Shown: positions 1-64,000 of the stretch, one piece after another
Layout of the letters: every line of letters starts with the position of its first letter
How positions within the stretch are numbered: position 1 is the first letter of the stretch
Assembly (NCBI GenBank): GCA_965230685.1
Contig: CBDDLO010000002.1
Coordinates: 5,133,106 to 5,197,105, forward strand
DNA: 64,000 nt
Source of the DNA: Bythopirellula sp.
GTDB taxonomy: Bacteria > Planctomycetota > Planctomycetia > Pirellulales > Lacipirellulaceae
Reading direction: 5' to 3'
Position numbers and translations under genes: made by a program
The notes under the pieces: generated by a model
The model's database searches: none
Told to the model about the DNA's origin: nothing
The model's input: only the letters and a program-made list of their open reading frames with translations

Positions 1-159
1 TAGCCATTGGCATTCGAATTGCGAGGGGCAGCTGATTGTGAGTTCGCCGTCAGCAAACTCCATCTGCGTGTGCGTGCCGAGCCACAACTCGAACCGCTGG
101 GCACCCAGACGCTCGACTAGCTCTCGCTTCAGTGCGGACCGCCTGTCCGAATCGTCCAT
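1..159 (-). CDS. dnaA: Chromosomal replication initiator DnaA, first 53 codons only (gene runs off the left edge)
   Basis: Hand translation of the minus strand from ATG 159..157 gives MDDSDRRSALKRELVERLGAQRFELWLGTHTQMEFADGELTISCPSQFECQWL. The L/F/W spacing and the 'P..F...W' element match DnaA domain I (E. coli: [25 protein letters not shown]...APNRFVLDWV). The fragment is too short to appear in the ORF track. Confidence 0.5.
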   Translation of the reverse strand, partial: MDDSDRRSALKRELVERLGAQRFELWLGTHTQMEFADGELTISCPSQFECQWL

Positions 160-493
160 GACCCATCTTCCTGCTAAATTGCCACCAGAACCCATCATAA
201 ATCCAACACAGGAATCCACTCGCTCAAGGACTGTGGAAGTAGGAACTGCTGTTTCTCTGTTAGCAGTCTCGAGTGAACTCCAACGTCACCTAAAAAAGAG
301 CAGATCAGCATCGTTCGTTGCCCACACAACTCCCGTAGCTATGGCTTCGATTCTACGGTGCTAGCAACTCAACGGAAGGGCTTGACTTCGCGGAGAGGTT
401 TGTCCAATCGCCAAGCAGTCGAAAGTTGCCGAGAATCTTCCACGTTTCTGGCGACAAACATTTTTCAGAAAGTTTGTGACTGTTGATTCAAAG

Positions 494-502
494 TGTGGAT
501 AA
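494..502. promoter_or_regulatory. Perfect consensus DnaA box (TGTGGATAA = TTATCCACA) in the AT-rich dnaA-upstream spacer
   Basis: Exact 9/9 match read at 494..502. Weaker 7/9 matches are tgtggaagt (~235) and ttgcccaca (~328). The surrounding segment ~440..650 is visibly AT-rich compared with the rest of the window. Confidence 0.5.
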
Positions 503-652
503 GTTGTTTCAGTGATTCGATTTTCAAAATACACTGAGAAAATGCTCGAGGAACAAGTCACTTTCACAAGGAAAAGTAGAATTGTGTCTCACAAAATCTG
601 GACCACAAAATCAAGTAGAGGTGAAAAGTTGATCACTATGCCCGATAGCCGC

Positions 653-1609
653 CTAGCTCACAGTGGGTCGCAATCGTGCGTAAACAATGCGTTGGTCCCA
701 GACGGTAAAGCCGGCTTGTTCGTACATCGCACTCGCAAACAGATTGGCCTGGTCTACGGCAAGGACCAAACGTTCGGCGCCGCCTAGCCCAGCTTGCCAC
801 ATCGCGTATTCCAAAACTTCACGACCCCAGCCAACGCCACGTGCCTCAGGTAGTAAACCCATGTACACAATTTCCCAGTTTCCGGTGTCTTCGTAGGCGG
901 TCAGCAGCAACGCGCCCACATCGTGTTCCTTCTGCTGCACAAAAAACCAGCGCTCCGGTGCAAAGTTTCCTTGTTCGCGGTAGCCTTGGATCACATCAGT
1001 CGCACTGCGCAGCCCGTTCAGTGCCGGACAATCTAGCGAACCTTCATAGGTTCGTAGTAACAACTCCCCCAACCGCTGGGGGTTGGAGTCGGCATTGGGA
1101 TGAAACGTGAGAGGACCCGTTGGCTTCTGCGTAGAGAAGCAACTCTTTTCGATTGAGAGGTAGGCAAGCTTTGCCAACTGTTGGAAGTCGCCCGCATGTA
1201 GTAGTTCTGGCGAAACCGTCTCGCTGTTGCTTGCCAAGAACTGGGCGAGTACGATGTCTCGACTGTCGAGGAAATCGGCCAGTGCCCGCACGAGAGCAGG
1301 GCCAGTCGGGCTCTTGGCATCGGGCATCCACGTCACAGCTGTCCTGCCTGCGGTGAGTTGTGCCCAAGCGGCCCCCAGCAACTGATTCTGACTCGACGCA
1401 ACGAGCAAGCCCTCGAAAACAGAGTCGTCCTGGTCACGAACCGATTTTAGGGACTGGACTAAGGCCAACTGTTGATCGCTAGGCAATCCGGCGTGCAGCA
1501 CTCGCAATGCCTCGGCACGGCGAGTCTCGGTGCAAGGCGAGATGATGTAGTCGCTGCTCATGAGCGCAACATAACCAATTTGCACGGTAACTGGCAGCGC
1601 CAGGACCAC
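653..1609 (-). CDS. GNAT family N-acetyltransferase (two-domain)
   Basis: 318-aa ORF. The C-terminal half carries a GNAT acetyl-CoA-binding pattern (LLPEARGVGWGREVLEYAMWQA...LVLAVDQANLFASAMYEQAGF). The true start may be the downstream Met at 1561 (MSSDY). Confidence 0.7.
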   Translation of the reverse strand: MVLALPVTVQIGYVALMSSDYIISPCTETRRAEALRVLHAGLPSDQQLALVQSLKSVRDQDDSVFEGLLVASSQNQLLGAAWAQLTAGRTAVTWMPDAKSPTGPALVRALADFLDSRDIVLAQFLASNSETVSPELLHAGDFQQLAKLAYLSIEKSCFSTQKPTGPLTFHPNADSNPQRLGELLLRTYEGSLDCPALNGLRSATDVIQGYREQGNFAPERWFFVQQKEHDVGALLLTAYEDTGNWEIVYMGLLPEARGVGWGREVLEYAMWQAGLGGAERLVLAVDQANLFASAMYEQAGFTVWDQRIVYARLRPTVS

Positions 1610-1622
1610 CTGCCACGGCGGA

Positions 1623-2525
1623 TTACCACAGCTGGCTGCTTCGATCGAGGCTATTCACTTGCTTTCTCGGGACGCGCCTGCGTGGATGAAGGAACTCCCA
1701 TTTTTTGCTCCCGTCGACATCGACTTTTCCTGTACTACCCTCCACCTCGCGGCTGCCTTGAGATTTGATCGACTTGGATGGACTGGGCTGCGGAGGTGCG
1801 TTCACGACGGGCAATGGCGGCAAACGCGAGGGTAGGGGGGTGGTCACATCGGAACGCTGCAACTGGAAATCGACGGCGAAGCTATCGTGCGGAGAACTGT
1901 CCCATAAAACCGGTGCGGGCCGAGTGCGCAACTCGCTCAAAACTTGCTGCTTTCTCTTGACCTGGAACAGTTGTTCACCCACGATTGGCGTTTGTTGCTG
2001 CTGCAACCCGAATTGCTGCGTGGCGAGCATCACCAATTGAGTTGTGTCGCCAGTCGTGCCATGAAAGCCAATGCGTTCGACCCGACCGTCACGGCCGAAA
2101 AAGTAAGTCAACGAACCCGCCAGATCGTGCAACTGCGTTCCCGTGACAATTGGAACCCGGATCCCGAATTGGCCCAGTTCGGACAAGGCCGTCGATTTGC
2201 GTGCCCAGCGCTGGTACACCCACTCTTTAGTGACGTTCAGGTCAAAGACTTCCCGCAAAGACAATGCCGGCATGCCTTCCAGCGGGGTGATCGTCGGATA
2301 AACGGACGCCCCGGGACCTTGTGGCGAGGGCGGTTGACTTAGCCCCTGAGGACTGGAACTAAGCAGGCCAGATTTCGTGCTCGCGTAAGCTGTTGAAGCT
2401 GCTGAGGAAAAACCGTCGAACAAGCCATCCACGTTCGGCCCATTGCTGATGAGGTAGGGCACTCCCACGGCGGCGGCTAAGAGCACAGGCACTCGCAACA
2501 AGGAAAACATGGCAACCTTCCTCAC
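1623..2525 (-). CDS. Hypothetical secreted protein
   Basis: 300-aa ORF with a signal-like N-terminus (MRKVAMFSLLRVPVLLAAAVGVPYL) and Pro/Ser/Gln-rich segments. No family recognised. Confidence 0.5.
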   Translation of the reverse strand: MRKVAMFSLLRVPVLLAAAVGVPYLISNGPNVDGLFDGFSSAASTAYASTKSGLLSSSPQGLSQPPSPQGPGASVYPTITPLEGMPALSLREVFDLNVTKEWVYQRWARKSTALSELGQFGIRVPIVTGTQLHDLAGSLTYFFGRDGRVERIGFHGTTGDTTQLVMLATQQFGLQQQQTPIVGEQLFQVKRKQQVLSELRTRPAPVLWDSSPHDSFAVDFQLQRSDVTTPLPSRLPPLPVVNAPPQPSPSKSIKSQGSREVEGSTGKVDVDGSKKWEFLHPRRRVPRKQVNSLDRSSQLW

Positions 2526-2672
2526 GAAACAGAAACGGGGGAAGTGAACTGTCGGCCCAGCAACGATACAATGAAATGTTGGACGGAACGCAGCTCACCA
2601 CTTTTGAGTATCGACCGTAAGCGACAGGCAACTTGCCGCTTGTGCTGCCGCACGGAGCAGCTTGCTTGACGG

Positions 2673-3980
2673 GTGCCTACCGCACGTCCCCGGTATGCGG
2701 CTCAGCCGTTGCGAGTGGTGCCACTCAACGTACCATCCCCCGCAAGTAAGGCATCGTGGCAACACGATCTGACAACTTTGGCAGACCTTAGCGATTATGA
2801 GTGGTTGACGGGCGATGCGGCGAGCAAGCTGCTTAGCACTAGTGCGCTCGCTGGCGAACCGGTGCATCGTCAGCTCAATCATTTGCGAAAAACGATTTCC
2901 GCTGCCCGAGCCGGGTTGATCGTAGAACAATGGAAGCTGCGTAGCCGCGCAGCCTCGAAATTTGGCGAACTCGCAGCGAGCATGTACTTCACGGACCTTG
3001 CGCTACAACAGGCGACGGATATTTGGACCGCACGCTACAAAGCGTCTCGCATTTCCGAGGGCGTTTCGGTCATCGACTACTGCTGCGGGATCGGAGGAGA
3101 CTTGCTCGCCCTCGCCGAACGTGGACCGACGACGGGTTGGGATCGAATGCCAGAAATGGCTCTCTTGGCTCGCGCGAATTTGCGCGTGGCCCAATTGAAT
3201 GTGAACGGGATAGCTCGGGTCGGAGACGCGGAATCGCAAAGCCCTGCCCCAGACGAATTCTGGCATATCGATCCGGATCGCCGAGTTGATGGGCGGCGTT
3301 CTACGCAACTGCAATGGCATTCACCCGGCCCCGAGCTGGTTGAGCAGTGGCTCGCAATGAACCCCCAGGCCGCAATGAAACTCGCGCCCGCGACGATCGT
3401 GCCAGAGGCCTGGAGCGATCAAGCCATGCTGGAATGGATCAGCTTCCATCGCGCATGCCGCCAGCAAGTCGCCTGGTTTGGTGAACTTGCGGGTGCAAAC
3501 GAGGGACTCCGATGCGCCACGCGGCTGTCGAGAGACCCCACCGACGAGAGCCAACCTGTAGCTGCCTCGTTTGTCGGTAAGCCCGACGTGAGAGCTTCGT
3601 CGGCGAGCAAGGTCTCGAGTTACGTGTACGACACCGACCCTGCCCTCCGCGCCGCGGGGCTGGTGGAAGCCTTAGCAACCGAACTTGACCTGAGTGTGCT
3701 GGACCGCAGTCCTTCTTATCTCACTCACGAAGATGTGGTGCAGCATCCGTTGCTGACCTGTTTTGAAGTACTTGACCAATTGCCCCCGCGTATTGCGCCG
3801 CTTCTGAAACACCTGCGTGACAGGAATATAGGGAATCTGGAGATCAAAACACGTGGGGTGCATGCCGATCCAGAATGGTTGCGAAAGCAGCTCAAGCTAC
3901 GGGGTGACGAGTCTGCAACTCTACTTCACACGCGAATGGGAACTAGCGAAATCGCTCTGCTGGTTAAGCGCGTGGGGTAA
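2673..3980 (+). CDS. Class I SAM-dependent methyltransferase with THUMP-like C-terminal extension
   Basis: 435-aa ORF with a GTG start. The SAM motif I 'VIDYCCGIGGDLLALA' is preceded by 'LALQQATDIWTARYKA'. A long C-terminal domain follows, as in THUMP-like-domain methyltransferases. Confidence 0.65.
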   Translation: MPTARPRYAAQPLRVVPLNVPSPASKASWQHDLTTLADLSDYEWLTGDAASKLLSTSALAGEPVHRQLNHLRKTISAARAGLIVEQWKLRSRAASKFGELAASMYFTDLALQQATDIWTARYKASRISEGVSVIDYCCGIGGDLLALAERGPTTGWDRMPEMALLARANLRVAQLNVNGIARVGDAESQSPAPDEFWHIDPDRRVDGRRSTQLQWHSPGPELVEQWLAMNPQAAMKLAPATIVPEAWSDQAMLEWISFHRACRQQVAWFGELAGANEGLRCATRLSRDPTDESQPVAASFVGKPDVRASSASKVSSYVYDTDPALRAAGLVEALATELDLSVLDRSPSYLTHEDVVQHPLLTCFEVLDQLPPRIAPLLKHLRDRNIGNLEIKTRGVHADPEWLRKQLKLRGDESATLLHTRMGTSEIALLVKRVG

Positions 3981-4038
3981 CTCACGAGACAAAGACTGGC
4001 TAAGATAGGACAGTGACGATGTCCCTTGAATTCTGCTT

Positions 4039-4917
4039 TTGGAGCCCCAAGTGAAACTGGCATTCAGCTCGAACGCATATCTTCAGTTTTCCATCGAGGA
4101 AACGATTCGCCGCATCGCCGAGATCGGATACACCGGCATCGAGCTATTGGCCGATGTGCCGCACGCCTGGCCGGCGGGACTGCTCCCTGAGCAGCGTGAA
4201 GCGATTCGGCGTTGTCTCGATGAACATGGCCTGACAATCTCGAACATCAACGCGTTCATGATGAATGCCGTTGCCGACCCCCGCCAGCCCTATTGGCATC
4301 CCGGGTGGACCGACCCCGACCCGCATTACCGCGCGATTCGGCGCGAACACACCAAAAGAGCGTTGCAACTGGCCTGCGACCTTGGCGCTCCTCACATCAC
4401 CACCGAGCCAGGTGGATTGCTAGCGCCCGAGCAATCCTGGGAGCAAGGTGCCGACATCTTTTACGAAGAACTCATGCCCTGCGTTGAGGTTGCGGAAAAG
4501 CTGGGCGTTGGACTGTTAATCGAACCGGAGCCGGAACTCTTAATCGAGCGATTCGATCAATATTCACAATTTGCCGACCGCGTGGATAGCTCGGCGGTGG
4601 GTCTTAATTTCGACATTGGACATGCCTATTGCGTAAGCGAAGATCCGCAAGATTGGGTTGCGAAAATGCAAGCAGAAACGGTGCACTACCACTTGGAAGA
4701 TATCGCCGAGACGCGCGTCCATGCACATCTCATCCCTGGACATGGGGCGATTGACTTCGCCGCCACACTGCAAGCGATTGCCACGACGGACTACGACGGC
4801 TGGCTCACCGTGGAGCTGTATCCCTACATCGATTCTCCCGACGAAGCCGCTCGCGAAGCGAGGAACTATCTGCAACAAACGCTCACTCAGATCGGAGTTT
4901 CGGAGACTAGCGTTTAA
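4039..4917 (+). CDS. Xylose-isomerase-like TIM-barrel protein (sugar phosphate isomerase/epimerase family; EboE-like)
   Basis: 292-aa ORF starting at TTG 4039. An alternative GTG at 4051 would give MKLAFSSNAY. Fold signature present: GIELL, LLIEPEPE, NFDIGH, HLEDI, LTVELYP. Confidence 0.75.
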   Translation: MEPQVKLAFSSNAYLQFSIEETIRRIAEIGYTGIELLADVPHAWPAGLLPEQREAIRRCLDEHGLTISNINAFMMNAVADPRQPYWHPGWTDPDPHYRAIRREHTKRALQLACDLGAPHITTEPGGLLAPEQSWEQGADIFYEELMPCVEVAEKLGVGLLIEPEPELLIERFDQYSQFADRVDSSAVGLNFDIGHAYCVSEDPQDWVAKMQAETVHYHLEDIAETRVHAHLIPGHGAIDFAATLQAIATTDYDGWLTVELYPYIDSPDEAAREARNYLQQTLTQIGVSETSV

Positions 4918-5816
4918 TGGGTGACTCGCCTGCCGCCGCTTGGTGGCAATTGCTGCGCGCTGGGAATGTGTTCACCGCGATTTCCAACATCCTTGCCGGC
5001 TATGCACTCGCGCGAGGGGCTTGGTCGCCCGTGCTGCCGCTTGTGTTTCTCACGCTCGCTTCGGTGGCACTCTACCTCGCGGGCATGGTGCTGAATGATG
5101 TGTTCGATCTGGAACAAGACCGCCTCGAACGCCCCGAAAGGCCCCTACCCTCGGGGCGAATTGAACCTTGGCTCGCCAAGCTAGTTGGCTGGGGGCTGCT
5201 GGTAGATGGTCTGAGCGCCGCCGGGGTGGCGGCTTGGCTCTTATCAAGTTGGTATCCACTCGTGGTGGCGATCTTGCTGGCTATCTCCATTGTCGCCTAC
5301 GATGCGATATTGAAGAAATCTGCTGCCGGACCGTGGGCAATGGGCTTGTGCCGCGCGCTAAACGTCTTGCTCGGCGCGAGCGTGGTCAGTGACTCAGGCG
5401 ACCCCCGCGCCGCCTATCTCTACGCCTTCGCACTAGGGATGTACACGCTGGGCCTCACGCTCCTGGCTCGCAGGGAAGCTGAGCAAAGTAACGCAAGTGA
5501 CCTTCGAGTCGCAAGCTACGTGATCCAGCTAGGTACCCTAGCGATGCTACTACTGGCAACCGTACTCACGCTGCCACGATTCGGTTGGTTCGCGGCTTGG
5601 TTAATCTGTTTACTCGCGGTTCGAGTGCAGCTTTATGAAGCGATCGTCTGTCCTGAACCCAAAGTTGTCCAAAAATCGGTTGCTCGTTTGATCACCATGT
5701 TCATTCCACTCGATGCCCTCGCCTGCTCGGCCATTTCCGGCTGGGCAGCTGGCTTCGCAGTCCTCGCTTTGCTGCTCCCAACCTACGTTGCCACTCGCCG
5801 CGCTCCCATGACATAA
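4917..5816 (+). CDS. UbiA-superfamily prenyltransferase (EboC-like)
   Basis: 299 aa and hydrophobic throughout. Contains the Asp-rich motif NDVFDLEQDRLERPERPLPSGRI. The ATG overlaps the upstream stop (TAATG at 4915..4919). Confidence 0.8.
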   Translation: MGDSPAAAWWQLLRAGNVFTAISNILAGYALARGAWSPVLPLVFLTLASVALYLAGMVLNDVFDLEQDRLERPERPLPSGRIEPWLAKLVGWGLLVDGLSAAGVAAWLLSSWYPLVVAILLAISIVAYDAILKKSAAGPWAMGLCRALNVLLGASVVSDSGDPRAAYLYAFALGMYTLGLTLLARREAEQSNASDLRVASYVIQLGTLAMLLLATVLTLPRFGWFAAWLICLLAVRVQLYEAIVCPEPKVVQKSVARLITMFIPLDALACSAISGWAAGFAVLALLLPTYVATRRAPMT

Positions 5817-5863
5817 TGACATGAGCCAATGAAAGGCCAATCGCTAATAGCCAAGTAGACATC

Positions 5864-6694
5864 ATGCGCCTCGGTTACAACACGAACGGACTTGCTCATC
5901 ACAGCCTGCCGGCTGCTGTGCGGTTATTGGCTTCGTTGGGGTACGAAAGCGTGGCGATCTCCATCGACCACCACGCGCTCAATCCCTATGACGCGGGCCA
6001 AGACAGACGGCTGCAAGATATCCGCCAGATGCTCGAAGAGTTCCAACTGCGCTCAGTCATCGAGACGGGTGCCCGCTATCTACTCGACCCACGCAACAAA
6101 CACCAACCGACGCTCGTTTCGGCGAAGTCAGCAGGACGTCCCTTGCGCATCGAGTTCTTGCGCCATGCAGTCGACATGGCGGTCGCGCTGAGTAGCGATT
6201 GCGTTTCGCTCTGGTCCGGTGTCTTGCCACGAGAGGATTCGCGCGACGAGGGCATGCGTCGCCTTGTCGAGGGGCTGAGTATTGTCTTGGACTACGCCGA
6301 TCGGCGCGGCGTGCAAATCGGCTTCGAGCCCGAACCAGGAATGCTGATTGACACGATGGCCAGCTTCGCTGACTTGGTCGAGCAAGTTCCTTCACCACGT
6401 TTAGGACTGACGCTCGACATCGGCCATTTGCACTGCCTGGGCGAGCCGATCACTGAGACAATCCTCCACTGGTCCAATCGGCTGGTCAACGTGCATATCG
6501 AAGACATGTGCGTCGGTACTCACGAACACCTAATGTTCGGTGAAGGGGAGATTGATTTTCCCTCGGTGCTCACCGCACTCGAGTCCGTCCAGTACGCTGG
6601 CGGACTGCACGTAGAGCTGAGTCGCCACAGCCATGTCGGGCCCGAGGCGGCGCGGCAGGCCTACACTTTTCTCCATCCGATGCTTGGAAGCTAG
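5864..6694 (+). CDS. Second xylose-isomerase-like TIM-barrel protein
   Basis: 276 aa. Motifs LGYNTN, GFEPEPG, LDIGH, HIEDM and HVELS are present. It is a paralogous fold to the product of 4039..4917. Confidence 0.75.
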   Translation: MRLGYNTNGLAHHSLPAAVRLLASLGYESVAISIDHHALNPYDAGQDRRLQDIRQMLEEFQLRSVIETGARYLLDPRNKHQPTLVSAKSAGRPLRIEFLRHAVDMAVALSSDCVSLWSGVLPREDSRDEGMRRLVEGLSIVLDYADRRGVQIGFEPEPGMLIDTMASFADLVEQVPSPRLGLTLDIGHLHCLGEPITETILHWSNRLVNVHIEDMCVGTHEHLMFGEGEIDFPSVLTALESVQYAGGLHVELSRHSHVGPEAARQAYTFLHPMLGS

Positions 6695-6699
6695 CCACT

Positions 6700-8025
6700 A
6701 TGTCCGAACACGTTGTCCTTCTTTCGGTCCCTGGGTTACGCCAGCAGGACTTGGCTCACATGCCCAGCCTGAGTGCCTTGGTCTCCGAAGGTGATTGTGG
6801 GGAACTCGTGCCAAGTTTCCCTGCGGTGACCTGCCCAGTGCAAGCGAACATGACGACCGGCGCCCCCCCCTCGGAACACGGAGTCACCGCCAACGGATTC
6901 TACTGGCGAGAGCGGCAAGAGGTTGAAATGTGGACCTCGGCTAACGATTGCATCGCCAAACCGCAGCTGTGGGACCTGATGCATGCTCACGACCCCAAGC
7001 TCACCTCGGCGGTTTGGTTTCCGCTTCATAGCAAACAGTGCGGTGCGGACTATGTGTGCACCCCAGCACCAATTCACAACCCTGATGGCAGTGAATCACT
7101 TTGGTGCTACACACGTCCAGAGCCCCTGTACGGCGAATTCGTGGAAAAATTGGGGCACTTTCCGCTCCAGCATTTTTGGGGCCCAGCTTCCAATATCACC
7201 TCCACCGCTTGGATCGTGGACTCGGCCATACATGCCGCCGAACGTTTCCGCCCCAACCTTTTTTACGTTTACCTACCCCACTTGGACTACGCAGCGCAAA
7301 AAAACGGGCCTGACAGCGATGAAGCAATCCGCGCGCTTGGCGAACTTGACTTGGAGGTGGGAAAACTTGTCAAAGGATTTACTGACGCCTACGACCCTGC
7401 CCAGCTACTGTGGCTGGTGGCTAGTGAATATGTGATTACTCCCGTGGACCACGTCAGCTACCCCAACCGCCTCCTCCGCGAAGCGGGATTATTGGCAGTG
7501 TCTGAGGAAGCGGACGGAGAACATCTCGACCTTGCGGCGAGTCGAGCATGGGCGTTGGCCGACCATCAGTTCTCGCACATTTTCGTACAGCACCACGATG
7601 CCGCGACAATTCAGCAAGTCGCAAAACTGTTCGCAGAGCAGCCCGGCATTGCAGACATACTTACGCGACACCAATTCGGTCGTTATGATCTCGCACACGC
7701 AGATTGCGGTGACCTTGTGCTGATCTCTACAAGCAATAGCTGGCAAGCCTACTATTGGTGGCTCGACGATGCTCGGGCGCCAGGCTTTGCCCGCACCGTA
7801 GACATCCATCGCAAGCCCGGATACGACCCCGTCGAAATGTTTTGGGATCCCGTGGCGAAAGGCATTCCCCTCGACGCATCGCTGGTGCAGGGATCACACG
7901 GGGCGCCGGCGCTCCGTGACGACCAGCGAGGGGTGTTGCTCGCTTCAGAACGTGGCGTGTTTGTAGAGCGCCCTCTGGGCGACGTGGATGTAGCCGACAT
8001 CGTGCTGCGCCAGTTTGGCATTTAG
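6700..8025 (+). CDS. Alkaline-phosphatase-superfamily protein, type I phosphodiesterase/nucleotide pyrophosphatase-like (EboF-like)
   Basis: 441 aa. The N-terminus VVLLSVPGLRQQDL...FPAVTCPVQANMTTGAPPSEHGVTANGFY resembles the NPP/AP core, including the nucleophile Thr region. The gene starts 5 nt after the upstream stop. Confidence 0.7.
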   Translation: MSEHVVLLSVPGLRQQDLAHMPSLSALVSEGDCGELVPSFPAVTCPVQANMTTGAPPSEHGVTANGFYWRERQEVEMWTSANDCIAKPQLWDLMHAHDPKLTSAVWFPLHSKQCGADYVCTPAPIHNPDGSESLWCYTRPEPLYGEFVEKLGHFPLQHFWGPASNITSTAWIVDSAIHAAERFRPNLFYVYLPHLDYAAQKNGPDSDEAIRALGELDLEVGKLVKGFTDAYDPAQLLWLVASEYVITPVDHVSYPNRLLREAGLLAVSEEADGEHLDLAASRAWALADHQFSHIFVQHHDAATIQQVAKLFAEQPGIADILTRHQFGRYDLAHADCGDLVLISTSNSWQAYYWWLDDARAPGFARTVDIHRKPGYDPVEMFWDPVAKGIPLDASLVQGSHGAPALRDDQRGVLLASERGVFVERPLGDVDVADIVLRQFGI

Positions 8026-11000
8026 TGCCGCTCTTCCTCGACAAGCTCCACTTGCTGGTGCTGCGACTCCACGACTTGCCGCGCTGCATCCAGACCGAGG
8101 GTCCAGAAGAGCGCGGGGCGCACCAGGAACTCGAGCAGTGTGCTACTCACTAATCCACCGATGATGACGGTAGCCACCGGATAGAGAATTTCTTTGCCAG
8201 GCTCGCCAGCGGCCATGGCGAGTGGGACCAAACCGATGCCGGAAGTCAGCGCCGTCATCAGCACCGGGGCCAGCCGGTCCTTGCCCGCGCGGACGGCCAT
8301 TTCGCGGGTCCACCGTTCACCTTCGTATTTCACCAGGTGTAGGTAATGATTGATTAGCAAGATGCCATTACGCGACGCAATTCCGCAGAGCGAAATAAAA
8401 CCCACCATGCTAGCAATTGTCAGTGTTTGACCGGTGAGATATAGCGAAGCGACACTGCCTATGAATGCCATAGGCAAGGCGACCATGACCTGCAGTGCGA
8501 GGTTCGACGACTGAAACATCGAATACAACACCAAAAACATTCCCACGAGCGATGCCAAGAACAGCATCGAAATCACGCGGGAGGCCGTTTGTTGGCTCTC
8601 GAACTGCCCGCCATACTCCACGAAATAGCCCGTGGGTAGTTCTGCAATGATCGGTCGCAGTCGCTCCTTGATTTCTTCCACCACATCAACGAGTCCCCGC
8701 CCAGTGACATTGCACTGCACGACGATACGGCGACGCACTTGCTCGCGGTTGACCGTATTGGGACCTGCCGCCTGATAGATTCGCGCAACGTCTTCCAACT
8801 TCACTCGCCCTCCGGTGGGGAGTTCAATTTGCAATCGTTTTAGCGCCGCCAGGTCCTCGCGTGCCTCTTCTCCAAGGCGAACCAGCAAATCGAAAGTCCG
8901 TTGGCCATCAACCACCTGCGAAATGACTTCGCCTTGCATAGCGGTTTCGATAAATTCGTTGACATCGTTGCGGCGCAGGCCGTAGGACTTGAGCTTCTCG
9001 CCATTGGCTTCAATGCGTAACTGGGGCACGAGCGTTTGCTGTTCGACCTGTAGGCCGCGCACACCTTCGACATCTGCAATGGCTGCTTCGATGCCTTGCG
9101 CCTCACGACGCAGCACATCGAGATCGTCGCCGAAGAGCTTGATCGCTACTTGCGCCTTCACTCCGGAAAGCATGTGAGAAATCAGATGTGCCAGCGGCTG
9201 CTCGACCGAGCTGACAATTCCCGGCACATCGGCCAGCGCTGCGCTGATTTCTTCAATGAGCTCTTCGCGTGATCGCTGTGAATGCGAGGTTACCGTGGCA
9301 ACAAACTCGGTGACATTCACGCCTTCGGCATGTTCGTCAAGTTCCGCTCGACCTGTCTTGCGTACGATGGTCTGCAAGTCTTCGATTTGAGCAAGTCGCT
9401 GCTCGACGCGAGTGGCAATTTCTGTTGAGGTGGCCAGCGACGTCCCGGGCGGGAGCAACACATTGATCTGCACCGCTCCTTCATTGAACGGCGGCAGAAA
9501 GTCGTTTTCCATTCGCAGGAGTCCCCACGTCGTGACTCCAACTGCAATTGTGGCAATCAGCAAGATCAGCCTGGGGAATTGCAAGCTGAATTGAATCGCA
9601 CCGCCCGCGAGGCGTTTTAGCCCACGCAGCAGAAACCCGTCTCGCTCCTCACTGGCGAGGGTCGACCCGCTGAGTAACCAATAACTCAGCACGGGGGTCA
9701 CCGTCAGCGAGACTAACAGCGAGGAAGCGATGGAAACGATGTACGATATTCCCAGCGGCGTGAAAAGTCGGCCTTCCATACCAGTGAGGGCGAACAACGG
9801 CACAAACACCAGGATGACGATCATCGTGCCGTAGACGATGGAATTACGCACTTCCAGGCTCGCCTGATAGACGACCAACAGGGGATTGCGCGGTGACTTT
9901 GCAAGTCGGTTTTCACGCAATCGGCGAAAGATGTTCTCGACATCGACAATGGCATCGTCAACCAATTCGCCAATGGCCACAGCGATGCCCCCCAAGGTCA
10001 TCGTGTTCACCGAGAGGCCAAAAGCCGCGAAGACTATCGCAGTCACAACGATCGACAACGGAATTGCGGTCAACGTGATGAATGTCGTCCGCAGGTTCAT
10101 CAGAAACAAGAACAATATGACGATCACCAGCAACGCTCCATCACGAAGTGCTTCCACCACATTCTCGAACGCTAAGTCGATAAACTCCTTCTGTTGGTAG
10201 AGGTTCGGAACGACTCGGACGTCCTCAGGCAATGACGTGGCTAGTTCTGCGAGTGCAGCGGTAACTCGGTTGGTCACCTCGCGTGTGTCAGCGTCCGGTT
10301 GCCGCATGACGGTCAGCAGCACCGCGGGACTGCCGGTCATTTTACCCGATTCATCGCGCACCGAAGCCGCGCTGTTCCCCCGTTTGACTTGAGGCCCCGT
10401 TTCGACGCGCGCTACCTGCGCAAGTGTGAGTGATTGGCCTTCTCGTTGCTTGATGACGATATCTCGAATCTGCTCGATGGTTTTCACGCGTCCCAGGGAC
10501 CGGACCAACATTTCCTGTGGCCCCTGTTGGTCTAAGTATCCGCCCGCAGCATTTTGATTACTTTCCTCGAGCGCTTGTTTCACTTCATGCAAAGTCACTC
10601 CATACTGAACCAACAAATCGGGGTCGACGAGGACCTGAAACTGTTTCCGATCGCCACCCATGACAATCACTTGCGAAACTCCAGGAATCGTCAAGAGTCG
10701 CTGCCGCACAACCCAATCAGCCAGGGTGCGCAGTTCCATCGGCGAAGTCGTGTCGCCTGCCGTCATGCCGACAACAAGAATCTGTCCCATGATGGAAGAA
10801 ATTGGCATCAGCTGCGGCTTCACATCCGGTGGAAGCGACGCAGACGCCAGCGCCATCCGCTCGGCAACGATCTGGCGATTGTTGTAGATATCGGTCCCCC
10901 AGTCGAACTCCACATAAACCACCGATAAGCCCACGCCTGAGGTGCTACGCACGTCCTGCACACCTGTCGCTCCGTTGAGCACTGTCTCCAGCGGAAACGT

Positions 11001-11195
11001 GATCAGGGTCTCCACCTCCTCAGGAGCCATACCATGCGCTTCGGTCAACAGGACGACGCGTGGTCTGTTCAAATTAGGAAAGACATCCACCGGCAGGCGC
11101 AGCGCCTGCCAGGTTCCCACGAAAGTAAGAAACAGCGCAGCAACAATCACCAGAAGGCGATTCTGCAGCGAGAACTTGATGATGGCATTGAACAT
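8022..11195 (-). CDS. czcA: Heavy-metal efflux RND transporter, CusA/CzcA family
   Basis: 1057 aa. The N-terminus MFNAIIKFSLQNRLLVIVAALFLTFVGTWQALRLPVDVFPNL is typical of HME-RND pumps. It has a 12-TM architecture with two large periplasmic loops, and the adaptor and OMF genes lie upstream. Confidence 0.9.
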   Translation of the reverse strand: MFNAIIKFSLQNRLLVIVAALFLTFVGTWQALRLPVDVFPNLNRPRVVLLTEAHGMAPEEVETLITFPLETVLNGATGVQDVRSTSGVGLSVVYVEFDWGTDIYNNRQIVAERMALASASLPPDVKPQLMPISSIMGQILVVGMTAGDTTSPMELRTLADWVVRQRLLTIPGVSQVIVMGGDRKQFQVLVDPDLLVQYGVTLHEVKQALEESNQNAAGGYLDQQGPQEMLVRSLGRVKTIEQIRDIVIKQREGQSLTLAQVARVETGPQVKRGNSAASVRDESGKMTGSPAVLLTVMRQPDADTREVTNRVTAALAELATSLPEDVRVVPNLYQQKEFIDLAFENVVEALRDGALLVIVILFLFLMNLRTTFITLTAIPLSIVVTAIVFAAFGLSVNTMTLGGIAVAIGELVDDAIVDVENIFRRLRENRLAKSPRNPLLVVYQASLEVRNSIVYGTMIVILVFVPLFALTGMEGRLFTPLGISYIVSIASSLLVSLTVTPVLSYWLLSGSTLASEERDGFLLRGLKRLAGGAIQFSLQFPRLILLIATIAVGVTTWGLLRMENDFLPPFNEGAVQINVLLPPGTSLATSTEIATRVEQRLAQIEDLQTIVRKTGRAELDEHAEGVNVTEFVATVTSHSQRSREELIEEISAALADVPGIVSSVEQPLAHLISHMLSGVKAQVAIKLFGDDLDVLRREAQGIEAAIADVEGVRGLQVEQQTLVPQLRIEANGEKLKSYGLRRNDVNEFIETAMQGEVISQVVDGQRTFDLLVRLGEEAREDLAALKRLQIELPTGGRVKLEDVARIYQAAGPNTVNREQVRRRIVVQCNVTGRGLVDVVEEIKERLRPIIAELPTGYFVEYGGQFESQQTASRVISMLFLASLVGMFLVLYSMFQSSNLALQVMVALPMAFIGSVASLYLTGQTLTIASMVGFISLCGIASRNGILLINHYLHLVKYEGERWTREMAVRAGKDRLAPVLMTALTSGIGLVPLAMAAGEPGKEILYPVATVIIGGLVSSTLLEFLVRPALFWTLGLDAARQVVESQHQQVELVEEERH

Positions 11196-11216
11196 TGATT
11201 AGATCAAAAAATGTTT

Positions 11217-12593
11217 TCAGTGGTTGTGGCCTGCGTGAGGGTCGGCCCCTCCACCCGCTTGGTTCTTCAACGAGAGGTGAATTTGGTAGGCCCCTTTCCC
11301 GGCGATGACGTTGCCAAACTTGAGTGCGCCGTCGCTTGCCACGACAATCTCATCTCGATCGCGGTGCAGCACGTGAACCGCCACTCGGTCAAAATGGTCT
11401 CCGTGTTGGTGATAGACGTAGGCCTCGGCGCCCTCATCCACCACAGCCGTAGCAGGCAACACAAGTTGATTTTCCCAAGTCTCGACCGGCACCTGGACCT
11501 GCATCCGCTGCCCCGGCTTGTAGAGCCACTCCACAAAGCGTTTGCCAGAAGTTGACGTTTTATCCGCGGCAAGTTTGTTAGGCAAACGCAGGTAAACCTT
11601 GAAGGCCCGAGAATCAGCGTCAATCTGGTCGGCGACATAGAGCACCTCGAGTCCAGTGACAGGAGCGTCCTGGCTCGATCCGCTCAAACGCCGCGCAACG
11701 ATCTCACGATTGGCTTCCGATGCCTGGCGAATTGCAAGCGCGTCATCTTCGAATGCCATGGCCTCGATCAGCAGTTCGCAGTGATCCCCAAGCACAGCCA
11801 ACGGACTGCCTGCTTCAACCTGCTGACCTTGTGCAACGTTTAGTTTCTGAACTTGATAAGGGTGTTCGCTAGCGCAACCCTGGTCGTGATTATCGTGGTC
11901 TGGAGTGCGTATTTCGATTTCCTGGAACAAGCGGCGCGTTCTACGAATTTCATCCACTTGAGCTTGGGCTAGTCCATGCAGGAGCATTGCCTGCGCCTCA
12001 GCGTGAAGAGAAGCCATGAGCTTCTGTTGTTCGTACTCTTGCTCGAGGATTCGCCGCCCGGCAATCACTCCTTCGCCGAGTGAGCGAAGCCTCTTTATTT
12101 CTCGGTTAACGACTTCGAGATTTTCGACATTCCGCAAGTACTCGCGCTGCGCCTCAACCAAATCTTCATGCGTTAGCTGCACCTTAAATATCAGCCGATC
12201 GGGATCGACGGCCTCACCTGTGATCGCGTTGATCTTGGTTACTGTACCCGTGAGCGGTGTGGATAAATGCAACTGCGAGCGTCCTGGGCTCTCCACAACT
12301 ATTGCCGGCAAAGTCAGCATCCGCTGATAGTCCATCGGCTCGACCACGAACGGCTCGAAACCAATGTTCTTGAGGCCGCGCTCGCTGAGCGCGATCACGT
12401 TTCCAGCTCCATGTTGCTCGTGATCATGCGATTTTTCTTGCGCATGTTGATCCAGCTTGTCGAGAATACTCGTTGGCCCGTCCGACGTCTCAAGCGGATA
12501 CCAGGAGCCCTTGGTAAGCACCGCCCCCGCGATGGCCAGGACCAACAGCCCTATCCACAATGGATTCTTATTTGAAGAACTACTATTTTTCAT
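11217..12593 (-). CDS. czcB: Efflux RND periplasmic adaptor (membrane fusion protein, CzcB/CusB-like)
   Basis: 458 aa with an N-terminal TM segment and a coiled-coil hairpin plus beta-barrel pattern. His-rich segments (HDHEQHGAG and the C-terminal GGGADPHAGHNH) suggest metal handling. It lies directly upstream of the RND pump. Confidence 0.8.
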   Translation of the reverse strand: MKNSSSSNKNPLWIGLLVLAIAGAVLTKGSWYPLETSDGPTSILDKLDQHAQEKSHDHEQHGAGNVIALSERGLKNIGFEPFVVEPMDYQRMLTLPAIVVESPGRSQLHLSTPLTGTVTKINAITGEAVDPDRLIFKVQLTHEDLVEAQREYLRNVENLEVVNREIKRLRSLGEGVIAGRRILEQEYEQQKLMASLHAEAQAMLLHGLAQAQVDEIRRTRRLFQEIEIRTPDHDNHDQGCASEHPYQVQKLNVAQGQQVEAGSPLAVLGDHCELLIEAMAFEDDALAIRQASEANREIVARRLSGSSQDAPVTGLEVLYVADQIDADSRAFKVYLRLPNKLAADKTSTSGKRFVEWLYKPGQRMQVQVPVETWENQLVLPATAVVDEGAEAYVYHQHGDHFDRVAVHVLHRDRDEIVVASDGALKFGNVIAGKGAYQIHLSLKNQAGGGADPHAGHNH

Positions 12594-12716
12594 TGAAGAC
12601 TCTCAAGAGCGGCTACCACAAAGTGCCCTTGCATTGATGGGTAAACACCAATGCCACTGGAAGACAATAAGCTCAGAAGAGCTGCCAAATCGACAGCTCG
12701 AGCGGAAGATGTAGAC

Positions 12717-13118
12717 TCAAAGCAGCAAGACTGAGATTGCAAGGTGCGCGCGCAGCCCCACCGAAAGCGATAAGTCAACCCTATAGGATCCACCGTAGAA
12801 CTTAGGGCTAGCAACATCGAAAGGAGCAATTACTACCGGTATGCAGGCAACCGCCAAGTATGAATTGCAATCCTTTACTACTCCGCGCGATGAGCCCCCA
12901 AGCCACTTGCAATCACAATGGCTGTCTTCACACGGCGCCGCTGGAACCGAATGCCGCGGCTGTTGGCCGTGGCTTGCTGTGCAGCCTGTTGTGTGGGACG
13001 CGTCAGATCGTGCAACCTCCGCATCCTGATAAGCCATCGCACAGGCCGAGTGTTCGCAACCCAGCAATGCATGGGTCAACACGGCGGCTGCAATCATACT
13101 ACGGACAACGTATTGCAT
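12717..13118 (-). CDS. Small Cys/His-rich putative periplasmic protein inside the czc operon (speculative)
   Basis: 133-aa ORF between the OMF and adaptor genes. It has a signal-like start (MIAAAVLTHALLGC) followed by CEHSAC...HTTGC...CEDSHCDC. No family recognised, and the coding status is uncertain. Confidence 0.3.
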   Translation of the reverse strand: MQYVVRSMIAAAVLTHALLGCEHSACAMAYQDAEVARSDASHTTGCTASHGQQPRHSVPAAPCEDSHCDCKWLGGSSRGVVKDCNSYLAVACIPVVIAPFDVASPKFYGGSYRVDLSLSVGLRAHLAISVLLL

Positions 13119-13224
13119 AGAAAAAAATGTTCGCGAAGCCAGAAGCTGAATCAGAATCGGGTAGCCCCTACTATTATCAGTTTACTTCACTCTCAGACAT
13201 TGGCCAGTGCAGCTTTTCTGCTGA

Positions 13225-14613
13225 TTAGCTGCTCAGAGGGCTATTGGCCTCAAAACTACCGTCGAGCAACAATCCCTCGATACGCAAATAGCTATTCCAG
13301 AGTTTCGACAGTGCGTCTAGATATGCTAGATGCGTCTGGGAGTAAATCCGTTGGGCAGTCAGGAAATCGAGATACCCGACCTCGCCTTGGGCGTAGCCTT
13401 GACGTACTAGTTCGAGTGTTCGCTCGGAGCGAGTGAGAATTTGGTCGGCATAAGTCTGTGCGGTGATCCGCGCGTCGGAGAACTCACGAAATGCGTTTAC
13501 CAATCGCCGCTGCAGGTTTTTTTCCACTCGATCAACATTGCGGGCCGCCTGGGTGACCTCTGCACGTGCGCGGCAGATACCGCCTTGATTGCGATTCCAG
13601 AGTGGTAGGGGAACACTTATCTGCACCCCCGTTAGCGTATCGCCATTGGAATCGTCGTGCTGAACGCTCACTTGTGCGCTGACATTGGGCACCGCCTCGA
13701 CACATTCGCGATGGAGCACCCGGCGACTTCGTTCGACCTGGGCCATCGCTGAGGCGAGTTCGGGGCTTGCAATTTGGACCTGCAATAATTGCTCTTCGTA
13801 GCTCAAGAGATCAGGCAGCTGGCCGACATCGCCCTCAAGAGGTTGCTGCACCAGGACTTCGCTGCCCACAAGCGTTTGTAACTGCCGCCAAGCTTGGTCG
13901 TATCCATTACGGCTCGTGCGCTCTAGGAGTTTGGCATTCTCGAGTTGCAGCTCGGTTTGCAGCAGGCCGGCTAGCGGAATTTCTTCGGCCTCGATCAGCG
14001 ACTGCGACGTTTTCGTGGCTTCGTCGGCAATGCGAACTAGATCTGCGGAGAAACGCCTGCGCTGTTGGGCCAAGAGGGCTTGATAGTACCCCAGACGAAC
14101 GTCGGTTCGCACTCGCTGAACGATCGTTGCCAACTCCTGCTCGGAGGCTGCGATCTCGGCACAAACAATCGCCCGGTTGCGCTGCAACTTCTTGGCAGTA
14201 ATGAACTGTTGTCCCGCAAAGCCACCCTGCTGCCCCGCGGACCCGTCTGCGCCAATCTCTGAGGCTAAATATCCGACCGTCGGATTCGGCGCGAGCCCCA
14301 CTTGCTTCCACTTCCCGTCGAGCGCACGCAGGCGAGCTTGGGCTTGGGCAATGGCGGGGTGGTTGGCCAATGCCAGTTCCTCAACAGTAGCGAGAGAGAG
14401 CCCCATCGAAAGAGGGAGTGTCTCCTCTGAGCTGACTTCCTCTGAGCTGACTTCCTCTGGAACATAGGGCAGGGGCACACCCACCGACTCTGCCAAGCTG
14501 CTCGGCTGCGTCACCACGGGCGTCGATTCATCGCCCTGGGCGCACTGCGCAGGTTGGACTGCTAGGCATGCCAGCAGCAATGCCATCGGTGCCAAATTGT
14601 TCCAATACTCCAT
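13225..14613 (-). CDS. czcC: TolC-family outer membrane efflux protein (CzcC-like)
   Basis: The ORF spans 13225..14661. The likely start is ATG 14613 (MEYWNNLAPMALLLACLAVQPAQC, a signal peptide). It shows two OEP-type repeats and is the first gene of the czcCBA-like operon. Confidence 0.8.
   Translation of the reverse strand: MEYWNNLAPMALLLACLAVQPAQCAQGDESTPVVTQPSSLAESVGVPLPYVPEEVSSEEVSSEETLPLSMGLSLATVEELALANHPAIAQAQARLRALDGKWKQVGLAPNPTVGYLASEIGADGSAGQQGGFAGQQFITAKKLQRNRAIVCAEIAASEQELATIVQRVRTDVRLGYYQALLAQQRRRFSADLVRIADEATKTSQSLIEAEEIPLAGLLQTELQLENAKLLERTSRNGYDQAWRQLQTLVGSEVLVQQPLEGDVGQLPDLLSYEEQLLQVQIASPELASAMAQVERSRRVLHRECVEAVPNVSAQVSVQHDDSNGDTLTGVQISVPLPLWNRNQGGICRARAEVTQAARNVDRVEKNLQRRLVNAFREFSDARITAQTYADQILTRSERTLELVRQGYAQGEVGYLDFLTAQRIYSQTHLAYLDALSKLWNSYLRIEGLLLDGSFEANSPLSS
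14423..14459. repeat. 15-bp tandem repeat (about 2.5 copies of tcctctgagctgact) inside czcC
   Basis: Read directly from the sequence. It encodes the duplicated EEVSS EEVSS in the OMF N-terminal linker. Confidence 0.8.
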
Positions 14614-14862
14614 TCGTCTGCCATCCTTGTCTGATCCACCTGTTTTATCGGCTTTCTCCACTGTGGAACACGAGCCAGTGGCTCTGTTGTCTGAAGCAAC
14701 GCTTGATGGACGGCGAGCTGGGTAAACTGCGCCAAGCTAGCGTGAGAATCCAACAAACACTTTGCATCGATACCGAAGTAGAGAGAAGTGACGCGACTGC
14801 TTGCTGAGCTTAAGGGTCACTCGCGATGTATCCCCCACGAATCTCCACCGAGAATCTCTCCC

Positions 14863-16077
14863 ATGAAACTTCCGCTTCGTAAAATGACTGTTTTCTTGCT
14901 AGCAATCGCTCTGCTGCATACTCAATCATCTGAGGCAAGTGCGGCTGGAGGTTTGGTGCCGGGTACGGGAACGCTGATCGACTACGTCGGGGACAATTTT
15001 GAGGATCCCTCATGGTCGTTCGTACACAACTTGCCTAAGAGCTCCCGAGAACAAGACGAACGGCTCCGATCGCCGACGGGAAAATCGACCAACGGTCGCT
15101 GGATCGAAGGCCCCGAGCGCGGTCATCCCGATCACATGAAAGTTGTGAAGAATCCCTCCGGTGCGTTGCCCGGTAGTGAATATGGGTTGCTAGTGCGAAC
15201 GCTGAACTCTGGTATTCCCGGCTATCGGTCGAACGACGTGCAACAAGACGACCTCATTGCCAACTGCATTTCGCGTTTGGGAATGAGCATTCCCGTGCGT
15301 GACATGCCCAGTGCCGTCGTACGAGTTTACTTGCCGCCGGCCGACCAATGGGAAAATCGCACAGGGCCACAATTCGGTTTTCGCATCAGCACTTCGACCA
15401 CTGTCACGGAGCTGGCCTCGCCGGGTCGCGGCTTCTTTTCGAGTTCTCGCACAACGACCAAACAAGAACCCTACTGGCCAGGACTGTGGATCCATTTCAA
15501 GAGCGAGACCAGTCGCAACGTGGAAGAAGACTCGGCGTTCTTGGCCTATCGTGGCAATCGCCAAGGTCGTGATATACGCTGCAAGGAGATCACCGCTGAC
15601 CAATTTGGCTGGTGGACTCTTGGAATCTCTGTGACCGGCGACGGGCAGATTCACTATTATGCCAAGCAAGGCGTGGAAGATCTCACTGCGGCTGATCATA
15701 TCACTTCGCAGTTCCCCTACAGTTTTCACGCGGAGCGGTTCCGCACGTTTTTCTTCAACGCTTGCAACAAGAACAATGGCAAGAGCTGGTCCACGCCCTT
15801 TATCATCGACGACCCGCAACTGTTCGTGGTTAACAGCTCGCAAGTGCTGGCCAACGTAAAGCGCAAGCAACAGCAAGAAGCCAACCGCAAAGCCCAGCGT
15901 GCTCGGCGCACCGCGCGGCGATCAAGCAAACAGACTGCGAGCAAGAATGCTAGCCAAGCGAAGTCGAACAGCAGTACCGCGTTGGCTACGGACCAAGCTT
16001 CCTCGAGTACTTCTCCAAAGTCCACTCAAACGGATTTCGCAAGTAAGCCCAAACTCAAAACCAATCTTGTACGCTAG
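14863..16077 (+). CDS. Hypothetical secreted protein with Lys/Ser/Ala/Gln-rich basic C-terminal tail
   Basis: The ORF spans 14788..16077. The probable start is Met at 14863 (MKLPLRKMTVFLLAIALLHTQSSEASA, a signal peptide). The globular body is followed by the tail KRKQQQEANRKAQRARRTARRSSKQ. Confidence 0.55.
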   Translation: MKLPLRKMTVFLLAIALLHTQSSEASAAGGLVPGTGTLIDYVGDNFEDPSWSFVHNLPKSSREQDERLRSPTGKSTNGRWIEGPERGHPDHMKVVKNPSGALPGSEYGLLVRTLNSGIPGYRSNDVQQDDLIANCISRLGMSIPVRDMPSAVVRVYLPPADQWENRTGPQFGFRISTSTTVTELASPGRGFFSSSRTTTKQEPYWPGLWIHFKSETSRNVEEDSAFLAYRGNRQGRDIRCKEITADQFGWWTLGISVTGDGQIHYYAKQGVEDLTAADHITSQFPYSFHAERFRTFFFNACNKNNGKSWSTPFIIDDPQLFVVNSSQVLANVKRKQQQEANRKAQRARRTARRSSKQTASKNASQAKSNSSTALATDQASSSTSPKSTQTDFASKPKLKTNLVR

Positions 16078-16131
16078 ACGTAGCCGTGCGGAGGAGCTGC
16101 CTCCGCTCAAGCTGCAGCAATACTATGTGGT

Positions 16132-18378
16132 TTATCGAATCGGGGGCGTGGAGGCTCGATTTTTCAAAGATTTCAGCTTCTTGCTGTAAGCTTGCACAAG
16201 ACGCTGATTGCCTTGAGCTTGTGCCAACTTGAGTGCTCTTGATTGTGCGAGGATTGCTTTCTCGAACTGCTCGCCAGCCGCGTAGGCAAGGGCCAACGTA
16301 TCGAAAATCTCTGCATGGCTTGCCTTGGTTGAAGTGGCCAATTGTTCGGCCAGCGCGATCGCTTCGCTCACGTTTCGAGTACTCGGGTCGTCGGTCGTGG
16401 CCAACAGCTTCACCAAATTCACCGTTGCCGGGAGGGTTGCTTCGCTTTTTCTCATCGCTGAGCGAAAATGCGACTCTGCCTCGCCGGGCTTGCCCTGGTC
16501 CTGCAAGAGACGTCCTAAGTTGATGTGGGCGTTTGCATTGTCGGGTTCGAGCGCTAGCGCCTCGCGAAGTGGCTTTTCCGCGGCATGAAGTTGGCCATCC
16601 ACGGCGAGCATCGCGCCCAAGTTGATCCGTGCCCCCGCATCGTCGGAACGAAGATCGACGAAAGTTTGCATATGAGCGAGCGACTCTGCTTTTCGCCCCA
16701 ATTGAAATTCTACAGCCGACAACTGGTAGTAGGCATCGGCGAACTCGGGCTGGGATTCTACGGAACGCAAATAGTACTGGGCAGCTGTTTGCAGATCGCC
16801 CCTTTGGCGGAGGACATTGCCTAGCTGAAAATTGGCGCGGACCGTCTCTGGGGCGATTTGCAGTGCCGCGCGTAGCGCGTCCTCAGCTTTCGTCATTTTG
16901 CCCTGGTGGTAGAGCACATCGCCGAGTTGGGCGTGGAGGATTGCGCTTTGTGGCGCCCACTTCGTGGCGGTTTCCAAATGCCGCAAGGCTGCTGAGAACT
17001 TTTCTTCCGCGACGAGCATTCGTGTTATTTCAGCGGCAAAGGCGCTGTACTTGCTATCCCGGCTTAGCTTTTCTGCGTCATCTTCAAGGAATTGAGTAGC
17101 TACCTCGACAAATCCAAACTCAGCCAACTCGGCGGCCAGGCCGAGCGGGCGAAGTCGCAACGGTTGGCCAACCAGGCGCCCAGCGAAGGGCAGGGCGGCC
17201 TGGAAACGCTCGTCTCCCTGCAGCTCGAGAAATTCGATGTCTTTGAGTAACTGGTCCACATCGACGCGGCCTTTGTAAATTGCAGCGAGTTTTCCTGTAC
17301 CGTCAATCAGGAAGCTGGTTGGCACGGCTAGTGGACGGTCGGGCCCATAAACAAAATTTGTGATGACTTCCAAAGAGCCCACGAGCTGTGATGTTGCGGG
17401 TCCCGCGAGGAAGGGATAGCCCAAGCGCTCGAGCGTTGCTTGCTGAGCATCGCTACTAGCACCACGATCATCGCCCAAGCCATCGACGTTTGCTGCCACC
17501 ACAACCAGGCCAATACCGCGAACTTCTTCAGCCCGTTTTGAGATTTCAGAAAGCTCGGCAAGGCAGGGTTGGCACCAAGATCCCCAAAAGTTGAGCAGTA
17601 CGGGAGCTTGGCGAGTCGCGGTCAACTCAATCTGCTCAGCTTCATACGACATGAGCTTCAATCGAGGCAAGAGCAGGGGCTCCGTGAGCAGCGTGCGGCT
17701 TGCGGAAGATGAAGCAGCCGCGACATAACTCGACGGAGTCAACGCTGGGCCCTGTGAAGGCGGGGTCCACTTCTCGGCTTGGCCAGTACCTTGACGAATT
17801 CGATAATGGCCATCGGCCTCGACGCCGCTGATCGCTTCCGACTCTCCGCCAGGCCAGTGCACAACACATCGCTTCACTGCTGCGTTGTCACCTAAACCCA
17901 TGTGCAACCACTTCGACGACTGACCGAGAAATCCCTCCCCTGCTCTGAGCGTTCGTAGGATCGTGGTTTGCGAATCGTCAGCCAATTGCACCTCGACCCG
18001 AGCATTAATGGCGTCGCGGTTGCATTCCGTCCCTATCAGCCGGAGAGCAAGAAAATGGTGCTCCGGAGGAAGTTCGTTTCGTACGAAGCGAAGCATCGGC
18101 GCCGTACGGTTGGAGGTCCACACGTCGAGATCGCCGTCGTGGTCCCAATCAACCAAGGCGAGTCCGCGTCCATCGTCCAGGAAGTCGAGTCCCGTCACGC
18201 CTGAAACATTCGCAAATTTCGAGCCGCCCGTGTTCAGAAAGCAGCAATTTGCTTCGTGGCCACTCCACGAGATGCCCCGATCGAGCATCTTGTTGAGATT
18301 CACTACGCTCTGCACATATTCGGGTTCTAGAGCGTCTAAGCCCGCGCCCGTTGGCACTGTCTCGGGTGAATGCGACAC
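16132..18378 (-). CDS. ASPIC/UnbV + TlpA/ResA-like thioredoxin (WCQPC) + TPR-repeat protein. Probably the C-terminal part of one recoded or read-through protein with 18400..20478
   Basis: 748-aa ORF beginning at GTG. It opens with one more FG-GAP repeat (LALVDWDHDGDLDVWTSN). An ASPIC/UnbV pattern follows (NRDAINARVEV...GEGFLGQSSKWLHMGLG...VHWPGG), then the redoxin motif NFWGSWCQPCLAEL and about 8 TPR repeats. Confidence 0.8.
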   Translation of the reverse strand: MSHSPETVPTGAGLDALEPEYVQSVVNLNKMLDRGISWSGHEANCCFLNTGGSKFANVSGVTGLDFLDDGRGLALVDWDHDGDLDVWTSNRTAPMLRFVRNELPPEHHFLALRLIGTECNRDAINARVEVQLADDSQTTILRTLRAGEGFLGQSSKWLHMGLGDNAAVKRCVVHWPGGESEAISGVEADGHYRIRQGTGQAEKWTPPSQGPALTPSSYVAAASSSASRTLLTEPLLLPRLKLMSYEAEQIELTATRQAPVLLNFWGSWCQPCLAELSEISKRAEEVRGIGLVVVAANVDGLGDDRGASSDAQQATLERLGYPFLAGPATSQLVGSLEVITNFVYGPDRPLAVPTSFLIDGTGKLAAIYKGRVDVDQLLKDIEFLELQGDERFQAALPFAGRLVGQPLRLRPLGLAAELAEFGFVEVATQFLEDDAEKLSRDSKYSAFAAEITRMLVAEEKFSAALRHLETATKWAPQSAILHAQLGDVLYHQGKMTKAEDALRAALQIAPETVRANFQLGNVLRQRGDLQTAAQYYLRSVESQPEFADAYYQLSAVEFQLGRKAESLAHMQTFVDLRSDDAGARINLGAMLAVDGQLHAAEKPLREALALEPDNANAHINLGRLLQDQGKPGEAESHFRSAMRKSEATLPATVNLVKLLATTDDPSTRNVSEAIALAEQLATSTKASHAEIFDTLALAYAAGEQFEKAILAQSRALKLAQAQGNQRLVQAYSKKLKSLKNRASTPPIR

Positions 18379-18402
18379 GACCTGCCGCCAGAAGAAAGAT
18401 CA
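18372..18402 (-). promoter_or_regulatory. In-frame UGA followed by a SECIS-like hairpin (candidate selenocysteine recoding signal)
   Basis: The minus strand reads TGA tctttcttctg GCGGCA-GGUCG-UGUCGC. That is an 11-nt spacer followed by a 17-nt hairpin with a 6-bp stem (one G-U pair) and a 5-nt GGUCG loop. Confidence 0.45.
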
Positions 18403-20478
18403 CAAATCATCTACGGCATCGCCGGTGACGAAACCGTTCGTGACAAGCAAATCTTCCCAGCCATCGTTATTGATATCGGCAAAGAGCGACCCCCACGACC
18501 AACGTCCCTGGGTTACCCCGGCCTGTTCGCTGACATCGCGGAAGGTTCCGTCGCCTTGGTTCTCGAAGAGTGAGTTGCCTCGCGCCGTCCGTTGGTATTT
18601 CTCGCGCGCTTCGGAGGAAGAAGTGTCTCGAAATTGATCCTGAAAAGTGATACGATTCCCCGCCGCCGAGAACATGTTTCCCACATACATGTCCATCAAC
18701 CCGTCACGGTTGTAGTCTCCCCAGCTAACTGACATCCCGAAGGCGGCGTCGTCTAATCCTGCTGAGTTCGACACGCTGGTAAAGGTACCTCCGTCGTTTC
18801 GATACAACGAATTTCGTCCGAAATCGTTTGCAACATACAGGTCGAGATCGCCATCGTTGTCATAGTCTTCCCAGCTAGCCGCAAAGCTAAAGCGGTGGTT
18901 GTCCGCGTCGAATCCGACCTCGGCCGTCGCGTCGGTGAACTGCCACGGTCCCTCGCTGTCAGTTCCATCATTTCGCAAGAAAAAGTTCTCACCGCCATTG
19001 TTTGCGTCGTAAAAAGGATAGGGAACCGGGAACTCGCCTTTCTCGTGCCCCTCTTCGCGATGCCGACAGACATAGAGATCGAGATCTTTGTCGTTGTCGA
19101 AATCGGCGGCTGCAATCGAGTAGGCTGCTCTAATGGTTGGCAATTCGCTCCGCACGGTGAAGTGTCCTTTGCCGTTGTTCGAGAGAATCATCAGCTGATC
19201 ACTCACTGTCAGAACCAGATCCTGATCCCCATCGTTGTCGAGATCGACGAGCAATGCACCGTAGGTGTAGTTAATGAAATCGACGCCTGCCTCGGCGGCT
19301 ACGTCCTTAACCGTCCCATCAGGTTGCTGGATGAAAAGTGCGTTGGGTAGACCTCCAGGCTGGCTGAGATAGACATCTTCGCGTTCATCACCGTTGACAT
19401 CTCCCACGGCAAGTCCAATGTGGCCGTGGTATTGGATATTCAAATTACTGGGCAATCGTTCGCGCCAGTCACTGACGTTGTAAGCAAGTTGCTCGCGGTA
19501 ACGAGGGCTGTCTCCCAGAACCGCTTCCGTGCAGTCGGCAAACAAGGTGGGTTGTTCAATTCTTGCTGATGTCTGTTCAAAGTCGCTGACTTGGATGTGG
19601 GTCATCTGGACTCGATTGTCATCCAGAGTGCGCCAATGAAGCTCCCACGTAGAATTGATTTCCACCGGACCCGAAGGTGTCACCGCAAAGGCGTGGAAAT
19701 AAGCAGTGCTGCGGACCTTTCCTTCGTCGAGGTTGATACGGAACTGCTTAAATTTAACGGCGCGCTTCTCGGTCTCGCCAAGTTGTGAAAGCAGTTGGCC
19801 AACCGCATCGAGCAACCCTCCAGGTCCTCTGTAGATAGTCTGAGGCTGCTGAGCCGCATCTGCTGCAGTGCGGCGAACGTCCAGCACGCCGTCGGTGTAG
19901 ACCGAGACTCCATCGAGTTCATAAAGCGGTCCGCTCTGGAAATCGGCTGCCGCGATCTGTGAAATTTGCTCTGCAGTGGGTCCCATCGGCAGTTTCAAAA
20001 GTTTCGCCAACTGCTTCAGGCAAGCGTTGGTAGCCTCGCTGATGGATTCACTCTCCCAGCCATCTGCAGCCGGATCAAGCATCCGCTCATCCGCAGCCAA
20101 CATTTCTGAAGTTCGGCGAGTCGTCAACTCCTCGGTGAGGCTAACCTCCGTCAACGGAGCCTTCGCTGAATTCGCAGCAACTTTGCTTGGGCTCGCGGGT
20201 GCTTTTCTGGAGGAACCTAGCGAGCCGTCCTTCGCTTGGGGCGCGTTTGCGTTTCGACTCTCGTTCGCATCGGCAGCTAGAGTAGTGCCACTGCTTGCTG
20301 GACCACCAAGGTGGGGCTCTCGCTTGGCATCGCTATCGTTGTTGATCAGCTTTTGAACTAGCAGTGCACAAAGAACCAACCCAATTGCCAAGGTGCCAAT
20401 GAGGGCAAAGAGATTGTTACGCCCACCGGATGTTTGAGAACTTGGAGAATTCTGAGGACGGCGACTCATACACATCAC
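18400..20478 (-). CDS. Membrane-anchored FG-GAP/VCBS repeat protein (CRTAC1-like N-terminal part), ending at an in-frame TGA
   Basis: 692 aa with an N-terminal TM segment (LFALIGTLAIGLVLCALLV). Repeated Ca-binding FG-GAP motifs are present (DVNGDEREDVYL, DLDNDGDQDLVL, DFDNDKDLDLYV, DYDNDGDLDLYV, DYNRDGLMDMYV, DINNDGWEDLLV). Confidence 0.8.
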   Translation of the reverse strand: MMCMSRRPQNSPSSQTSGGRNNLFALIGTLAIGLVLCALLVQKLINNDSDAKREPHLGGPASSGTTLAADANESRNANAPQAKDGSLGSSRKAPASPSKVAANSAKAPLTEVSLTEELTTRRTSEMLAADERMLDPAADGWESESISEATNACLKQLAKLLKLPMGPTAEQISQIAAADFQSGPLYELDGVSVYTDGVLDVRRTAADAAQQPQTIYRGPGGLLDAVGQLLSQLGETEKRAVKFKQFRINLDEGKVRSTAYFHAFAVTPSGPVEINSTWELHWRTLDDNRVQMTHIQVSDFEQTSARIEQPTLFADCTEAVLGDSPRYREQLAYNVSDWRERLPSNLNIQYHGHIGLAVGDVNGDEREDVYLSQPGGLPNALFIQQPDGTVKDVAAEAGVDFINYTYGALLVDLDNDGDQDLVLTVSDQLMILSNNGKGHFTVRSELPTIRAAYSIAAADFDNDKDLDLYVCRHREEGHEKGEFPVPYPFYDANNGGENFFLRNDGTDSEGPWQFTDATAEVGFDADNHRFSFAASWEDYDNDGDLDLYVANDFGRNSLYRNDGGTFTSVSNSAGLDDAAFGMSVSWGDYNRDGLMDMYVGNMFSAAGNRITFQDQFRDTSSSEAREKYQRTARGNSLFENQGDGTFRDVSEQAGVTQGRWSWGSLFADINNDGWEDLLVTNGFVTGDAVDDL

Positions 20479-20590
20479 TTAAGGCTAGGCCTGCGAGGCA
20501 ACGGCTTTTCGGCGGAACGATCAGACCCTACAGTCGCGCTGCAAGTGATCAGGCAGACTATTATATCACGAATCGGAAAGGATCGAATAC

Positions 20591-21427
20591 CTACTCGCAA
20601 CTATCTAGTACGCCTAGTTCCGGAGGGTCGAAAACGAACCCGTCGCTTTGTCTGAAAAACTCGACGGGGTTGTCGTAGACAACGCGGCGGATAAGGTGTT
20701 CCGGGTGGCCGCGACGGCGCATTTCAAGGATAAAATCGGGGACTGCTGTTGGTTTCGATGGTCCCCAGTCGCCGGCGGAATTTACAAGCAGCCGCTCGGG
20801 GCCGTACATCTCGACCATGTCAACCGCTCGCGCTGGCGTGCACTTGCTCACAGGATAGAGCGTCATACCCGCCCAAAAACCAGCGTCTAGCACAGGCCCA
20901 ACGGTGTGTTCTTCGACATGATCGACTAGCACCCGGCTACGGTCAATGCGACTGTCATCGGTCAGCATGTCAAGAATCATCCGCGTGCCCTGGTGCTTGT
21001 CCTCGAGATGGGGCGTATGGATGAGAATTTGCTCGTCGGTACGCATGGCTAAGTCGAGATGCTCGAGAAACACGATCGACTCGTTGCGCGTGTTCTTATT
21101 CAACCCAATCTCGCCAATCCCCAGCACGCCAGGTCGATCGAGGAACTCGGGAATCATGGCAATCACTTCCCGCGAAAGGGCAACATTCTCTGCCTCCTTG
21201 GCATTGATGCACAGCCACGTGAAATGTTGGATTCCGTAGTCAGCGGCGCGCTGCATCTCGAAGCTAGTGAGCTGCTCGAAATAGTCGCGAAATCCCTCGA
21301 CACTGCCTCGATCGTATCCCGCCCAAAACGCGGGCTCGCTGACCGCGACGCACCCCATTTTGGCTAGTGTCTCGTAGTCGTCGGTGGTGCGCGAGACCAT
21401 GTGAATATGAGGGTCGATGTAGTACAT
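20591..21427 (-). CDS. TatD-related metal-dependent hydrolase (amidohydrolase fold)
   Basis: 278 aa. The N-terminal metal motif is YIDPHIHM, followed by GEIGLN, IHTPH and DH motifs spaced as in the TatD family. Confidence 0.65.
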
Positions 21428-21496
21428 GTGGGAGAGTAGCTGTTGTGAAAAAGTGGCTAGTGAGCAGGCATGCTTGCTGCGATTGGCGTGGGGAGA

Positions 21497-21811
21497 CTAA
21501 CGTGGAATGTCGAATGTTTCTCGCCAAGAGCGGTCATACTCGCGGCTGAAGAGGAGTTGCACACGCTCGGCGCGGTCCTGAGTAGCTTCTTGCAGAATCG
21601 CAACCCCAGCTTGGATCTGATCCCAGCGAGGGTCGCTGCGTTCGGCCGTGTCTCGGCGTTGGATTCTGTCCAGAGCTGCGGCAATCTCCAAAATTTTCGC
21701 GCGGATCGGCAGGTACTCTCGGTCCAACTGCGTGGAAGGCGTCGCGGAAGTAGCCATGCGTTCTCGTCCTCCTGGGGGATCGTGTTGTACCGGTTCTTCC
21801 AGTTTCACCAA
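21497..21811 (-). CDS. Hypothetical small helical protein upstream of the TatD-like gene
   Basis: 104-aa ORF. An alternative Met at 21757 gives MATSATPSTQLDREYLPIRAKILEIAAALDRIQ. It competes with overlapping ORFs on both strands and no family is recognised. Confidence 0.35.
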   Translation of the reverse strand: MVKLEEPVQHDPPGGRERMATSATPSTQLDREYLPIRAKILEIAAALDRIQRRDTAERSDPRWDQIQAGVAILQEATQDRAERVQLLFSREYDRSWRETFDIPR

Positions 21812-21989
21812 CTGAACCTTTCAAATCAAGCGGCTATCGCGGCCTGTCAGTCTGCAACTCTATTCTGTGTGGCCAAATTCCGCGACTTTGCTGATTTCCG
21901 ACCTATGTTTTTAGGAGAAATCCATCCGCATTGGACTCGCATCCGCTCACCCTCTCGACTGCCACTCAATCCACTGGGGTTTTGTACCA

Positions 21990-23609
21990 TTGGCTACCGG
22001 ACTGCACACGACTCTGGAAACGCTGGCGTCCAGCAGCAACGACGCGGCCAATCCCGTGCTGCTTGCTGCGCTGGAGAGTCCGGAGACCGAGATTCTGGAT
22101 GGTGCTATTCGGAGTATTCTCGCACGTCGAAACAAAGCCGCACATTTAGAAGTTCTCAAGCGTTGGCACCAACTCTCCATTGAGCAACGTGAGCTACTGA
22201 CCGAGGGTAGTGGGCGACTGTCGGGAGCGCTTCGCGACGGGGTGCTGTCTGAAGATCCCCAGCTGTTCGACAACTCGTGTGAATTGGTCGAACAGTTCAA
22301 GGAATTCGATCTGATTCCGACCCTCATCACGCTTGCAGAGAACCAAAAACACGCAAATGCTGAGGCCGCGACAGAACTGGTCTTGCGACTGGTCATGCAA
22401 CTGAGCGAAATGGTTCACGCCCCGCGTGACTACCAGTATCGCCGTGATCCTCAGACAATCCGGCGCAATGTGTTGATAAGTCTTGAACGCAGCTTGGAGC
22501 GATTCAGAACACATAATCGGACGGAACTGATCGAGGCGTTTGTTATACTGGCTGGTCCGCAGAGCAGTGTTATGCGCGAGATTCTTGACGACCCGCGTCA
22601 CGCTTGCTATCCGACCGTGATCCACGCACTGACCCAAAGCCACAGCGCAGGAGTCATGGAGCTTCTGTTGCGAACTTTGAGCAGTGAGTACGCCTCGCAG
22701 AACCTCTTAAACGTGATCGGCAAACGCGACGACCCGGAGTTCGTTTGCCAACTGTTGAACTTAGCGAGCCAAGACCTTTCGCCGGCAGTTGCCAAGAATA
22801 TTGCGAAGATTAGTTCCTTCGCCTGGTTGGAGGCGGGCGAGCGGGGCTACAACAATTTCAACGAGCATGCCCAAACACTTTGCATCAAGCTTGTGGCCGC
22901 TTCGGGGGTGAAGCCGAATGATTTCTTGGACTTGCTGGAAAATGTGCTTTCTCAAGGGGCACCCACCGCTCGCTGGGCCGCGTGCGACGCTTTGGCAGCT
23001 ATTCCGGGGGACCGTGGCAACCACTTGGTTCTTGATGCTGTTAAAGATGAGGACCCGCGAGTGCAAGCTTCTGCCACTCGCCAATTGCGTGATCGCCATA
23101 TACCGGGGGCGATGGGCATCTTGCTGAAGCAGATTGACAGCCCCCACGAGTCAGTCCGTCAAGCCAGTCGCGAAGCGCTTACCGAGTTCTCGTTCAGTAA
23201 TTTCGTGGCTGGGTTCGATACGCTCAACGAAGAAGCCCGCCGCACCTCAGGATCGTTGGTGAAGAAGGTCGACCCTCAGTCGGCAATACAACTCTTGGAC
23301 GAGATGGAATCCCCATCACGCAAACGTCGTTACCGGGCTGTGGAAGTCGCTGTGGCGATGGACCTGGTCCCAGCCGTTGTGGATGGCTTGCTCCTACTGC
23401 TGGAGGACGACGACCACATGGTACGGGCCTCCGCGGCCGATGCCTTGCAGCACTGTCCCACCGGCGAAGTACAAACTGCATTGCGCGCGGCTGCCGGAGA
23501 CCGCAGCGGAGCTGTCCAAAGCGCAGCCAAAAGTAGCTTGGCTGTGTTCGATGAACTCGCACTGCAGCTCACCGAGGGAACGGCTACCACCGCGAGGGGA
23601 CAGCAATGA
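21990..23609 (+). CDS. HEAT-repeat protein
   Basis: 539 aa and all-helical. It contains recurring HEAT/PBS-lyase-like units (DEDPRVQASATRQL, SPHESVRQASREAL, DDDHMVRASAADAL, DRSGAVQSAAKSSL). Confidence 0.65.
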   Translation: MATGLHTTLETLASSSNDAANPVLLAALESPETEILDGAIRSILARRNKAAHLEVLKRWHQLSIEQRELLTEGSGRLSGALRDGVLSEDPQLFDNSCELVEQFKEFDLIPTLITLAENQKHANAEAATELVLRLVMQLSEMVHAPRDYQYRRDPQTIRRNVLISLERSLERFRTHNRTELIEAFVILAGPQSSVMREILDDPRHACYPTVIHALTQSHSAGVMELLLRTLSSEYASQNLLNVIGKRDDPEFVCQLLNLASQDLSPAVAKNIAKISSFAWLEAGERGYNNFNEHAQTLCIKLVAASGVKPNDFLDLLENVLSQGAPTARWAACDALAAIPGDRGNHLVLDAVKDEDPRVQASATRQLRDRHIPGAMGILLKQIDSPHESVRQASREALTEFSFSNFVAGFDTLNEEARRTSGSLVKKVDPQSAIQLLDEMESPSRKRRYRAVEVAVAMDLVPAVVDGLLLLLEDDDHMVRASAADALQHCPTGEVQTALRAAAGDRSGAVQSAAKSSLAVFDELALQLTEGTATTARGQQ

Positions 23610-24016
23610 TGATGTCACTGCCACTACATGGCCTCTTCGCCCAAGTCTCCAAGTGGGAGCGGCTTGGAGATGGACTACATCGAAACCGAGGACAGATCGA
23701 CTGGATTGATTTCTTGCCCTTGGCGATCGTAGTTGCCGTCGTTGTCATTGCCTTTACCGCCCTGGCAAAACTTCGGCAGCGCAATGACATGACCACGCCA
23801 TGCTACGACAGCAACAAGCTTTTTCGTGAGGTGTGCTTGGCTCACAGTCTGGACCGGGGAAGCCGAAAGTTACTTTGGCGATTGGCTCAGGCAGCACAGT
23901 TGGCCCAACCGGCGGAAGTCTTCCTGCGACCCTCGCTGTTTCAACCGGGGCGAATTCCCTCGGAGCTTACGAACTCTGCTGGCGATCTCGAAGCCTTGCG
24001 GACGCGTTTATTCTAA
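23606..24016 (+). CDS. Hypothetical single-pass membrane protein, translationally coupled to the HEAT-repeat gene
   Basis: 136-aa ORF with an ATGA start/stop overlap. It has a TM segment IDFLPLAIVVAVVVIAFTALA. Confidence 0.45.
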   Translation: MMMSLPLHGLFAQVSKWERLGDGLHRNRGQIDWIDFLPLAIVVAVVVIAFTALAKLRQRNDMTTPCYDSNKLFREVCLAHSLDRGSRKLLWRLAQAAQLAQPAEVFLRPSLFQPGRIPSELTNSAGDLEALRTRLF

Positions 24017-24119
24017 ATCGAGTCCGTTCATTCTCCCATCAAACGCGGGCTAGCGGTTTCCACTTGTGGTTTTGTCTTCAGGCAGATTCGAGGACGAGTC
24101 AGCTCGCTGGGGAATCGCG

Positions 24120-27100
24120 TCACGCTTCTTGCATTTTCGTGCTTCCGTCGGGCTTGCCGCGAAACCAATCCATGGGAAGGCAACCCAGCAGCATGACCAG
24201 CAATTGGCTGGCTACAAACACGCAGAGCCAGTAAGTCATGCCCTTACGAAAGCCGTAGGCGTGCAGGCCCTCGCCCATTTGGTTCACTCCAAACCAGGAC
24301 CATGCCGTCACGATATTGCCAAAGATTGCGAGGACTGCCATCCCGCGCTGGCGGATCATGGCTCCCCAGCGCGCGTGGAGTACCAAGGCGTTCCAAATCA
24401 CGATCATCAATGCGCCGTTTTCCTTAGGATCCCAACCCCAGAAGCGGCCCCAGGAATCGTCTGCCCAGAGTCCACCAAGCACCGTGCCAACGAAGCTAAA
24501 GAATGTGGCGAAGCAGAGTGTGCCGTAAATCATGCGTACCAGGTGGCGGCGTTGCTCGCTGTCTCGATTGCTACCGAGCCCATTGCCGACATGTGCCATG
24601 AGCACATAAACCAACCCCAGTGTTCCCGCCAGTAAGGTCGTCGAGTAGCCAAGTGTGATGCAAACCACGTGCGTAGCTAGCCAAAACTGGGTGTCGAGCA
24701 CCGCTTGGAGGACTTGGAACGTGTCCCCATCACCGGCCAGGTTGTAGGCGATGAACAACGTGGGAAAGCCAATCACCGCGGCCAACAGATTCCCTATGCC
24801 GAAGCGGTAGATTCGCTCGAACACTAACGCAAACAGCACAGCTGCCCAACCAATGAACACCGCTGAGGAATAGAGGTTTGTCACCGGTGGCCGGCCAGAA
24901 ATGTACACTCGGCAAACTAACGCGTAGGTATGCAAGATAAAGGTGAACCACAACAACCAATGGGCAGCTCGATTGAATGTCGTATGCCAGCCCAACCAGG
25001 AGCAGCCCGCAAGTACGAATGCCACAAGATAGAGCGCCATGGCTTTCGTGAACGGATTGAAGTGGTTGAAAAAAGCTTCGAATTGCACACGGCCGACTCG
25101 CAGCGTCTCCGCTGCTTTGCGTTGCAAGCCCGGGCCTGCACTGGCCAGCTCGGAATCGTATTCGGCATCGGCAGCCGCACGTTCTGCAACTATTTTTTCG
25201 TAGTCAGCAATTTCGGCATTGAACTTTTGCACGTCTTTCGCTGCGTAGGCATCAAGAATCGTGCGTAAGGCTATGGTTGCGGTGTTGACTTCTTTTTTTT
25301 GCACCTGCTGAAAAATCGCGTCGCGCTCGGCTTCCAGTATTGTCTGCCAGGGCGACCCAGCTTCGGTGGGCGGCACAGGGCGTGGGGCCGAGCTATTGAG
25401 ATGCTCAATCTGGCGGTTGACGACTTGGAAGTCCGCAATAAGCGCCTCTCTAGAATCCGTACGCACCGCCGGCGAGGAGAACGATTCTTGCAAGGTGTTG
25501 ATCAACACAACCTTGCGGGCTAAATCCATAAATTTCTTCTGTGGCAAAGTCCGTTTTTCGTCGGGCAGCTCTCGAGCTAGTTTGAACTGCCGCATATACT
25601 CCTCACCGCTCTCCTTGAGTTCCGCGAGGCTGTAGCGAAACCCGTCGCGCGGTTGCAGGTCGAGCGTTTGCAATACATCCAGGTTTTCGATCCGAAGGAT
25701 GCGATCATTCAGTGAGCCTTTCGACTCGGTGATGATGCCTAGAAGCCATTCGACGGCGGACTTCCCCTCCAAGCTTCCTTTGCCCGAGAGTACAGTCAGG
25801 GCGTTGCGTGCAAGGGTGTCAAACGGTTTGACACGCCCATTGTATGCTACCGGCAACTCGCCAAACTGGTGCACTTGCATTTCCGTAGCCGGCAACTTCG
25901 GCACACGCGCCCCGCCAAACACATAGCCAGCGAAGATCGCAAGAATCACCGCAGGCACCCAAACCGAGGGTGACTTCCAATTAGCAAGCAGCTCGCCAGC
26001 GCTCGTGCCTGTGGCTGCATCTGCGGGGACGGACTCACGAGCGGCGAACCGCAAAAACGTGCTACCAAATTGGTAGAACATGCCCATTCCCACCAGCATG
26101 CAGCTGACATAGGGGATCATCCAACCCGAGTTGGTCATCACCTGCAGCGTTGTGAGGTTAGGATTGTCGCGATCGAAACTAGCCTGGTACAGCGTGTCGC
26201 CTCGGTAGCGTAGCGGATTGTTCATCCAAATTTTGACTGTGCGATCCACATTCTGCTCGGAATCCAAGATTTGCACTTCTGAGGAAAAATTCTTCGGCGT
26301 CTCCGTGCCTGTGTAGACATCGTGGCGAAAGTCGATCAGCTTCACGGCATACGGCTTTTGCAACCGTTGGAATCGCAATGCAAGCTCGTAGGGCTGCCCT
26401 TCAATGCGGAGTGGTTCGCCCGAGGAGAACGGCGAGAGCAGGTAGCTTCCAAGGGAATCGGCGCTCTTCTTGTCGAGTAATTCGACGGTGAGCGCGGGGA
26501 GGTCGACACCCTGGTTCTGGCCGACGCCGACGTTGATTGCTTTCGATTCTGCGACTCGCAACGCGCCGGCGCCATGAGTGGCCAGCGTTTTCTCACCTGG
26601 CTGCGCAAAACGGACCTCGGCGTTTTGGTGATACTCGACCACTCGCAAGTCGAAGGGCAGGGAGTCGTGGCGAAAGAGTTCGCCGCTCTCCGCTGATTCG
26701 GAAAGCAGCTCGACTGGCACGACCGCGACTTGATCCTGCTCTGGATCCGATTTCTCGATGATGGCCAGCTCGACACTGCGAATGTCTTCCGAGTAGGTCT
26801 TTGTCTGCCCCTCGACGATTCGCATTTGCGATTCCTTCGCTTGCAGACCCGTCCACAATTCACTGAACATCAACAACGCAATTCCGCCATGCAGCAGCAC
26901 GATGCCCGCGCGCCGGCCAAACGTCCAATAGCATCCGGCCAGTAGTACAATCGCCGCGGCAAGGCCTTTGATGAGTTGCCACATGATTCGCAACCCCGAG
27001 TCGTCGAGCCGTAGTTCCGGGTGCGTGAATAGCCACAGCGCTAGTGCGGTCAGCGCCGCGCAAAACGCTGCACCCAGCCACCAAAGCCAATCCGTGCCAG

Positions 27101-27689
27101 ACCGTGTGAGTCGCCCATAGTTGATCGCCAACACATACCCCAAGCCCAACGTGCTCGCGCCGAGCGCAAACCGCAGTGCATGCCAAAGCCCATTGCAAAA
27201 CTGGGGCGAGAGTTCGCTTTCCACCGTATCGTCTAAGCCGCTTTGAATCACGAGCCACGTCAGCGCGATACCCGCGCCAAGCAATCCCAGCCCCACCCAA
27301 AGCGATTGACCGTTCGCAGTGATTTTGAATCGTAGTGTGTGCGCCGCGAGCAAGTTCGCACCTAATGCCGCTCCCAGCAGCCAACCGCCAGGGAACCATG
27401 TCCCGCCAGTCAAATTCCATGCCCGGGGAAAGAACACTTGAAAATCGATCCACGCGAACCACGTGCGAAAGTAGCTATGAACCACAAACCAAATGTCGTG
27501 ATCAATCTGCGCGAGCGTTCCGGCTAGGACCAGAATTATCGACAACGCAAACAGCACAACGGTGAGTCGCAGCGAAGCCAAGGGGAGCAGTAGGGTGCGA
27601 ATTGCAGTCCAGCTGCCAACGTTGGAGAGTTCGTGAACACGGTCGCCCAGACTGTCCTGCGAAAATTTACCTGCGTCGGTAGTGGACAT
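24120..27689 (-). CDS. ccsBA: Fused system II cytochrome c synthase CcsBA (ResB/Ccs1-like N-terminal part + CcsA C-terminal part)
   Basis: 1189 aa. The C-terminus has the tryptophan-rich WWD motif WGRFWGWDPKENGALMIVIWNALVLHARW plus multiple TM segments. The N-terminal part has TM segments flanking a large soluble loop, as in ResB. Confidence 0.8.
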   Translation of the reverse strand: MSTTDAGKFSQDSLGDRVHELSNVGSWTAIRTLLLPLASLRLTVVLFALSIILVLAGTLAQIDHDIWFVVHSYFRTWFAWIDFQVFFPRAWNLTGGTWFPGGWLLGAALGANLLAAHTLRFKITANGQSLWVGLGLLGAGIALTWLVIQSGLDDTVESELSPQFCNGLWHALRFALGASTLGLGYVLAINYGRLTRSGTDWLWWLGAAFCAALTALALWLFTHPELRLDDSGLRIMWQLIKGLAAAIVLLAGCYWTFGRRAGIVLLHGGIALLMFSELWTGLQAKESQMRIVEGQTKTYSEDIRSVELAIIEKSDPEQDQVAVVPVELLSESAESGELFRHDSLPFDLRVVEYHQNAEVRFAQPGEKTLATHGAGALRVAESKAINVGVGQNQGVDLPALTVELLDKKSADSLGSYLLSPFSSGEPLRIEGQPYELALRFQRLQKPYAVKLIDFRHDVYTGTETPKNFSSEVQILDSEQNVDRTVKIWMNNPLRYRGDTLYQASFDRDNPNLTTLQVMTNSGWMIPYVSCMLVGMGMFYQFGSTFLRFAARESVPADAATGTSAGELLANWKSPSVWVPAVILAIFAGYVFGGARVPKLPATEMQVHQFGELPVAYNGRVKPFDTLARNALTVLSGKGSLEGKSAVEWLLGIITESKGSLNDRILRIENLDVLQTLDLQPRDGFRYSLAELKESGEEYMRQFKLARELPDEKRTLPQKKFMDLARKVVLINTLQESFSSPAVRTDSREALIADFQVVNRQIEHLNSSAPRPVPPTEAGSPWQTILEAERDAIFQQVQKKEVNTATIALRTILDAYAAKDVQKFNAEIADYEKIVAERAAADAEYDSELASAGPGLQRKAAETLRVGRVQFEAFFNHFNPFTKAMALYLVAFVLAGCSWLGWHTTFNRAAHWLLWFTFILHTYALVCRVYISGRPPVTNLYSSAVFIGWAAVLFALVFERIYRFGIGNLLAAVIGFPTLFIAYNLAGDGDTFQVLQAVLDTQFWLATHVVCITLGYSTTLLAGTLGLVYVLMAHVGNGLGSNRDSEQRRHLVRMIYGTLCFATFFSFVGTVLGGLWADDSWGRFWGWDPKENGALMIVIWNALVLHARWGAMIRQRGMAVLAIFGNIVTAWSWFGVNQMGEGLHAYGFRKGMTYWLCVFVASQLLVMLLGCLPMDWFRGKPDGSTKMQEA

Positions 27690-27818
27690 CGTTGTGAGGT
27701 GGGTTGAAAGGGTGGGACGCGGGCACCGTGATGCCCAGCGCGAGTTGGCGGTCTCCTTGCATCATACCGCCTTGGCCAGCAAAAAGTAACGCCACCCCAG
27801 CACTAAGGAAACCCGACC

Positions 27819-28940
27819 TTAAGGAAACTCGATGGAATCGAGAAATTCACGAAAAGGCTCACGTTGGCCGCGCACAAGTTCACGCAGCCCCATCATCTTG
27901 AAAAACCAGACTTGGCCCTCGCGTTTGATCATCGCTGCATACAGAGCGACAGGTCTCTTCGTTGCTGCGGGGCTCTCGAGTTCTACATAAGTGCCGTCAA
28001 TCCCAGCGATTGCGACTGGCTCGGTGAGTTCGCCCAGTTGGTCTTCGTCGAGAGAATTTAAGCCGACTTGCCCTGCCCAACGCTGCACATTGGCGGCCAC
28101 ATCGTCCATTTGTGTGCCTGGCGCGGCAGGGAAGCTCGTGACTGTCACCTGATCCGAGGGCCCACCGCCGGGAAGCAAGAATGCCGCCTTGCGCATCATC
28201 GACAATTTGCCTGGCAGCCAATCCTCAGGCGCATCGTAAGTTAGAGATTTGTTGGCATTCGTAGATGTTGGATTGCTCTCGGTCGTTGCATTGTTCTCGG
28301 CCGCGGGTTTGCCGCTTTGTGTTGGAAACCTACCGCCACCCATGGGACGCTGAGACATCACGCCAGAGAGTTCGAAAAGAGCCGCCTTGCCGTCGCGAGT
28401 CGAAGCTTCTCGCTTCAACTTCAGCACAGTCTGCCTGGGCAGCTCCAAGCGTTGCAATTGTCCCAACCAGCGATCGACATTCAGGACCAAAAAATCTTCC
28501 CATTCGCCTTGCAATGGCAATGAGGAAACGGCCAATTCGAGATTGCCACTCTCGTCGGGAACTACCAGCGTCGCTGCTCGCATTGCAGTCGCCGCGTCTT
28601 TTTCCTGCCAGCCCTTGGGAAGATCCCATGCGGGCGGCTCAGTGGTGGACTCCGCTGCCCGAACAGTCGACAGAAATTTTTCGAAGGGCCCGCGCTGCCG
28701 GTCGATGGCCGGCGCTTTGCCCACCAGTTTAAAAAACCATGCCGTCTCGGCTTGGGGGACGATCGCTACGAGAATGTGGTCTAACTGCTGTGAAACCGTC
28801 GCCGGGTCAATGGGCTGCAGGGGCGGAGATTCGCGGGGGACCTGGTAGGTCTCTACCTGCGGCTCCGGCTGACACCCCCCAGCAAGGAGCGAAACGAGCG
28901 CAATCGAAGTGCACAAGAACTGCGTAGAGGAAGCCATCAC
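27819..28940 (-). CDS. Hypothetical lipoprotein with internal two-fold duplication
   Basis: 373 aa with a lipobox LLAGGC. The two halves share WFFK(L/M)(V/M)G...REPF/GPFE(K/E)FL and DW/LP.G... .VQRW/VDRWLGQ motifs. Confidence 0.6.
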   Translation of the reverse strand: MMASSTQFLCTSIALVSLLAGGCQPEPQVETYQVPRESPPLQPIDPATVSQQLDHILVAIVPQAETAWFFKLVGKAPAIDRQRGPFEKFLSTVRAAESTTEPPAWDLPKGWQEKDAATAMRAATLVVPDESGNLELAVSSLPLQGEWEDFLVLNVDRWLGQLQRLELPRQTVLKLKREASTRDGKAALFELSGVMSQRPMGGGRFPTQSGKPAAENNATTESNPTSTNANKSLTYDAPEDWLPGKLSMMRKAAFLLPGGGPSDQVTVTSFPAAPGTQMDDVAANVQRWAGQVGLNSLDEDQLGELTEPVAIAGIDGTYVELESPAATKRPVALYAAMIKREGQVWFFKMMGLRELVRGQREPFREFLDSIEFP

Positions 28941-29025
28941 GTCGCGGGACCCAGCAGGTGTTGGTGAAAAAGTCCAGCGTGACCTATCGCCAACTGTTGT
29001 GCAATCCGAAATCCGCAGTTGGACT

Positions 29026-30594
29026 TTAGAACCAGCCCAGGATCGCGTCCATCAACGAGCTGTTAAGCGTGTAGGGTTCATTCCAGCTCCAGATGTTGCG
29101 CATCATATCGAGCATCATCGTGCCTCCGAGCAATAACAACAGTGCCGAAGACCCCAGTCCCAAGATATTCAACATGGAGTAGGATCTGTCGATTGTGGCT
29201 GCCGCGGGGCCAGGGGCGTAGCCCATGTCGAGGTCGTCGCCGGGCGTTTCGGCAAAATCTTCCGAGAGAACGACATCGCCTTCTTCCTCGGCAAAGTCAC
29301 CTTCGTCCAAGACCGCGGCATCGCCAAAGTCCTCCATCCCGCCTTCCAAGTCTCCGCCCATATCAGCATCTAACTCTATCACCTGCGAACTGCTGTCACC
29401 GTCGTCGTTCGCGCCCTCGCTCAATGGGGTGAGTTGAAAGTCGTCGTCGGTCTGCAATTCGGCAATGGGCGCGTCGCCGGAGGCGGCCGCTTCGTCGCCG
29501 ATCAACGAAATATCGGGGTCGGAGCCTTCCAGAGACAACGAGCTCAGAATCGCAGAACCACCCATTTCCAGCGGAATATCGTCCAAGGCTAACCCGCTGT
29601 CCGAAGGGGAGATCAGGTTGATGCCGCTGTCTCCGCTGTCTAGCGTGAGATCGCTACCACCCGAGTCGCTCGCCAGCAAGTCATCGCTGCTGGCCAGTTC
29701 GAGTTCGGAACCCGAACCCGTCGCATCGCCAGCCGCGTCTTCTAGCACGGGCACATCGGTTGAGCCCATGTTGCTGCCGCCCTCCAACTCCAAATCATCG
29801 AGTTGCAAGTCGCTAGCCTCTGGGGGGGTAGCCCCCTCTGCAGCTTTCTCAGGTGCCAATGCCGGACTCGACTCTTCGGCGAGGTCGAGTTCTTCGAGGC
29901 CCTCGAACGCGCTGCTACCGGGCTTCTTCTCCACGTCGTCAAGCACCCCCGAGCCTGCGACTTGGGAAGACAGCACATCAGCTGTCACATCGCCATCGTC
30001 ATCATCCAACGCCAGTTCCAAGTCGTCGTCAGCCGAGCCCAGCTTGTCTTTGCCGATAATGGTGCTTTTCGGACCGCTGACTGATTCGCCCAGTGTCTCT
30101 TCGCTTAGCAAAATCGAATCGGAAGGGCCTGCCTCGGGCAGTTCGAGGTCGAGGTCAATATCGCTAGAACCGGCGGTAACGGTGTCTTCCAGACCGTCGG
30201 GTTCGAGTTCACTACCGCCGGGGACTGAATCGGTGTCGTCCAATTCGAGTTCGAGATCGAGGTCCGACTTCTCCGCGGATTTTGCTGGTGGCGATGCCTC
30301 GGCCTGCTCCAACTCTTCCTCGCTGACAAGAGAGAGATCCGAGTCGTTGTCGTCCACATCGATCGGCGCAGCTTCCACGAGTTCCTCGCGCGAGACCAGG
30401 CCAACATCGCTAGGTGGTGAGGGCTCAGGCACGCCAGAATCGACCATGCCTTGGATTTCGTCGGTGCGGAACTTCCAGCTCTTGCCATCGCGATACGCCC
30501 GAAGTTCGCCTCCCTCGCGGAGTGCGTGCAACCTTTCGGCCGAGATTCCAAGCTTCTCGATTGCATCTTCAAAGCTGACGAATTTTTGTTCCAT
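29026..30594 (-). CDS. Excisionase-type HTH domain protein with ~400-aa polyacidic linker and C-terminal membrane anchor
   Basis: 522 aa. The N-terminus VSFEDAIEKLGISAERLHALREGGELRAYRDGKSWKFRTDEI has an HTH_17/excisionase-like pattern. The middle is D/E/S/L-rich low complexity. The C-terminal TM segment is LNILGLGSSALLLLLGGTMML. Confidence 0.65.
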   Translation of the reverse strand: MEQKFVSFEDAIEKLGISAERLHALREGGELRAYRDGKSWKFRTDEIQGMVDSGVPEPSPPSDVGLVSREELVEAAPIDVDDNDSDLSLVSEEELEQAEASPPAKSAEKSDLDLELELDDTDSVPGGSELEPDGLEDTVTAGSSDIDLDLELPEAGPSDSILLSEETLGESVSGPKSTIIGKDKLGSADDDLELALDDDDGDVTADVLSSQVAGSGVLDDVEKKPGSSAFEGLEELDLAEESSPALAPEKAAEGATPPEASDLQLDDLELEGGSNMGSTDVPVLEDAAGDATGSGSELELASSDDLLASDSGGSDLTLDSGDSGINLISPSDSGLALDDIPLEMGGSAILSSLSLEGSDPDISLIGDEAAASGDAPIAELQTDDDFQLTPLSEGANDDGDSSSQVIELDADMGGDLEGGMEDFGDAAVLDEGDFAEEEGDVVLSEDFAETPGDDLDMGYAPGPAAATIDRSYSMLNILGLGSSALLLLLGGTMMLDMMRNIWSWNEPYTLNSSLMDAILGWF

Positions 30595-30693
30595 CGAACT
30601 CTCTCTTCCGTTCCCGAACCTTGAACAGCTCGGTTTGCCTCGCGGCTTCGACCTCCTTGTAGGTCCGCGAGAAGCGATTGTGAAGTAACTCTG

Positions 30694-31056
30694 CTAGTTC
30701 CGATCTAGCGACTCTTGCATGTCCACTGGCGAAGGGTCGCCACTATTAAATTCTTGTACCTGCAAATCGACGGTCAGGTTTCGTACACTCTTAAGTTGAA
30801 TCGCTCCGCCCGCCTCAACGTGGTAGACTGCCATTCTGCGTAAATGAGGATCGACAATGATCACTCGCGTCATCTTCGGATTGGTTTCCTCATGGAAATG
30901 GGTAATCAACCCTCCAGTGCCAACCTCAACTGGGGCGAATTCGGCCAGCGCGGGAGGTGCCCCGGCGCGTCCCCATCCGAAGCCAAAAATCAACGCGGCG
31001 ATCGCCACGAACTTCCAATAAGCACTCTGGTTCAAAACACGTTGCATGGTTCGCAC
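30694..31056 (-). CDS. Hypothetical small exported protein
   Basis: 120-aa ORF with an N-terminal hydrophobic segment (YWKFVAIAALIFGFGWG). No family recognised. Confidence 0.4.
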   Translation of the reverse strand: MRTMQRVLNQSAYWKFVAIAALIFGFGWGRAGAPPALAEFAPVEVGTGGLITHFHEETNPKMTRVIIVDPHLRRMAVYHVEAGGAIQLKSVRNLTVDLQVQEFNSGDPSPVDMQESLDRN

Positions 31057-31332
31057 TCCTTGCCTGGAAAATCTGTCTGAACCGAGGGCAAGGCAGCGGA
31101 CCTAACCTCTATTCTAAGAGCCCAGCCCCACGGTTCAAGGAAAATTCAGCCCATTCCGCGGCGTCACCGGCGATTCACTAGCCGTCAGAACCGTCAGAAC
31201 TGGCCCTTGCTGGGCGCCCTGCGGGTGAACCGCAGAAGCCGAGCCATCGGGGCAGTGTAAGGGCAGGGCCGGTTGGGGAACAATCTCAGCCTGGAGAATC
31301 GGCGATTTTCTGCCTGGGGTCCCAAGAACCTG

Positions 31333-32346
31333 CTATTCCTGCAATTGCGCATGATGATCAATCAGCTCTGCAGGCGTGGCGACGCCCGTGGTCCCCATTT
31401 TTTGGACGGTGATCGATGCTACGAGGTTGCCAAATGCGGCGGCTTCTAGCGGGTTTGCCCCAGCGAGCAAGGCGACCACAATGCCAGCCGTTGCACTGTC
31501 GCCAGCACCCACGATATCGACGGAGCCACCCACTCGAATACCGGGAACAAGACTAGCGCCTTGGTGCGGGCTCGCAACCAGAATCCCGTTGGACCCCTGA
31601 GTGCAAAATGCTGGGCGTCCCGTCACTTCACACAGACCGCTAAGGGCTTTCGTCACATTAAAGCTCTCTCCGCCAATGGCCCGGATCTCTGACTCGTTCC
31701 CCTTGAGCGTGCCAAAACGAAACTCGCCGAGGTTGGTTCGGCTATCGACGAAAACCAAATAGTTTGGAAAGCTGCGACTTCGAGCGTCTAATTCGGCTCT
31801 TACTTCCGCGTTGACGACACCCCAGTTCGGCTCGTTGACCTGATCCAGCACGATCACACCGTGCGTTTGTTGGAACAACGCATCGAGACTGCCAACCACT
31901 GCCGCCACGGCACCGGGATCGAGCGGTTCGCGGCTGCAGATGTCGAGCCGGTTCTGTTCTACTGACACGCCATCGGCGGATACTCCCAGGGGTTTGGTGT
32001 AAGTGGGCGTAAGGCGTCCCTCGCGTTTGAAAATATGGTCCGCGGTGATCGGCAGTGCCTCAAGCGAACGCAGCAAGTCAAATCCGTGACCATCGTCGCC
32101 GATCACCGTGACGGGAGTCATCCGCCCAACACCCAGCGCTGCCAGATTGCTCATCACCGTGCCCAGCGCGCCGGGTTGATTGCGGACGCTACTGATCTGA
32201 AACGCCGCAAGACCCGTTTCGAGTGAGCATTCTTCACCGCCCAGCTCGAACTCAAGGTAGCGGTCAAGGAACAGATCGCCGACGAGCCCAATGTGCAGTT
32301 GCGGAAGGGCAGCGAGAATGGATTCGAGGCGTTGGGTGGAAAGCAT
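31333..32346 (-). CDS. PfkB-family carbohydrate kinase (HldA/RfaE domain-I-like)
   Basis: 337 aa. The N-terminus IGLVGDLFLDRY resembles heptose-7-phosphate kinase starts. The C-terminus has the PfkB signature DIVGAGDSATAG. Confidence 0.75.
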   Translation of the reverse strand: MLSTQRLESILAALPQLHIGLVGDLFLDRYLEFELGGEECSLETGLAAFQISSVRNQPGALGTVMSNLAALGVGRMTPVTVIGDDGHGFDLLRSLEALPITADHIFKREGRLTPTYTKPLGVSADGVSVEQNRLDICSREPLDPGAVAAVVGSLDALFQQTHGVIVLDQVNEPNWGVVNAEVRAELDARSRSFPNYLVFVDSRTNLGEFRFGTLKGNESEIRAIGGESFNVTKALSGLCEVTGRPAFCTQGSNGILVASPHQGASLVPGIRVGGSVDIVGAGDSATAGIVVALLAGANPLEAAAFGNLVASITVQKMGTTGVATPAELIDHHAQLQE

Positions 32347-32349
32347 GAG

Positions 32350-33531
32350 CTAAGCCGTGGACGGCTCCAATTCGTGCAGCAAGGCAAGGAGAAAGTCGCG
32401 ATTGTCGGCTTGTAAATACTGCATCGTGCCGCCCATGCGGCTAAACGATTTATTGTAGCGGAGATAGTACGCCGGGTTGTCTTCCGGCGGTTCGCCCCGG
32501 GACCAGTCCCAGTCCGACTTGGCCAAATCCACGACCTGGATGAAGAAGTCCTCGATTCGGCTCCCCTGGCCCAGGGCAACATTCTGCGCTATAGAAAGCG
32601 ACTTTTCGAATACCATGGGGCTCATCACTGCTGAGCCGATAGAGAGATACACTCCGCCGGACAGCTGACTCACGCTCTCGGCGAACGTGAGGAAATCACG
32701 TTCTGCGGTGCGGCCGACGGAGGCACCTTGGTTCATGGGGTGATTGTAGATGATGTCGTGACCTAGCATAGGATGCCCCGTGAGGGGCACTTGTGCGCGA
32801 AAGGCAGCCGCTTGCAGGCTAAAGCGTTTCCAGGCATGGCCAATCGACATCACTCCGCTGCCCAACTGAAACTCTTGAACAACTTGCAGCAAATCAGCGG
32901 CGGCAGCGGAGCGCCCAGGTTCGGCATCCAAGTCGCGCTGCACCGATTCACGCAGCTGCTGGACTGAAGGAATCGTCAACTCCTCGTTTTCGATCAGGGC
33001 CCCGACAGATTCGCCATAGCCCTTACCTTCGTAGGCTCCAATGTTGATCGCCAGATTGAGGTAGAATCCTGTCTCTTGCCAATTTCCAAATTGGCCGTGC
33101 TGAACCATACGCTGTACGTCTTCGCAACTCTGGCCATGAAAAGCAAACTCCCAATCGTGAATCACCCCCGCTCCGTTGGTGGCCAAGTGCGTCACCCAGC
33201 CGTTGTCCACTAGCCGGGCCAATACCAGCGCGAGGCCATTCTTAATCGCATGGGCACCGAACGCCATCATCACTGCACTGTTGCTTTCGCGCGCCGCTCG
33301 AATTCGCGCCGCACACTCCGCGATCTGCTCCTGCGAAGCCTCAGAAAGATGGCCCGGTAGAGATTCAATTGAGATGTGGTCGCGCTCGATGTGCTTCTTG
33401 TGCACTCGCTCAGCGAGTGGCCGCATGGAAACACGTGATCGGTCAAACTGGCGATAAGGCATGGCGGCTCGCGGGAGAAGATTCAGATCGACTCGTTGAA
33501 TGCTCTTGGTGACTCTATCTCGATAGTTCAA
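32350..33531 (-). CDS. Deoxyhypusine-synthase-like (DHS-like NAD-binding fold) protein, function unknown
   Basis: 393 aa. The segment LVDNGWVTHLATNGAGVIHDWE resembles the DHS motif (LV..N.VD.LVTTAGGVEED). The call is weak and by eye only. Confidence 0.35.
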   Translation of the reverse strand: MNYRDRVTKSIQRVDLNLLPRAAMPYRQFDRSRVSMRPLAERVHKKHIERDHISIESLPGHLSEASQEQIAECAARIRAARESNSAVMMAFGAHAIKNGLALVLARLVDNGWVTHLATNGAGVIHDWEFAFHGQSCEDVQRMVQHGQFGNWQETGFYLNLAINIGAYEGKGYGESVGALIENEELTIPSVQQLRESVQRDLDAEPGRSAAAADLLQVVQEFQLGSGVMSIGHAWKRFSLQAAAFRAQVPLTGHPMLGHDIIYNHPMNQGASVGRTAERDFLTFAESVSQLSGGVYLSIGSAVMSPMVFEKSLSIAQNVALGQGSRIEDFFIQVVDLAKSDWDWSRGEPPEDNPAYYLRYNKSFSRMGGTMQYLQADNRDFLLALLHELEPSTA

Positions 33532-34337
33532 GCGGCGCAGATTTGCAATCTGTCACAAAGTGCTTCGAGTTCGCCATAGTCGGCGAGGATTATGTCAGCT
33601 CCAGCCTCGGCCAGGCGAGCGCGTTTCCAAGAGTCGATTCCGCTACGCGTGAACTCGTTGCTGGCTACACCGATTGCCAGACCACCCACTCGCTTGATTT
33701 CCTCAATCTCGACAAACCCGTCCCCCAAGCCGAGGATGCGCGAGCCCGGCATACCCGCCTCGCGGAGGATTCGCTCGATGACCTTGGCCTTGGAAAAGTT
33801 CTGAAAGTCGTCACGGGCACCGTAGATTCTTCCTTCAAAATACTGATCTAAACCCAATAGGGCAGCTTCGGCAAGAACATAGGGCTCATCCGTTCCGGAT
33901 GCCAAGTGACAATCGACACCACAAGCAGTAAGTTTTTGCAACAACTGCGCCGAACCAGGCACGGTCATTGATTCAGCCGTCGTTCTCCCCTCCTCGACGG
34001 ACTTGATCCGCTCTTGCACCTGGCTCCAAAGGCGCTCATGGTATTCTCGCTTGTAGTCTAGCGGGTCCGACGGCACTCCACCTCGTTTCTCGACCTCGAC
34101 CCCCAGCTGGATCATTTGATAAATCGTTTGTTTGCCGGTGAGCCGCGTCACAAATTCTTCGACTACCGAATGAAGTTGTGGCTCCGTTTCCGAAGTAGTT
34201 GTCGCCGCAAGATGCTCGACAGCCATCGGGATCATGACTTGCTGCCAACCCCGTCGCAGCAAAGAAAGCGTTCCGTCGAAATCCAATAAGGCAGTCCGAA
34301 AGGGCCCTCGCGGGTGAGCAGCGTTGAGAATTTCCAT
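33528..34337 (-). CDS. HAD-superfamily hydrolase/phosphatase
   Basis: 269 aa with HAD motif I LLDFDGTLS and later LASGTDE and GDGFVE motifs. There is a 4-nt overlap with the downstream gene. Confidence 0.7.
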   Translation of the reverse strand: MEILNAAHPRGPFRTALLDFDGTLSLLRRGWQQVMIPMAVEHLAATTTSETEPQLHSVVEEFVTRLTGKQTIYQMIQLGVEVEKRGGVPSDPLDYKREYHERLWSQVQERIKSVEEGRTTAESMTVPGSAQLLQKLTACGVDCHLASGTDEPYVLAEAALLGLDQYFEGRIYGARDDFQNFSKAKVIERILREAGMPGSRILGLGDGFVEIEEIKRVGGLAIGVASNEFTRSGIDSWKRARLAEAGADIILADYGELEALCDRLQICAA

Positions 34338-34360
34338 GAATGTCTGCTCCTCTGGAAGAC

Positions 34361-35371
34361 TTAGTTAGCCTTCGTCGCCCCGCCGTCGGAACGATGCCCC
34401 AACTGGCGAAAGGTTTCTGCGTCGATATCAAAACTAATCTGATCGGCAGAGCCATCGCACATCGAGAAAATGCAACCCGAGGGATGAGCGCTGCCGAACA
34501 ACTCGCGGGCGATGTTGTTGTTCCTCACGGTTTCTGTGTCGGACCGAGGAATGTGTGTAATAGTCTTGCCGCTGTAGAACGTCGAGCGCACCGAGTCGTC
34601 TTGAAAAGCGCAGTACATGCTCCAGTCGTCGGCTTCCCAAAACTCATCGTTCTCGTAAACGGCCACGGGAATGTACTTTTCGCCAAGCGCGATGGTGTTG
34701 CTCAGCCCATCGGTGACCTGTCGCAACTGGACGGCATTGCCGCAGAAGGTGATTCCGGAAAATGTGTCGGTCGTGGGAGGGAAACCTCGTGGAACCGTCT
34801 CGTAGTCGGAAGGGCTCACGCCGAGACATCGGCTGTCGTACCGGCTTTCGTCGCCGACACTGGCCCCATAGTCTCCGCGTGCAACGAGTGTTTGTGAGTA
34901 GGTGGACATACCGCCCATACCGTCGCCGTTGAGTACTGTGGACTCAACAGAATAGGGTCCGCCATCGCGGCGCGAAGGGCAGTTCATGAGCGAAATCGGC
35001 GTTGCATCGCGCCGCTGCAGACTTTCGAAGCGAGCGGTGCCCGTTTGGCCTGCGCCCAAATCAGCCAGCGCCTGCTGCTCGATGAAGGGCAAGATACCAA
35101 ACAACCATGCGCCCGGTTGTTCAGGACCTGTGCCGCGGTCGGGGTCGGCGGTCCAATTTCCCTTCCAACCCGAAGCAGGCAAACGCCCAAAAGTACTTTC
35201 GTGATTGACCATGCCCAGTGTCAGATTCTTCAGATGGTTGATGCACTGTGTCCGACGCGCGGCTTCTCGCGCGGCCTGAACGGCGGGCAGGAGCAGGGCG
35301 ACCAGAACGCCAATAATAGCGATCACCACCAGAAGTTCGACAAGGGTAAATCCTATGGTTCGATTCCGCAT
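34361..35371 (-). CDS. DUF1559 / H-X9-DG protein with prepilin-type N-terminal methylation motif
   Basis: 336 aa. The N-terminus is GFTLVELLVVIAIIGVLVALLLPAVQAAREAARR. The C-terminus is FGSAHPSGCIFSMCDGSA, which has H, nine residues, then DG. This is a hallmark planctomycete family. Confidence 0.85.
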   Translation of the reverse strand: MRNRTIGFTLVELLVVIAIIGVLVALLLPAVQAAREAARRTQCINHLKNLTLGMVNHESTFGRLPASGWKGNWTADPDRGTGPEQPGAWLFGILPFIEQQALADLGAGQTGTARFESLQRRDATPISLMNCPSRRDGGPYSVESTVLNGDGMGGMSTYSQTLVARGDYGASVGDESRYDSRCLGVSPSDYETVPRGFPPTTDTFSGITFCGNAVQLRQVTDGLSNTIALGEKYIPVAVYENDEFWEADDWSMYCAFQDDSVRSTFYSGKTITHIPRSDTETVRNNNIARELFGSAHPSGCIFSMCDGSADQISFDIDAETFRQLGHRSDGGATKAN

Positions 35372-35613
35372 TTGAGAGACCCTCCACTTTGTCGATCAGG
35401 TGGGCAATACACTCCCCACAGAGAGAGTACGCTTCGCAGCATGAATTATTGTAGCCCTTTTCGCCTCCACTATGCCAATACTACTTTCAAAAGTCGCTTC
35501 CTGGGTTTTGGGCAGGCATATTGAGTATGTGGCCGATTCTCGACATCAAGCAACCCTTTGTCGGCGTGAAGAGTGGCATACAAAACGGAGGGCCTGTGCT
35601 ATTCTAATAGGTT

Positions 35614-36420
35614 ATGACCTTCCAAAATTTAGACGAACTTGATTCACGACTCGGTCACGCCGTCGAAATTGCCCACCAGGCGGGGGAGCAGACGCTTGAG
35701 CTTTTTCGAGCCAGCGAACTCGACGTCGAGCGCAAGTCCGACGGTTCGCCAGTCACCGCTGCCGACCGCGGAGCGGAAAAGCTGCTGCGCGAGCGAATCC
35801 AAGAGAAATTTCCCGACGACGCGATCCTCGGCGAAGAATTTGGTGAGACTCCCGGCACAAGTGGCTACCGCTGGGTCCTTGATCCGATCGACGGCACCAA
35901 GTCGTTCGTCTCCGGCGTGCCGTTGTATACGACGCTGGTCGCAGTGTTGCACGATGATGTTGCACAGATAGGCGTGATCTTCGCACCCGCTGCGGGAGAA
36001 ATGGTGTACGCAGCTCGGGGCGGCGGGTGTTGGCACAAAGTAGGCAAATCGGAAGCGCGACGGTGCGCCGTCTCCGGCGTCGAGAAGCTCGACGATGCAG
36101 TATTTTTGACCACCTCGGTGAAGGCATTTTCCACAGACCGGCCGACCGACGCCCGGCCGGTCTACGACCGCATCCAAAATGCCTGCCGCATCAGTCGCAC
36201 ATGGGGCGATGCATTTGGCTACCTGCTTGTCGCCACTGGGCGTGCCGAAATCATGATCGACCCAAAGCTGAATTTGTGGGACGCCGCGGCCGTGCAGCCA
36301 GTGATTGAAGAAGCGGGGGGCCGGTTTTTTGACTGGCAAGGCCAACCGTCCGTTCACAGCCAAGAAGCGATCGCCACCAACTCCGCCCTGGCAGAGCAAG
36401 TTTTGGCCATGCTCCATTGA
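35614..36420 (+). CDS. Inositol monophosphatase family protein (possible histidinol-phosphatase HisN)
   Basis: 268 aa with motifs GEEFG, WVLDPIDGTKSF and LWDAAAVQPVIEEAGG. Confidence 0.8.
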   Translation: MTFQNLDELDSRLGHAVEIAHQAGEQTLELFRASELDVERKSDGSPVTAADRGAEKLLRERIQEKFPDDAILGEEFGETPGTSGYRWVLDPIDGTKSFVSGVPLYTTLVAVLHDDVAQIGVIFAPAAGEMVYAARGGGCWHKVGKSEARRCAVSGVEKLDDAVFLTTSVKAFSTDRPTDARPVYDRIQNACRISRTWGDAFGYLLVATGRAEIMIDPKLNLWDAAAVQPVIEEAGGRFFDWQGQPSVHSQEAIATNSALAEQVLAMLH

Positions 36421-36528
36421 GTCTCTGGCCCTAACCCCTTATACTGCGGGGCTACCGCATTTGTCGTTATGTAGTTGTCGACATCGCTTGCGGTTTCGTA
36501 GACACAGGAAATTCAAAGGACCAAACCA

Positions 36529-36804
36529 ATGGCCCGACAATGTGAAGTATGTGGCAAAGGCGCCCAACTGGGCAACTCCGTAACGACCCGCGGTAAGAAG
36601 AAATACCTTGGCGGGGTGGGTACGAAAATCACGGGCATTACGCGCCGCAAGTTCAAGCCCAACCTGCAACGTGTGCGGGTCACGACCAAAAACGGGACGC
36701 ACAAGACGATCTACGCCTGCACACAGTGCATCCGCTCCGGCGGAGTGACGAAGATCGTCCGAAACGCACCGTTCAAAGTGCCCACCAAGCCAGCCGTGAA
36801 GTAG
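36529..36804 (+). CDS. rpmB: 50S ribosomal protein L28
   Basis: 91 aa beginning MARQCEVCGKGAQLGNSVTTRGKKKYLGGVGTKITGITRRKFKPNLQRVRV. Confidence 0.9.
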   Translation: MARQCEVCGKGAQLGNSVTTRGKKKYLGGVGTKITGITRRKFKPNLQRVRVTTKNGTHKTIYACTQCIRSGGVTKIVRNAPFKVPTKPAVK

Positions 36805-36818
36805 GATGCCCCCACCCA

Positions 36819-37109
36819 ATGGCCATCACGCGAGTTGATGTTGAAAAAGTAGCGCTACTCGCTCGCCTTCGGCTGGGGGATGAAGAACTCGACACGCTTA
36901 CCACAGAGCTGGCGCAGATAGTCGGCTATGTCGATCAGCTGGGCGAGGTCGACACCGACGATGTCGAACCCATGGCACATGCAGTCGAGTTGCACAATGT
37001 CTTCGCCGACGATGTTCTGAGTCCCAGCCTGCCTCGCGACAAGGCACTCGCTAACGCCCCCAACCACAACGGCGAATGTTACCTAGTGCCCCCCGTGCTG
37101 GGCGACTAA
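36819..37109 (+). CDS. gatC: Asp/Glu-tRNA amidotransferase subunit C
   Basis: An internal ATG at 36819 within ORF 36726..37109 gives MAITRVDVEKVALLARLRLGDEELDTLTTELAQIVGYVDQL. It lies directly upstream of gatA. Confidence 0.85.
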   Translation: MAITRVDVEKVALLARLRLGDEELDTLTTELAQIVGYVDQLGEVDTDDVEPMAHAVELHNVFADDVLSPSLPRDKALANAPNHNGECYLVPPVLGD

Positions 37110-37130
37110 CGCAAACCGTAGCCTACTACC

Positions 37131-38609
37131 ATGTCCCTCACCGAGCAGTCCGCTACGTCGCTGTTGAAGCTGCTCGACCAAGGCCAACTCTCGTCCGTTG
37201 AACTAACCCGCGCGTTTCTCGACCGCATCGAAGCGGTGGACACAGAAATCGGCGCGTTCTTGTACGTTGATCCCGAGACTGCTCTGGCTCGCGCCGCCGA
37301 CATCGACCAACGCCGTCAGTCGGGTGAATCTCTTGGCAAGCTCGCAGGCCTGCCAGTCGCGGTGAAGGATGTTCTTTGCGACAGCCTGACGCAAACGACT
37401 TGTGCCTCCAAGATGTTGGAGAACTTCCGCCCACCCTACGACTCCACTGTCGTAAGAAAACTCAAGGCCGCCGATGCCGTGCTTATCGGTCGCACAAACA
37501 TGGACGAGTTCGCCATGGGCGGCTCGACCGAAAACTCGGCGTACCAAGTCACCCGCAATCCGTGGGACTTGGAGCGTGCGCCCGGGGGCTCCAGTGGTGG
37601 CGCGGCAGCTTGTGTCGCCGGAGGAATGGCTCCGCTCTCGATTGGCACTGACACGGGGGGATCGATACGACAACCGGCGGGACTCTGTGGAGTCGTCGGC
37701 CTGAAACCCACCTATGGCCGGGTGAGCCGCTTCGGGCTGGTCGCCTTCGCCAGCAGCCTTGACCAAGTGGGCCCGCTGGCCAACACGATTGAAGAAACGG
37801 CGCTCCTGCTCGAAACCATTGCTGGCCACGACCCGCTCGACTCCACTTCGCTTGATGTGGCTGTTCCGGAATACACAGCCACCCTAGAGCGACCACTCGA
37901 AGGCCTGCGGCTTGGTGTGGTGCGTGAACATTTTGCCGAGGGTCTCGACCCCGAAGTCGAGACCGCCGCTCGCGATGCGATCCAAGTTTACGAATCACTC
38001 GGCGCAACAGTGAAGGAAATATCTTTACCACATAGCAAGTACGCGGTCGCAACCTACTACGTGATTGCCCCTAGCGAGGCATCGAGTAATCTCGCCCGCT
38101 ACGACGGCGTACATTACGGCCACCGCACCACCCAAAAACCAGCCGAACCCACTGACAATGCGTTGGTCGATATGTACTGTCAGTCGCGCGCCGAGGGCTT
38201 TGGCCACGAGGTCAAACGCCGCATCATGCTCGGTGCTTATGCGCTCAGTGCCGGCTACTACGACGCCTACTATCTCAAAGCACTGAAAGTTCGACGCTTG
38301 ATCCGCCAGGACTTTGACAACGCGTTTGAAGATGTGGATTTAATCGCCGGCCCCGTCACCGCTGAACCTGCTTTCAAGTTGGGCCAATTGGCCGATGACC
38401 CGCTTTCGATGTACTTGGTCGATCTATACACCGTCAGCGCCAACCTCGCGGGCCTCCCCGGCATCAGCCTACCCTGCGGCTACAGCAAATTGGGCCTCCC
38501 CATCGGCCTACAACTCCAAGCCCCACCACTCGCCGAAGAAACCCTGCTACGCGGCGCCCACATGTACCAACAAGCAACCAATTGGCACACCCGTAGACCT
38601 AGTACTTAG
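37131..38609 (+). CDS. gatA: Asp/Glu-tRNA amidotransferase subunit A
   Basis: 492 aa with the amidase signature GGSSGGAAACVAGG...GTDTGGSIRQPA. Confidence 0.95.
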   Translation: MSLTEQSATSLLKLLDQGQLSSVELTRAFLDRIEAVDTEIGAFLYVDPETALARAADIDQRRQSGESLGKLAGLPVAVKDVLCDSLTQTTCASKMLENFRPPYDSTVVRKLKAADAVLIGRTNMDEFAMGGSTENSAYQVTRNPWDLERAPGGSSGGAAACVAGGMAPLSIGTDTGGSIRQPAGLCGVVGLKPTYGRVSRFGLVAFASSLDQVGPLANTIEETALLLETIAGHDPLDSTSLDVAVPEYTATLERPLEGLRLGVVREHFAEGLDPEVETAARDAIQVYESLGATVKEISLPHSKYAVATYYVIAPSEASSNLARYDGVHYGHRTTQKPAEPTDNALVDMYCQSRAEGFGHEVKRRIMLGAYALSAGYYDAYYLKALKVRRLIRQDFDNAFEDVDLIAGPVTAEPAFKLGQLADDPLSMYLVDLYTVSANLAGLPGISLPCGYSKLGLPIGLQLQAPPLAEETLLRGAHMYQQATNWHTRRPST

Positions 38610-38622
38610 GGCAGTGTGAATA

Positions 38623-38653
38623 TCGCCCGCGGATTGCGCGGATCAATCGTGGA
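38623..38653. repeat. Left arm of imperfect inverted repeat flanking the GxxExxY ORF
   Basis: atcgcccgcggattgcgcggatcaatcgtgg matches the reverse complement of 39097..39127 (attgcccgcggatgacgcggatgaaacgcgg) at 25 of 31 positions, counted by hand. Confidence 0.6.
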
Positions 38654-38694
38654 TGGAATTTGGCAGAACCACACAGTAAACAGAAACTACCTGC

Positions 38695-39090
38695 ATGGGA
38701 AAATTGATGCTGGAAGACGAGAGCTATGCAGTTCTCGGAGCGTGCTTCGCGGTATACAACGAGCTCGGTTGCGGATTTTTGGAGCCGGTCTATCACGAAT
38801 GTTTAGAAATCGAGTTCACCACACGCGGTATTCCCTTTGTCTCAAAACCCAAGCTACGCATAGATTTCAAGGGGCAAATTATCAAGAAGCAATATGAAGC
38901 TGATTTCATTTGTTTCGATCAAATACTTCTTGAGATCAAGGCACTTTCCGAACTCATAGACAATAACACTGCACAGACTCTCAATTACTTGAACGCCACC
39001 AGGCTACCCCTGGGTCTACTAGCCAATTTTGGCCATCATCCTAAACTCCAATACAAGCGTCTGGCTCTCACTAAGCACCACACAGGATAA
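38695..39090 (+). CDS. GxxExxY protein (PD-(D/E)XK-like family, also known as '23S rRNA intervening-sequence protein')
   Basis: 131 aa containing AVYNELGCGFLEPVYHECLEIEF...ADFICFDQILLEIKA...TLNYLNATRLPLGLLANFG. G+C is visibly lower than in the flanking gatA and gatB. Confidence 0.8.
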   Translation: MGKLMLEDESYAVLGACFAVYNELGCGFLEPVYHECLEIEFTTRGIPFVSKPKLRIDFKGQIIKKQYEADFICFDQILLEIKALSELIDNNTAQTLNYLNATRLPLGLLANFGHHPKLQYKRLALTKHHTG

Positions 39091-39096
39091 CACTTT

Positions 39097-39127
39097 CCGC
39101 GTTTCATCCGCGTCATCCGCGGGCAAT
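39097..39127. repeat. Right arm of inverted repeat flanking the GxxExxY ORF
   Basis: See 38623..38653. Confidence 0.6.
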
Positions 39128-39138
39128 TCTCAAATAAC

Positions 39139-40614
39139 ATGCCACAAACTTACACCACCATCATCGGCCTGGAAGTTCACGTGCAGCTTGCCACTCTAAG
39201 CAAGCTGTTTTGCCGGTGCAGTACGCAATTTGGTGCCGAGCCGAATACTCAGACTTGCCCAGTGTGCATCGGCATGCCGGGGAGCTTGCCGATGATGAAC
39301 CGCGAGGCTTATCAGCTGGCCTTGAAAACTGCGGTGGCGATCAACTGCGAGATTCCCGCGTTCACCAAGTGGGACCGCAAGCAGTATTTTTACCCCGATC
39401 TGCCTAAGGGTTATCAGATCAGCCAATTCGATTTGCCGATGTCGCAAGATGGTTGGCTCGAGATCAGCGACGCAAAAGACCGATTTGAACCGAAGCGCAT
39501 TGGCATCACCCGCGCGCACCTGGAAGACGACGCGGGCAAGAGCACCCACGACGAAGCGCACGGCCGCGCTGACAGCGAAATTGATCTCAACCGTACTGGC
39601 ACGCCACTGCTCGAGATCGTCTCCGAACCCGACATGCGCAGCGCCGCCGAAGCGAGAGCCTACCTCGAAGAGCTGAAGCTTCTGCTGCAGTACATCGCCG
39701 TTTCCGACTGCAATATGCAAGAAGGAAGTTTACGCTGCGATGCGAATGTAAACCTGCACATCGAGCAAGATGGCGGAAAAGTAGCCACGCCGATTGTCGA
39801 AATCAAGAACATGAACAGCTTCCGCGCCGTTGAGCGGGCTATCGACTACGAAGCGGAGCGGCAGTATCGCGTCTGGCAAGAAACGGGTCAAAAACTGGGA
39901 GAGGCACCCAAACAAACACGCGGGTGGGATGACAATGCCGGCAAGACACTCGGCCAACGCAGCAAAGAAGAATCCAGCGACTACCGCTATTTCCCAGACC
40001 CCGACCTCGTGCCTGTACTCTGCACACCAGAGGAAGTGGAAAAAGTCCGCGCGTCGCTCGTCGAACTCCCCGCCGCCTGCCGCTCGCGGCTTAGCCAAGA
40101 CCACGGCCTCTCACCCTACGACGCCGCCGTGCTGGTGAACCAAGGTCGCGAAGTGCTCGACTATTTCCTCACAGCAGCCGAAAAGAGCAGCGATTACAAA
40201 GCGGCTTGCAATTGGGTCACACAGGACATCTTGCGAATCCTCAAAGAACAAGAAATCACCATCGGGGAGTTCGGCCTGCCCGCGGCACGTCTCGCCGAAC
40301 TGATCACGGCGGTCAACGAAAATAAACTCCCCAAAGCACGAAGTCAAGACGCCTTTGACCTCATGCTTGCCGACAAGATCGACGTCGCCGCTGCGATCGA
40401 GCAACTCGGCATCGAACAAGTCGACGAGTCGGCCCTGGTTGCCTTGTGCCAGGAACTTCTCGACGCCAACCCCAAAATAGTCGCCGATGTCCAGGGCGGA
40501 AAACATCAAGCGGTTGGTGCCCTCATCGGCCAGGCGAAAAAGAAAAACCCGAATGTCGACCCAGGGCGATTTCGCGAACTCTGCTTGGAGCTAGTGGCCC
40601 AGGGCAAGAATTAA
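39139..40614 (+). CDS. gatB: Asp/Glu-tRNA amidotransferase subunit B
   Basis: 491 aa beginning YTTIIGLEVHVQLATLSKLFCRCSTQFGAEPNTQTCPVCIGMPGSLP, with a C-terminal GatB/YqeY domain. Confidence 0.95.
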   Translation: MPQTYTTIIGLEVHVQLATLSKLFCRCSTQFGAEPNTQTCPVCIGMPGSLPMMNREAYQLALKTAVAINCEIPAFTKWDRKQYFYPDLPKGYQISQFDLPMSQDGWLEISDAKDRFEPKRIGITRAHLEDDAGKSTHDEAHGRADSEIDLNRTGTPLLEIVSEPDMRSAAEARAYLEELKLLLQYIAVSDCNMQEGSLRCDANVNLHIEQDGGKVATPIVEIKNMNSFRAVERAIDYEAERQYRVWQETGQKLGEAPKQTRGWDDNAGKTLGQRSKEESSDYRYFPDPDLVPVLCTPEEVEKVRASLVELPAACRSRLSQDHGLSPYDAAVLVNQGREVLDYFLTAAEKSSDYKAACNWVTQDILRILKEQEITIGEFGLPAARLAELITAVNENKLPKARSQDAFDLMLADKIDVAAAIEQLGIEQVDESALVALCQELLDANPKIVADVQGGKHQAVGALIGQAKKKNPNVDPGRFRELCLELVAQGKN

Positions 40615-40651
40615 ACGCCTTTGCCGGTTCGCGTGTTTTCTGGATCGGCAA

Positions 40652-41059
40652 CTACTCCTCGTGACTCAGCAAATCCCACAAGTTGCCGTAGAGGTCTGAA
40701 AAGACGGCTACCGTGCCGTAGCTTTCCTCGCGTGGTTTAGCAACAAACGTTACCCCTCGCTTGCAATAGTTCCGATAATCACGCCAAAAGTTGTCGGTTT
40801 TCAGGAACAGAAAGACGCGTCCGCCAGTTTGATTACCGACGCGCGCGACTTGTTCGTCGCCCACAGCGCGGGCCAACAATAACCCCGATTCCTTCGCCCC
40901 CGGGGGTGCGACCACTACCCAGCGTTTCCCTGCCGCGGGAAGTTCTTTGTCTTCAAGCAGTTCAAAACCCAGCTTCTCGACGAAGAAGTCAATGGCTTCG
41001 CCGTAGTCCTTCACCACAAGCGTCGTGAGTGAGAGAAATTGAGTCATCCTAGCGGCCAA
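40652..41059 (-). CDS. VOC (glyoxalase/bleomycin-resistance/dioxygenase) family protein
   Basis: 135 aa containing VKDYGEAIDFFVEKLGFEL...FRDLYGNLWDLL-type paired beta-alpha-beta-beta-beta motifs. Confidence 0.65.
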   Translation of the reverse strand: MAARMTQFLSLTTLVVKDYGEAIDFFVEKLGFELLEDKELPAAGKRWVVVAPPGAKESGLLLARAVGDEQVARVGNQTGGRVFLFLKTDNFWRDYRNYCKRGVTFVAKPREESYGTVAVFSDLYGNLWDLLSHEE

Positions 41060-41338
41060 GATATCGAAAATGCGCTGCAGAAGAAAGACAGGACGCGCGG
41101 CCGAGAGCAGGAGGCGACGTGCTCACGCCGGCCGAGGCGAAACCGGAGGAGATGCTTAGTGCGGCGTAAACTAGCCCCTTCTGCTGTGAAAAACCGAAAA
41201 GCGAAGCGTGATGAAGTCTCTCACAAAACCAGCCCGGCGATTCCACTTGATCTGCGAGCCAAGACAGTGTGTTCCCGTACGACTATTTCGAGAAGGCGTC
41301 GAGAATTCGATAACGCCACAAACGGACATAGAGTACGA

Positions 41339-41383
41339 GCCGGGTGCCATGCTCACGGAGGCAACGACGTGGGCATGCGAATC
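41339..41383. repeat. REP-like palindromic element, left copy
   Basis: Sequence gccgggtgccatgctcacggaggcaacgacgtgggcatgcgaatc. The internal hairpin is catgctcacg/cgtgggcatg with one G-U pair. Confidence 0.75.
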
Positions 41384-41431
41384 CAGGTGGAGTTAATTGC
41401 AATCGCACTTGACTTCCACCAGAATCAGGGA

Positions 41432-41986
41432 ATGCCACATCGCAAAAAATGCCGTCGCTATGACCAACCGGGAGACGCCCATTTCCTGACGTTTTCCTGC
41501 TACCGACGTCTGCCCCTGTTGGGCCGCGATCGCTCTCGACGTTGGTTTCTTGCAGCACTGCAACTTGGCCGCGATAGAAGCATGTTCGACCTGTGGGCCT
41601 ACGTAGTCATGCCGGAACACGTCCATCTGGTACTGCTCCCGTTGGGAAAGACGAAAATATCGCACCTCCTCTCCACGGTGAAACAATCGACTTCGAAGAA
41701 AGCACTGAACTGGCTGCAGCAACACGCGCCCGAATATCTGCCCACCCTGCTCGACCGACAGCCTTGTGGGAAAGAATCTTATCGCTTCTGGCAGCGGGGT
41801 GGCGGGTACGATCGCAACTTGCGTTCATTGCGTGACATTCACGAGAAGATCGCTTACGTGCACGACAATCCGCTCCGGCGCGGACTGGTCGAACGTGCCA
41901 TCGATTGGCCGTGGTCGAGCGCCGCCAGTTGGCAGACGGGAGCCGATGAGCCACTGGCGATCGATAGGGCGAGTCTGCCACACTGA
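41432..41986 (+). CDS. REP-associated tyrosine transposase (IS200-like Y1 transposase domain)
   Basis: An internal ATG at 41432 in ORF 41039..41986 gives MPHRKKCRRYDQPGDAHFLTFSCYRRLP. It carries the HUH motif (PEHVHLVLLP) and the catalytic Tyr motif (IAYVHDNPLRRGLV). Confidence 0.8.
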   Translation: MPHRKKCRRYDQPGDAHFLTFSCYRRLPLLGRDRSRRWFLAALQLGRDRSMFDLWAYVVMPEHVHLVLLPLGKTKISHLLSTVKQSTSKKALNWLQQHAPEYLPTLLDRQPCGKESYRFWQRGGGYDRNLRSLRDIHEKIAYVHDNPLRRGLVERAIDWPWSSAASWQTGADEPLAIDRASLPH

Positions 41987-42046
41987 CGCCTTTCGATGAA
42001 CCGACCGAGGGGAGTTTGATGCGACGATGGGATTGATGACCCACGT

Positions 42047-42092
42047 GATTCCGCATGCCCACGTCGTTGCCTCCGTGGGCATGGCACCCGGC
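42047..42092. repeat. REP-like palindromic element, right copy (inverted)
   Basis: Sequence gattccgcatgcccacgtcgttgcctccgtgggcatggcacccggc with a perfect 10-bp hairpin stem. Confidence 0.75.
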
Positions 42093-42444
42093 TATGCTAG
42101 AGAGGTTGGCCCCAATAAGAGCATTAAGAAGGTCAAAGCCTTCTACATTGATGATTGGGACATATTGAGTTTCTTCCAGGATTTGACTCCTCTGGTGGCT
42201 CCTAGCGCGATTGGAGAACGGGTGCCTATGGATGGACCCTATAATGTGTCATTCGGAGTGCTAGAGCTAGTTTTTCCCTGGACTGTACTATTTGAAGTGC
42301 CGGGACTAGGTCTCTCTCACTTGCGTCCAGCCTACTTGTACGGTTTGCTTTCTGAAACGAACACTGAAAGTGGCGACGATATATTCGGTCACGAGCTTCC
42401 CTAAGGCGAGAGCATTTTTCATCCGACACCGAGCGAGTTTCAAA

Positions 42445-43401
42445 ATGCGACTTCTCATCATTGCTATAGCTCTGCTTTGCTGTGCAGCATTATTCGCCGT
42501 CAAAGTTGCTAACCGCACTTGGCACGAGAAATACAACTGGAATGCGGAAGAGTATTTCGAGGATCCGCAGGTAATTGCTTTGTGCAAAGCGATTGAGGCG
42601 AATGATATCAATGAGATCGATCGGCTCGTGGAAGCAGGTACCGATGTAAACGTCAAGGGCAAAGGAAATATGACACCGCTGATGTGGGCTTGGCCGGACG
42701 GCAAGTTGGCACGGTTTAAGCGTTTGCTGGAACGTGGTGCAAATCCCAATGTGATTTTCACTAGCGACCTAGGCACTGAGAAACCAGCAACATTCAAGGG
42801 GACTTCCGTGACCCATCTCGTCACCCGCTCCAAATCGTTCGAGCATTTCCAAGCCGTTTTCGATCATGGAGGCGATCCAAATCTCGTGCAGAAATCAGCG
42901 ATTGGCAACAACGATACTCCAATTGCGATATTGATTACTCATGGACTGCCCAATAAAGAACGAAGGATCCAACTGCTCATCGACAAAGGGGCTGATTTGA
43001 ACCAATTGGCTAAAGGAAGAACTTTGCCCATGCGGGCTGCAAGCTGGGGAGGGCAATATGATATTGCTTTAATGCTCTTGAAAGCTGGAGCGGATCCAAC
43101 AATCTACAAGCACAAAGGAGCGATGAAATTAGCTCACGTGCTAGTCCGTGAAGAGAGCCGAGGGAAAACTGGATCACTGAATCAAAGGGAACACTATAGA
43201 AATCTTGTTGAGTGGCTCGAGAAACATGGCGAATCACTCGATGAAGCTCGTGCTGAACTAGACCGGTGGGCTTCTTGGGTGGGATCACCGGAAGAGAAAA
43301 GGAAAAAGCTGGATGCAGAAATCGCTGCCCGCAAAGCTCGAGAAGCTCGGGAGAAAAAAGAGCAGGCACAACAGCGGGAGGAAACGGAAACTCCAAAGTA
43401 A
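42445..43401 (+). CDS. Membrane-anchored ankyrin-repeat protein
   Basis: Met at 42445 gives MRLLIIAIALLCCAALFAV (TM segment). Ankyrin units follow (NEIDRLVEAGTDVNVKGKGNMTPLMWA, LLERGANPN, LIDKGADLN, LLKAGADP). The tail is Lys/Glu-rich. Confidence 0.75.
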   Translation: MRLLIIAIALLCCAALFAVKVANRTWHEKYNWNAEEYFEDPQVIALCKAIEANDINEIDRLVEAGTDVNVKGKGNMTPLMWAWPDGKLARFKRLLERGANPNVIFTSDLGTEKPATFKGTSVTHLVTRSKSFEHFQAVFDHGGDPNLVQKSAIGNNDTPIAILITHGLPNKERRIQLLIDKGADLNQLAKGRTLPMRAASWGGQYDIALMLLKAGADPTIYKHKGAMKLAHVLVREESRGKTGSLNQREHYRNLVEWLEKHGESLDEARAELDRWASWVGSPEEKRKKLDAEIAARKAREAREKKEQAQQREETETPK

Positions 43402-43403
43402 AC

Positions 43404-43620
43404 ATCCTGCGTCTCCTCATCATCGCCATCGCCCTGCTTTGCTGTGCAGCATTTTTCGCCGTCAATGTTACCAACCGCGCCTGGCACGACAAATACAACT
43501 GGAACGCGGAAGAGTATTTCGATGGGCAACATGGGGCAACATGGGGACAGCCAGCCGAAGGAATACTTGCTGTAAAGCGTTTCCAAAGAAGCCGTTGCGA
43601 AATTAGAAGGGAGACCACGT
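43404..43620 (+). pseudogene. Truncated 5' fragment of a paralogous ankyrin-family gene (start codon lost)
   Basis: 43404..43522 aligns with 42445..42560. It encodes ILRLLIIAIALLCCAAFFAVNVTNRAWHDKYNWNAEEYF versus MRLLIIAIALLCCAALFAVKVANRTWHEKYNWNAEEYF. After that it diverges and terminates without ankyrin repeats. Confidence 0.6.
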
Positions 43621-44164
43621 AGGGTGGCTGTCCCCGTTTACACGCGTTTACACCCACTCAACGGCAAAATTCCAGTTCCTTCAGCGAACACTAACTTGGC
43701 GAAGCAGTGGCCAAAAATAGTTGCTGAAACTTCTCTGCAAATACTGTAAAACGTGGTGGAGTTGGCTGGCGACTCACCTTCACGAATCGTGAACTGCGTC
43801 CTGCCGAATCACTACCCACGGCTGAATTCTCATTATTCGGCGAGTTTTGCAGCACCTCTCGAAGAATGCACCTGCGATTGCGGTGAAACGGCGAAAGATG
43901 TGTGGCAAAATGCGGGTGATTTTGGAATTAAAAAGCGCGTTTGTGTGAGCGTTGCTGAAATAGCAATATCAATGACATGCGATTTCCTGAGCTTGCTCTG
44001 AATGCCCCAGCAGCCAGGTGGTCGCAGCACAGAAATAACTGGATATTACACCGAGCACCACACCACGATTTGCACAGCGCGAACAGCCTGCTCAGACGGT
44101 TGGCGGCTCATGCTGTGCCCATTATGATGGAGCGAATTAATTCAAGCCAGTTTTTTTGGTGATC

Positions 44165-44587
44165 CGGCATGGGAAACTTTTACCACGGCGGGATACCGAG
44201 ACATTTGTGGCGGCAAACGTTTGCTCGGAGCTGGATCCCGAGAAACAGAGACCGCCTCACGACGGACTTCAACAGGCCGCCTAGTGCGGAGCAATGAACG
44301 TGGCGAATCGAATTACAGGCGAAATCGTGTCGGTTGATGCGCAGGGCAACCTCGTCACCAACATCACCCGCGAGATGCTTGCCGAGGTTCCCAGTGATGA
44401 CTCGGTTGCCGTGCGCTGCGACGACCACGAGACCCGAAGCATCTTCGATAGCTGCGCGGACCAGCCCCCCATGACACTGGTCGCCGTGATTGGCTCGCAC
44501 GATCATTTGGAAATCGCGATCGTCGACGATAGTGCGAAAATCATGCTGGGAGTTGAAGTGGGCACACCTGTTGAAGTCGTGTGGTAA
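44165..44587 (+). pseudogene. Remnant of a SAM hydroxide adenosyltransferase (DUF62, chlorinase/fluorinase-like) gene: only the C-terminal domain is intact
   Basis: ORF 44294..44587 (97 aa) reads ITGEIVSVDAQGNLVTNI...LVAVIGSHDHLEIAIVDDSAKIMLGVEVGTPVEV. This matches the DUF62 C-terminal barrel (..D.FGN..TNI...GS.G.LEIA...G..V). The ~170-aa N-terminal domain is absent. A possible frameshifted trace ('ETFTTAGYRDI', compare TFHGRD) lies at ~44170. Confidence 0.5.
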
Positions 44588-44591
44588 CCGA

Positions 44592-45977
44592 ATGACGACG
44601 AACTCCGAACTCACCCACTGGGACAGCCACCACCATTGGCACGCGTTCACCCAAATGGCGGAGTACGAGCCCCTGGTCGTCGAACGGGCTGAAGGGGTTT
44701 GGCTTTATGACATCGAGGGCAACCGCTATCTCGATGGCGTGAGTAGCATGTGGTGCAATTTGCTGGGGCATGGGCATCCGCAGATCAACCAGGCGATTCG
44801 TGAGCAGCTGGACCGCGTAGCGCACAGCACTTCGTTGGGCATGGGCAATAGCACGCCGGCAAGGTTGGCGAAGCGACTGGCCGAAATCACGCCCGGCGAT
44901 TTGCAACATGTGTTTTTTGGCAGCGACGGTTCTTCGGCCACCGAGATCGCGCTAAAGATGGCGTTTCAATATTGGTTGCAGTGCGAACAGCCGCAGCCGG
45001 AAAAGACCAAGTACCTCGCCCTCGGCCAGGCTTATCATGGAGACACACTCGGCAGCGCCAGTGTCGGCGGCATCGCGCGTTTTCACGAGCTCTTCGAGCC
45101 GCTGTTGTTCGAGGTCGTGCGGTTGCCGGCCCCTGATCCGCGGGAGCTTCCCGAGGGGGTTGAAGAACCGCAAGCCGTGGAGCACTTTCTCGCACAGTTG
45201 GAAGACGTGCTGCGGGAGCGGCACCAGGAGATTGCTGCGTTCGTGTTGGAACCGCTCATCCAGGCGGCGGCGGGGATGGTGTTTCATCCGTCAGGATATC
45301 TTCGCGGCGTGCGAGAACTGACCAAAAAGTACGATGTTCTTTTGATTACCGACGAGATTGTTACCGGCTTTGGGCGCACTGGAAAGCTGTTCGCCTGCGA
45401 CCACGAAGATGTGGTGCCCGACATTCTTTGCTTGGGAAAAAGTATCACAGGCGGGTACCTGCCACTTTCAGCGGTAATTACGCACCCAAAAATCTACAAC
45501 GCTTTCCTAGGGAATGCGGACAGCGGTCGCTCGTTCATGCACGGCCATACCTACGGAGGCAATCCACTAGCGGCGGCCGCAGCGCTGGCAACGATCGACA
45601 TTTTAGCAGAAGAGCAAATCGTGGAACAATTGCCCGAGAGGGCAGGGCAGCTGGCAATGTGGCTAGAAAAACTGGCCGCTCATCCGCACGTCGCCAATAC
45701 TCGCCAACAGGGATTGATTGCCGCGGTGGAATTGACCGCTACGCCGGGCAACGACGTGCCCTTCGCGCCAGACCAGCGGATGGCCGCTCGGATCTGTCGC
45801 GATGCTCTGCGACGGGGCGTTTGGCTGCGCCCGCTACGTGACACCTTGGTGATCATGCCACCGCTGACCATCAGCGCCGACGAACTCGACAGACTGGCTG
45901 AGACCTTGCTGCAAAGCATCGAGTTTGTCACCGCCGAAGTGGCGACATCACAACAATCTGCCTCGGTGGCTGGATGA
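44592..45977 (+). CDS. bioA: Adenosylmethionine-8-amino-7-oxononanoate aminotransferase
   Basis: Met at 44592 gives MTTNSELTHWDSHHHWHAFTQM. Class III aminotransferase motifs follow (LITDEIVTGFGRTGKLFA, GKSITGGYLPLS, HGHTYGGNPL). Confidence 0.9.
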   Translation: MTTNSELTHWDSHHHWHAFTQMAEYEPLVVERAEGVWLYDIEGNRYLDGVSSMWCNLLGHGHPQINQAIREQLDRVAHSTSLGMGNSTPARLAKRLAEITPGDLQHVFFGSDGSSATEIALKMAFQYWLQCEQPQPEKTKYLALGQAYHGDTLGSASVGGIARFHELFEPLLFEVVRLPAPDPRELPEGVEEPQAVEHFLAQLEDVLRERHQEIAAFVLEPLIQAAAGMVFHPSGYLRGVRELTKKYDVLLITDEIVTGFGRTGKLFACDHEDVVPDILCLGKSITGGYLPLSAVITHPKIYNAFLGNADSGRSFMHGHTYGGNPLAAAAALATIDILAEEQIVEQLPERAGQLAMWLEKLAAHPHVANTRQQGLIAAVELTATPGNDVPFAPDQRMAARICRDALRRGVWLRPLRDTLVIMPPLTISADELDRLAETLLQSIEFVTAEVATSQQSASVAG

Positions 45978-46729
45978 GCAACGCGCACCCACTCCGCTAT
46001 CTGCTGCTGCAAGTCCGCGACGCAGATGACCCGATCCGAATGCAAGAAGTCTGCTGCTTCGCGCGCGCGATCAATTGCCCGGTAGAAGCTATCGACTACC
46101 TGGATCTGCTGACCGAACGAGTATCAAGCGAGCGATTGCAAGCGGTCGATGCAGTATTGATTGGCGGCAGCGGCAACTATTCCGCCGCCGGCGAAGGTGA
46201 TTGGCTCGACACGGCACTCGCCGATCTGCACTGGCTGGCCGATTCACGCAAGCCGACCTTCGCGTCGTGTTGGGGCTTTCAGGCAATGGCCAGGGCGCTG
46301 GGAGGCCGCTGCATCAATGATCCAGCAAACGCGGAGTTGGGAACCATTGAGCTAACGCTCACTGACTCTGGGGCAAGTGATCCGCTGTTTGGTTCGCTCG
46401 ACGATCCGTTTCTGGGGTTGGCCGGCCATGAGGATCATGTGGTCCAGCTACCACCGAATGCGATACTGCTTGCGTCATCGGAATTAGTCGCCAACCAAGC
46501 GTTCAAGCTCGTTGACGCGCCCATCTACTGCACTCAGTTTCACCCAGAGCTGGAGCTGGCGACTTTCCTCGAGCGTGTGATGGCGTATCCGCAATATGTC
46601 GAAAAAATTGCAGGTTCGACAATCGACGTGTTTGCTAAGCACTGCCGCCCCGCACCCCAATCGCAGCAGTTGCTACGACGTTTCGCCGCCCTAGTGACCC
46701 AGAACCAAGCCAACCTTAACGGTTCTTAG
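45974..46729 (+). CDS. Class I glutamine amidotransferase-like protein
   Basis: 251 aa with the nucleophile elbow FASCWGFQAMARALGG and a later QFHPE motif. There is a 4-nt overlap with bioA. Confidence 0.7.
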   Translation: MSNAHPLRYLLLQVRDADDPIRMQEVCCFARAINCPVEAIDYLDLLTERVSSERLQAVDAVLIGGSGNYSAAGEGDWLDTALADLHWLADSRKPTFASCWGFQAMARALGGRCINDPANAELGTIELTLTDSGASDPLFGSLDDPFLGLAGHEDHVVQLPPNAILLASSELVANQAFKLVDAPIYCTQFHPELELATFLERVMAYPQYVEKIAGSTIDVFAKHCRPAPQSQQLLRRFAALVTQNQANLNGS

Positions 46730-46738
46730 TCACGGTTC

Positions 46739-48175
46739 TTAGTAACTGGGCTGCGGCTTCCGTGGGCGGAAGAAGTCTTTGCTGGTGTTGAGAATACGCG
46801 GCTTGTAGTCTTTCACCGAACGAGCGGGAAAGTCCTCTGGACGTGAGCCTTTGCCGATTTTGACCGCTCGGTGTTCTGCCTGCCAACCCATCAGGCTCAG
46901 AAAATCTTCGAGCGTGATTACCTCGACATTGAGCGTATCCGCGTCGGCGCTCATTTTTTGGTATGCCGCGCGAGAGGCTTCCGAAGATTCGCGATCGTCT
47001 TCAGGGTGTTTGCCGAGAATGAGATATCGGGTATCGACGGTCATTTGCCCATCGATTTCGCCCGCTTCGGTCGGAACGGCATCAACCTTGCCATTGTTGA
47101 GTTGGATAATGCGTTTCAGTAACTCGGTGTCGTCAGTCTTGTCGTTATTGAGGTCGATAATACCAGTGATCGCGAAACCCACCTCTCGGCCACGGTTCCA
47201 CACCTGACTGTAGATTTTGTCGCCTTCCATTAGTGGGCGAACCGACCGATCGTTGGTGATTCTTGCCTCGGCCATGTGTTCGCTAAGAATACGAACCACC
47301 TCGATGCTACCTTTGGATTCGGCCGCGTTCACGTCATTCGCATCTCCACTGTAGACACTAAAGGTCACCTGCGGGCGAAGTTGGTCCTCAGAGCCCAGGT
47401 TGATCCATACCTTTCCTTCTCGCTGGTTCACCCAAGCGATGCGGCCATCTTCTGGCTGGGCGTAGGGATCGGGAATAGCTGTTTTGCTCTTGAGAATTTC
47501 TATGACTCGTTCCAGTTTAGAAATCTTGTCACGCAACTCGTCTTGGGCTTGCTCGTTACTGGCGACCATTTCGTCGATTTTGACGCGCTGCTCGGCCAAC
47601 TGATCGGCGATTTCTTGCTTCTCTGCGTTCGTCTGATCGCGGCTGCTATTGAACTCATTGCGGAGCGACTCTTTATCGGCCTCGGCCTGCTTGGCTTCTT
47701 CCCGGTACTGCGCGATCTGTTTCTCCATTTGGCTTTGAGTGGCCAAGAGGTCTTGATTGAGCTTCTTAAGTTGCGCCTTGGCGTCAGATTCGCTCTGGGC
47801 GAGTTTGCGATTCTCCTCGAAGAAACTATCCAGGATGTGGCGGTAGTTGCGATTGGCCAACTCGAAGCTCTTGCCCCAGCGACTTTCCACTTTCTGTTCT
47901 TCATTGCCGAGGATATCTTCAGCGAATCTTGTTTGCAACGTTTGCAGATTGTCCGACTCCGGGTAGCCGAGCCATTGCTTGTAGTTGTTGGCCTCGGACT
48001 GCGCATCGCGCGCCGCACTGTTGGCAGCTTGAGCCTTGCTATCCGCATCTTGGGCGCGGGCTAGGGCGGTCTTGCGTGCGTTGTTGACCATCACCAGCAC
48101 CACGCTCAGCAGGAGGGTGAGGATAATGAAAACAATGAGAACTATCTGTGTAGTTTGACTGTCGCGAGAAGCCAT
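46739..48175 (-). CDS. Membrane-anchored coiled-coil protein (hypothetical)
   Basis: Probable start at Met 48175 (MASRDSQTTQIVLIVFIILTLLLSVVLVMV). It has about 230 aa of heptad-rich A/Q/E/K sequence and a C-terminal globular part. Confidence 0.6.
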   Translation of the reverse strand: MASRDSQTTQIVLIVFIILTLLLSVVLVMVNNARKTALARAQDADSKAQAANSAARDAQSEANNYKQWLGYPESDNLQTLQTRFAEDILGNEEQKVESRWGKSFELANRNYRHILDSFFEENRKLAQSESDAKAQLKKLNQDLLATQSQMEKQIAQYREEAKQAEADKESLRNEFNSSRDQTNAEKQEIADQLAEQRVKIDEMVASNEQAQDELRDKISKLERVIEILKSKTAIPDPYAQPEDGRIAWVNQREGKVWINLGSEDQLRPQVTFSVYSGDANDVNAAESKGSIEVVRILSEHMAEARITNDRSVRPLMEGDKIYSQVWNRGREVGFAITGIIDLNNDKTDDTELLKRIIQLNNGKVDAVPTEAGEIDGQMTVDTRYLILGKHPEDDRESSEASRAAYQKMSADADTLNVEVITLEDFLSLMGWQAEHRAVKIGKGSRPEDFPARSVKDYKPRILNTSKDFFRPRKPQPSY

Positions 48176-48485
48176 AGTTGAGTACCAAAGTTCTGTTTCC
48201 GAAAGACTGTTGCCGATTAGAATAGGCACATCGAGAAGTCGATTCTAGCCTGCAACCACTGGCAGCGATACTATGTGTCAGCCCAACTGGCCTGGGACAG
48301 TGCCGCTTCTTTTTGCCCTAAGTCGAGCTTAATTGCGGGATTACGGAGTGTCAAGAAATGCGTGAAGAGCACTTCAGGTAGCTTGACAGGTTCAGCCAGA
48401 ACGCCGTAGGATTTCGCGCGAGGGGCCAAGGAAATGCGTTCTGCGGACCTCCTTGATGCAATCATTCACCTGAAGTCCCTCCAAC

Positions 48486-51350
48486 ATGCCCTCATCACCC
48501 CGACAAACGTCATTACCAGGCATGGAATCGCTTGATAACACGGGCACCAAAACTGAGCTTAAATCGGAAACCGGCCAAGCGAGTGAGCCCACGGATATCC
48601 GCGATTGGAACATCTGCGCGGTGGACTCCCATTCGCTGATTTTCCAGGTTTTTCACGCGTTGCCCGAAATGACTAGCCCCAGTGGCGAACCGGTCGGAGC
48701 GGTGTACGGTTTCGTCCGCGACATGCTGCAGTTGCTCGAAACGCGTCGGCCCGACGGACTCGTCTGCGCTTTTGACCTGCCGGGGCCTACGTTTCGCCAC
48801 GATCTGTTCGATGCCTACAAAGCGGATCGCGGTGAAATGCCAGAAGCATTGCGATCGCAAATCCCAAAAATCCGCGAGGTGCTCGATGCCCTGGCAATCC
48901 CCGTGCTAGCCAGTGCTGGGTTCGAGGCAGACGATGTGTTGGCAACTCTAGCCCGGCTTTGCGACGAGCAGGCCGCGAACTGCCTGGTGGTGACGGGCGA
49001 CAAAGATTGTCGACAGTTGATCACCAAGCACGTCTCCCTATTAAACATCCGAAAGAACACGGAGTACGACGCCCAGGCGCTGGCCGAAGATTGGGGGATA
49101 CTCCCCGAGCAGGTCGTCGATTTTCAATCGTTGGTGGGAGACAAAGTCGACAATGTCCCCGGCGTGCCGCTCATCGGTCCCAAGGCCGCACAGGAATTAC
49201 TCGCCACCTACGGCACGTTGGAAGCCGTGCTTGATCACGCTCACGAAGTGAAAGCCAAACGCCGCCGCGAGAATTTGCTGGAGTTCCGAGAACAGGCTTT
49301 ACTTTCACAGCAGCTTGTGCGTCTTGATACCAAAGTCCCCATCGCCCCCGATTGGGCTGCTTCCAAAGTTGGCGGCGTCGATCACGATCGGCTTGCTGAG
49401 TTATTTCATGGTTTTGGCTTTCGTTCGTTAGGCGAGCGTGCGGCCCAGCTAGATGGCCATCGCAGCAGCAATCATGCGAAGGTCCTGCGACCCACGGCCA
49501 ACTATCACCTTGTCGACACATTGGCAGCACTCGACAACTTAATCGCTGACTTGGCGAAACAAGAGCTGATTGCGGTCGATACTGAGACAACTGATGTGAA
49601 CCCACGCGCCGCAGCCATCGTGGGATATGCCTTGGCCTACCAACCCGGCGAGGGCTACTACATCCCCGTGCTGGGTCCCGCGGGTGAGAGGGTGCTTGAC
49701 CCCACTGTGGTCGCCGACAAGCTGCGGCCGATCCTCGAAAACCCCTCGATCGCTAAAATTGGACAGAATTTGAAGTACGACTATGTCGTGCTCCTAGGGG
49801 CGGACATCGAACTGCAGGGCATTACCTTCGACACGATGCTTGCCAGCTACTTGCTCGATGCCGGCGACCGCACACACAATCTCGATCATCTTGCCAGTCG
49901 TTACCTCGATCACACCACGACCAAGATCGACTCACTCATTGGCAAGGGCAAAAACCAGAAGCGGATGGACGAAGTACCGGTTGCCGACGTGGCAGCATAC
50001 GCGGGAGAGGATGCTGACTTGCCCCTGCAATTGCAACCGCTCCTGCAGGCGCGAATCGAGAACGATGGCCTCACAAAGCTCAATGAAGAGGTGGAAGTAC
50101 CACTGCTCTCGGTGCTTGCAGACATGGAATTTCTGGGCATCTCGGTCGATACCGAGCGTTTAGAGGAGCTGAGCACGCTTTATTCCTCCAGGCTGGAGAA
50201 GCTAACTGTTGAGATCGAAGAAATGGCGGGCCACCCATTGAATATCGCTTCGCCTAAGCAGTTGGCCGAAGTGCTGTTCAGCGAGCTCGGCCTGCCGGTC
50301 ATTAAAAAAACTAAGACCGGCGCGAGCACCGACGCGAGTGTGCTCGAAGAACTCGCCCCGATGCATCCCCTCCCCGCCAAGATCGTTGAACATCGACAGT
50401 ATTCCAAACTGCTGGGCACGTATGTCAATGCACTGCCTGAACTGGTGCACCCCGAAACGGGCCGAGTGCATACTTCATTCAACCAAGTCGTCGCAGCCAC
50501 CGGTCGGCTGAGCTCTAATAACCCCAACTTGCAAAACATCCCGATCCGCACGGCCGAGGGCCGCGAAATTCGCTCCGCGTTCCGCGCTGGCTTCGAGGGT
50601 TGGAAACTGCTGGCTGCGGACTACTCACAAATTGAGTTGCGTGTGCTTGCACATTTCACAGAAGATCCGACTCTCTGTGCCGCGTTTGTCAATGATGAGG
50701 ACATCCACACCCTGGTCGCCAGCCAAGTGGAAGGCGTCACGCTTACTGAAGTCGATTCTGATATGCGCCGTCGAGCCAAGGCCGTCAACTTCGGCATTAT
50801 CTACGGCCAGAGCCCCTTCGGATTGGCCAAGGCCTTGGGGATTCCTCAGGAGGAGGCCGCGGAGTTCATCGAGACCTATTTCGCAACGTATCCAGGCGTG
50901 CTGGAATTTTTCACCCAGACGCTCACTGAATGTCGCGAGCAAGGTTACGTCACCACGCTGCTGGGTAGACGAAGAGCCGTGCAGGGTGTGCGAGCCGTAC
51001 CCAAAGATTTCCGCGAGGCAAAAACGGGCGCACTTCGGCAACTCAATCTGCCCGAACGTACTGCTGTGAACACGGTCATCCAAGGCTCCGCTGCCGACCT
51101 CATCAAACTGGCAATGCTTGGCGTGGATCGCCGAATGAAACAGACAACGCTCGACGCGAACATGCTGCTGCAAATCCACGACGAGCTGGTCTTCGAGGTC
51201 GCCCCTGCTCAGATCAACGAGTTGGCCCATCTCGTGGTAGAGGAAATGACCTCGGTGGTCGATCTCGCCGTGCCGCTTAAGGTTGACGTCAAGTTTGGTC
51301 ACAACTGGGCCGACTGTGAGCCCTGGGAACAAGACGAATCAGCAGAATAG
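48486..51350 (+). CDS. polA: DNA polymerase I
   Basis: 954 aa. It contains a 5'-nuclease domain, a 3'-5' exo-like domain, and polymerase motifs (RRRAKAVNFGIIYG, DYSQIELRVLAH, QIHDELVFE). Confidence 0.95.
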   Translation: MPSSPRQTSLPGMESLDNTGTKTELKSETGQASEPTDIRDWNICAVDSHSLIFQVFHALPEMTSPSGEPVGAVYGFVRDMLQLLETRRPDGLVCAFDLPGPTFRHDLFDAYKADRGEMPEALRSQIPKIREVLDALAIPVLASAGFEADDVLATLARLCDEQAANCLVVTGDKDCRQLITKHVSLLNIRKNTEYDAQALAEDWGILPEQVVDFQSLVGDKVDNVPGVPLIGPKAAQELLATYGTLEAVLDHAHEVKAKRRRENLLEFREQALLSQQLVRLDTKVPIAPDWAASKVGGVDHDRLAELFHGFGFRSLGERAAQLDGHRSSNHAKVLRPTANYHLVDTLAALDNLIADLAKQELIAVDTETTDVNPRAAAIVGYALAYQPGEGYYIPVLGPAGERVLDPTVVADKLRPILENPSIAKIGQNLKYDYVVLLGADIELQGITFDTMLASYLLDAGDRTHNLDHLASRYLDHTTTKIDSLIGKGKNQKRMDEVPVADVAAYAGEDADLPLQLQPLLQARIENDGLTKLNEEVEVPLLSVLADMEFLGISVDTERLEELSTLYSSRLEKLTVEIEEMAGHPLNIASPKQLAEVLFSELGLPVIKKTKTGASTDASVLEELAPMHPLPAKIVEHRQYSKLLGTYVNALPELVHPETGRVHTSFNQVVAATGRLSSNNPNLQNIPIRTAEGREIRSAFRAGFEGWKLLAADYSQIELRVLAHFTEDPTLCAAFVNDEDIHTLVASQVEGVTLTEVDSDMRRRAKAVNFGIIYGQSPFGLAKALGIPQEEAAEFIETYFATYPGVLEFFTQTLTECREQGYVTTLLGRRRAVQGVRAVPKDFREAKTGALRQLNLPERTAVNTVIQGSAADLIKLAMLGVDRRMKQTTLDANMLLQIHDELVFEVAPAQINELAHLVVEEMTSVVDLAVPLKVDVKFGHNWADCEPWEQDESAE

Positions 51351-51390
51351 ATTTCTCGACACCAGTCAGGCTATTGCCTAGGCATGAATC

Positions 51391-52014
51391 ATGAAAATCC
51401 TGGGTCTCACAGGTGGAATCGCGAGCGGTAAATCGGCCGTTGCCCGCGAGCTTGCGACGCTGGGGGCAACCCTGCTCGATGCGGATGCCGCGGCGCATGA
51501 GGTGATCAATTTGCCCTCGGTCCAGGCTTTGCTAGTCGAGCAATGGGGCGATACCATCCTCGACGACAGCAAGAAAACCGATCGCAAGGCCGTGGCTGAG
51601 CGTGTTTTTTCTGACGAAGCGGAACTACAGTTCTTGGAGAAAGCGCTCCATCCGCGGATTCGTGAGCAATTCGAAGCCAAGCTGGCAAGACTAGCGGCCG
51701 AGGGAGTGGCAGTGGCAGTGATCGACGCTCCGCTGCTGCTCGAAGCCGGCTGGGGCGAGCTTTGTGATCATCTTCTCTTTGTCGATTCGCCTCGTGAAGA
51801 TCGGCTCCGGAGGGCCAAGCTGCGTAACTGGTCAGAAGAAGAATTTTCCAAACGCGAAGCGTTCCAGCTGCCGATAGCAGATAAACGCCAGCAATCTGCA
51901 CACGTTTTGACTAACTCTGGAACTCTGGAGAGTTTGCGTGAGCAGGTGCAAGCCCTGTGGCAGCTGCTTGAACTAGACGGTCCCGACTCAAGGACCAGCG
52001 AAACAAAAAAATAG
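51391..52014 (+). CDS. coaE: Dephospho-CoA kinase
   Basis: 207 aa with the P-loop KILGLTGGIASGKS. Confidence 0.9.
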   Translation: MKILGLTGGIASGKSAVARELATLGATLLDADAAAHEVINLPSVQALLVEQWGDTILDDSKKTDRKAVAERVFSDEAELQFLEKALHPRIREQFEAKLARLAAEGVAVAVIDAPLLLEAGWGELCDHLLFVDSPREDRLRRAKLRNWSEEEFSKREAFQLPIADKRQQSAHVLTNSGTLESLREQVQALWQLLELDGPDSRTSETKK

Positions 52015-52283
52015 AATCCCTCACAGAAAGCCTTCCCTCATTGGGCAAAGCTTGCCATACTGTGAGCAGGCGGTGAATCCACTGGCTCTCTTTTTCCTCC
52101 CTCCCACCTACCCCAACCCGTTTCGTGACCGGTGGCCTTGCCCCGAGTGATTCACGAACCAAATTGCAAATTCGGAACCCCTCGTTTTCGCGCAGGACCG
52201 TTTCGTTTTTTTACCTACCCTGCCTTCGGTGCCTCCTGCGCACCGAAACCTTGCCTTCTTTTCCTGATTGATGGAGTTTACCA

Positions 52284-53783
52284 ATGTCCGAGACCAGCAA
52301 CCGCGGCCCGCGGCAAGGTCGCCAAAATTTTCAGCATAAGGGCTCTCAATCACGCGGCGGAAGACGTCCCTTTGAACGTAGCTCGAGCGTCGAAAGCGAC
52401 AATCCGCGGTTGGTAGAGCTCGAACGCGAAGAGCCGCTCTCAATTGCCGAGGAACTAGACAAAGCAGCTGAAAGAGTCCGCCGCGTCGGCAAGACGATCG
52501 AGCGAACCGACAAGCCCGATCCGAACATTCACATCGCTGCTCTGCAGAAAATGCAGATGCCCGATTTGATCGAGATCGCCGAGACCGAGGGCGTCGAAGA
52601 AGCCGCCGGTCTCAAAAAGCAAGACTTGATTTTTCGCATTTTGAAGCAGCGTGTGAAGCTCGACGGGATGATGTCTGGTGAGGGCACACTGGAGATTCTG
52701 CCCGACGGATTCGGCTTTCTCCGAAGTCCTGACTACCACTATCTATCCTGCCCCGATGACATTTACGTTTCCCCAAGCCAAATCCGACGCTTTGGTTTGC
52801 GCACCGGGGCGACAGTCGCAGGGACGATCCGGCCTCCGAAGGAAAATGAGCGGTACTTCGCCCTACTGCGTATCGAGGCAATTAACGGAGAAGATCCCAA
52901 CAGGCTCTCGAAGAAGGTCTTTTTCGATAACCTCACGCCGAAACATCCCGAGGAGCGGATTCGGATGGAAACCACTGCCGACGAAGTCGCCATGCGAGTC
53001 GTTGACATGGTCGTGCCGATCGGCTTTGGTCAACGTGGGCTAATCGTGAGTCCGCCTCGCGCGGGGAAGACGATCCTCATGCAGAAAATGGCGAAGAGCG
53101 TCCTGACTAACTACCCCGAGGCACACGTCGTGATGCTGCTGATCGACGAGCGGCCCGAGGAAGTCACCGACATGGAACGTGAGGTCAAGGGGCCGAACTG
53201 CGAAGTGATCAGCTCGACCTTCGACGAACCCGCCTCGCGGCACATTCAAGTCGCGGACATGGTGATCGAGAAAGCCAAACGGATGGTCGAATATGGCCGC
53301 GACGTGGTGATTTTTCTCGACTCGATTACCCGGCTCGCGCGAGCGTGGAACTCCGAGTGTCCACACTCCGGCAAGGTACTCTCAGGCGGCATCGACGCCA
53401 ACGCAATGCAGCGGCCCAAGCGGTTCTTTGGCTCGGCGCGCAAGGTCGAAGAGGGCGGTTCGCTGACGATCATTGCCACGGCACTGGTGGACACCGGCAG
53501 CCGCATGGACGAGGTGATTTTCGAGGAATTCAAAGGAACGGGCAACCAGGAGATCATGCTGGACCGTACCTTAGTTGACAAGCGCATCTGGCCCTCCATT
53601 GACATCAACCGCAGCGGTACCCGCCGCGAGGAGATGCTGATGGATCCCGAGGAGCACCGCCGCATCTGCCTACTCCGCCGCGTACTGCACGACATGAACC
53701 CGCCGGACGCGATGGATCTGCTGACCACGCGGCTACGCAAGACCCAGTCGAACGCGGAGTTCCTCATGAGTATCAAAGAGTAG
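52284..53783 (+). CDS. rho: Transcription termination factor Rho with ~80-aa basic/polar N-terminal extension
   Basis: 499 aa. From about residue 82 onwards it is collinear with E. coli Rho ([48 protein letters not shown]). Confidence 0.95.
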
Positions 53784-53788
53784 GATCC

Positions 53789-54262
53789 GTGGTGAACGAG
53801 ATCAAAATCACTCCCCCGGACGCCCAAGATCGTGTTGCGATTGTCGTCGCTGAGTGGAATCAGACAATCACCAAAAAGCTACTCGACGGTGCGCTCGAAA
53901 CACTGCAAGCCAGCGGCGTGGCGGAGCACCAGATCGATGTAGCTTGGGTACCTGGCGCTTGGGAAATTCCGGTCGTCGCGCAGCGGTTTGCTCAGAGCGG
54001 GCGGTACGCCGCGATCATCACTCTTGGTGCCGTCATCCGCGGTGAAACGTCGCACGACGAACACATCAATCGGGGTGTGAGTCTCGCGCTCGTCGAAATT
54101 TCCTTAGCCAACGACCTACCGGTCCTGTTCGGCATACTTACCTGCAACTCCATGGAACAAGCAATCCATCGTGCCGGCGGCAACGTTGGCAACAAAGGTA
54201 GTGAATGCGCCGAGGCGGCGTTGAAAATGGTTGGATTGCTGAGGAACTGCCCGCCGGAGTAG
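53789..54262 (+). CDS. ribH: 6,7-dimethyl-8-ribityllumazine synthase
   Basis: 157 aa with a GTG start. Contains [20 protein letters not shown]...VPGAWEIPV...[13 protein letters not shown]. Confidence 0.9.
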
Positions 54263-54303
54263 AATGCAATTCGTTAGCCGGTAAATTCTCAGGCGAGATC
54301 CCC

Positions 54304-54717
54304 ATGTCATCCCGAAGTCGTGCCCGCGAGGTTGCGCTGCAATCGTTGTTTCAAGAGGACCTGAACCCCAGGGACTCGAGAGATCAACTTGCGCCGTTTG
54401 TAGAATCGCGACTCCAGGACGCGGAACTCCGAGAGTTCGCCACCTCGCTCGTATTGGGCGTACTCCGCAATCGGGGCGAGTTGGATGCATTACTCGAGGC
54501 CAAGGCCGAGAACTGGAGCCTGTCGCGAATGGCGGCAACCGACCGCAATGTACTCAGGCTCGGCGCCTACGAAATCCGCTACGCCGACACCCCCGAGCGC
54601 GTCGCCATTAATGAAGCCGTCGAGCTGGCCAAACGCTTCGGCAGCAAACAATCGTCGCAGTTCGTCAACGGCATTTTGGACAAACTAATTCAACGTTACG
54701 AAGAAGGAGACCAATGA
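54304..54717 (+). CDS. nusB: Transcription antitermination factor NusB
   Basis: An internal ATG at 54304 gives MSSRSRAREVALQSLFQ, followed by DRNVLRLGAYEI...INEAVELAKRFG. Confidence 0.9.
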   Translation: MSSRSRAREVALQSLFQEDLNPRDSRDQLAPFVESRLQDAELREFATSLVLGVLRNRGELDALLEAKAENWSLSRMAATDRNVLRLGAYEIRYADTPERVAINEAVELAKRFGSKQSSQFVNGILDKLIQRYEEGDQ

Positions 54718-54784
54718 CAGATTGTTGATGAAGCAATGACGGCCCCAAGGGTTGTCACAATTCGTCACTCGTCATTGCGAAACC

Positions 54785-55732
54785 ATGGGTCTATTCGACA
54801 AATTCAAGAAGGGTCTGAAAAAGACCACCAACCTGCTCAAAACCGACGTACGCGATCTATTTAAGAGCGAAGGAAGGCTGATTGACGACTCGTTTCTCGA
54901 CGAGATGCGAGCAATTTTGTTCAAGACCGACATGGGCTACGACTCGGTCGAGGAAATCGTCAACGAAGTCGCCACTCGGATGCGCGGCCGAGTCGTCCAG
55001 CTGGAAGAAGTCGTCGACACCTGGAAGTCGAAGCTGGCGGAGCTGATGCTGCAGGAAAGCTCGCCAATCAACTACGCGGCTTCTGGCCCGACGGTGATTA
55101 TGGTCTGCGGTGTCAACGGCGCGGGAAAGACTACGTCGATTGCCAAGTTGGCTCACCTACTCAAGTCCGAGGGCAAGTCGGTGGTGCTGGGGGCAGGCGA
55201 TACTTTTCGCGCTGCAGCGGTTGAGCAACTCACGATCTGGTCCGAGCGGCTAGGCGTGAACATCGTGCGCGGTGCCGACAAGGCCCACCCAGCCTCGGTG
55301 GCGTATCAAGCGGTCGAAGAGTGTATCAAGACGGGTGCGGATGTCTGCATAGTGGATACCGCGGGCCGTCTGCAAACGCAAAAAAATCTCATGACCGAGC
55401 TGACAAAAATTCAGGCCTCCATCCGCAAGCTAATTCCCGAAGCGCCGCATGAAGTGCTGCTCGTGCTTGACGCCACCACGGGACAGAACGGCATCAGCCA
55501 GGCAACGAATTTCACCGAAGCCGTCGATTGCACGGGTATCGTGCTGGCCAAGCTCGACGGTACCGCCAAGGGCGGCGTAGTCGTCGCGATTCGGCAGCAA
55601 GTCGGACTCCCCGTGAAGTACGTCGGTGTGGGCGAACAGCCCGAGGACTGGGCGCTGTTCAACTCCGACGAATTCGTAGATGCGCTCTTCGCCGAAGTCG
55701 GGGCCGACGACGTTTCCCCGGCGGCCTCTTAA
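54785..55732 (+). CDS. ftsY: Signal recognition particle receptor FtsY
   Basis: Met at 54785 gives MGLFDKFKKGLKKT. SRP-GTPase motifs follow: GVNGAGKTTSIAKLA, DTAGR and TKLDGTAKGG-type (AKLDGTAKGG). Confidence 0.9.
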   Translation: MGLFDKFKKGLKKTTNLLKTDVRDLFKSEGRLIDDSFLDEMRAILFKTDMGYDSVEEIVNEVATRMRGRVVQLEEVVDTWKSKLAELMLQESSPINYAASGPTVIMVCGVNGAGKTTSIAKLAHLLKSEGKSVVLGAGDTFRAAAVEQLTIWSERLGVNIVRGADKAHPASVAYQAVEECIKTGADVCIVDTAGRLQTQKNLMTELTKIQASIRKLIPEAPHEVLLVLDATTGQNGISQATNFTEAVDCTGIVLAKLDGTAKGGVVVAIRQQVGLPVKYVGVGEQPEDWALFNSDEFVDALFAEVGADDVSPAAS

Positions 55733-55924
55733 GTAGAAACTAACAGCCCGGTTTGTCTCGAGGTTTCTCTTCGCTTAGTGCCTAGCTGCGCGACAGCACC
55801 TGTCTAGTTCGCAGGCAATCGCTCTCGAGTCAATTAGGGCTGGCTCTACTCTGGGTTCCGCAAAAGCAGTTTCGACCCACTAAATAAAGTCTTTTGCGCG
55901 TGTCTAGCTCTGCCTCAAGCTTTC

Positions 55925-55940
55925 TGGCACATCAATTGCT
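55925..55940 (+). promoter_or_regulatory. Sigma-54 (-24/-12) promoter upstream of amtB
   Basis: TGGCAC-atcaa-TTGCT matches the consensus TGGCAC-N5-TTGCW, with correct GG/GC spacing. It lies about 200 nt upstream of the amtB ATG. Confidence 0.6.
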
Positions 55941-56046
55941 TGGTCACTTCATTGCCAATTGGTTTGTTCGATTCCCTACAGGGATGCGTGGGGAGATCGA
56001 ACTATTGAGACATGTGTTTGCGGCTGCATAGTGGCCGCGCCGGGAT

Positions 56047-56074
56047 TTTACTGGGCGGTCTTTACTGGGCGGTC
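56047..56074. repeat. Perfect 14-bp tandem direct repeat (tttactgggcggtc x2) in the amtB leader
   Basis: Read directly from the sequence. It lies between the sigma-54 promoter and the amtB start. Confidence 0.8.
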
Positions 56075-56139
56075 TTAAAGCGTAAGTAGACTCGGCATAG
56101 TTTTTTTATCCTTCAATCAACAAAAAAGGGCGTACTGAA

Positions 56140-57522
56140 ATGAATTTTTTGATCGAGCGGGGCGGACGCTCTCTCATGGTGGCGATGTTCTTAGCGTTAA
56201 TCTCCATCGTCAGCACTGGCGATTTAGCAATAGCACAAGAAGCGGAAACGGCGGCTGAAACTGCCGTAGAACCCGCTGTGGAGGCAGCTGACTTGGGCGT
56301 GGGTTACGCCCTCGACAATGCGATGTTGTTTCTCGCAGCCGTTCTGGTGTTCTTTATGCAGGCGGGATTCGCAATGGTCGAAGCCGGCTTCAATTCTTCG
56401 AAAAACGCAGTGAACATTCTGTTTAAGAACTCGATGGACTTATGCGTAGGGGTGCTACTGTTTTTCATCGTTGGCTTCGGAATCATGTACCCGGGAAGCT
56501 ACGGCAAGGAAGTCGGCAAAGAGTTCTTCCTGTTCGGCGGAGTCGGACTTGATGGATACGAAATGGCAGCAGACCGGACGTTCAGCCCCGAAGTGGATTG
56601 GCTCTTCCAAGCCGTATTCGCTGCGACTGCGGCCACAATCGTTTCTGGTGCCGTGGCGGGTCGGATGAAAGTGAACGGCTACTTGATCTACAGTGCAGTT
56701 CTGACGGGGTTAATTTACCCTATCAGTGGCATGTGGAAATGGGGTGGCGGCTGGCTCGACCAGATGGGCTTCCAAGACTTCGCCGGTTCGGCCGTTGTTC
56801 ACGGAGTAGGCGGGTTCGCGGGCCTCGCCGGGGCTATGGTGCTTGGACCACGCATCGGTCGATTCGTTAATGGCAAGAGTATTCCCATGCCGGGACACAG
56901 CGTGCCCATCGCGGCGCTCGGTGTTTTCATCCTCTGGTTCGGTTGGTATGGATTTAATCCCGGCAGTCAGTTGGCGTTTCAATCAACGGGTGATATTGAT
57001 GCCACCATGCACATTGCCGTGACCACCACCTTAGCCGCAGGAGCGGGGGGCTTGTGTGCCACGCTGCTCAGTTGGTTTATGTTTGGCAAGCCGGATCTTT
57101 CGATGGGCCTGAACGGAATTCTGGGCGGATTGGTGGGCATCACAGCTTGTTGCGATTGCATGAGCGATTGGATGTCGATCGTGGTTGGCATCGTTGCCGG
57201 CTGCTTGGTCGTCGGATCGATTCTCCTGCTCGACAAGCTCCAAATCGATGATCCCGTGGGAGCTTTCCCTGTGCATGGGGTGTGCGGAGTTTGGGGCTGT
57301 ATGGCAATGGGTATTCTGCCTAATTCCAGCGGCACAACCTTTGGGACACAACTGACCGGTACGCTCGCCATCTGCGGATGGTCGTTTGTGACCATGTTCA
57401 TCTTGTTCTCGGTGCTCAAGGCACTCGGCGTGCTCCGCGTAAGCCAAGCCGAAGAGCAAAAGGGTTTAGACGTGAGCGAGCATGGCATGCAAGCCTACGG
57501 CGGCACGATCATGGCAACCTAA
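56140..57522 (+). CDS. amtB: Ammonium transporter (Amt family)
   Basis: 460 aa with a signal-like N-terminus. Amt motifs present: FFMQAGFAMVEAG, DFAGSAVVHGVGGFAGL, GWYGFNPGS. Confidence 0.9.
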   Translation: MNFLIERGGRSLMVAMFLALISIVSTGDLAIAQEAETAAETAVEPAVEAADLGVGYALDNAMLFLAAVLVFFMQAGFAMVEAGFNSSKNAVNILFKNSMDLCVGVLLFFIVGFGIMYPGSYGKEVGKEFFLFGGVGLDGYEMAADRTFSPEVDWLFQAVFAATAATIVSGAVAGRMKVNGYLIYSAVLTGLIYPISGMWKWGGGWLDQMGFQDFAGSAVVHGVGGFAGLAGAMVLGPRIGRFVNGKSIPMPGHSVPIAALGVFILWFGWYGFNPGSQLAFQSTGDIDATMHIAVTTTLAAGAGGLCATLLSWFMFGKPDLSMGLNGILGGLVGITACCDCMSDWMSIVVGIVAGCLVVGSILLLDKLQIDDPVGAFPVHGVCGVWGCMAMGILPNSSGTTFGTQLTGTLAICGWSFVTMFILFSVLKALGVLRVSQAEEQKGLDVSEHGMQAYGGTIMAT

Positions 57523-57564
57523 GTACGGCATGGCAATTATCAGGCAATGAGTGACGCCTGGGTC

Positions 57565-57601
57565 GCGTGTGCGTCGGGATACCCTCCCCCGACGCACACG
57601 C
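57565..57601 (+). terminator. GC-rich 14-bp-stem hairpin downstream of amtB (possible terminator/attenuator; no U-tract)
   Basis: gcgtgtgcgtcggg-ataccctcc-cccgacgcacacgc forms a perfect 14-bp stem with a 9-nt loop. Confidence 0.4.
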
Positions 57602-57940
57602 CCTGGCTCATTCAATTCGTTGATTTCTCGCGAAGGCGGGGAATCTGCTTAAACATGGTGAATAAGCTTCCCGTTCTCGCGGTAATAAGCCGGTCAACAA
57701 TCCAGAAGGATGCCCCAACGGCTTGGGCAGGTTTTCCGCCTATTCCTGCCCAAGTCGGGGTGTCTGTTTTGTGGTGTAGGTGGTTAGTCGTTAGTAGTAA
57801 GTCGTAAGTGAAAAGGTGGATTTGGGATTTAGCGGCCCGCGGACGTAGAGTAGGATTGTGCCAGTGGGTAAGCACGCTGCCCCACTCATTTTATTACCTC
57901 TTACTACCTACGACTTACTTCTTGCACCGCTCACCTCCCA

Positions 57941-58288
57941 ATGAAACTTATCATCGCTATCATTCAGCCCAGCAAGCTGGAAGACGTCAAGACGGCTCTG
58001 TCAAAAGTCGAAGTCGTGCGGCTCACGATCATGGACGTGCAGGGTTTTGGCCGGCAGAAGGGGCAGACCGAGGTCTACCGCGGTCGGGAGATCACTGTCA
58101 ATCTGCTCCGCAAAGTGCAATTGCAAATCGCGGTGAACGACGATTTCGTCGAGCCCACAATCGACGCAATCGTCGAAGGCGGCCGCTCCGGCGACTCGGG
58201 CCAAATCGGCGACGGCAAAATTTTCATCCTGCCCATGGACGACTGCATCCGCATCCGCACCGGCGAACGCGGTTCGGAAGCGATCTAG
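57941..58288 (+). CDS. glnK: Nitrogen regulatory protein P-II
   Basis: 115 aa beginning MKLIIAIIQPSKLEDVKTAL. The T-loop GFGRQKGQTEVYRGREI includes the conserved Tyr. Confidence 0.9.
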   Translation: MKLIIAIIQPSKLEDVKTALSKVEVVRLTIMDVQGFGRQKGQTEVYRGREITVNLLRKVQLQIAVNDDFVEPTIDAIVEGGRSGDSGQIGDGKIFILPMDDCIRIRTGERGSEAI

Positions 58289-58391
58289 AGCAGTTTACGA
58301 AAAAGCGTGGTGGTAGACCTTGCAAAACGGGAGGGGAGCCACGCAGTGCGACCCGGTAGAACAACCGCACAATTTCGCTGTAAAAAGGGTA

Positions 58392-58429
58392 AAGGGTAAC
58401 GCCCGAATCGTGTAAAAATGCACGCTAAG
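58392..58429. repeat. Left copy of a ~40-bp inverted repeat bracketing the glnK-atpC insert
   Basis: aagggtaacgcccgaatcgtgtaaaaatgcacgctaag. The 21-nt core cgtgtaaaaatgcacgctaag is identical to the reverse complement of 60165..60185. Confidence 0.65.
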
Positions 58430-58455
58430 CGGCCCGAAATCCCTGCCTAAATTAC

Positions 58456-58484
58456 TTGATTTGCGCCATACCCAACTGTAGTAT
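58456..58484 (+). promoter_or_regulatory. Sigma-70-like promoter candidate (TTGATT-N17-TAGTAT)
   Basis: The hexamers and 17-nt spacing were read directly. It lies about 110 nt upstream of ORF 58593. Confidence 0.3.
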
Positions 58485-58592
58485 CATGGCTTAATTCGCC
58501 TGGGGTGTGCATCCGCACCGTCCGATAACTGGCGATTACGTTCGGTTGGGCTATTCTCATCTCCTTTAACTACGGACCGGCGGGAGAAAACG

Positions 58593-58790
58593 ATGAAGTT
58601 CGTTAGCGGTGTCCTTGGCGCGCTTTGTTTGCTGTCACTTCTTGCCGCCGTGGGGGCAGCGACGTTCTGGTCGCCAACGGCCATCACGCGGGTGAATTTG
58701 AAGTGGCCGGTTTATGTGGGAATCGGGTTGTTGTTCGGCCTGCTTAGCGTCGTATGCCACTGGGCTTCACAACGACGCATGAACGACTAA
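58593..58790 (+). CDS. Hypothetical small two-TM membrane protein
   Basis: 65 aa with two hydrophobic segments (VLGALCLLSLLAAVGAATFW and VYVGIGLLFGLLSVVCHW). A GGAG-like sequence lies upstream. Confidence 0.4.
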   Translation: MKFVSGVLGALCLLSLLAAVGAATFWSPTAITRVNLKWPVYVGIGLLFGLLSVVCHWASQRRMND

Positions 58791-58942
58791 TCGAAGTTTT
58801 TATAGCGAAGAAGGCAACTTTTAGATGACCGACCTAGCCTACGTCAAAAGCTTCGAAACTACGCGTCGGCCTCCATGGAATCCTAGCCTATCGAGTTCGA
58901 ACGCTTAGCCACTCCGTCGCAATTCGAAACAGGGGATTGACA

Positions 58943-59491
58943 ATGAACTCTTTTCGGGTGGCAGTCATCTATTTCTGGTGCTCAGTGTTTATGCCAGGCT
59001 GCAACACGCAACATGATCAGAATCTTCAGCAAATTACGTTAAGTGAAGTTGCCTTTCTTGTACCCCACAATCTCTCCATCACCAAAGTAGAAGAAACAGA
59101 TAATGGAGCGGTTTTCGAGATTGAGGGTCTGTGGGGCGAAGTAACAAATGACCGCCTGATAGTGATGGGCAAAAGCTACGGTGAAGTGAAGGCAGGCGAT
59201 GAAGTACAATTCAAGCCAGATGGAACGTTCTTGGTTAATGGTTCAGACCGCATATCGGCAGGACTTGGTGACAGCGCTGTTGAAGACGCAGGAGTCATTT
59301 TCCTTTTCCCCGGTCAAACTGTGAAACGGTTACCGGGTGACGACGGATCTTTTGCCGTTGAGATGCCTAATGGTTCGACCTGCAAATTGACCAATGGAGG
59401 GATTACTATTGACGGATTTGAGTACGGTCCATATGCCCCCAAGACCGTCGTAAAAATTGACCCTGATGGCACAGTCGCCTTCAATCCCTAA
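58943..59491 (+). CDS. Hypothetical lipoprotein (low-GC insert)
   Basis: ATG at 58943 is preceded by agggg. The lipobox-like sequence is SVFMPGC. No family recognised. Confidence 0.5.
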   Translation: MNSFRVAVIYFWCSVFMPGCNTQHDQNLQQITLSEVAFLVPHNLSITKVEETDNGAVFEIEGLWGEVTNDRLIVMGKSYGEVKAGDEVQFKPDGTFLVNGSDRISAGLGDSAVEDAGVIFLFPGQTVKRLPGDDGSFAVEMPNGSTCKLTNGGITIDGFEYGPYAPKTVVKIDPDGTVAFNP

Positions 59492-59529
59492 GGGCGATTA
59501 CAAGCAAACCCGCTAGGAGATTCGAATCA

Positions 59530-59808
59530 ATGCCACCCAATCGAATTCTGTACTACGGCACGGAAGACGAGTTGCAACTTGGAGACCGAATTCGAATACG
59601 AAACGTCTTCTCCTCGGATGAGCTGGCCACTGTGACCTATATCCCCGGGCAATCCCCTCCTGACAAAAACATTCCTGATCATCAATTTGGTTTCGTAACT
59701 GAAGAAGGTGATCATTACATCACCGACCATGAACCAGTGGCTGGTCAGTTGTGGAGCGTCGTTCCTAAGAGCGTCCAACTTGTGAGTCGCTCGGACGCTC
59801 GACAATAG
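59530..59808 (+). CDS. Hypothetical small cytoplasmic protein (low-GC insert)
   Basis: 92-aa ORF with aggag upstream. No family recognised. Confidence 0.4.
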   Translation: MPPNRILYYGTEDELQLGDRIRIRNVFSSDELATVTYIPGQSPPDKNIPDHQFGFVTEEGDHYITDHEPVAGQLWSVVPKSVQLVSRSDARQ

Positions 59809-59957
59809 TGACTTATTCCATTCGATTTCCAGCGTCGACTGGACCATCCGCGGTGGACTATGGTTGCGGCCATGCGATAAGAGGTGTCTTGCACCACAAG
59901 CCACCTCCCGCAGTTCCAAACTCTCCCACTTCTGACCCTTTTCCGGAAAGATTCAAA

Positions 59958-59987
59958 CGCTGAGGACTAGCATCCTCGGCGTTTTTT
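59958..59987 (+). terminator. Rho-independent terminator
   Basis: cgctgagga-ctagca-tcctcggcg forms a 9-bp stem with one G-U pair, followed by TTTTTT. Confidence 0.65.
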
Positions 59988-60164
59988 ATTGGTGGGACGT
60001 CGATGCCAAGCATCGTTTTCCGGAGAGTTCCAAAAACGCTCGTTTTTGGGACATCCATCGTGCATCACTAACGCACAGCACTTACGTCGATTCTGGTGTC
60101 TCAAAACTCGTTTCGTTATCAAAGTTCCAAAAGCTGGGACTGGGTTACGTTTTGGTACACCCTC

Positions 60165-60203
60165 CTTAGCGTGCATTTTTACACGAATCTGGGCGGCACC
60201 CTT
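60165..60203. repeat. Right (inverted) copy of the ~40-bp repeat bracketing the glnK-atpC insert
   Basis: cttagcgtgcatttttacacgaatctgggcggcaccctt. See 58392..58429. Confidence 0.65.
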
Positions 60204-60232
60204 AAAATGGCCACGATTTTGTGCTGGTCGAG

Positions 60233-60649
60233 CTAGCTAGCCTGCTTGGCAACTCGCAATTGAGCACGCGCCTGCGACACCGTCCGCTCCCGGATGGCGA
60301 GTTGATCATCGCCCGCCACTTTGCCGGAGAGAGCATCGGCCAACTGTTGTTGAGCGCCATCCACGTCGACTTTTTCGGCGGGGAGCGAGCGGTTGGTCAG
60401 CACCGAAACCACATTGTCAGCGACCTGCACGAAACCGCCATCGACATAGAAACGGGTCGTCTCCGCACCATTGCGAATGCGTAGCTCGCCGTAGCCCATG
60501 CGGCCGATCATCGGGCTGTGGTGCATGCCGATGCCAACCTCGCCATCGAAGAGCGGCAGGGCGACAAACTCGGCAGTCGTGTCGAGCACCGTTTCTTCGG
60601 GTGTGACGACGACACAGCGGAGCGAGTTGTGGGAGGCAGTTTCTGGCAT
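60233..60649 (-). CDS. atpC: F1 ATP synthase epsilon subunit
   Basis: 138 aa containing LRCVVVTPEETVLD...VALPLFDGEVGIGMHHSPMIG. It is the last gene of the atpAGDC block. Confidence 0.9.
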   Translation of the reverse strand: MPETASHNSLRCVVVTPEETVLDTTAEFVALPLFDGEVGIGMHHSPMIGRMGYGELRIRNGAETTRFYVDGGFVQVADNVVSVLTNRSLPAEKVDVDGAQQQLADALSGKVAGDDQLAIRERTVSQARAQLRVAKQAS

Positions 60650-60652
60650 GGC

Positions 60653-62182
<1,530 letters not shown>

Positions 62183-63067
62183 TTACTTGAGTGCTTCCAC
62201 TCCGCCAATGAGGTCCATAAGTTCGGAGGTGATTCGGCCCTGTCGGGCGCGGTTGTATTGCATGCTGAGATTCTTGATTAAATCCCCAGCGTTCTCGGTT
62301 GCGCCCTTCATGGCCACCATTCTCGCGACTTGTTCGCTCACCGCAGAGTCGAGAAAACACTTAAATAGCTTCACCTTGAAACTGGTCGGCACGACCTCTT
62401 CCAAGATGATTTCAGGCGACGGTAGGAACTCGTACTGAGACTCGGTGCTAGTTCCGTCCTTTGAATCGTCAGCGGCCTCTCCCAGAGAGCCGAGAGGTAA
62501 GAGTGTCTCGATTGCGACTTCCTGTCGAGCGACGCTTTGAAACTTCATGTAAACCACGTCCAAGCGATCCAGCTTGCCCGTAATGTACTCGTCGAGATAC
62601 CGACTCGCGATCACGTCGACTTCGTCGAAGGCGGGCTTGTCCTCGAATTGGATGAATTCCTGCTCTGCCTCGTGTCCTCGAAACTTAAAGCCTCCGATAC
62701 CTCGTTTGCCAGCGATTTCTAGTCGGCAATGGGGCACTTCTTCTTGTAGCGTTTCCCAGCGTTTGAGCCCAGCGCGGATCAAGTTGCCATTGAAGCCACC
62801 ACAGAGGCCACGGTTTGCGGTAAGCACAAGCAGGGTCGCATTGTTGGTCGTTTCGCGCCCATCGAGCAGTGGATGGCTGACCTCCAGGCCCGTTTTTGTC
62901 AGGTCCGAAACCAACTGCGTAATGCGATCGGTGTAGGCCGTCGCCGCTGAGGCGCGGTCCATGGCCTTCTTGAATCGTGCCGTGGCGATCAATTCCATCG
63001 TTCGCGTAATCTTGCGAATGTTGCGAATCGACTTGCGACGTTTGTCGAGCTCTCTAGGGTTGGCCAT
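62183..63067 (-). CDS. atpG: F1 ATP synthase gamma subunit
   Basis: 294 aa from MANPRELDKRRKSIRNIRKITRTMELIA to the C-terminal ITSELMDLIGG. Confidence 0.9.
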   Translation of the reverse strand: MANPRELDKRRKSIRNIRKITRTMELIATARFKKAMDRASAATAYTDRITQLVSDLTKTGLEVSHPLLDGRETTNNATLLVLTANRGLCGGFNGNLIRAGLKRWETLQEEVPHCRLEIAGKRGIGGFKFRGHEAEQEFIQFEDKPAFDEVDVIASRYLDEYITGKLDRLDVVYMKFQSVARQEVAIETLLPLGSLGEAADDSKDGTSTESQYEFLPSPEIILEEVVPTSFKVKLFKCFLDSAVSEQVARMVAMKGATENAGDLIKNLSMQYNRARQGRITSELMDLIGGVEALK

Positions 63068-63157
63068 GGGAAGGCGTTAGGGGTTGGTCGTAAGTCGAAT
63101 TAAAATAAATTAGCCGATTAACCGCGATGCCACGCATCGCCGGGAAGTACTAAAAAG

Positions 63158-64000
63158 CTACGCGGTCGCCAGCTGTGGCTCTTCCACGCCAGCGTTAAAC
63201 TGTCGTCCGAACTCTTCGATGCTCGACTTGATCTTCTCGGTCAGATCGTCGCTGAGGTCTTGCTTTTCAGCCAGCTCGTTGCGGACCTCCGACTTTTGAT
63301 CGGACATGAACTTGAGGAAGCTTTCTTCCCACTCCTGGACCTTGTCGACCGGCACCTTGTCCAGGAAGCCACGCGTTCCGGCGAAGATCACGAGCACCTG
63401 GTCAATCACATTCAACGGCTTGTACTGACCCTGCTTCAGTAGCTCGACCATGCGGTAACCTCGATCAAGCCGAGCCTGGGTCGCGGGGTCCAGCTCGGTA
63501 CCCAATTGGGCAAATGCTTCGAGTTCGCGGAATGCAGCCAAGTCGAGGCGCAAACCACCAGCGACCTTCTTCATCGCCTTGATCTGGGCAGCACCACCCA
63601 CTCGGGAGACCGAAATACCGGCGTTCATCGCCGGCTTGATACCCGCGAAGAACAAGTCCGGTTGCAAGTAAATCTGCCCATCGGTAATGGAGATGACATT
63701 GGTCGGAATGTAGGCCGAGACTTCGCCTTCGAGCGTCTCGATGATCGGCAACGAGGTAATCGATCCTCCGCCCAACTCGTCTGACAGCTTCGACGAACGC
63801 TCCAACAGACGGCTGTGGCAATAGAACACGTCGCCCGGAAACGCCTCGCGGCCCGGAGGACGACGCATCAGCAGCGACAATTCGCGATACGCAACGGCCT
63901 GTTTACTCAAGTCGTCGTAAACGACCAAAGCATGGCCACCGTTGAACATGTACTCCTCAGCCATCGCCGTGCCGGAGTAGGGGGCAATGTACTGCATCGG
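63158..64000 (-). CDS. atpA: F1 ATP synthase alpha subunit, C-terminal ~280 codons (gene continues past the right edge)
   Basis: Contains [42 protein letters not shown]. The frame is open to position 64000. Confidence 0.9.

Follow-up and report, generated by a model that had tools for sequence, protein, structure and literature searches.

A four-gene operon encoded on the plus strand (4039-8025) of a 64,000 nucleotide stretch of Bythopirellula sp. DNA, referred to here as the window, and a TatD-fold hydrolase gene situated 12.5 kb away have been assigned in the current analysis to a predicted lineage-specific, inositol-type planctomycete variant of the ebo gene family. Two TIM barrel proteins of this set, TIM1 and TIM2, are proposed to stand in for the usual cyclase (EboD) and the large barrel protein (EboE). 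The ebo genes have been linked to thallusin, a growth signal and morphogen of seaweeds, in a preprint (Kallscheuer et al. 2026, bioRxiv 10.64898/2026.05.21.724671), and the statement of an earlier, sequence-only reading that the product of the family is still unknown is outdated in this respect. We consider it reasonably probable that the set is a complete biosynthetic variant for a thallusin-type meroterpenoid, working as proposed below without EboD, EboA and canonical EboE; PMC9235831 is among the literature supporting this explanation.

Gene organisation and family assignment

The genes considered are the following.
2673-3980, plus strand: SAM-methyltransferase with a C-terminal THUMP-like domain (Thump_like 57.8 bits and weak methyltransferase matches)
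4039-4917, plus strand: TIM1, 292 aa, TTG start; short (about 290 aa) xylose-isomerase-like TIM barrel, directly upstream of the UbiA gene
4917-5816, plus strand: UbiA, 299 aa; predicted EboC-like membrane prenyltransferase of the UbiA family
5864-6694, plus strand: TIM2, 276 aa; xylose-isomerase-like TIM barrel between the UbiA and PDE genes
6700-8025, plus strand: PDE, 441 aa; predicted EboF-type phosphodiesterase of the alkaline-phosphatase superfamily with a non-canonical metal site
8022-14661, minus strand: efflux operon of RND pump, membrane-fusion and outer-membrane-factor genes (Pfam ACR_tran 858 bits, HlyD_D23, OEP)
20591-21427, minus strand: predicted EboB-type TatD-fold hydrolase of the same gene set

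The four operon genes in the list of open reading frames are tightly packed and are translationally coupled. Direct reading of the sequence reveals a stop/start overlap of 1 nt between TIM1 and UbiA within TAATG (4915-4919) and a gap of 5 nt (6695-6699, ccact) between TIM2 and PDE, and the motifs NDVFDLEQD (UbiA) and SVPGLR (PDE) are found in the translations, all as described in the sequence-only reading. The gene order is also conserved in relatives: 8 of 10 same-genus loci share it, as do 14 of the 80 PDE-anchored loci, among them those of Adhaeretor mobilis, Botrimarina and Kuenenia MAGs. It is found in isolates of Lacipirellulaceae, in other Pirellulales and in MAGs of Kuenenia. Within the genus the identities of TIM1 (78-87%), TatD (83-92%) and PDE (70-78%) are well above those of the flanking genes (42-64%).

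The UbiA protein matches PF01040 (76 bits) and scores 185.4 bits on the NCBIfam EboC model (cut-off 250) and 161.2 bits on the SCO3242 family model (cut-off 260), the next-best family giving 79 bits and heme O synthase 39 bits. In a bona fide planctomycete ebo cluster, with EboE (361 bits) and EboD-type cyclase (479 bits) both above their cut-offs, the EboC model gives the UbiA protein just 143.6 bits, so that for this phylum a cut-off of 250 is set too high. A quinone or heme enzyme is rejected, since the EboC and SCO3242 scores lie far above those of the quinone, heme and lipid clades, and CtaB and MqnP are encoded elsewhere in the genome, the latter beside MqnE, UbiX and MenG. The protein retains NDxxDxxxD and has R-x-E in place of the second Asp-rich motif, a replacement also seen in most of nine EboC-like rows aligned. 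It is classified as EboC-like on the basis of these comparisons.

The TatD protein scores 26 bits on PF01026, just below the cut-off of 27, and is the sole match in the genome to the TatD of an ebo cluster (39.5% identity, E-value 2.7e-61, tblastn). Its identity is 81-92% across most loci of Pirellulales and 62% with the TatD encoded in a canonical Solirubrobacteraceae cluster of the order DHQS-TatD-EboE-UbiA-PDE. In eight same-genus loci the TatD gene lies about 1.2-2.2 kb from the PDE gene; two insertions that part it from the operon here are absent in those eight. The gene is predicted to be a true EboB that has been displaced, and its EboB-like character had been correctly proposed. The earlier assignment of the cluster to the ebo family is likewise upheld by the EboC-like UbiA, the EboF-type PDE, the EboB TatD and the conserved order; of the EboE, EboC and EboF components then named, the last two stand and EboE does not, as neither barrel belongs to the EboE family.

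TIM barrel proteins and the proposed source of the ring

TIM1 matches PF01261 with 146 bits. Its score of 26.4 bits on the EboE model (cut-off 250) rules it out as a member of that family, and the weak matches to this model in genomes with TIM1 are TIM1 itself. In the tree TIM1 groups on the EboE side of the split (support 97/99), and the alignment reveals invariant EPEP, D..H, HxH and E residues that are common to EboE too. TIM1 is 68-87% identical in 35 relatives, and most orthologues align from residue 4-5, so that GTG 4051 may be the true start instead of TTG 4039. Among 41 relatives TIM1 is found in 36 and EboE in two; nine further genomes have either TIM1 only (four) or EboE only (five) and none has both. 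The two are present together in the genomes G016 and G028. TIM1 and true EboE are thus mostly complementary across genomes and rarely occur together. A Nitrososphaera MAG has the order TatD-TIM1-UbiA-PDE where a Solirubrobacteraceae MAG has TatD-EboE-UbiA-PDE. TIM1 is proposed as a stand-in for EboE.

TIM2 also matches PF01261 (137 bits) and the EboE model gives no match to it, which rules it out as an EboE family member. The two barrels share 27.6% identity and fall in separate clades, and the suggestion that the barrel is duplicated is therefore not sustained. TIM2 is 42-50% identical to the barrel adjoining the SCO3242-type UbiA in all eight actinobacterial loci considered, and forms one clade with these barrels (support 100/99). 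It is identified from this relationship as a predicted orthologue of the prenyltransferase-adjacent barrel in the inositol-type ebo clusters of Actinomycetota, and presumably corresponds to Ino2/Ino3 of the preprint. We propose that TIM2 forms part of an inositol-phosphate route replacing EboD.

In the genome, of 94.5% completeness, no match to EboA was found (a positive control in an actinobacterial genome gave 168.5 bits) and no EboD-type cyclase above the cut-off of 333 on model NF004852, the only DHQ-synthase-like gene scoring 213.8 bits. The lack of EboA and EboD, noticed earlier for the window, thus extends genome-wide. An unlinked inositol-3-phosphate synthase (MIPS; G000:C2:1746144-1747487) shares 42-47% identity with the MIPS of the actinobacterial clusters. 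Among the 41 relatives, which are not independent samples, TIM2 occurs in 30, an EboD-type cyclase in four and both in none. MIPS is found in 25 of the 30 genomes with TIM2, was not detected in the other five, and occurs in 2 of 11 without TIM2 and in none of the four with EboD. Seven of the 41 have neither TIM2 nor EboD and six of these seven still carry UbiA; a choice between TIM2 and EboD therefore leaves the source of the ring partly unexplained. MIPS can plausibly supply the ring precursor. It is unlinked and may serve other inositol needs, which counts against the proposed pathway. The term 'reduced', applied earlier to this cluster, is too strong because EboB is present, though moved by insertions, and MIPS elsewhere in the genome is a plausible ring source.

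Known ebo clusters and the proposed pathway

The canonical operon eboABCDEF of Bacteroidota, Cyanobacteria and eustigmatophyte plastids, as described by Yurchenko et al. (2016, PMC5133447) and in the preprint (10.64898/2026.05.21.724671), shares with the planctomycete set the EboC-like, EboF-type and EboB-type genes, a barrel enzyme encoded just ahead of the prenyltransferase, and tight packing. In contrast to it, the set has no EboA, no EboD and no EboE by the curated model, has the 290-aa TIM1 in the place of EboE and an extra TIM2 between eboC and eboF, and has eboB 12.5 kb away. The Actinomycetota-type cluster (SCO3242-family prenyltransferase, ino1/ino2/ino3), according to the preprint, also lacks EboD; it too has a TIM2-type barrel right after the prenyltransferase and relies on an enzyme of the myo-inositol-phosphate synthase type. 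The order MIPS - UbiA - TIM2 orthologue - EboA - TatD - EboE - PDE is found in 8 of 8 such loci by tblastn (L168-L175), the family identities being confirmed on one, L168. These clusters retain EboA and true EboE (424 bits in L168) with MIPS inside the cluster, whereas here MIPS is unlinked, EboA is missing, TIM1 replaces EboE and UbiA remains below the SCO3242 cut-off (161 against 260 bits). In Pirellulaceae (Stieleria, Rhodopirellula) the ebo genes are, according to the preprint, scattered and likewise without eboA; it describes planctomycete ebo genes as unclustered and the producers as carrying eboD, in contrast to the four-gene operon without eboD described here. The sampled Pirellulales genomes with an EboD-type cyclase (G027, G031, G034, G038) have TIM1 and no EboE.

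What the analysis establishes directly is gene content, orthology, synteny and phyletic distribution; what TIM1, TIM2 and the inositol-phosphate synthase do, and which compound this organism makes, we infer. The unlinked MIPS would convert glucose-6-phosphate to a cyclitol phosphate, and TIM2, a metal-dependent barrel of the isomerase/dehydratase type, would help to turn this into deoxy-inosose, the product of EboD in canonical clusters. EboB, TIM1 and the EboF-type PDE would then form a hydroxylated quinaldic-acid-like ring from the cyclitol and L-aspartate, and the EboC-like UbiA would prenylate it in the membrane, farnesyl diphosphate being probably the donor. The expected product would be saccharoquinoline, thallusin or a close analogue.

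The cluster could instead be an ebo relative whose product, prenylated and derived from a cyclitol, is not thallusin and serves the physiology of the cell in Planctomycetota and certain archaea; a metal chelator anchored in the membrane or a redox-active lipid would be examples. We hold this to be unlikely, though a serious contender. EboC-like genes in 206 of 301 Planctomycetota genomes, the within-genus conservation described above, and the replacement here of two canonical-route enzymes, EboE and EboD, speak for it, as does the presence of the cluster in MAGs of anammox Kuenenia and soil Nitrososphaera, an odd fit for a seaweed morphogen. However, the preprint (10.64898/2026.05.21.724671) reports that EboC homologues of three phyla, including that of the planctomycete Stieleria neptunia, attach a farnesyl group to hydroxyquinaldic acids, that Stieleria maiorica no longer makes thallusin when eboB, C, E or F is deleted, and that ebo core genes and producers occur well outside marine habitats too. 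It further attributes thallusin production to Saccharomonospora, host of the Actinomycetota cluster type, and TIM2 is by our assignment orthologous to one component of that type. The preprint also names eboE as a core gene; the absence of true EboE from the present genome counts against the thallusin reading.

Phosphodiesterase metal site and flanking genes

The PDE matches PF01663 (152 bits), a fold family shared with the NPP/alkaline-phosphatase superfamily, and is 35-40% identical to the phosphodiesterases of canonical ebo clusters with a DHQS-like cyclase. It carries a signature (T44, HLDYxxQ, S(E/D)Y, DHQxxH, (D/E)IH(R/N)KPGYDP, G(S/T)HG) present in 14 of 14 EboF-type proteins, and is predicted to be EboF-type, as was thought earlier. 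In the HMMER alignment the Pro of SVPGLR lies opposite the Asp of 'SIDGLR' in Xanthomonas NPP (PDB 2gsn). Three canonical ligand positions are changed (D54 to Pro, H214 to Gln and H258 to Tyr, in what we take to be the numbering of the Xanthomonas enzyme), whereas the protein keeps the Thr nucleophile and, of the metal site, one Asp and one His. Asp is absent from the D54 position in all 14 EboF-type proteins, which come from several phyla; the missing Asp pointed out in the sequence-only reading is therefore real and a trait of the whole EboF family, not special to this locus. These changes could suggest that the PDE is a non-catalytic scaffold. This is improbable, as Thr, D196, H400 and further Asp and His residues (DHQxxH, DIHxKPGYDP) are kept in all 14 proteins across phyla and hence fit a site that has been remodelled but is still active, PDE proteins of the genus share 70-78% identity, and eboF deletion abolishes thallusin according to the preprint (10.64898/2026.05.21.724671).

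That four unrelated housekeeping genes (a quinone/heme prenyltransferase, catabolic sugar isomerases and a phosphatase) merely lie side by side is very improbable and already contradicted by the synteny data: the barrels match the IolO, IolE and L-ribulose-5-P 3-epimerase models weakly (54-64 bits against cut-offs of 200-317), CtaB and MqnP are encoded elsewhere, and the translationally coupled genes stay together in different phyla and domains.

The efflux operon separates the PDE gene from the neighbour that usually follows it downstream. As no RND, MFP or OEP gene was found beside the cluster in the loci of 20 relatives or in the 80 PDE-anchored loci, it is rejected as a part of the pathway.

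The THUMP-like methyltransferase is present immediately upstream, as noticed earlier, but adjoins the cluster mainly in loci of the Lacipirellulaceae type and in a few from other Pirellulales. It precedes TIM1 in 8 of 10 same-genus loci and is found in 7 of the 80 PDE-anchored loci (Adhaeretor, three Botrimarina, and the MAGs L080 and L085), those of Kuenenia and Nitrososphaera lacking it. Its membership of the pathway is doubtful, and within the genus it is 48-58% identical, against 78-87% for TIM1.

The four-gene operon and its conservation in relatives

The ORF list and Pfam agree on the four tightly packed forward-strand genes that a sequence-only reading had proposed as an ebo-like operon, and Pfam also matches the THUMP-like methyltransferase which it had placed upstream. 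These and the neighbouring features are as follows.

2673-3980, +, SAM-methyltransferase with C-terminal THUMP-like domain (Pfam), upstream of TIM1
4039-4917, +, TIM1, TIM barrel (PF01261, 146 bits)
4917-5816, +, UbiA, prenyltransferase (PF01040, 76 bits)
5864-6694, +, TIM2, TIM barrel (PF01261, 137 bits)
6700-8025, +, PDE, phosphodiesterase (PF01663, 152 bits)
8022-14661, -, RND / membrane-fusion / outer-membrane-factor efflux operon (RND of AcrB family, 858 bits), between PDE and TatD
14788-16077, +, 429-aa protein
16132-20478, TPR/AhpC gene and FG-GAP gene, second block between PDE and TatD
20591-21427, -, TatD-fold hydrolase, EboB-type (tblastn, synteny in relatives)

The TAATG stop/start overlap of TIM1 and UbiA and the 5-nt gap between TIM2 and PDE, both described earlier, are present in the sequence. 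The start of TIM1 may be the GTG at 4051, because its orthologues mostly align from residue 4-5. A scan of 2400-8400 gave promoter-like sites (2 against 2.0 expected) and terminator-like sites (6 against 5.8 expected) at chance level, and neither informs the operon boundaries.

The gene order is conserved in relatives: of 10 loci from the same genus, 8 retain it. Reduced forms are found in other families, namely TIM1-UbiA-PDE, TIM1-UbiA-TIM2, TIM1-UbiA or UbiA alone. A PDE-alignment scan of GTDB species genomes gave 590 relatives, and among the best 80 loci, which were examined, the full TIM1-UbiA-TIM2-PDE order has been identified in 14, including Adhaeretor mobilis, three Botrimarina, a Lacipirellula MAG and three Kuenenia MAGs. 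Gene contexts of relatives were read from tblastn and Pfam, as the ORF caller gave some spurious opposite-strand ORFs in GC-rich relatives (e.g. 3191-5437 of fetched locus L069). Within the genus the identity is 78-87% for TIM1, 83-92% for TatD and 70-78% for PDE, and the genes on the flank (methyltransferase, DUF6690 and GNAT) are far less conserved, at 42-64%.

The methyltransferase and, further upstream, the DUF6690 and GNAT genes hold their position within the genus, and the methyltransferase has this upstream position in Adhaeretor and Botrimarina too. As a pathway gene the methyltransferase is rejected as unsupported, being a lineage-restricted and poorly conserved neighbour.

The distant TatD gene, suspected earlier of being EboB-like, is the sole match in the genome to the TatD of the ebo cluster of planctomycete G259 (39.5% identity, E 2.7e-61). 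No NCBIfam model exists for EboB, and the assignment draws on identity to ebo TatDs and on closeness to the PDE gene in relatives. Its identity is 81-92% to the copies of most Pirellulales loci and 62% to the TatD of a Solirubrobacteraceae MAG, whose canonical cluster reads DHQS-TatD-EboE-UbiA-PDE (DHQS denotes a 3-dehydroquinate-synthase-like cyclase). Eight same-genus loci have, in this order, PDE, a conserved secreted protein, an opposite-strand TatD and a HEAT-repeat gene within about 3 kb. The TatD gene is on these comparisons a displaced EboB. The efflux pump is absent from the corresponding place in every relative's locus; it is therefore rejected as a member of the system and not counted in it.

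The stop of the RND ORF overlaps the convergent PDE stop by 4 nt, and the GC content drops across 8022-14661 from about 0.58 to 0.52-0.55. The 429-aa protein at 14788-16077 belongs to no Pfam or NCBIfam family; by eye its N-terminus resembles a signal peptide and its tail is rich in Lys, Ser and Gln. Nine of the 10 same-genus loci have it as the immediate 3' neighbour of PDE, at 55-76% identity, and it was not seen in other families.

Prenyltransferase and phosphodiesterase

The top NCBIfam family of UbiA is EboC (185.4 bits, cut-off 250), followed by SCO3242 (NF045897), for which it stays under the cut-off (161.2 against 260 bits), in contrast to the actinobacterial members that score 266-401 bits. 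With its sub-cut-off score UbiA is a probable EboC; the cut-off itself may carry little weight here, as the prenyltransferase of one bona fide ebo cluster from the same phylum reaches just 143.6 bits on that model. The planctomycete cluster in question has an EboE (361 bits) and an EboD-type cyclase (479 bits) that are both over their cut-offs. The EboC cut-off is passed in none of 301 Planctomycetota genomes, of which 206 have a match to the model at E <= 1e-20.

A place in a housekeeping quinone or heme clade, which the sequence-only reading had set against its own proposal, is rejected by the NCBIfam search. UbiA scores 79 bits or less on the quinone, heme, chlorophyll and ether-lipid models (MenA/MqnP, UbiA, CyoE/CtaB, DGGGP synthase), whose cut-offs are 180-494, and the two other UbiA-family genes among just three in the genome are of housekeeping type. 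One encodes heme O synthase (CtaB) and adjoins the gene of cytochrome oxidase subunit III. The other is MqnP-like, with MqnE, UbiX and a MenG/UbiE methyltransferase as neighbours; of the curated models it reaches the cut-off of the general UbiA-like one alone (266 bits) and is under those for MqnP. In the alignment nine EboC-like rows were read and the CtaB row was left out of the reading. An NDxxDxxxD-type first motif is kept in all nine, exactly in six, and R-x-E occupies the position of MqnP's second Asp-rich motif in most. The UbiA of the operon carries this signature of the clade, NDxxDxxxD with R-x-E instead of the second Asp-rich motif.

EboC-like sequences also occur in other settings. 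A 678-aa ORF (L071 7913-9949, genome G131) has an EboC-like N-terminal half (tblastn 38%, residues 9-187) and, apparently, a VCA0040-like 'undecaprenyl phosphate translocase-like' domain (235 bits) in the other half, next to a GDP-mannose-dehydratase-like epimerase; the neighbourhood in L072 is similar. In L073 and L077 of two distant planctomycetes (G134, G139) the EboC-like gene adjoins dxr (DXP reductoisomerase), in L073 also with a PDZ-bearing M50 (RseP-type) protease, an isoprenoid-precursor neighbourhood and not an ebo one.

PDE is 35-40% identical to the phosphodiesterases of clusters with a DHQS-like cyclase. Its PF01663 match of 152 bits and its possession of all signature motifs of 14 EboF-type proteins assign it to EboF. 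These proteins are from Lacipirellulaceae, Kuenenia, Nitrososphaera, Thermoproteota, Chthoniobacterales, Desulfobacteraceae, Victivallales, Solirubrobacteraceae, Rivularia, three other Actinomycetota and planctomycete G259. The earlier by-eye observation that SVPGLR is without the usual Asp is correct, as HMMER aligns it to 'SIDGLR' of Xanthomonas NPP (PDB 2gsn), but this is not a peculiarity of the locus: the position is Pro, Val or Ala in all 14 proteins and Asp in none. All 14 conserve the Thr nucleophile, as well as the motifs HLDYxxQ, S(E/D)Y, DHQxxH, (D/E)IH(R/N)KPGYDP and G(S/T)HG. The metal ligands of Xanthomonas NPP, which we take to be D54, T90, D210, H214, D257, H258 and H363, correspond in order to Pro, Thr, Asp, Gln, Glu, Tyr and His of PDE in the 2gsn and multiple alignments, in which the full canonical bimetal ligand set of NPP / alkaline phosphatase is not present. 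The conservation pattern is that of an active site remodelled throughout the family and not of a dead enzyme.

The two TIM barrels and the missing ebo genes

The sequence-only reading had taken the TIM barrel as duplicated and as the EboE component. Neither part holds. TIM1 and TIM2 share only 27.6% identity, and TIM2 falls in a separate clade with actinobacterial barrels. On the EboE model NF035939 (about 380 aa) TIM1 scores 25-26 bits against a cut-off of 250, which is the best in the whole genome, and TIM2 has no match. A true EboE used as tblastn query against the genome gave nothing at E 1e-4, and the genome is without a member of the family.

TIM1 is proposed as a replacement for EboE and not as a family member. 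It lies immediately 5' of the prenyltransferase gene, in the place that EboE takes elsewhere, and the order TatD-TIM1-UbiA-PDE of a Nitrososphaera MAG compares with TatD-EboE-UbiA-PDE of a Solirubrobacteraceae MAG. In the barrel tree, from which a very long and possibly mis-framed actinobacterial IolE-like ORF was excluded, TIM1 is on the EboE side of a split (97/99) from TIM2 and four other PF01261 paralogues. This placement is only suggestive, because the outgroups, the four paralogues of the same genome, are few and long-branched. The E-P-E-P, D..H, H-x-H and E residues are invariant in the alignment of all three barrel types. Among nine further genomes TIM1 occurs without EboE in four (Adhaeretor mobilis and one MAG each of Kuenenia, Nitrososphaera and 'Rhodopirellula'), EboE without TIM1 in five (Planctomicrobium SH664, strain SH248, a Blastopirellula MAG and planctomycetes G110 and G259) and both in none; weak EboE-model matches in TIM1 genomes fall on TIM1 itself. 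There are counter-examples in genomes G016 and G028, which carry TIM1 and EboE together.

EboD and EboA, noted earlier as missing from the window, are missing from the whole genome in profile searches. The sole DHQ-synthase-like gene scores 213.8 bits on the EboD model (NF004852-type, cut-off 333), against 473-494 bits for the true EboD-type genes of four relatives. EboA has no match, with the actinobacterial genome G369 as positive control at 168.5 bits. The genome encodes an inositol-3-phosphate synthase (MIPS) on the same contig, 3.4 Mb from the operon and outside the cluster. The phyletic distribution of the components was counted in 41 genomes: this one and those of 40 relatives, 24 from its own genus and 16 from other families of the order.

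Occurrence of the components in the 41 genomes (related genomes are non-independent samples)
UbiA: 39/41
TIM1: 36/41
TIM2: 30/41
MIPS: 27/41
EboD-type cyclase over cut-off: 4/41
True EboE: 2/41

TIM2 and EboD occur together in none of these genomes, and MIPS is found in 25 of the 30 with TIM2, in 2 of the 11 without it and in none of the 4 with EboD. The counter-examples are the seven genomes with neither TIM2 nor EboD and the five TIM2 genomes in which MIPS was undetected. Among the best 80 PDE loci TIM2 is beside the PDE gene in 31, with no DHQS-like gene in the fetched flanks of any of them, and the five loci with a DHQS-like gene are all without TIM1 and TIM2.

In a sample of 201 Actinomycetota genomes eight have a true SCO3242-family prenyltransferase, and all eight loci have the tblastn order MIPS - UbiA - TIM2 orthologue - EboA - TatD - EboE - PDE. 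Family identities were confirmed in one of them, L168 (SCO3242 401 bits, EboA domain 167 bits, EboE 424 bits). TIM2 is 42-50% identical to the barrel adjoining the prenyltransferase in all eight, and in the maximum-likelihood tree planctomycete TIM2s and the actinobacterial barrels form one clade (support 100/99). MIPS adjoins UbiA in the eight loci and also in planctomycete G110. The best match of both TIM1 and TIM2 in a PDB sequence search is the uncharacterised MJ1311 (3wqo), which gives no chemistry for either.

In G110, which is a complete genome from a different order of this class, MIPS and EboC-like UbiA genes overlap by 4 nt on one strand (L060 7998-10120), with a phosphoglucomutase before and an MFS transporter after them, an actinobacterial-style pairing inside Planctomycetota. 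True EboE is present and TIM1 absent in this genome.

Relation to known ebo systems and possible product

The ebo genes, among the most widespread 'orphan' biosynthetic sets, were defined by Yurchenko et al. 2016 (PMC5133447). The three planctomycetes of that study had unclustered ebo genes, mostly without eboD, and homologues of EboC farnesylate 8-hydroxyquinaldic acid (PMC9235831). The product had been called unknown in the sequence-only reading, a view overtaken by a 2026 preprint (10.64898/2026.05.21.724671) that links ebo genes to thallusin. There, the ebo genes track thallusin production across 35 strains, the planctomycete Stieleria maiorica loses it when eboB, C, E or F is deleted singly, and the product incorporates L-aspartate. 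The preprint also describes an Actinomycetota type without eboD, having ino1-3 instead, which is the type of the eight actinobacterial loci above, and states planctomycete ebo genes as not clustered. We infer that TIM2 corresponds to Ino2 or Ino3.

The operon is a real, conserved variant of this biosynthetic system, and probably a complete one. It is most closely related to the inositol-type cluster of Actinomycetota, with which it shares the TIM2-type barrel adjoining the prenyltransferase and from which it differs in being without EboA, in the short barrel in place of EboE and in the location of MIPS outside the cluster. The proposed natural swaps, of EboD for MIPS plus TIM2 and of EboE (380 aa) for a barrel of 290 aa, would narrow the chemistry needed per step. 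The preprint's generalisation that planctomycete ebo genes are unclustered needs qualifying, since this operon and its counterparts in Lacipirellulaceae and Kuenenia MAGs do not conform to it.

By homology to the systems of the 2026 preprint, the best guess is that this lineage makes thallusin or a close farnesyl-quinoline. The cluster may have another role, instead or in addition, because it occurs in anammox and ammonia-oxidiser MAGs, which raises the question of the product's role away from algae. It is conceivable, though we consider it rather unlikely, that TIM1-eboC-TIM2-eboF with eboB and MIPS would be an independent minimal farnesylated-quinoline route that serves the producer, with TIM1 as a stripped-down EboE. 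Such a product might be used, for example, in iron handling, membrane redox or as a signal molecule in hosts without an algal tie (anammox Kuenenia, Lacipirellulaceae, ammonia-oxidising Nitrososphaera). If true, TIM1 could reveal the EboE reaction. Cultured isolates with the operon, such as Adhaeretor mobilis and Botrimarina, are tractable test strains.

The full TIM1-UbiA-TIM2-PDE order is encoded in the anammox Kuenenia MAGs of loci L095, L098 and L149. Archaeal loci include L119 and L131 of Nitrososphaera-type MAGs and L128 of a Thermoproteota MAG, one ammonia-oxidising archaeal MAG having TatD-TIM1-UbiA-PDE. For a pathway known from symbionts of algae, both the anammox bacteria and the ammonia-oxidising archaeon are surprising carriers.

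The genome's only MIPS gene is divergently adjoined by a class I/II aminotransferase (L176 5850-7163, 286 bits), which may be ordinary housekeeping and is noted since the ring nitrogen of thallusin comes from aspartate.

Follow-up and report, generated by a model that had tools for sequence, protein, structure and literature searches.

The mechanism by which an in-frame UGA is decoded has been established for fdhF of E. coli, in which the SECIS is bound by SelB. Split genes with an ASPIC/FG-GAP description were listed as selenoprotein candidates in two Planctomycetes, three in P1 and one in Rhodopirellula P2, of which three out of four were positive with bSECISearch (Kim et al. 2016; PMC4807772, Table S9); Planctomycetes carrying such candidates have selA, selB, selC and selD (PMC4807772, Tables S8 and S9). 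Going by their description, these candidates are probably orthologous to a gene that we analyse here, found in a 64-kb stretch of DNA (hereafter, the window). A sequence-only reading of the window had called the product an undescribed selenoprotein; this needs qualifying in view of the 2016 listing, and holds in that the family is in neither the 2026 catalogue of 119 selenoprotein families nor NCBIfam. Its central claim, that a UGA coding for selenocysteine (Sec) and a SECIS resembling that of fdhF fuse two ORFs, is supported by the conservation of the TGA, the continuity of the peptide, the covariation of the hairpin and the loss of the hairpin in sense-codon homologs. On these comparisons, the ORF pair is very probably a single gene for a membrane-anchored selenoprotein of ~1,448 residues, with the UGA read as Sec by means of a conserved hairpin.

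Reading frame and domain architecture

The ORFs 18400..20478 and 16132..18378 have a common minus-strand frame, and the gap between them consists of a TGA and seven codons, SFFWRQV, that precede the GTG chosen by the ORF caller; coordinates and translation agree with the earlier reading on each of these points. In the public annotation the gene is represented by two proteins, P0001 (691 aa) and P0036 (748 aa). The features of the locus are collected in Table 1.

Table 1. Features of the ORF pair and its junction, in window coordinates
Feature	Positions	Strand	Remarks
Whole gene	16132..20475	(-)	~1,448 codons; ATG at 20475, TAA stop at 16134..16132, single in-frame TGA
N-terminal hydrophobic segment	20356..20412	(-)	LFALIGTLAIGLVLCALLV, RR before it; read from translation
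FG-GAP / Dx[DN]xDG repeat beta-propeller region, CRTAC1-like	18403..19446	(-)	Pfam FG-GAP_3 1.5e-40, FG-GAP 3.2e-19
In-frame TGA, proposed selenocysteine codon	18400..18402	(-)	Context ...DDL-U-SFFWRQVVS...
11-nt spacer, UGA to hairpin	18389..18399	(-)	Codons S-F-F and part of W; protein-level selection
SECIS-like hairpin	18372..18388	(-)	GCGGCA-GGUCG-UGUCGC; 6 bp, 5-nt loop opening GG, -7.3 kcal/mol
Candidate resolving Cys, Sec+52	18244..18246	(-)	HEAN-C-CFLN; co-conservation with Sec
UnbV_ASPIC domain	17803..18012	(-)	Pfam PF07593, 2.2e-14
TlpA/ResA-like thioredoxin-fold (redoxin) domain	17281..17667	(-)	Pfam AhpC-TSA and Redoxin; active-site C-Q-P-C 17574..17563
C-terminal TPR array	16213..17139	(-)	Several Pfam TPR families, E 1e-12 to 1e-23

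The protein logic had been said to run on across the stop, and the Pfam matches bear this out: FG-GAP repeats lie 5' of the TGA, and 3' of it FG-GAP_3 is found again, weakly, followed by UnbV_ASPIC, AhpC-TSA/Redoxin and the TPRs. Pfam scores above cut-off and a PDB profile match to 9etn (2.5e-20) place the protein in the CRTAC1/ASPIC-UnbV family, and the model of a homolog, P0010, aligns with murine CRTAC1 (9etn; Foldseek E 5e-27, TM 0.70 on target). The redoxin domain, which contains the WCQPC noticed earlier in the same polypeptide, has PDB profile matches to TlpA and ResA and a Foldseek TM of ~0.8 to ResA. The hydrophobic segment near the N-terminus is predicted to be a signal anchor or a signal peptide, and the body of the protein would hence be extracytoplasmic.

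A conserved UGA followed by a covarying hairpin

TGA is present in 79 of the 82 junctions detected by motif, and likewise at L031 and in two divergent paralogs, L021:4832 and L051:1584; where there is a stop at the junction column, it is always TGA. These ~82 sites, orthologous or paralogous, are distributed over at least four phyla, including Planctomycetota, Verrucomicrobiota and Acidobacteriota, and the frame downstream of them remains open for 475-845 codons in the relatives; more than 100 homolog clusters terminate precisely at ...(D/G)DL. Other genes in the window use TGA as an ordinary stop, and the gene itself ends with TAA. Members of the Sec family are widespread in marine and soil bacteria, and tandem copies are frequent.

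A 17-nt hairpin had been proposed to lie 11 nt past the UGA, and it is found exactly there. The window has 46 in-frame TGAs connecting a frame of at least 80 codons with one of at least 40; only the TGA at the junction is accompanied by such a hairpin, and hairpin and TGA were found again in ~80 relatives. In an alignment of 78 hairpin sequences, 98.5% of the cells are paired, three pairs show double compensatory changes (16-30 and 20-26 among them), and the covariation score was attained by none of 500 shuffles; RNAalifold independently predicted the same structure. Pair 18-28 occurs as GU (31), AU (30), GC (12), CG (3) and UG (1), with one mismatch, and pairing is kept through S to P to A changes in the encoded amino acid. 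The third codon positions +21, +24, +27 and +30 have an entropy of 0-0.46 bits, against ~1.5-1.95 bits at the others. Divergent paralogs have stems of different sequence, and in the six sense-codon homologs compared the stem is decayed in five and the loop reads GGUG in all.

The bSECIS model (PMC13188914) specifies a loop of 3-9 nt, a stem of 4-16 bp, a G in loop positions 1-2, a UGA-loop distance of 16-37 nt and an MFE of -7.5 or lower. The loop (GGUCG), the stem and the UGA-loop distance (17 nt) of the hairpin fall within these limits, and its MFE is borderline, marginally weaker than the cut-off for the isolated 17-mer (-7.3) and -9.2 in a 40-nt context. Folding of the 71-nt region gave no extra stability relative to shuffles (z = +1.31), with the hairpin missing from its MFE structure, and the Rfam SECIS covariance models gave no match at gathering score in the window, nor at E<=10 in 18250..18500. 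What supports the hairpin is comparison with relatives, and not thermodynamics.

The residue at the UGA column and alternative explanations

In ~128 representative sense-codon homologs, the UGA column is occupied mainly by E (43), D (23), S (19) and A (15), and by Cys in three (P0127, P0156 and P0185), a weak instance of Sec/Cys pairing. A column of this composition is atypical, because 'nearly all' selenoproteins possess Cys homologs (PMC13188914). The sequence-only reading had itself held that a residue other than Cys would speak against Sec; taken literally, this is what most homologs have (E, D or S for the most part), and the rare Cys homologs speak on the other side. We judge that these, together with the remaining evidence, outweigh the non-Cys homologs.

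That so many residues are tolerated, including Trp (UGG) in P0014, implies that the position is chemically undemanding in the wider family, as would suit a SelB-independent programmed read-through in which the hairpin promotes near-cognate decoding of the UGA (e.g., as Trp, Cys or Arg) and a full-length protein is made without selenium; moreover, a search of the window (64 kb) and of flanks of the relatives totalling ~0.9 Mb found neither a sel gene nor tRNA-Sec. However, if a standard residue sufficed, quick replacement by a sense codon would be expected, yet the UGA persists over phyla. The hairpin also has features of the SelB type, namely the 11-nt spacing, the GGUC loop and a loop C (+24) present in 72/78 UGA genes and 0/6 sense-codon genes, and the carriers in PMC4807772 possess sel genes. 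Lastly, the UGA co-occurs with two cysteine features, as expected of a redox-active chalcogen. Cys+52 is found in 62/69 Sec forms, in all three Cys-column homologs and in 12 of ~129 other sense-codon forms (pooled, 65/72 with Sec or Cys at the column vs 12/129), and the TlpA/ResA-like CxxC in 69/69 Sec forms vs 13/128 sense forms; these are raw counts, in which kinship of the sequences is ignored. We regard read-through as improbable, and infer that Sec is the residue inserted. The presence of CxxC in all Sec forms and of Cys+52 in most is suggestive of a redox relay running Sec–Cys–CxxC in these proteins; Sec itself stands in no recognised redox motif, neither UxxC nor CxxU.

Less probable still is that the UGA is a genuine stop between two genes, with termination-reinitiation at the GUG (+25..+27) in the hairpin yielding separate FG-GAP and ASPIC/redoxin/TPR proteins. 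Gene callers annotate the ORF pair everywhere, and codon +25..+27 is GTG, ATG or TTG in most sequences; in some, however, it is ACG or GCG, neither of them a start, and +20 then changes so that the base pair is kept. The stretch from UGA to GUG is conserved as protein: in the spacer there is synonymous variation, with Ser codons passing from the AGY to the TCN family or back while the amino acids stay unchanged, and SFFWRQVVS is kept past the UGA and, in the uninterrupted sense-codon homologs, is joined directly to the upstream peptide. The junction falls inside a propeller blade, the domain architecture continues across it, and reinitiation needs no specific stop, yet TAA and TAG occur at none of the ~82 sites. 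Finally, one might suppose that an ordinary large gene has been misread in sequencing or assembly, or has lately become a pseudogene through a nonsense mutation. This would fit a bare stop codon in one sequence and nothing more; it is refuted by ~80 assemblies, independent of one another and drawn from several phyla, in which an identical TGA stands at an identical column, with both halves intact and under selection.

Proposed mechanism and comparison with known systems

According to the selenoprotein reading, a ribosome arriving at the UGA would meet the hairpin 11 nt on, displaying an apical loop of the GGUC type which, by analogy with fdhF, may be bound by SelB-GTP-Sec-tRNA(Sec). Sec would be inserted in place of termination, and translation would run on through ASPIC, the TlpA/ResA-like CxxC redoxin domain and the TPRs; with selenium or SelB absent, a 691-residue FG-GAP fragment would result. 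The protein would be held by its N-terminal hydrophobic segment, with the body outside the cytoplasm. Mapped on a confident homolog model, Sec is predicted to open an alpha-helix, as its first residue, where the propeller meets ASPIC. Co-conservation suggests that Sec and Cys+52 form a redox couple (a selenenylsulfide), which the tethered CxxC domain might recycle, and the TPRs may recruit a partner or substrate.

We advance tentatively, as a view falling a little short of an even chance, that Sec arose de novo at a Glu/Asp/Ser column of the very large CRTAC1-like family, together with a new Cys+52 and solely in that lineage in which a tethered CxxC of the TlpA type has been retained. The outcome would be a redox centre based on selenium and carried by a beta-propeller outside the cytoplasm; it would be widespread among marine and soil members of Planctomycetota, Verrucomicrobiota and Acidobacteriota. 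Discovery pipelines that rely on Sec/Cys pairs would be blind to such a centre.

Like CRTAC1 (PDB 9etn), the protein has a calcium-binding FG-GAP beta-propeller followed by an UnbV_ASPIC domain; unlike it, it has a proposed Sec, a redoxin domain and TPRs, and the two do not align over the DL-U-SFFWRQVVS segment. The CRTAC1 literature that we found held nothing functional bearing on the position of the Sec site. With the TlpA/ResA oxidoreductases the protein shares the thioredoxin fold and a CxxC at the N-terminus of helix 1 (AhpC-TSA, Redoxin, WCQPC). The NCBIfam equivalogs ResA, TlpA, DsbE and WAxxUGC_long score 39-46 bits against cut-offs of 123-300, and the redoxin domain is a related domain outside them. 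The weak match to WAxxUGC_long is a likeness to the 'UGC TlpA family' and 'WAxxUGC ResA-like' selenoproteins, from which the protein differs in that its redoxin domain has an ordinary CxPC and Sec lies 276 residues upstream, in another domain.

The candidates of Kim et al. 2016 consist of a line in a supplementary table, without alignment, covariation, distribution or functional analysis; they resemble the present gene in having the same domain description, two adjacent annotated genes, a SECIS predicted in three of four, and a non-Cys residue (Gly) in the closest sense homolog, and the Planctomycetes in which they occur have selA/B/C/D.

Set beside the SECIS of E. coli fdhF, the window hairpin differs in having no bulged U in the stem, a loop of 5 nt instead of 4 nt, and no comparable extended lower helix (-9.2 vs -14.2 kcal/mol over 40 nt), and it codes for W-R-Q-V-V-S. 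The fdhF element had been described correctly in the sequence-only reading, the real gene having TGA, 11 nt and GGTTGCAGGTCTGCACC; in both systems the UGA is followed, after exactly 11 nt, by a 17-nt hairpin with an apical loop opening GGUC, and the heptamer GCAGGUC (GCAGGTC in the DNA) is common to the two.

Reading frame and conservation of the in-frame UGA

The sequence-only reading had placed both ORFs in one minus-strand frame, parted by a single TGA, and had assigned the ASPIC module and the CxxC of the redoxin domain (its active-site motif, WCQPC here) to the downstream half; the reading frame confirms the first point and Pfam agrees with the second. In this frame the ORF caller starts at a GTG (20478), and an ATG lies at 20475. 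Around the proposed selenocysteine (Sec) site, the peptide obtained by read-through is ...GDAVDDL-U-SFFWRQVVSHSPE. The RR and the hydrophobic segment at the predicted N-terminus suggest export or membrane anchoring. For the N-terminal half NCBIfam lacks a model, and for the C-terminal half it gives only sub-threshold TPR and redoxin matches.

Features of the gene, with positions in the window
Feature	Position	Strand	Remark
Whole reading frame	ATG 20475 to TAA 16134..16132	-	one in-frame TGA inside
FG-GAP repeats	5' of TGA	-	Pfam
In-frame TGA	18402..18400	-	sole one in frame
Hairpin GCGGCA-GGUCG-UGUCGC	18388..18372	-	starts exactly 11 nt after UGA
Cys+52 (Cys 52 residues after the Sec column)	18246..18244	-	candidate partner of Sec
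WCQPC of redoxin domain	17574..17563	-	
Weak extra FG-GAP_3 match, UnbV_ASPIC, AhpC-TSA/Redoxin, TPR array	3' of TGA	-	Pfam

When the read-through segment was used as query in a homolog search, more than 100 distinct clusters were retrieved (56-80% identity), and each terminates at exactly ...(D/G)DL; the downstream halves stand in annotation as proteins of their own, named for instance 'TPR', 'ASPIC/UnbV' or 'peroxiredoxin'. From reference genomes, in which the best locus is only 48% identical to the window gene, 80 loci were fetched. Most are from MAGs, labelled Planctomycetota, Verrucomicrobiota and Acidobacteriota (Polarisedimenticolia, Thermoanaerobaculia, Holophagales), with single ones labelled Proteobacteria or Enterobacteriaceae. 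In these loci, TGA was found at 79 of the 82 junctions detected by motif, and also in locus L031 and in two divergent paralogs (L021:4832 and L051:1584, locus and position); TAA or TAG occupied the junction codon in none of them. Past each junction TGA the frame stays open for 475-845 codons. SFFWRQVVS is encoded after the UGA in nearly all relatives, and the first four codons after the UGA vary freely at synonymous sites, including AGY to TCN switches for Ser and the reverse.

In homologs with a sense codon at the junction, the SFFWRQVVS peptide is joined directly to the upstream one, and this contiguity argues against two coupled genes, the second of which would be reinitiated at the GUG following the UGA. 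TGA is the ordinary stop of 6 of the 32 long ORFs in the window, so that the recoding is site-specific and does not reflect an altered genetic code. Sequencing error and a pseudogene are excluded by the conservation of the same TGA among relatives. Thus, Sec recoding of the UGA, as the sequence-only reading had interpreted the codon together with a hairpin, is supported by the conserved TGA, by the continuity of the peptide and by the covariation of the hairpin (see below), and we regard it as very probable.

The hairpin downstream of the UGA

The 17-nt hairpin was confirmed at the position first proposed for it, 11 nt past the UGA. In the single sequence, the 71-nt region is no more stable than shuffled versions (z = +1.31), and the hairpin is missing from the MFE structure. 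In an alignment of 78 distinct sequences, third-codon positions within the hairpin hardly vary: their entropy is 0-0.46 bits at +21, +24, +27 and +30 (counted from the UGA), as opposed to about 1.5-1.95 elsewhere. Pair 18-28 is GU in 31 sequences, AU in 30, GC in 12, CG in three and UG in one, with one mismatch, and the pairing is preserved through changes of the encoded residue from Ser to Pro to Ala; pair 16-30 is CG (75) or AU (2), and pair 20-26 is AU (75) or GC (3). A formal count over the hairpin alignment gave 98.5% of cells paired, with double changes in three pairs; the covariation score was reached by none of 500 shuffles, slid controls were 12-67% paired, and RNAalifold predicted the same stem. 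Judged from this alignment, selection maintains the hairpin as an RNA structure.

The decoding of UGA as Sec by means of a bSECIS element is a textbook mechanism. The hairpin agrees with the bSECIS model that a 2026 review quotes (PMC13188914): the loop has 5 nt and starts with GG, the stem has 6 bp, and the distance from UGA to loop is 17 nt. The MFE is -7.3 for the 17-mer, which is borderline for the model, and -9.2 for 40 nt. A search of Rfam gave no match to a SECIS family, either at the gathering score or at E<=10. The window has 46 long in-frame TGAs, of which the present site alone has such a hairpin; three others, considered as selenoprotein genes, look like non-coding frames and were rejected.

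For six sense-codon homologs DNA was available; the stem is decayed in five, and the loop is GGUG, not GGUC, in all six. The sole intact stem belongs to the closest Asp-bearing relative, P0011 (L085:1297), which has GAT at the junction, a perfect 6-bp stem, a GGUGG loop and an intact CxxC. In P0014 (L086:1239) the junction codon is TGG (Trp), one substitution from TGA, and the stem is partly decayed. Both homologs are, from their sequences, apparent relics of Sec loss.

The Sec column and the co-conserved cysteines

In an exhaustive profile search, 19,018 relatives scored E<=1e-30. The Sec column of about 128 junction-spanning representatives holds E (43), D (23), S (19), A (15), N (8), Q (6), M (4), C (3) and G (3). 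Cys was expected at this column if the codon encodes Sec; it does occur, in P0127, P0156 and P0185, but most sense-codon homologs are non-Cys. Such rarity is out of the ordinary, given that Cys homologs, on which discovery pipelines depend, exist for 'nearly all' selenoproteins (PMC13188914). A crude NJ tree, calculated without support values, places 69 of 69 Sec forms in one 78-tip clade, within which sense forms are nested (five with S, and others with C, D, E and A); its topology suggests a single gain of Sec with scattered losses. In two Pirellulaceae MAGs, L017 (~7771) and L039 (~7720), a Cys directly precedes the UGA (..GDC-U-SFFWRQV..); this CU dipeptide, in place of the usual L-U, resembles that of several known selenoproteins.

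The redoxin CxxC is present in 69 of 69 Sec proteins versus 13 of 128 sense forms, and Cys+52 in 62 of 69 Sec forms, in each of the three homologs whose Sec column is Cys and in only 12 of 129 other sense forms (Fisher p = 3e-40 for CxxC and 5e-32 for Cys+52, kinship among the sequences being ignored). The full-length homolog P0010, modelled with AlphaFold in place of the window's own read-through protein, gave a confident model (pLDDT 86.5, pTM 0.89). In this model a helix begins with the Sec column, straight after a propeller strand, another strand begins at the +52 column, and the thioredoxin-fold helix has the CxxC-equivalent at its N-terminus. The fold is similar to murine CRTAC1 (9etn, E 5e-27) plus ResA/TlpA; CRTAC1 fails to align across the Sec segment, and a search of the CRTAC1 literature for functional clues found nothing bearing on the Sec site. 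From the co-conserved CxxC and Cys+52, the fold of P0010 and the N-terminal segment we infer, tentatively, a redox relay in which Sec and Cys+52 would form a selenenylsulfide couple, recycled by the tethered TlpA-like CxxC, while the TPRs would bind a partner. If the Sec reading is confirmed, the strict association of Sec with Cys+52 and with a CxxC tethered in cis would offer a redox hypothesis for the ASPIC/CRTAC1 scaffold that is concrete and can be tested.

Genomic surroundings and comparison with known selenoproteins

No tRNA-Sec was found within the 64-kb window, and E. coli SelA, SelB and SelD had no tblastn match in the window or in any of the fetched relatives' flanks. Kim et al. (2016; PMC4807772) report selA, selB, selC and selD for the planctomycetes P1 and P2, an indirect pointer to the Sec machinery. 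No operon partner of the CcdA or DsbD kind is conserved in the relatives' loci, nor is any neighbouring gene that hints at a substrate; what recurs among the neighbour clusters is the family itself, or overlapping ORFs, antisense or in an alternate frame. Long ORFs of the latter kind lie over the gene in 63 of 81 loci (e.g., window 17963..18637 (+) and L042:2734-8085 (-)), the longest having 1,784 codons, in a Thermoanaerobaculia MAG, and are probably a by-product of G+C-rich codon structure. In the window, a complete RND efflux operon (8022..14661 (-); outer-membrane factor, HlyD-type adaptor and AcrB-type pump) adjoins the downstream end of the gene, with an unannotated ORF, 14788..16077 (+), between. 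About 4 kb from the gene, 24120..27689 (-) encodes a 1,189-residue ResB-like and CcsA-like fusion for cytochrome c assembly (System II); its proximity to a ResA/TlpA-like redoxin may be a coincidence, and the fusion is not a conserved feature of the relatives' flanks.

Scanning the relatives' flanks, with their 3,087 in-frame TGAs, for other selenoprotein genes yielded only more paralogs of the present family. In some genomes two or three paralogs stand in tandem, every copy having an in-frame TGA and a hairpin of its own (L051:1584, L051:5629 and L051:9721; L011:578 and 7753; L021:4832 and ~7822); the divergent ones, L021:4832 and L051:1584, have other stem sequences (GGCGUGC-GGUC-GUGCGCU; CGGCA-GGUUC-UGCCG). 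The sense-codon homolog P0010 directly follows, with an 8-nt overlap, a 1,221-residue TPR/FG-GAP/ASPIC paralog (locus L084, 1343-5008 and 5001-7760), so that tandem duplication is common among non-Sec members too. In the giant proteins P0121 (4,828 aa), P0122 (3,928 aa) and P0131 (4,530 aa), the FG-GAP/ASPIC profile matches 18-34 separate stretches, and each polypeptide appears, on these matches, to be an array of many CRTAC1-like units.

The sequence-only reading had called the protein a candidate undescribed selenoprotein. The family is indeed missing from NCBIfam and from the 119-family inventory of the 2026 review (PMC13188914), is not mentioned in BSepDB or deep-Sep, and a full-text literature search linking FG-GAP, ASPIC or CRTAC1 to selenoproteins found nothing relevant. 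It had, however, been flagged: a SECIS was predicted for three of four ASPIC/FG-GAP candidates, the closest sense homolog having Gly, and these candidates go unmentioned in the main text (Kim et al., 2016; PMC4807772). The family is therefore best described as previously flagged only, with a known mechanism but new to inventories. Its very large size, predicted extracytoplasmic multidomain architecture, Sec outside known motifs and mostly non-Cys homologs are atypical. Annotation systematically divides the gene into two 'hypothetical/TPR/ASPIC' genes, and, if the family is confirmed, methods that depend on a Cys in line with the UGA would seldom detect it, a blind spot of discovery. A large, multi-phylum, extracytoplasmic selenoprotein family would then join a catalogue of about 119 families, in which small thioredoxin-fold proteins bearing a UxxC or CxxU motif prevail. 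The authentic E. coli fdhF gene has TGA (codon 140), 11 nt and then GGTTGCAGGTCTGCACC, in agreement with the sequence-only reading, including the GCAGGTC common to fdhF and the window hairpin; if confirmed, this compact hairpin, near the fdhF SECIS, could be a convenient natural SECIS for tests of SelB recognition across phyla.
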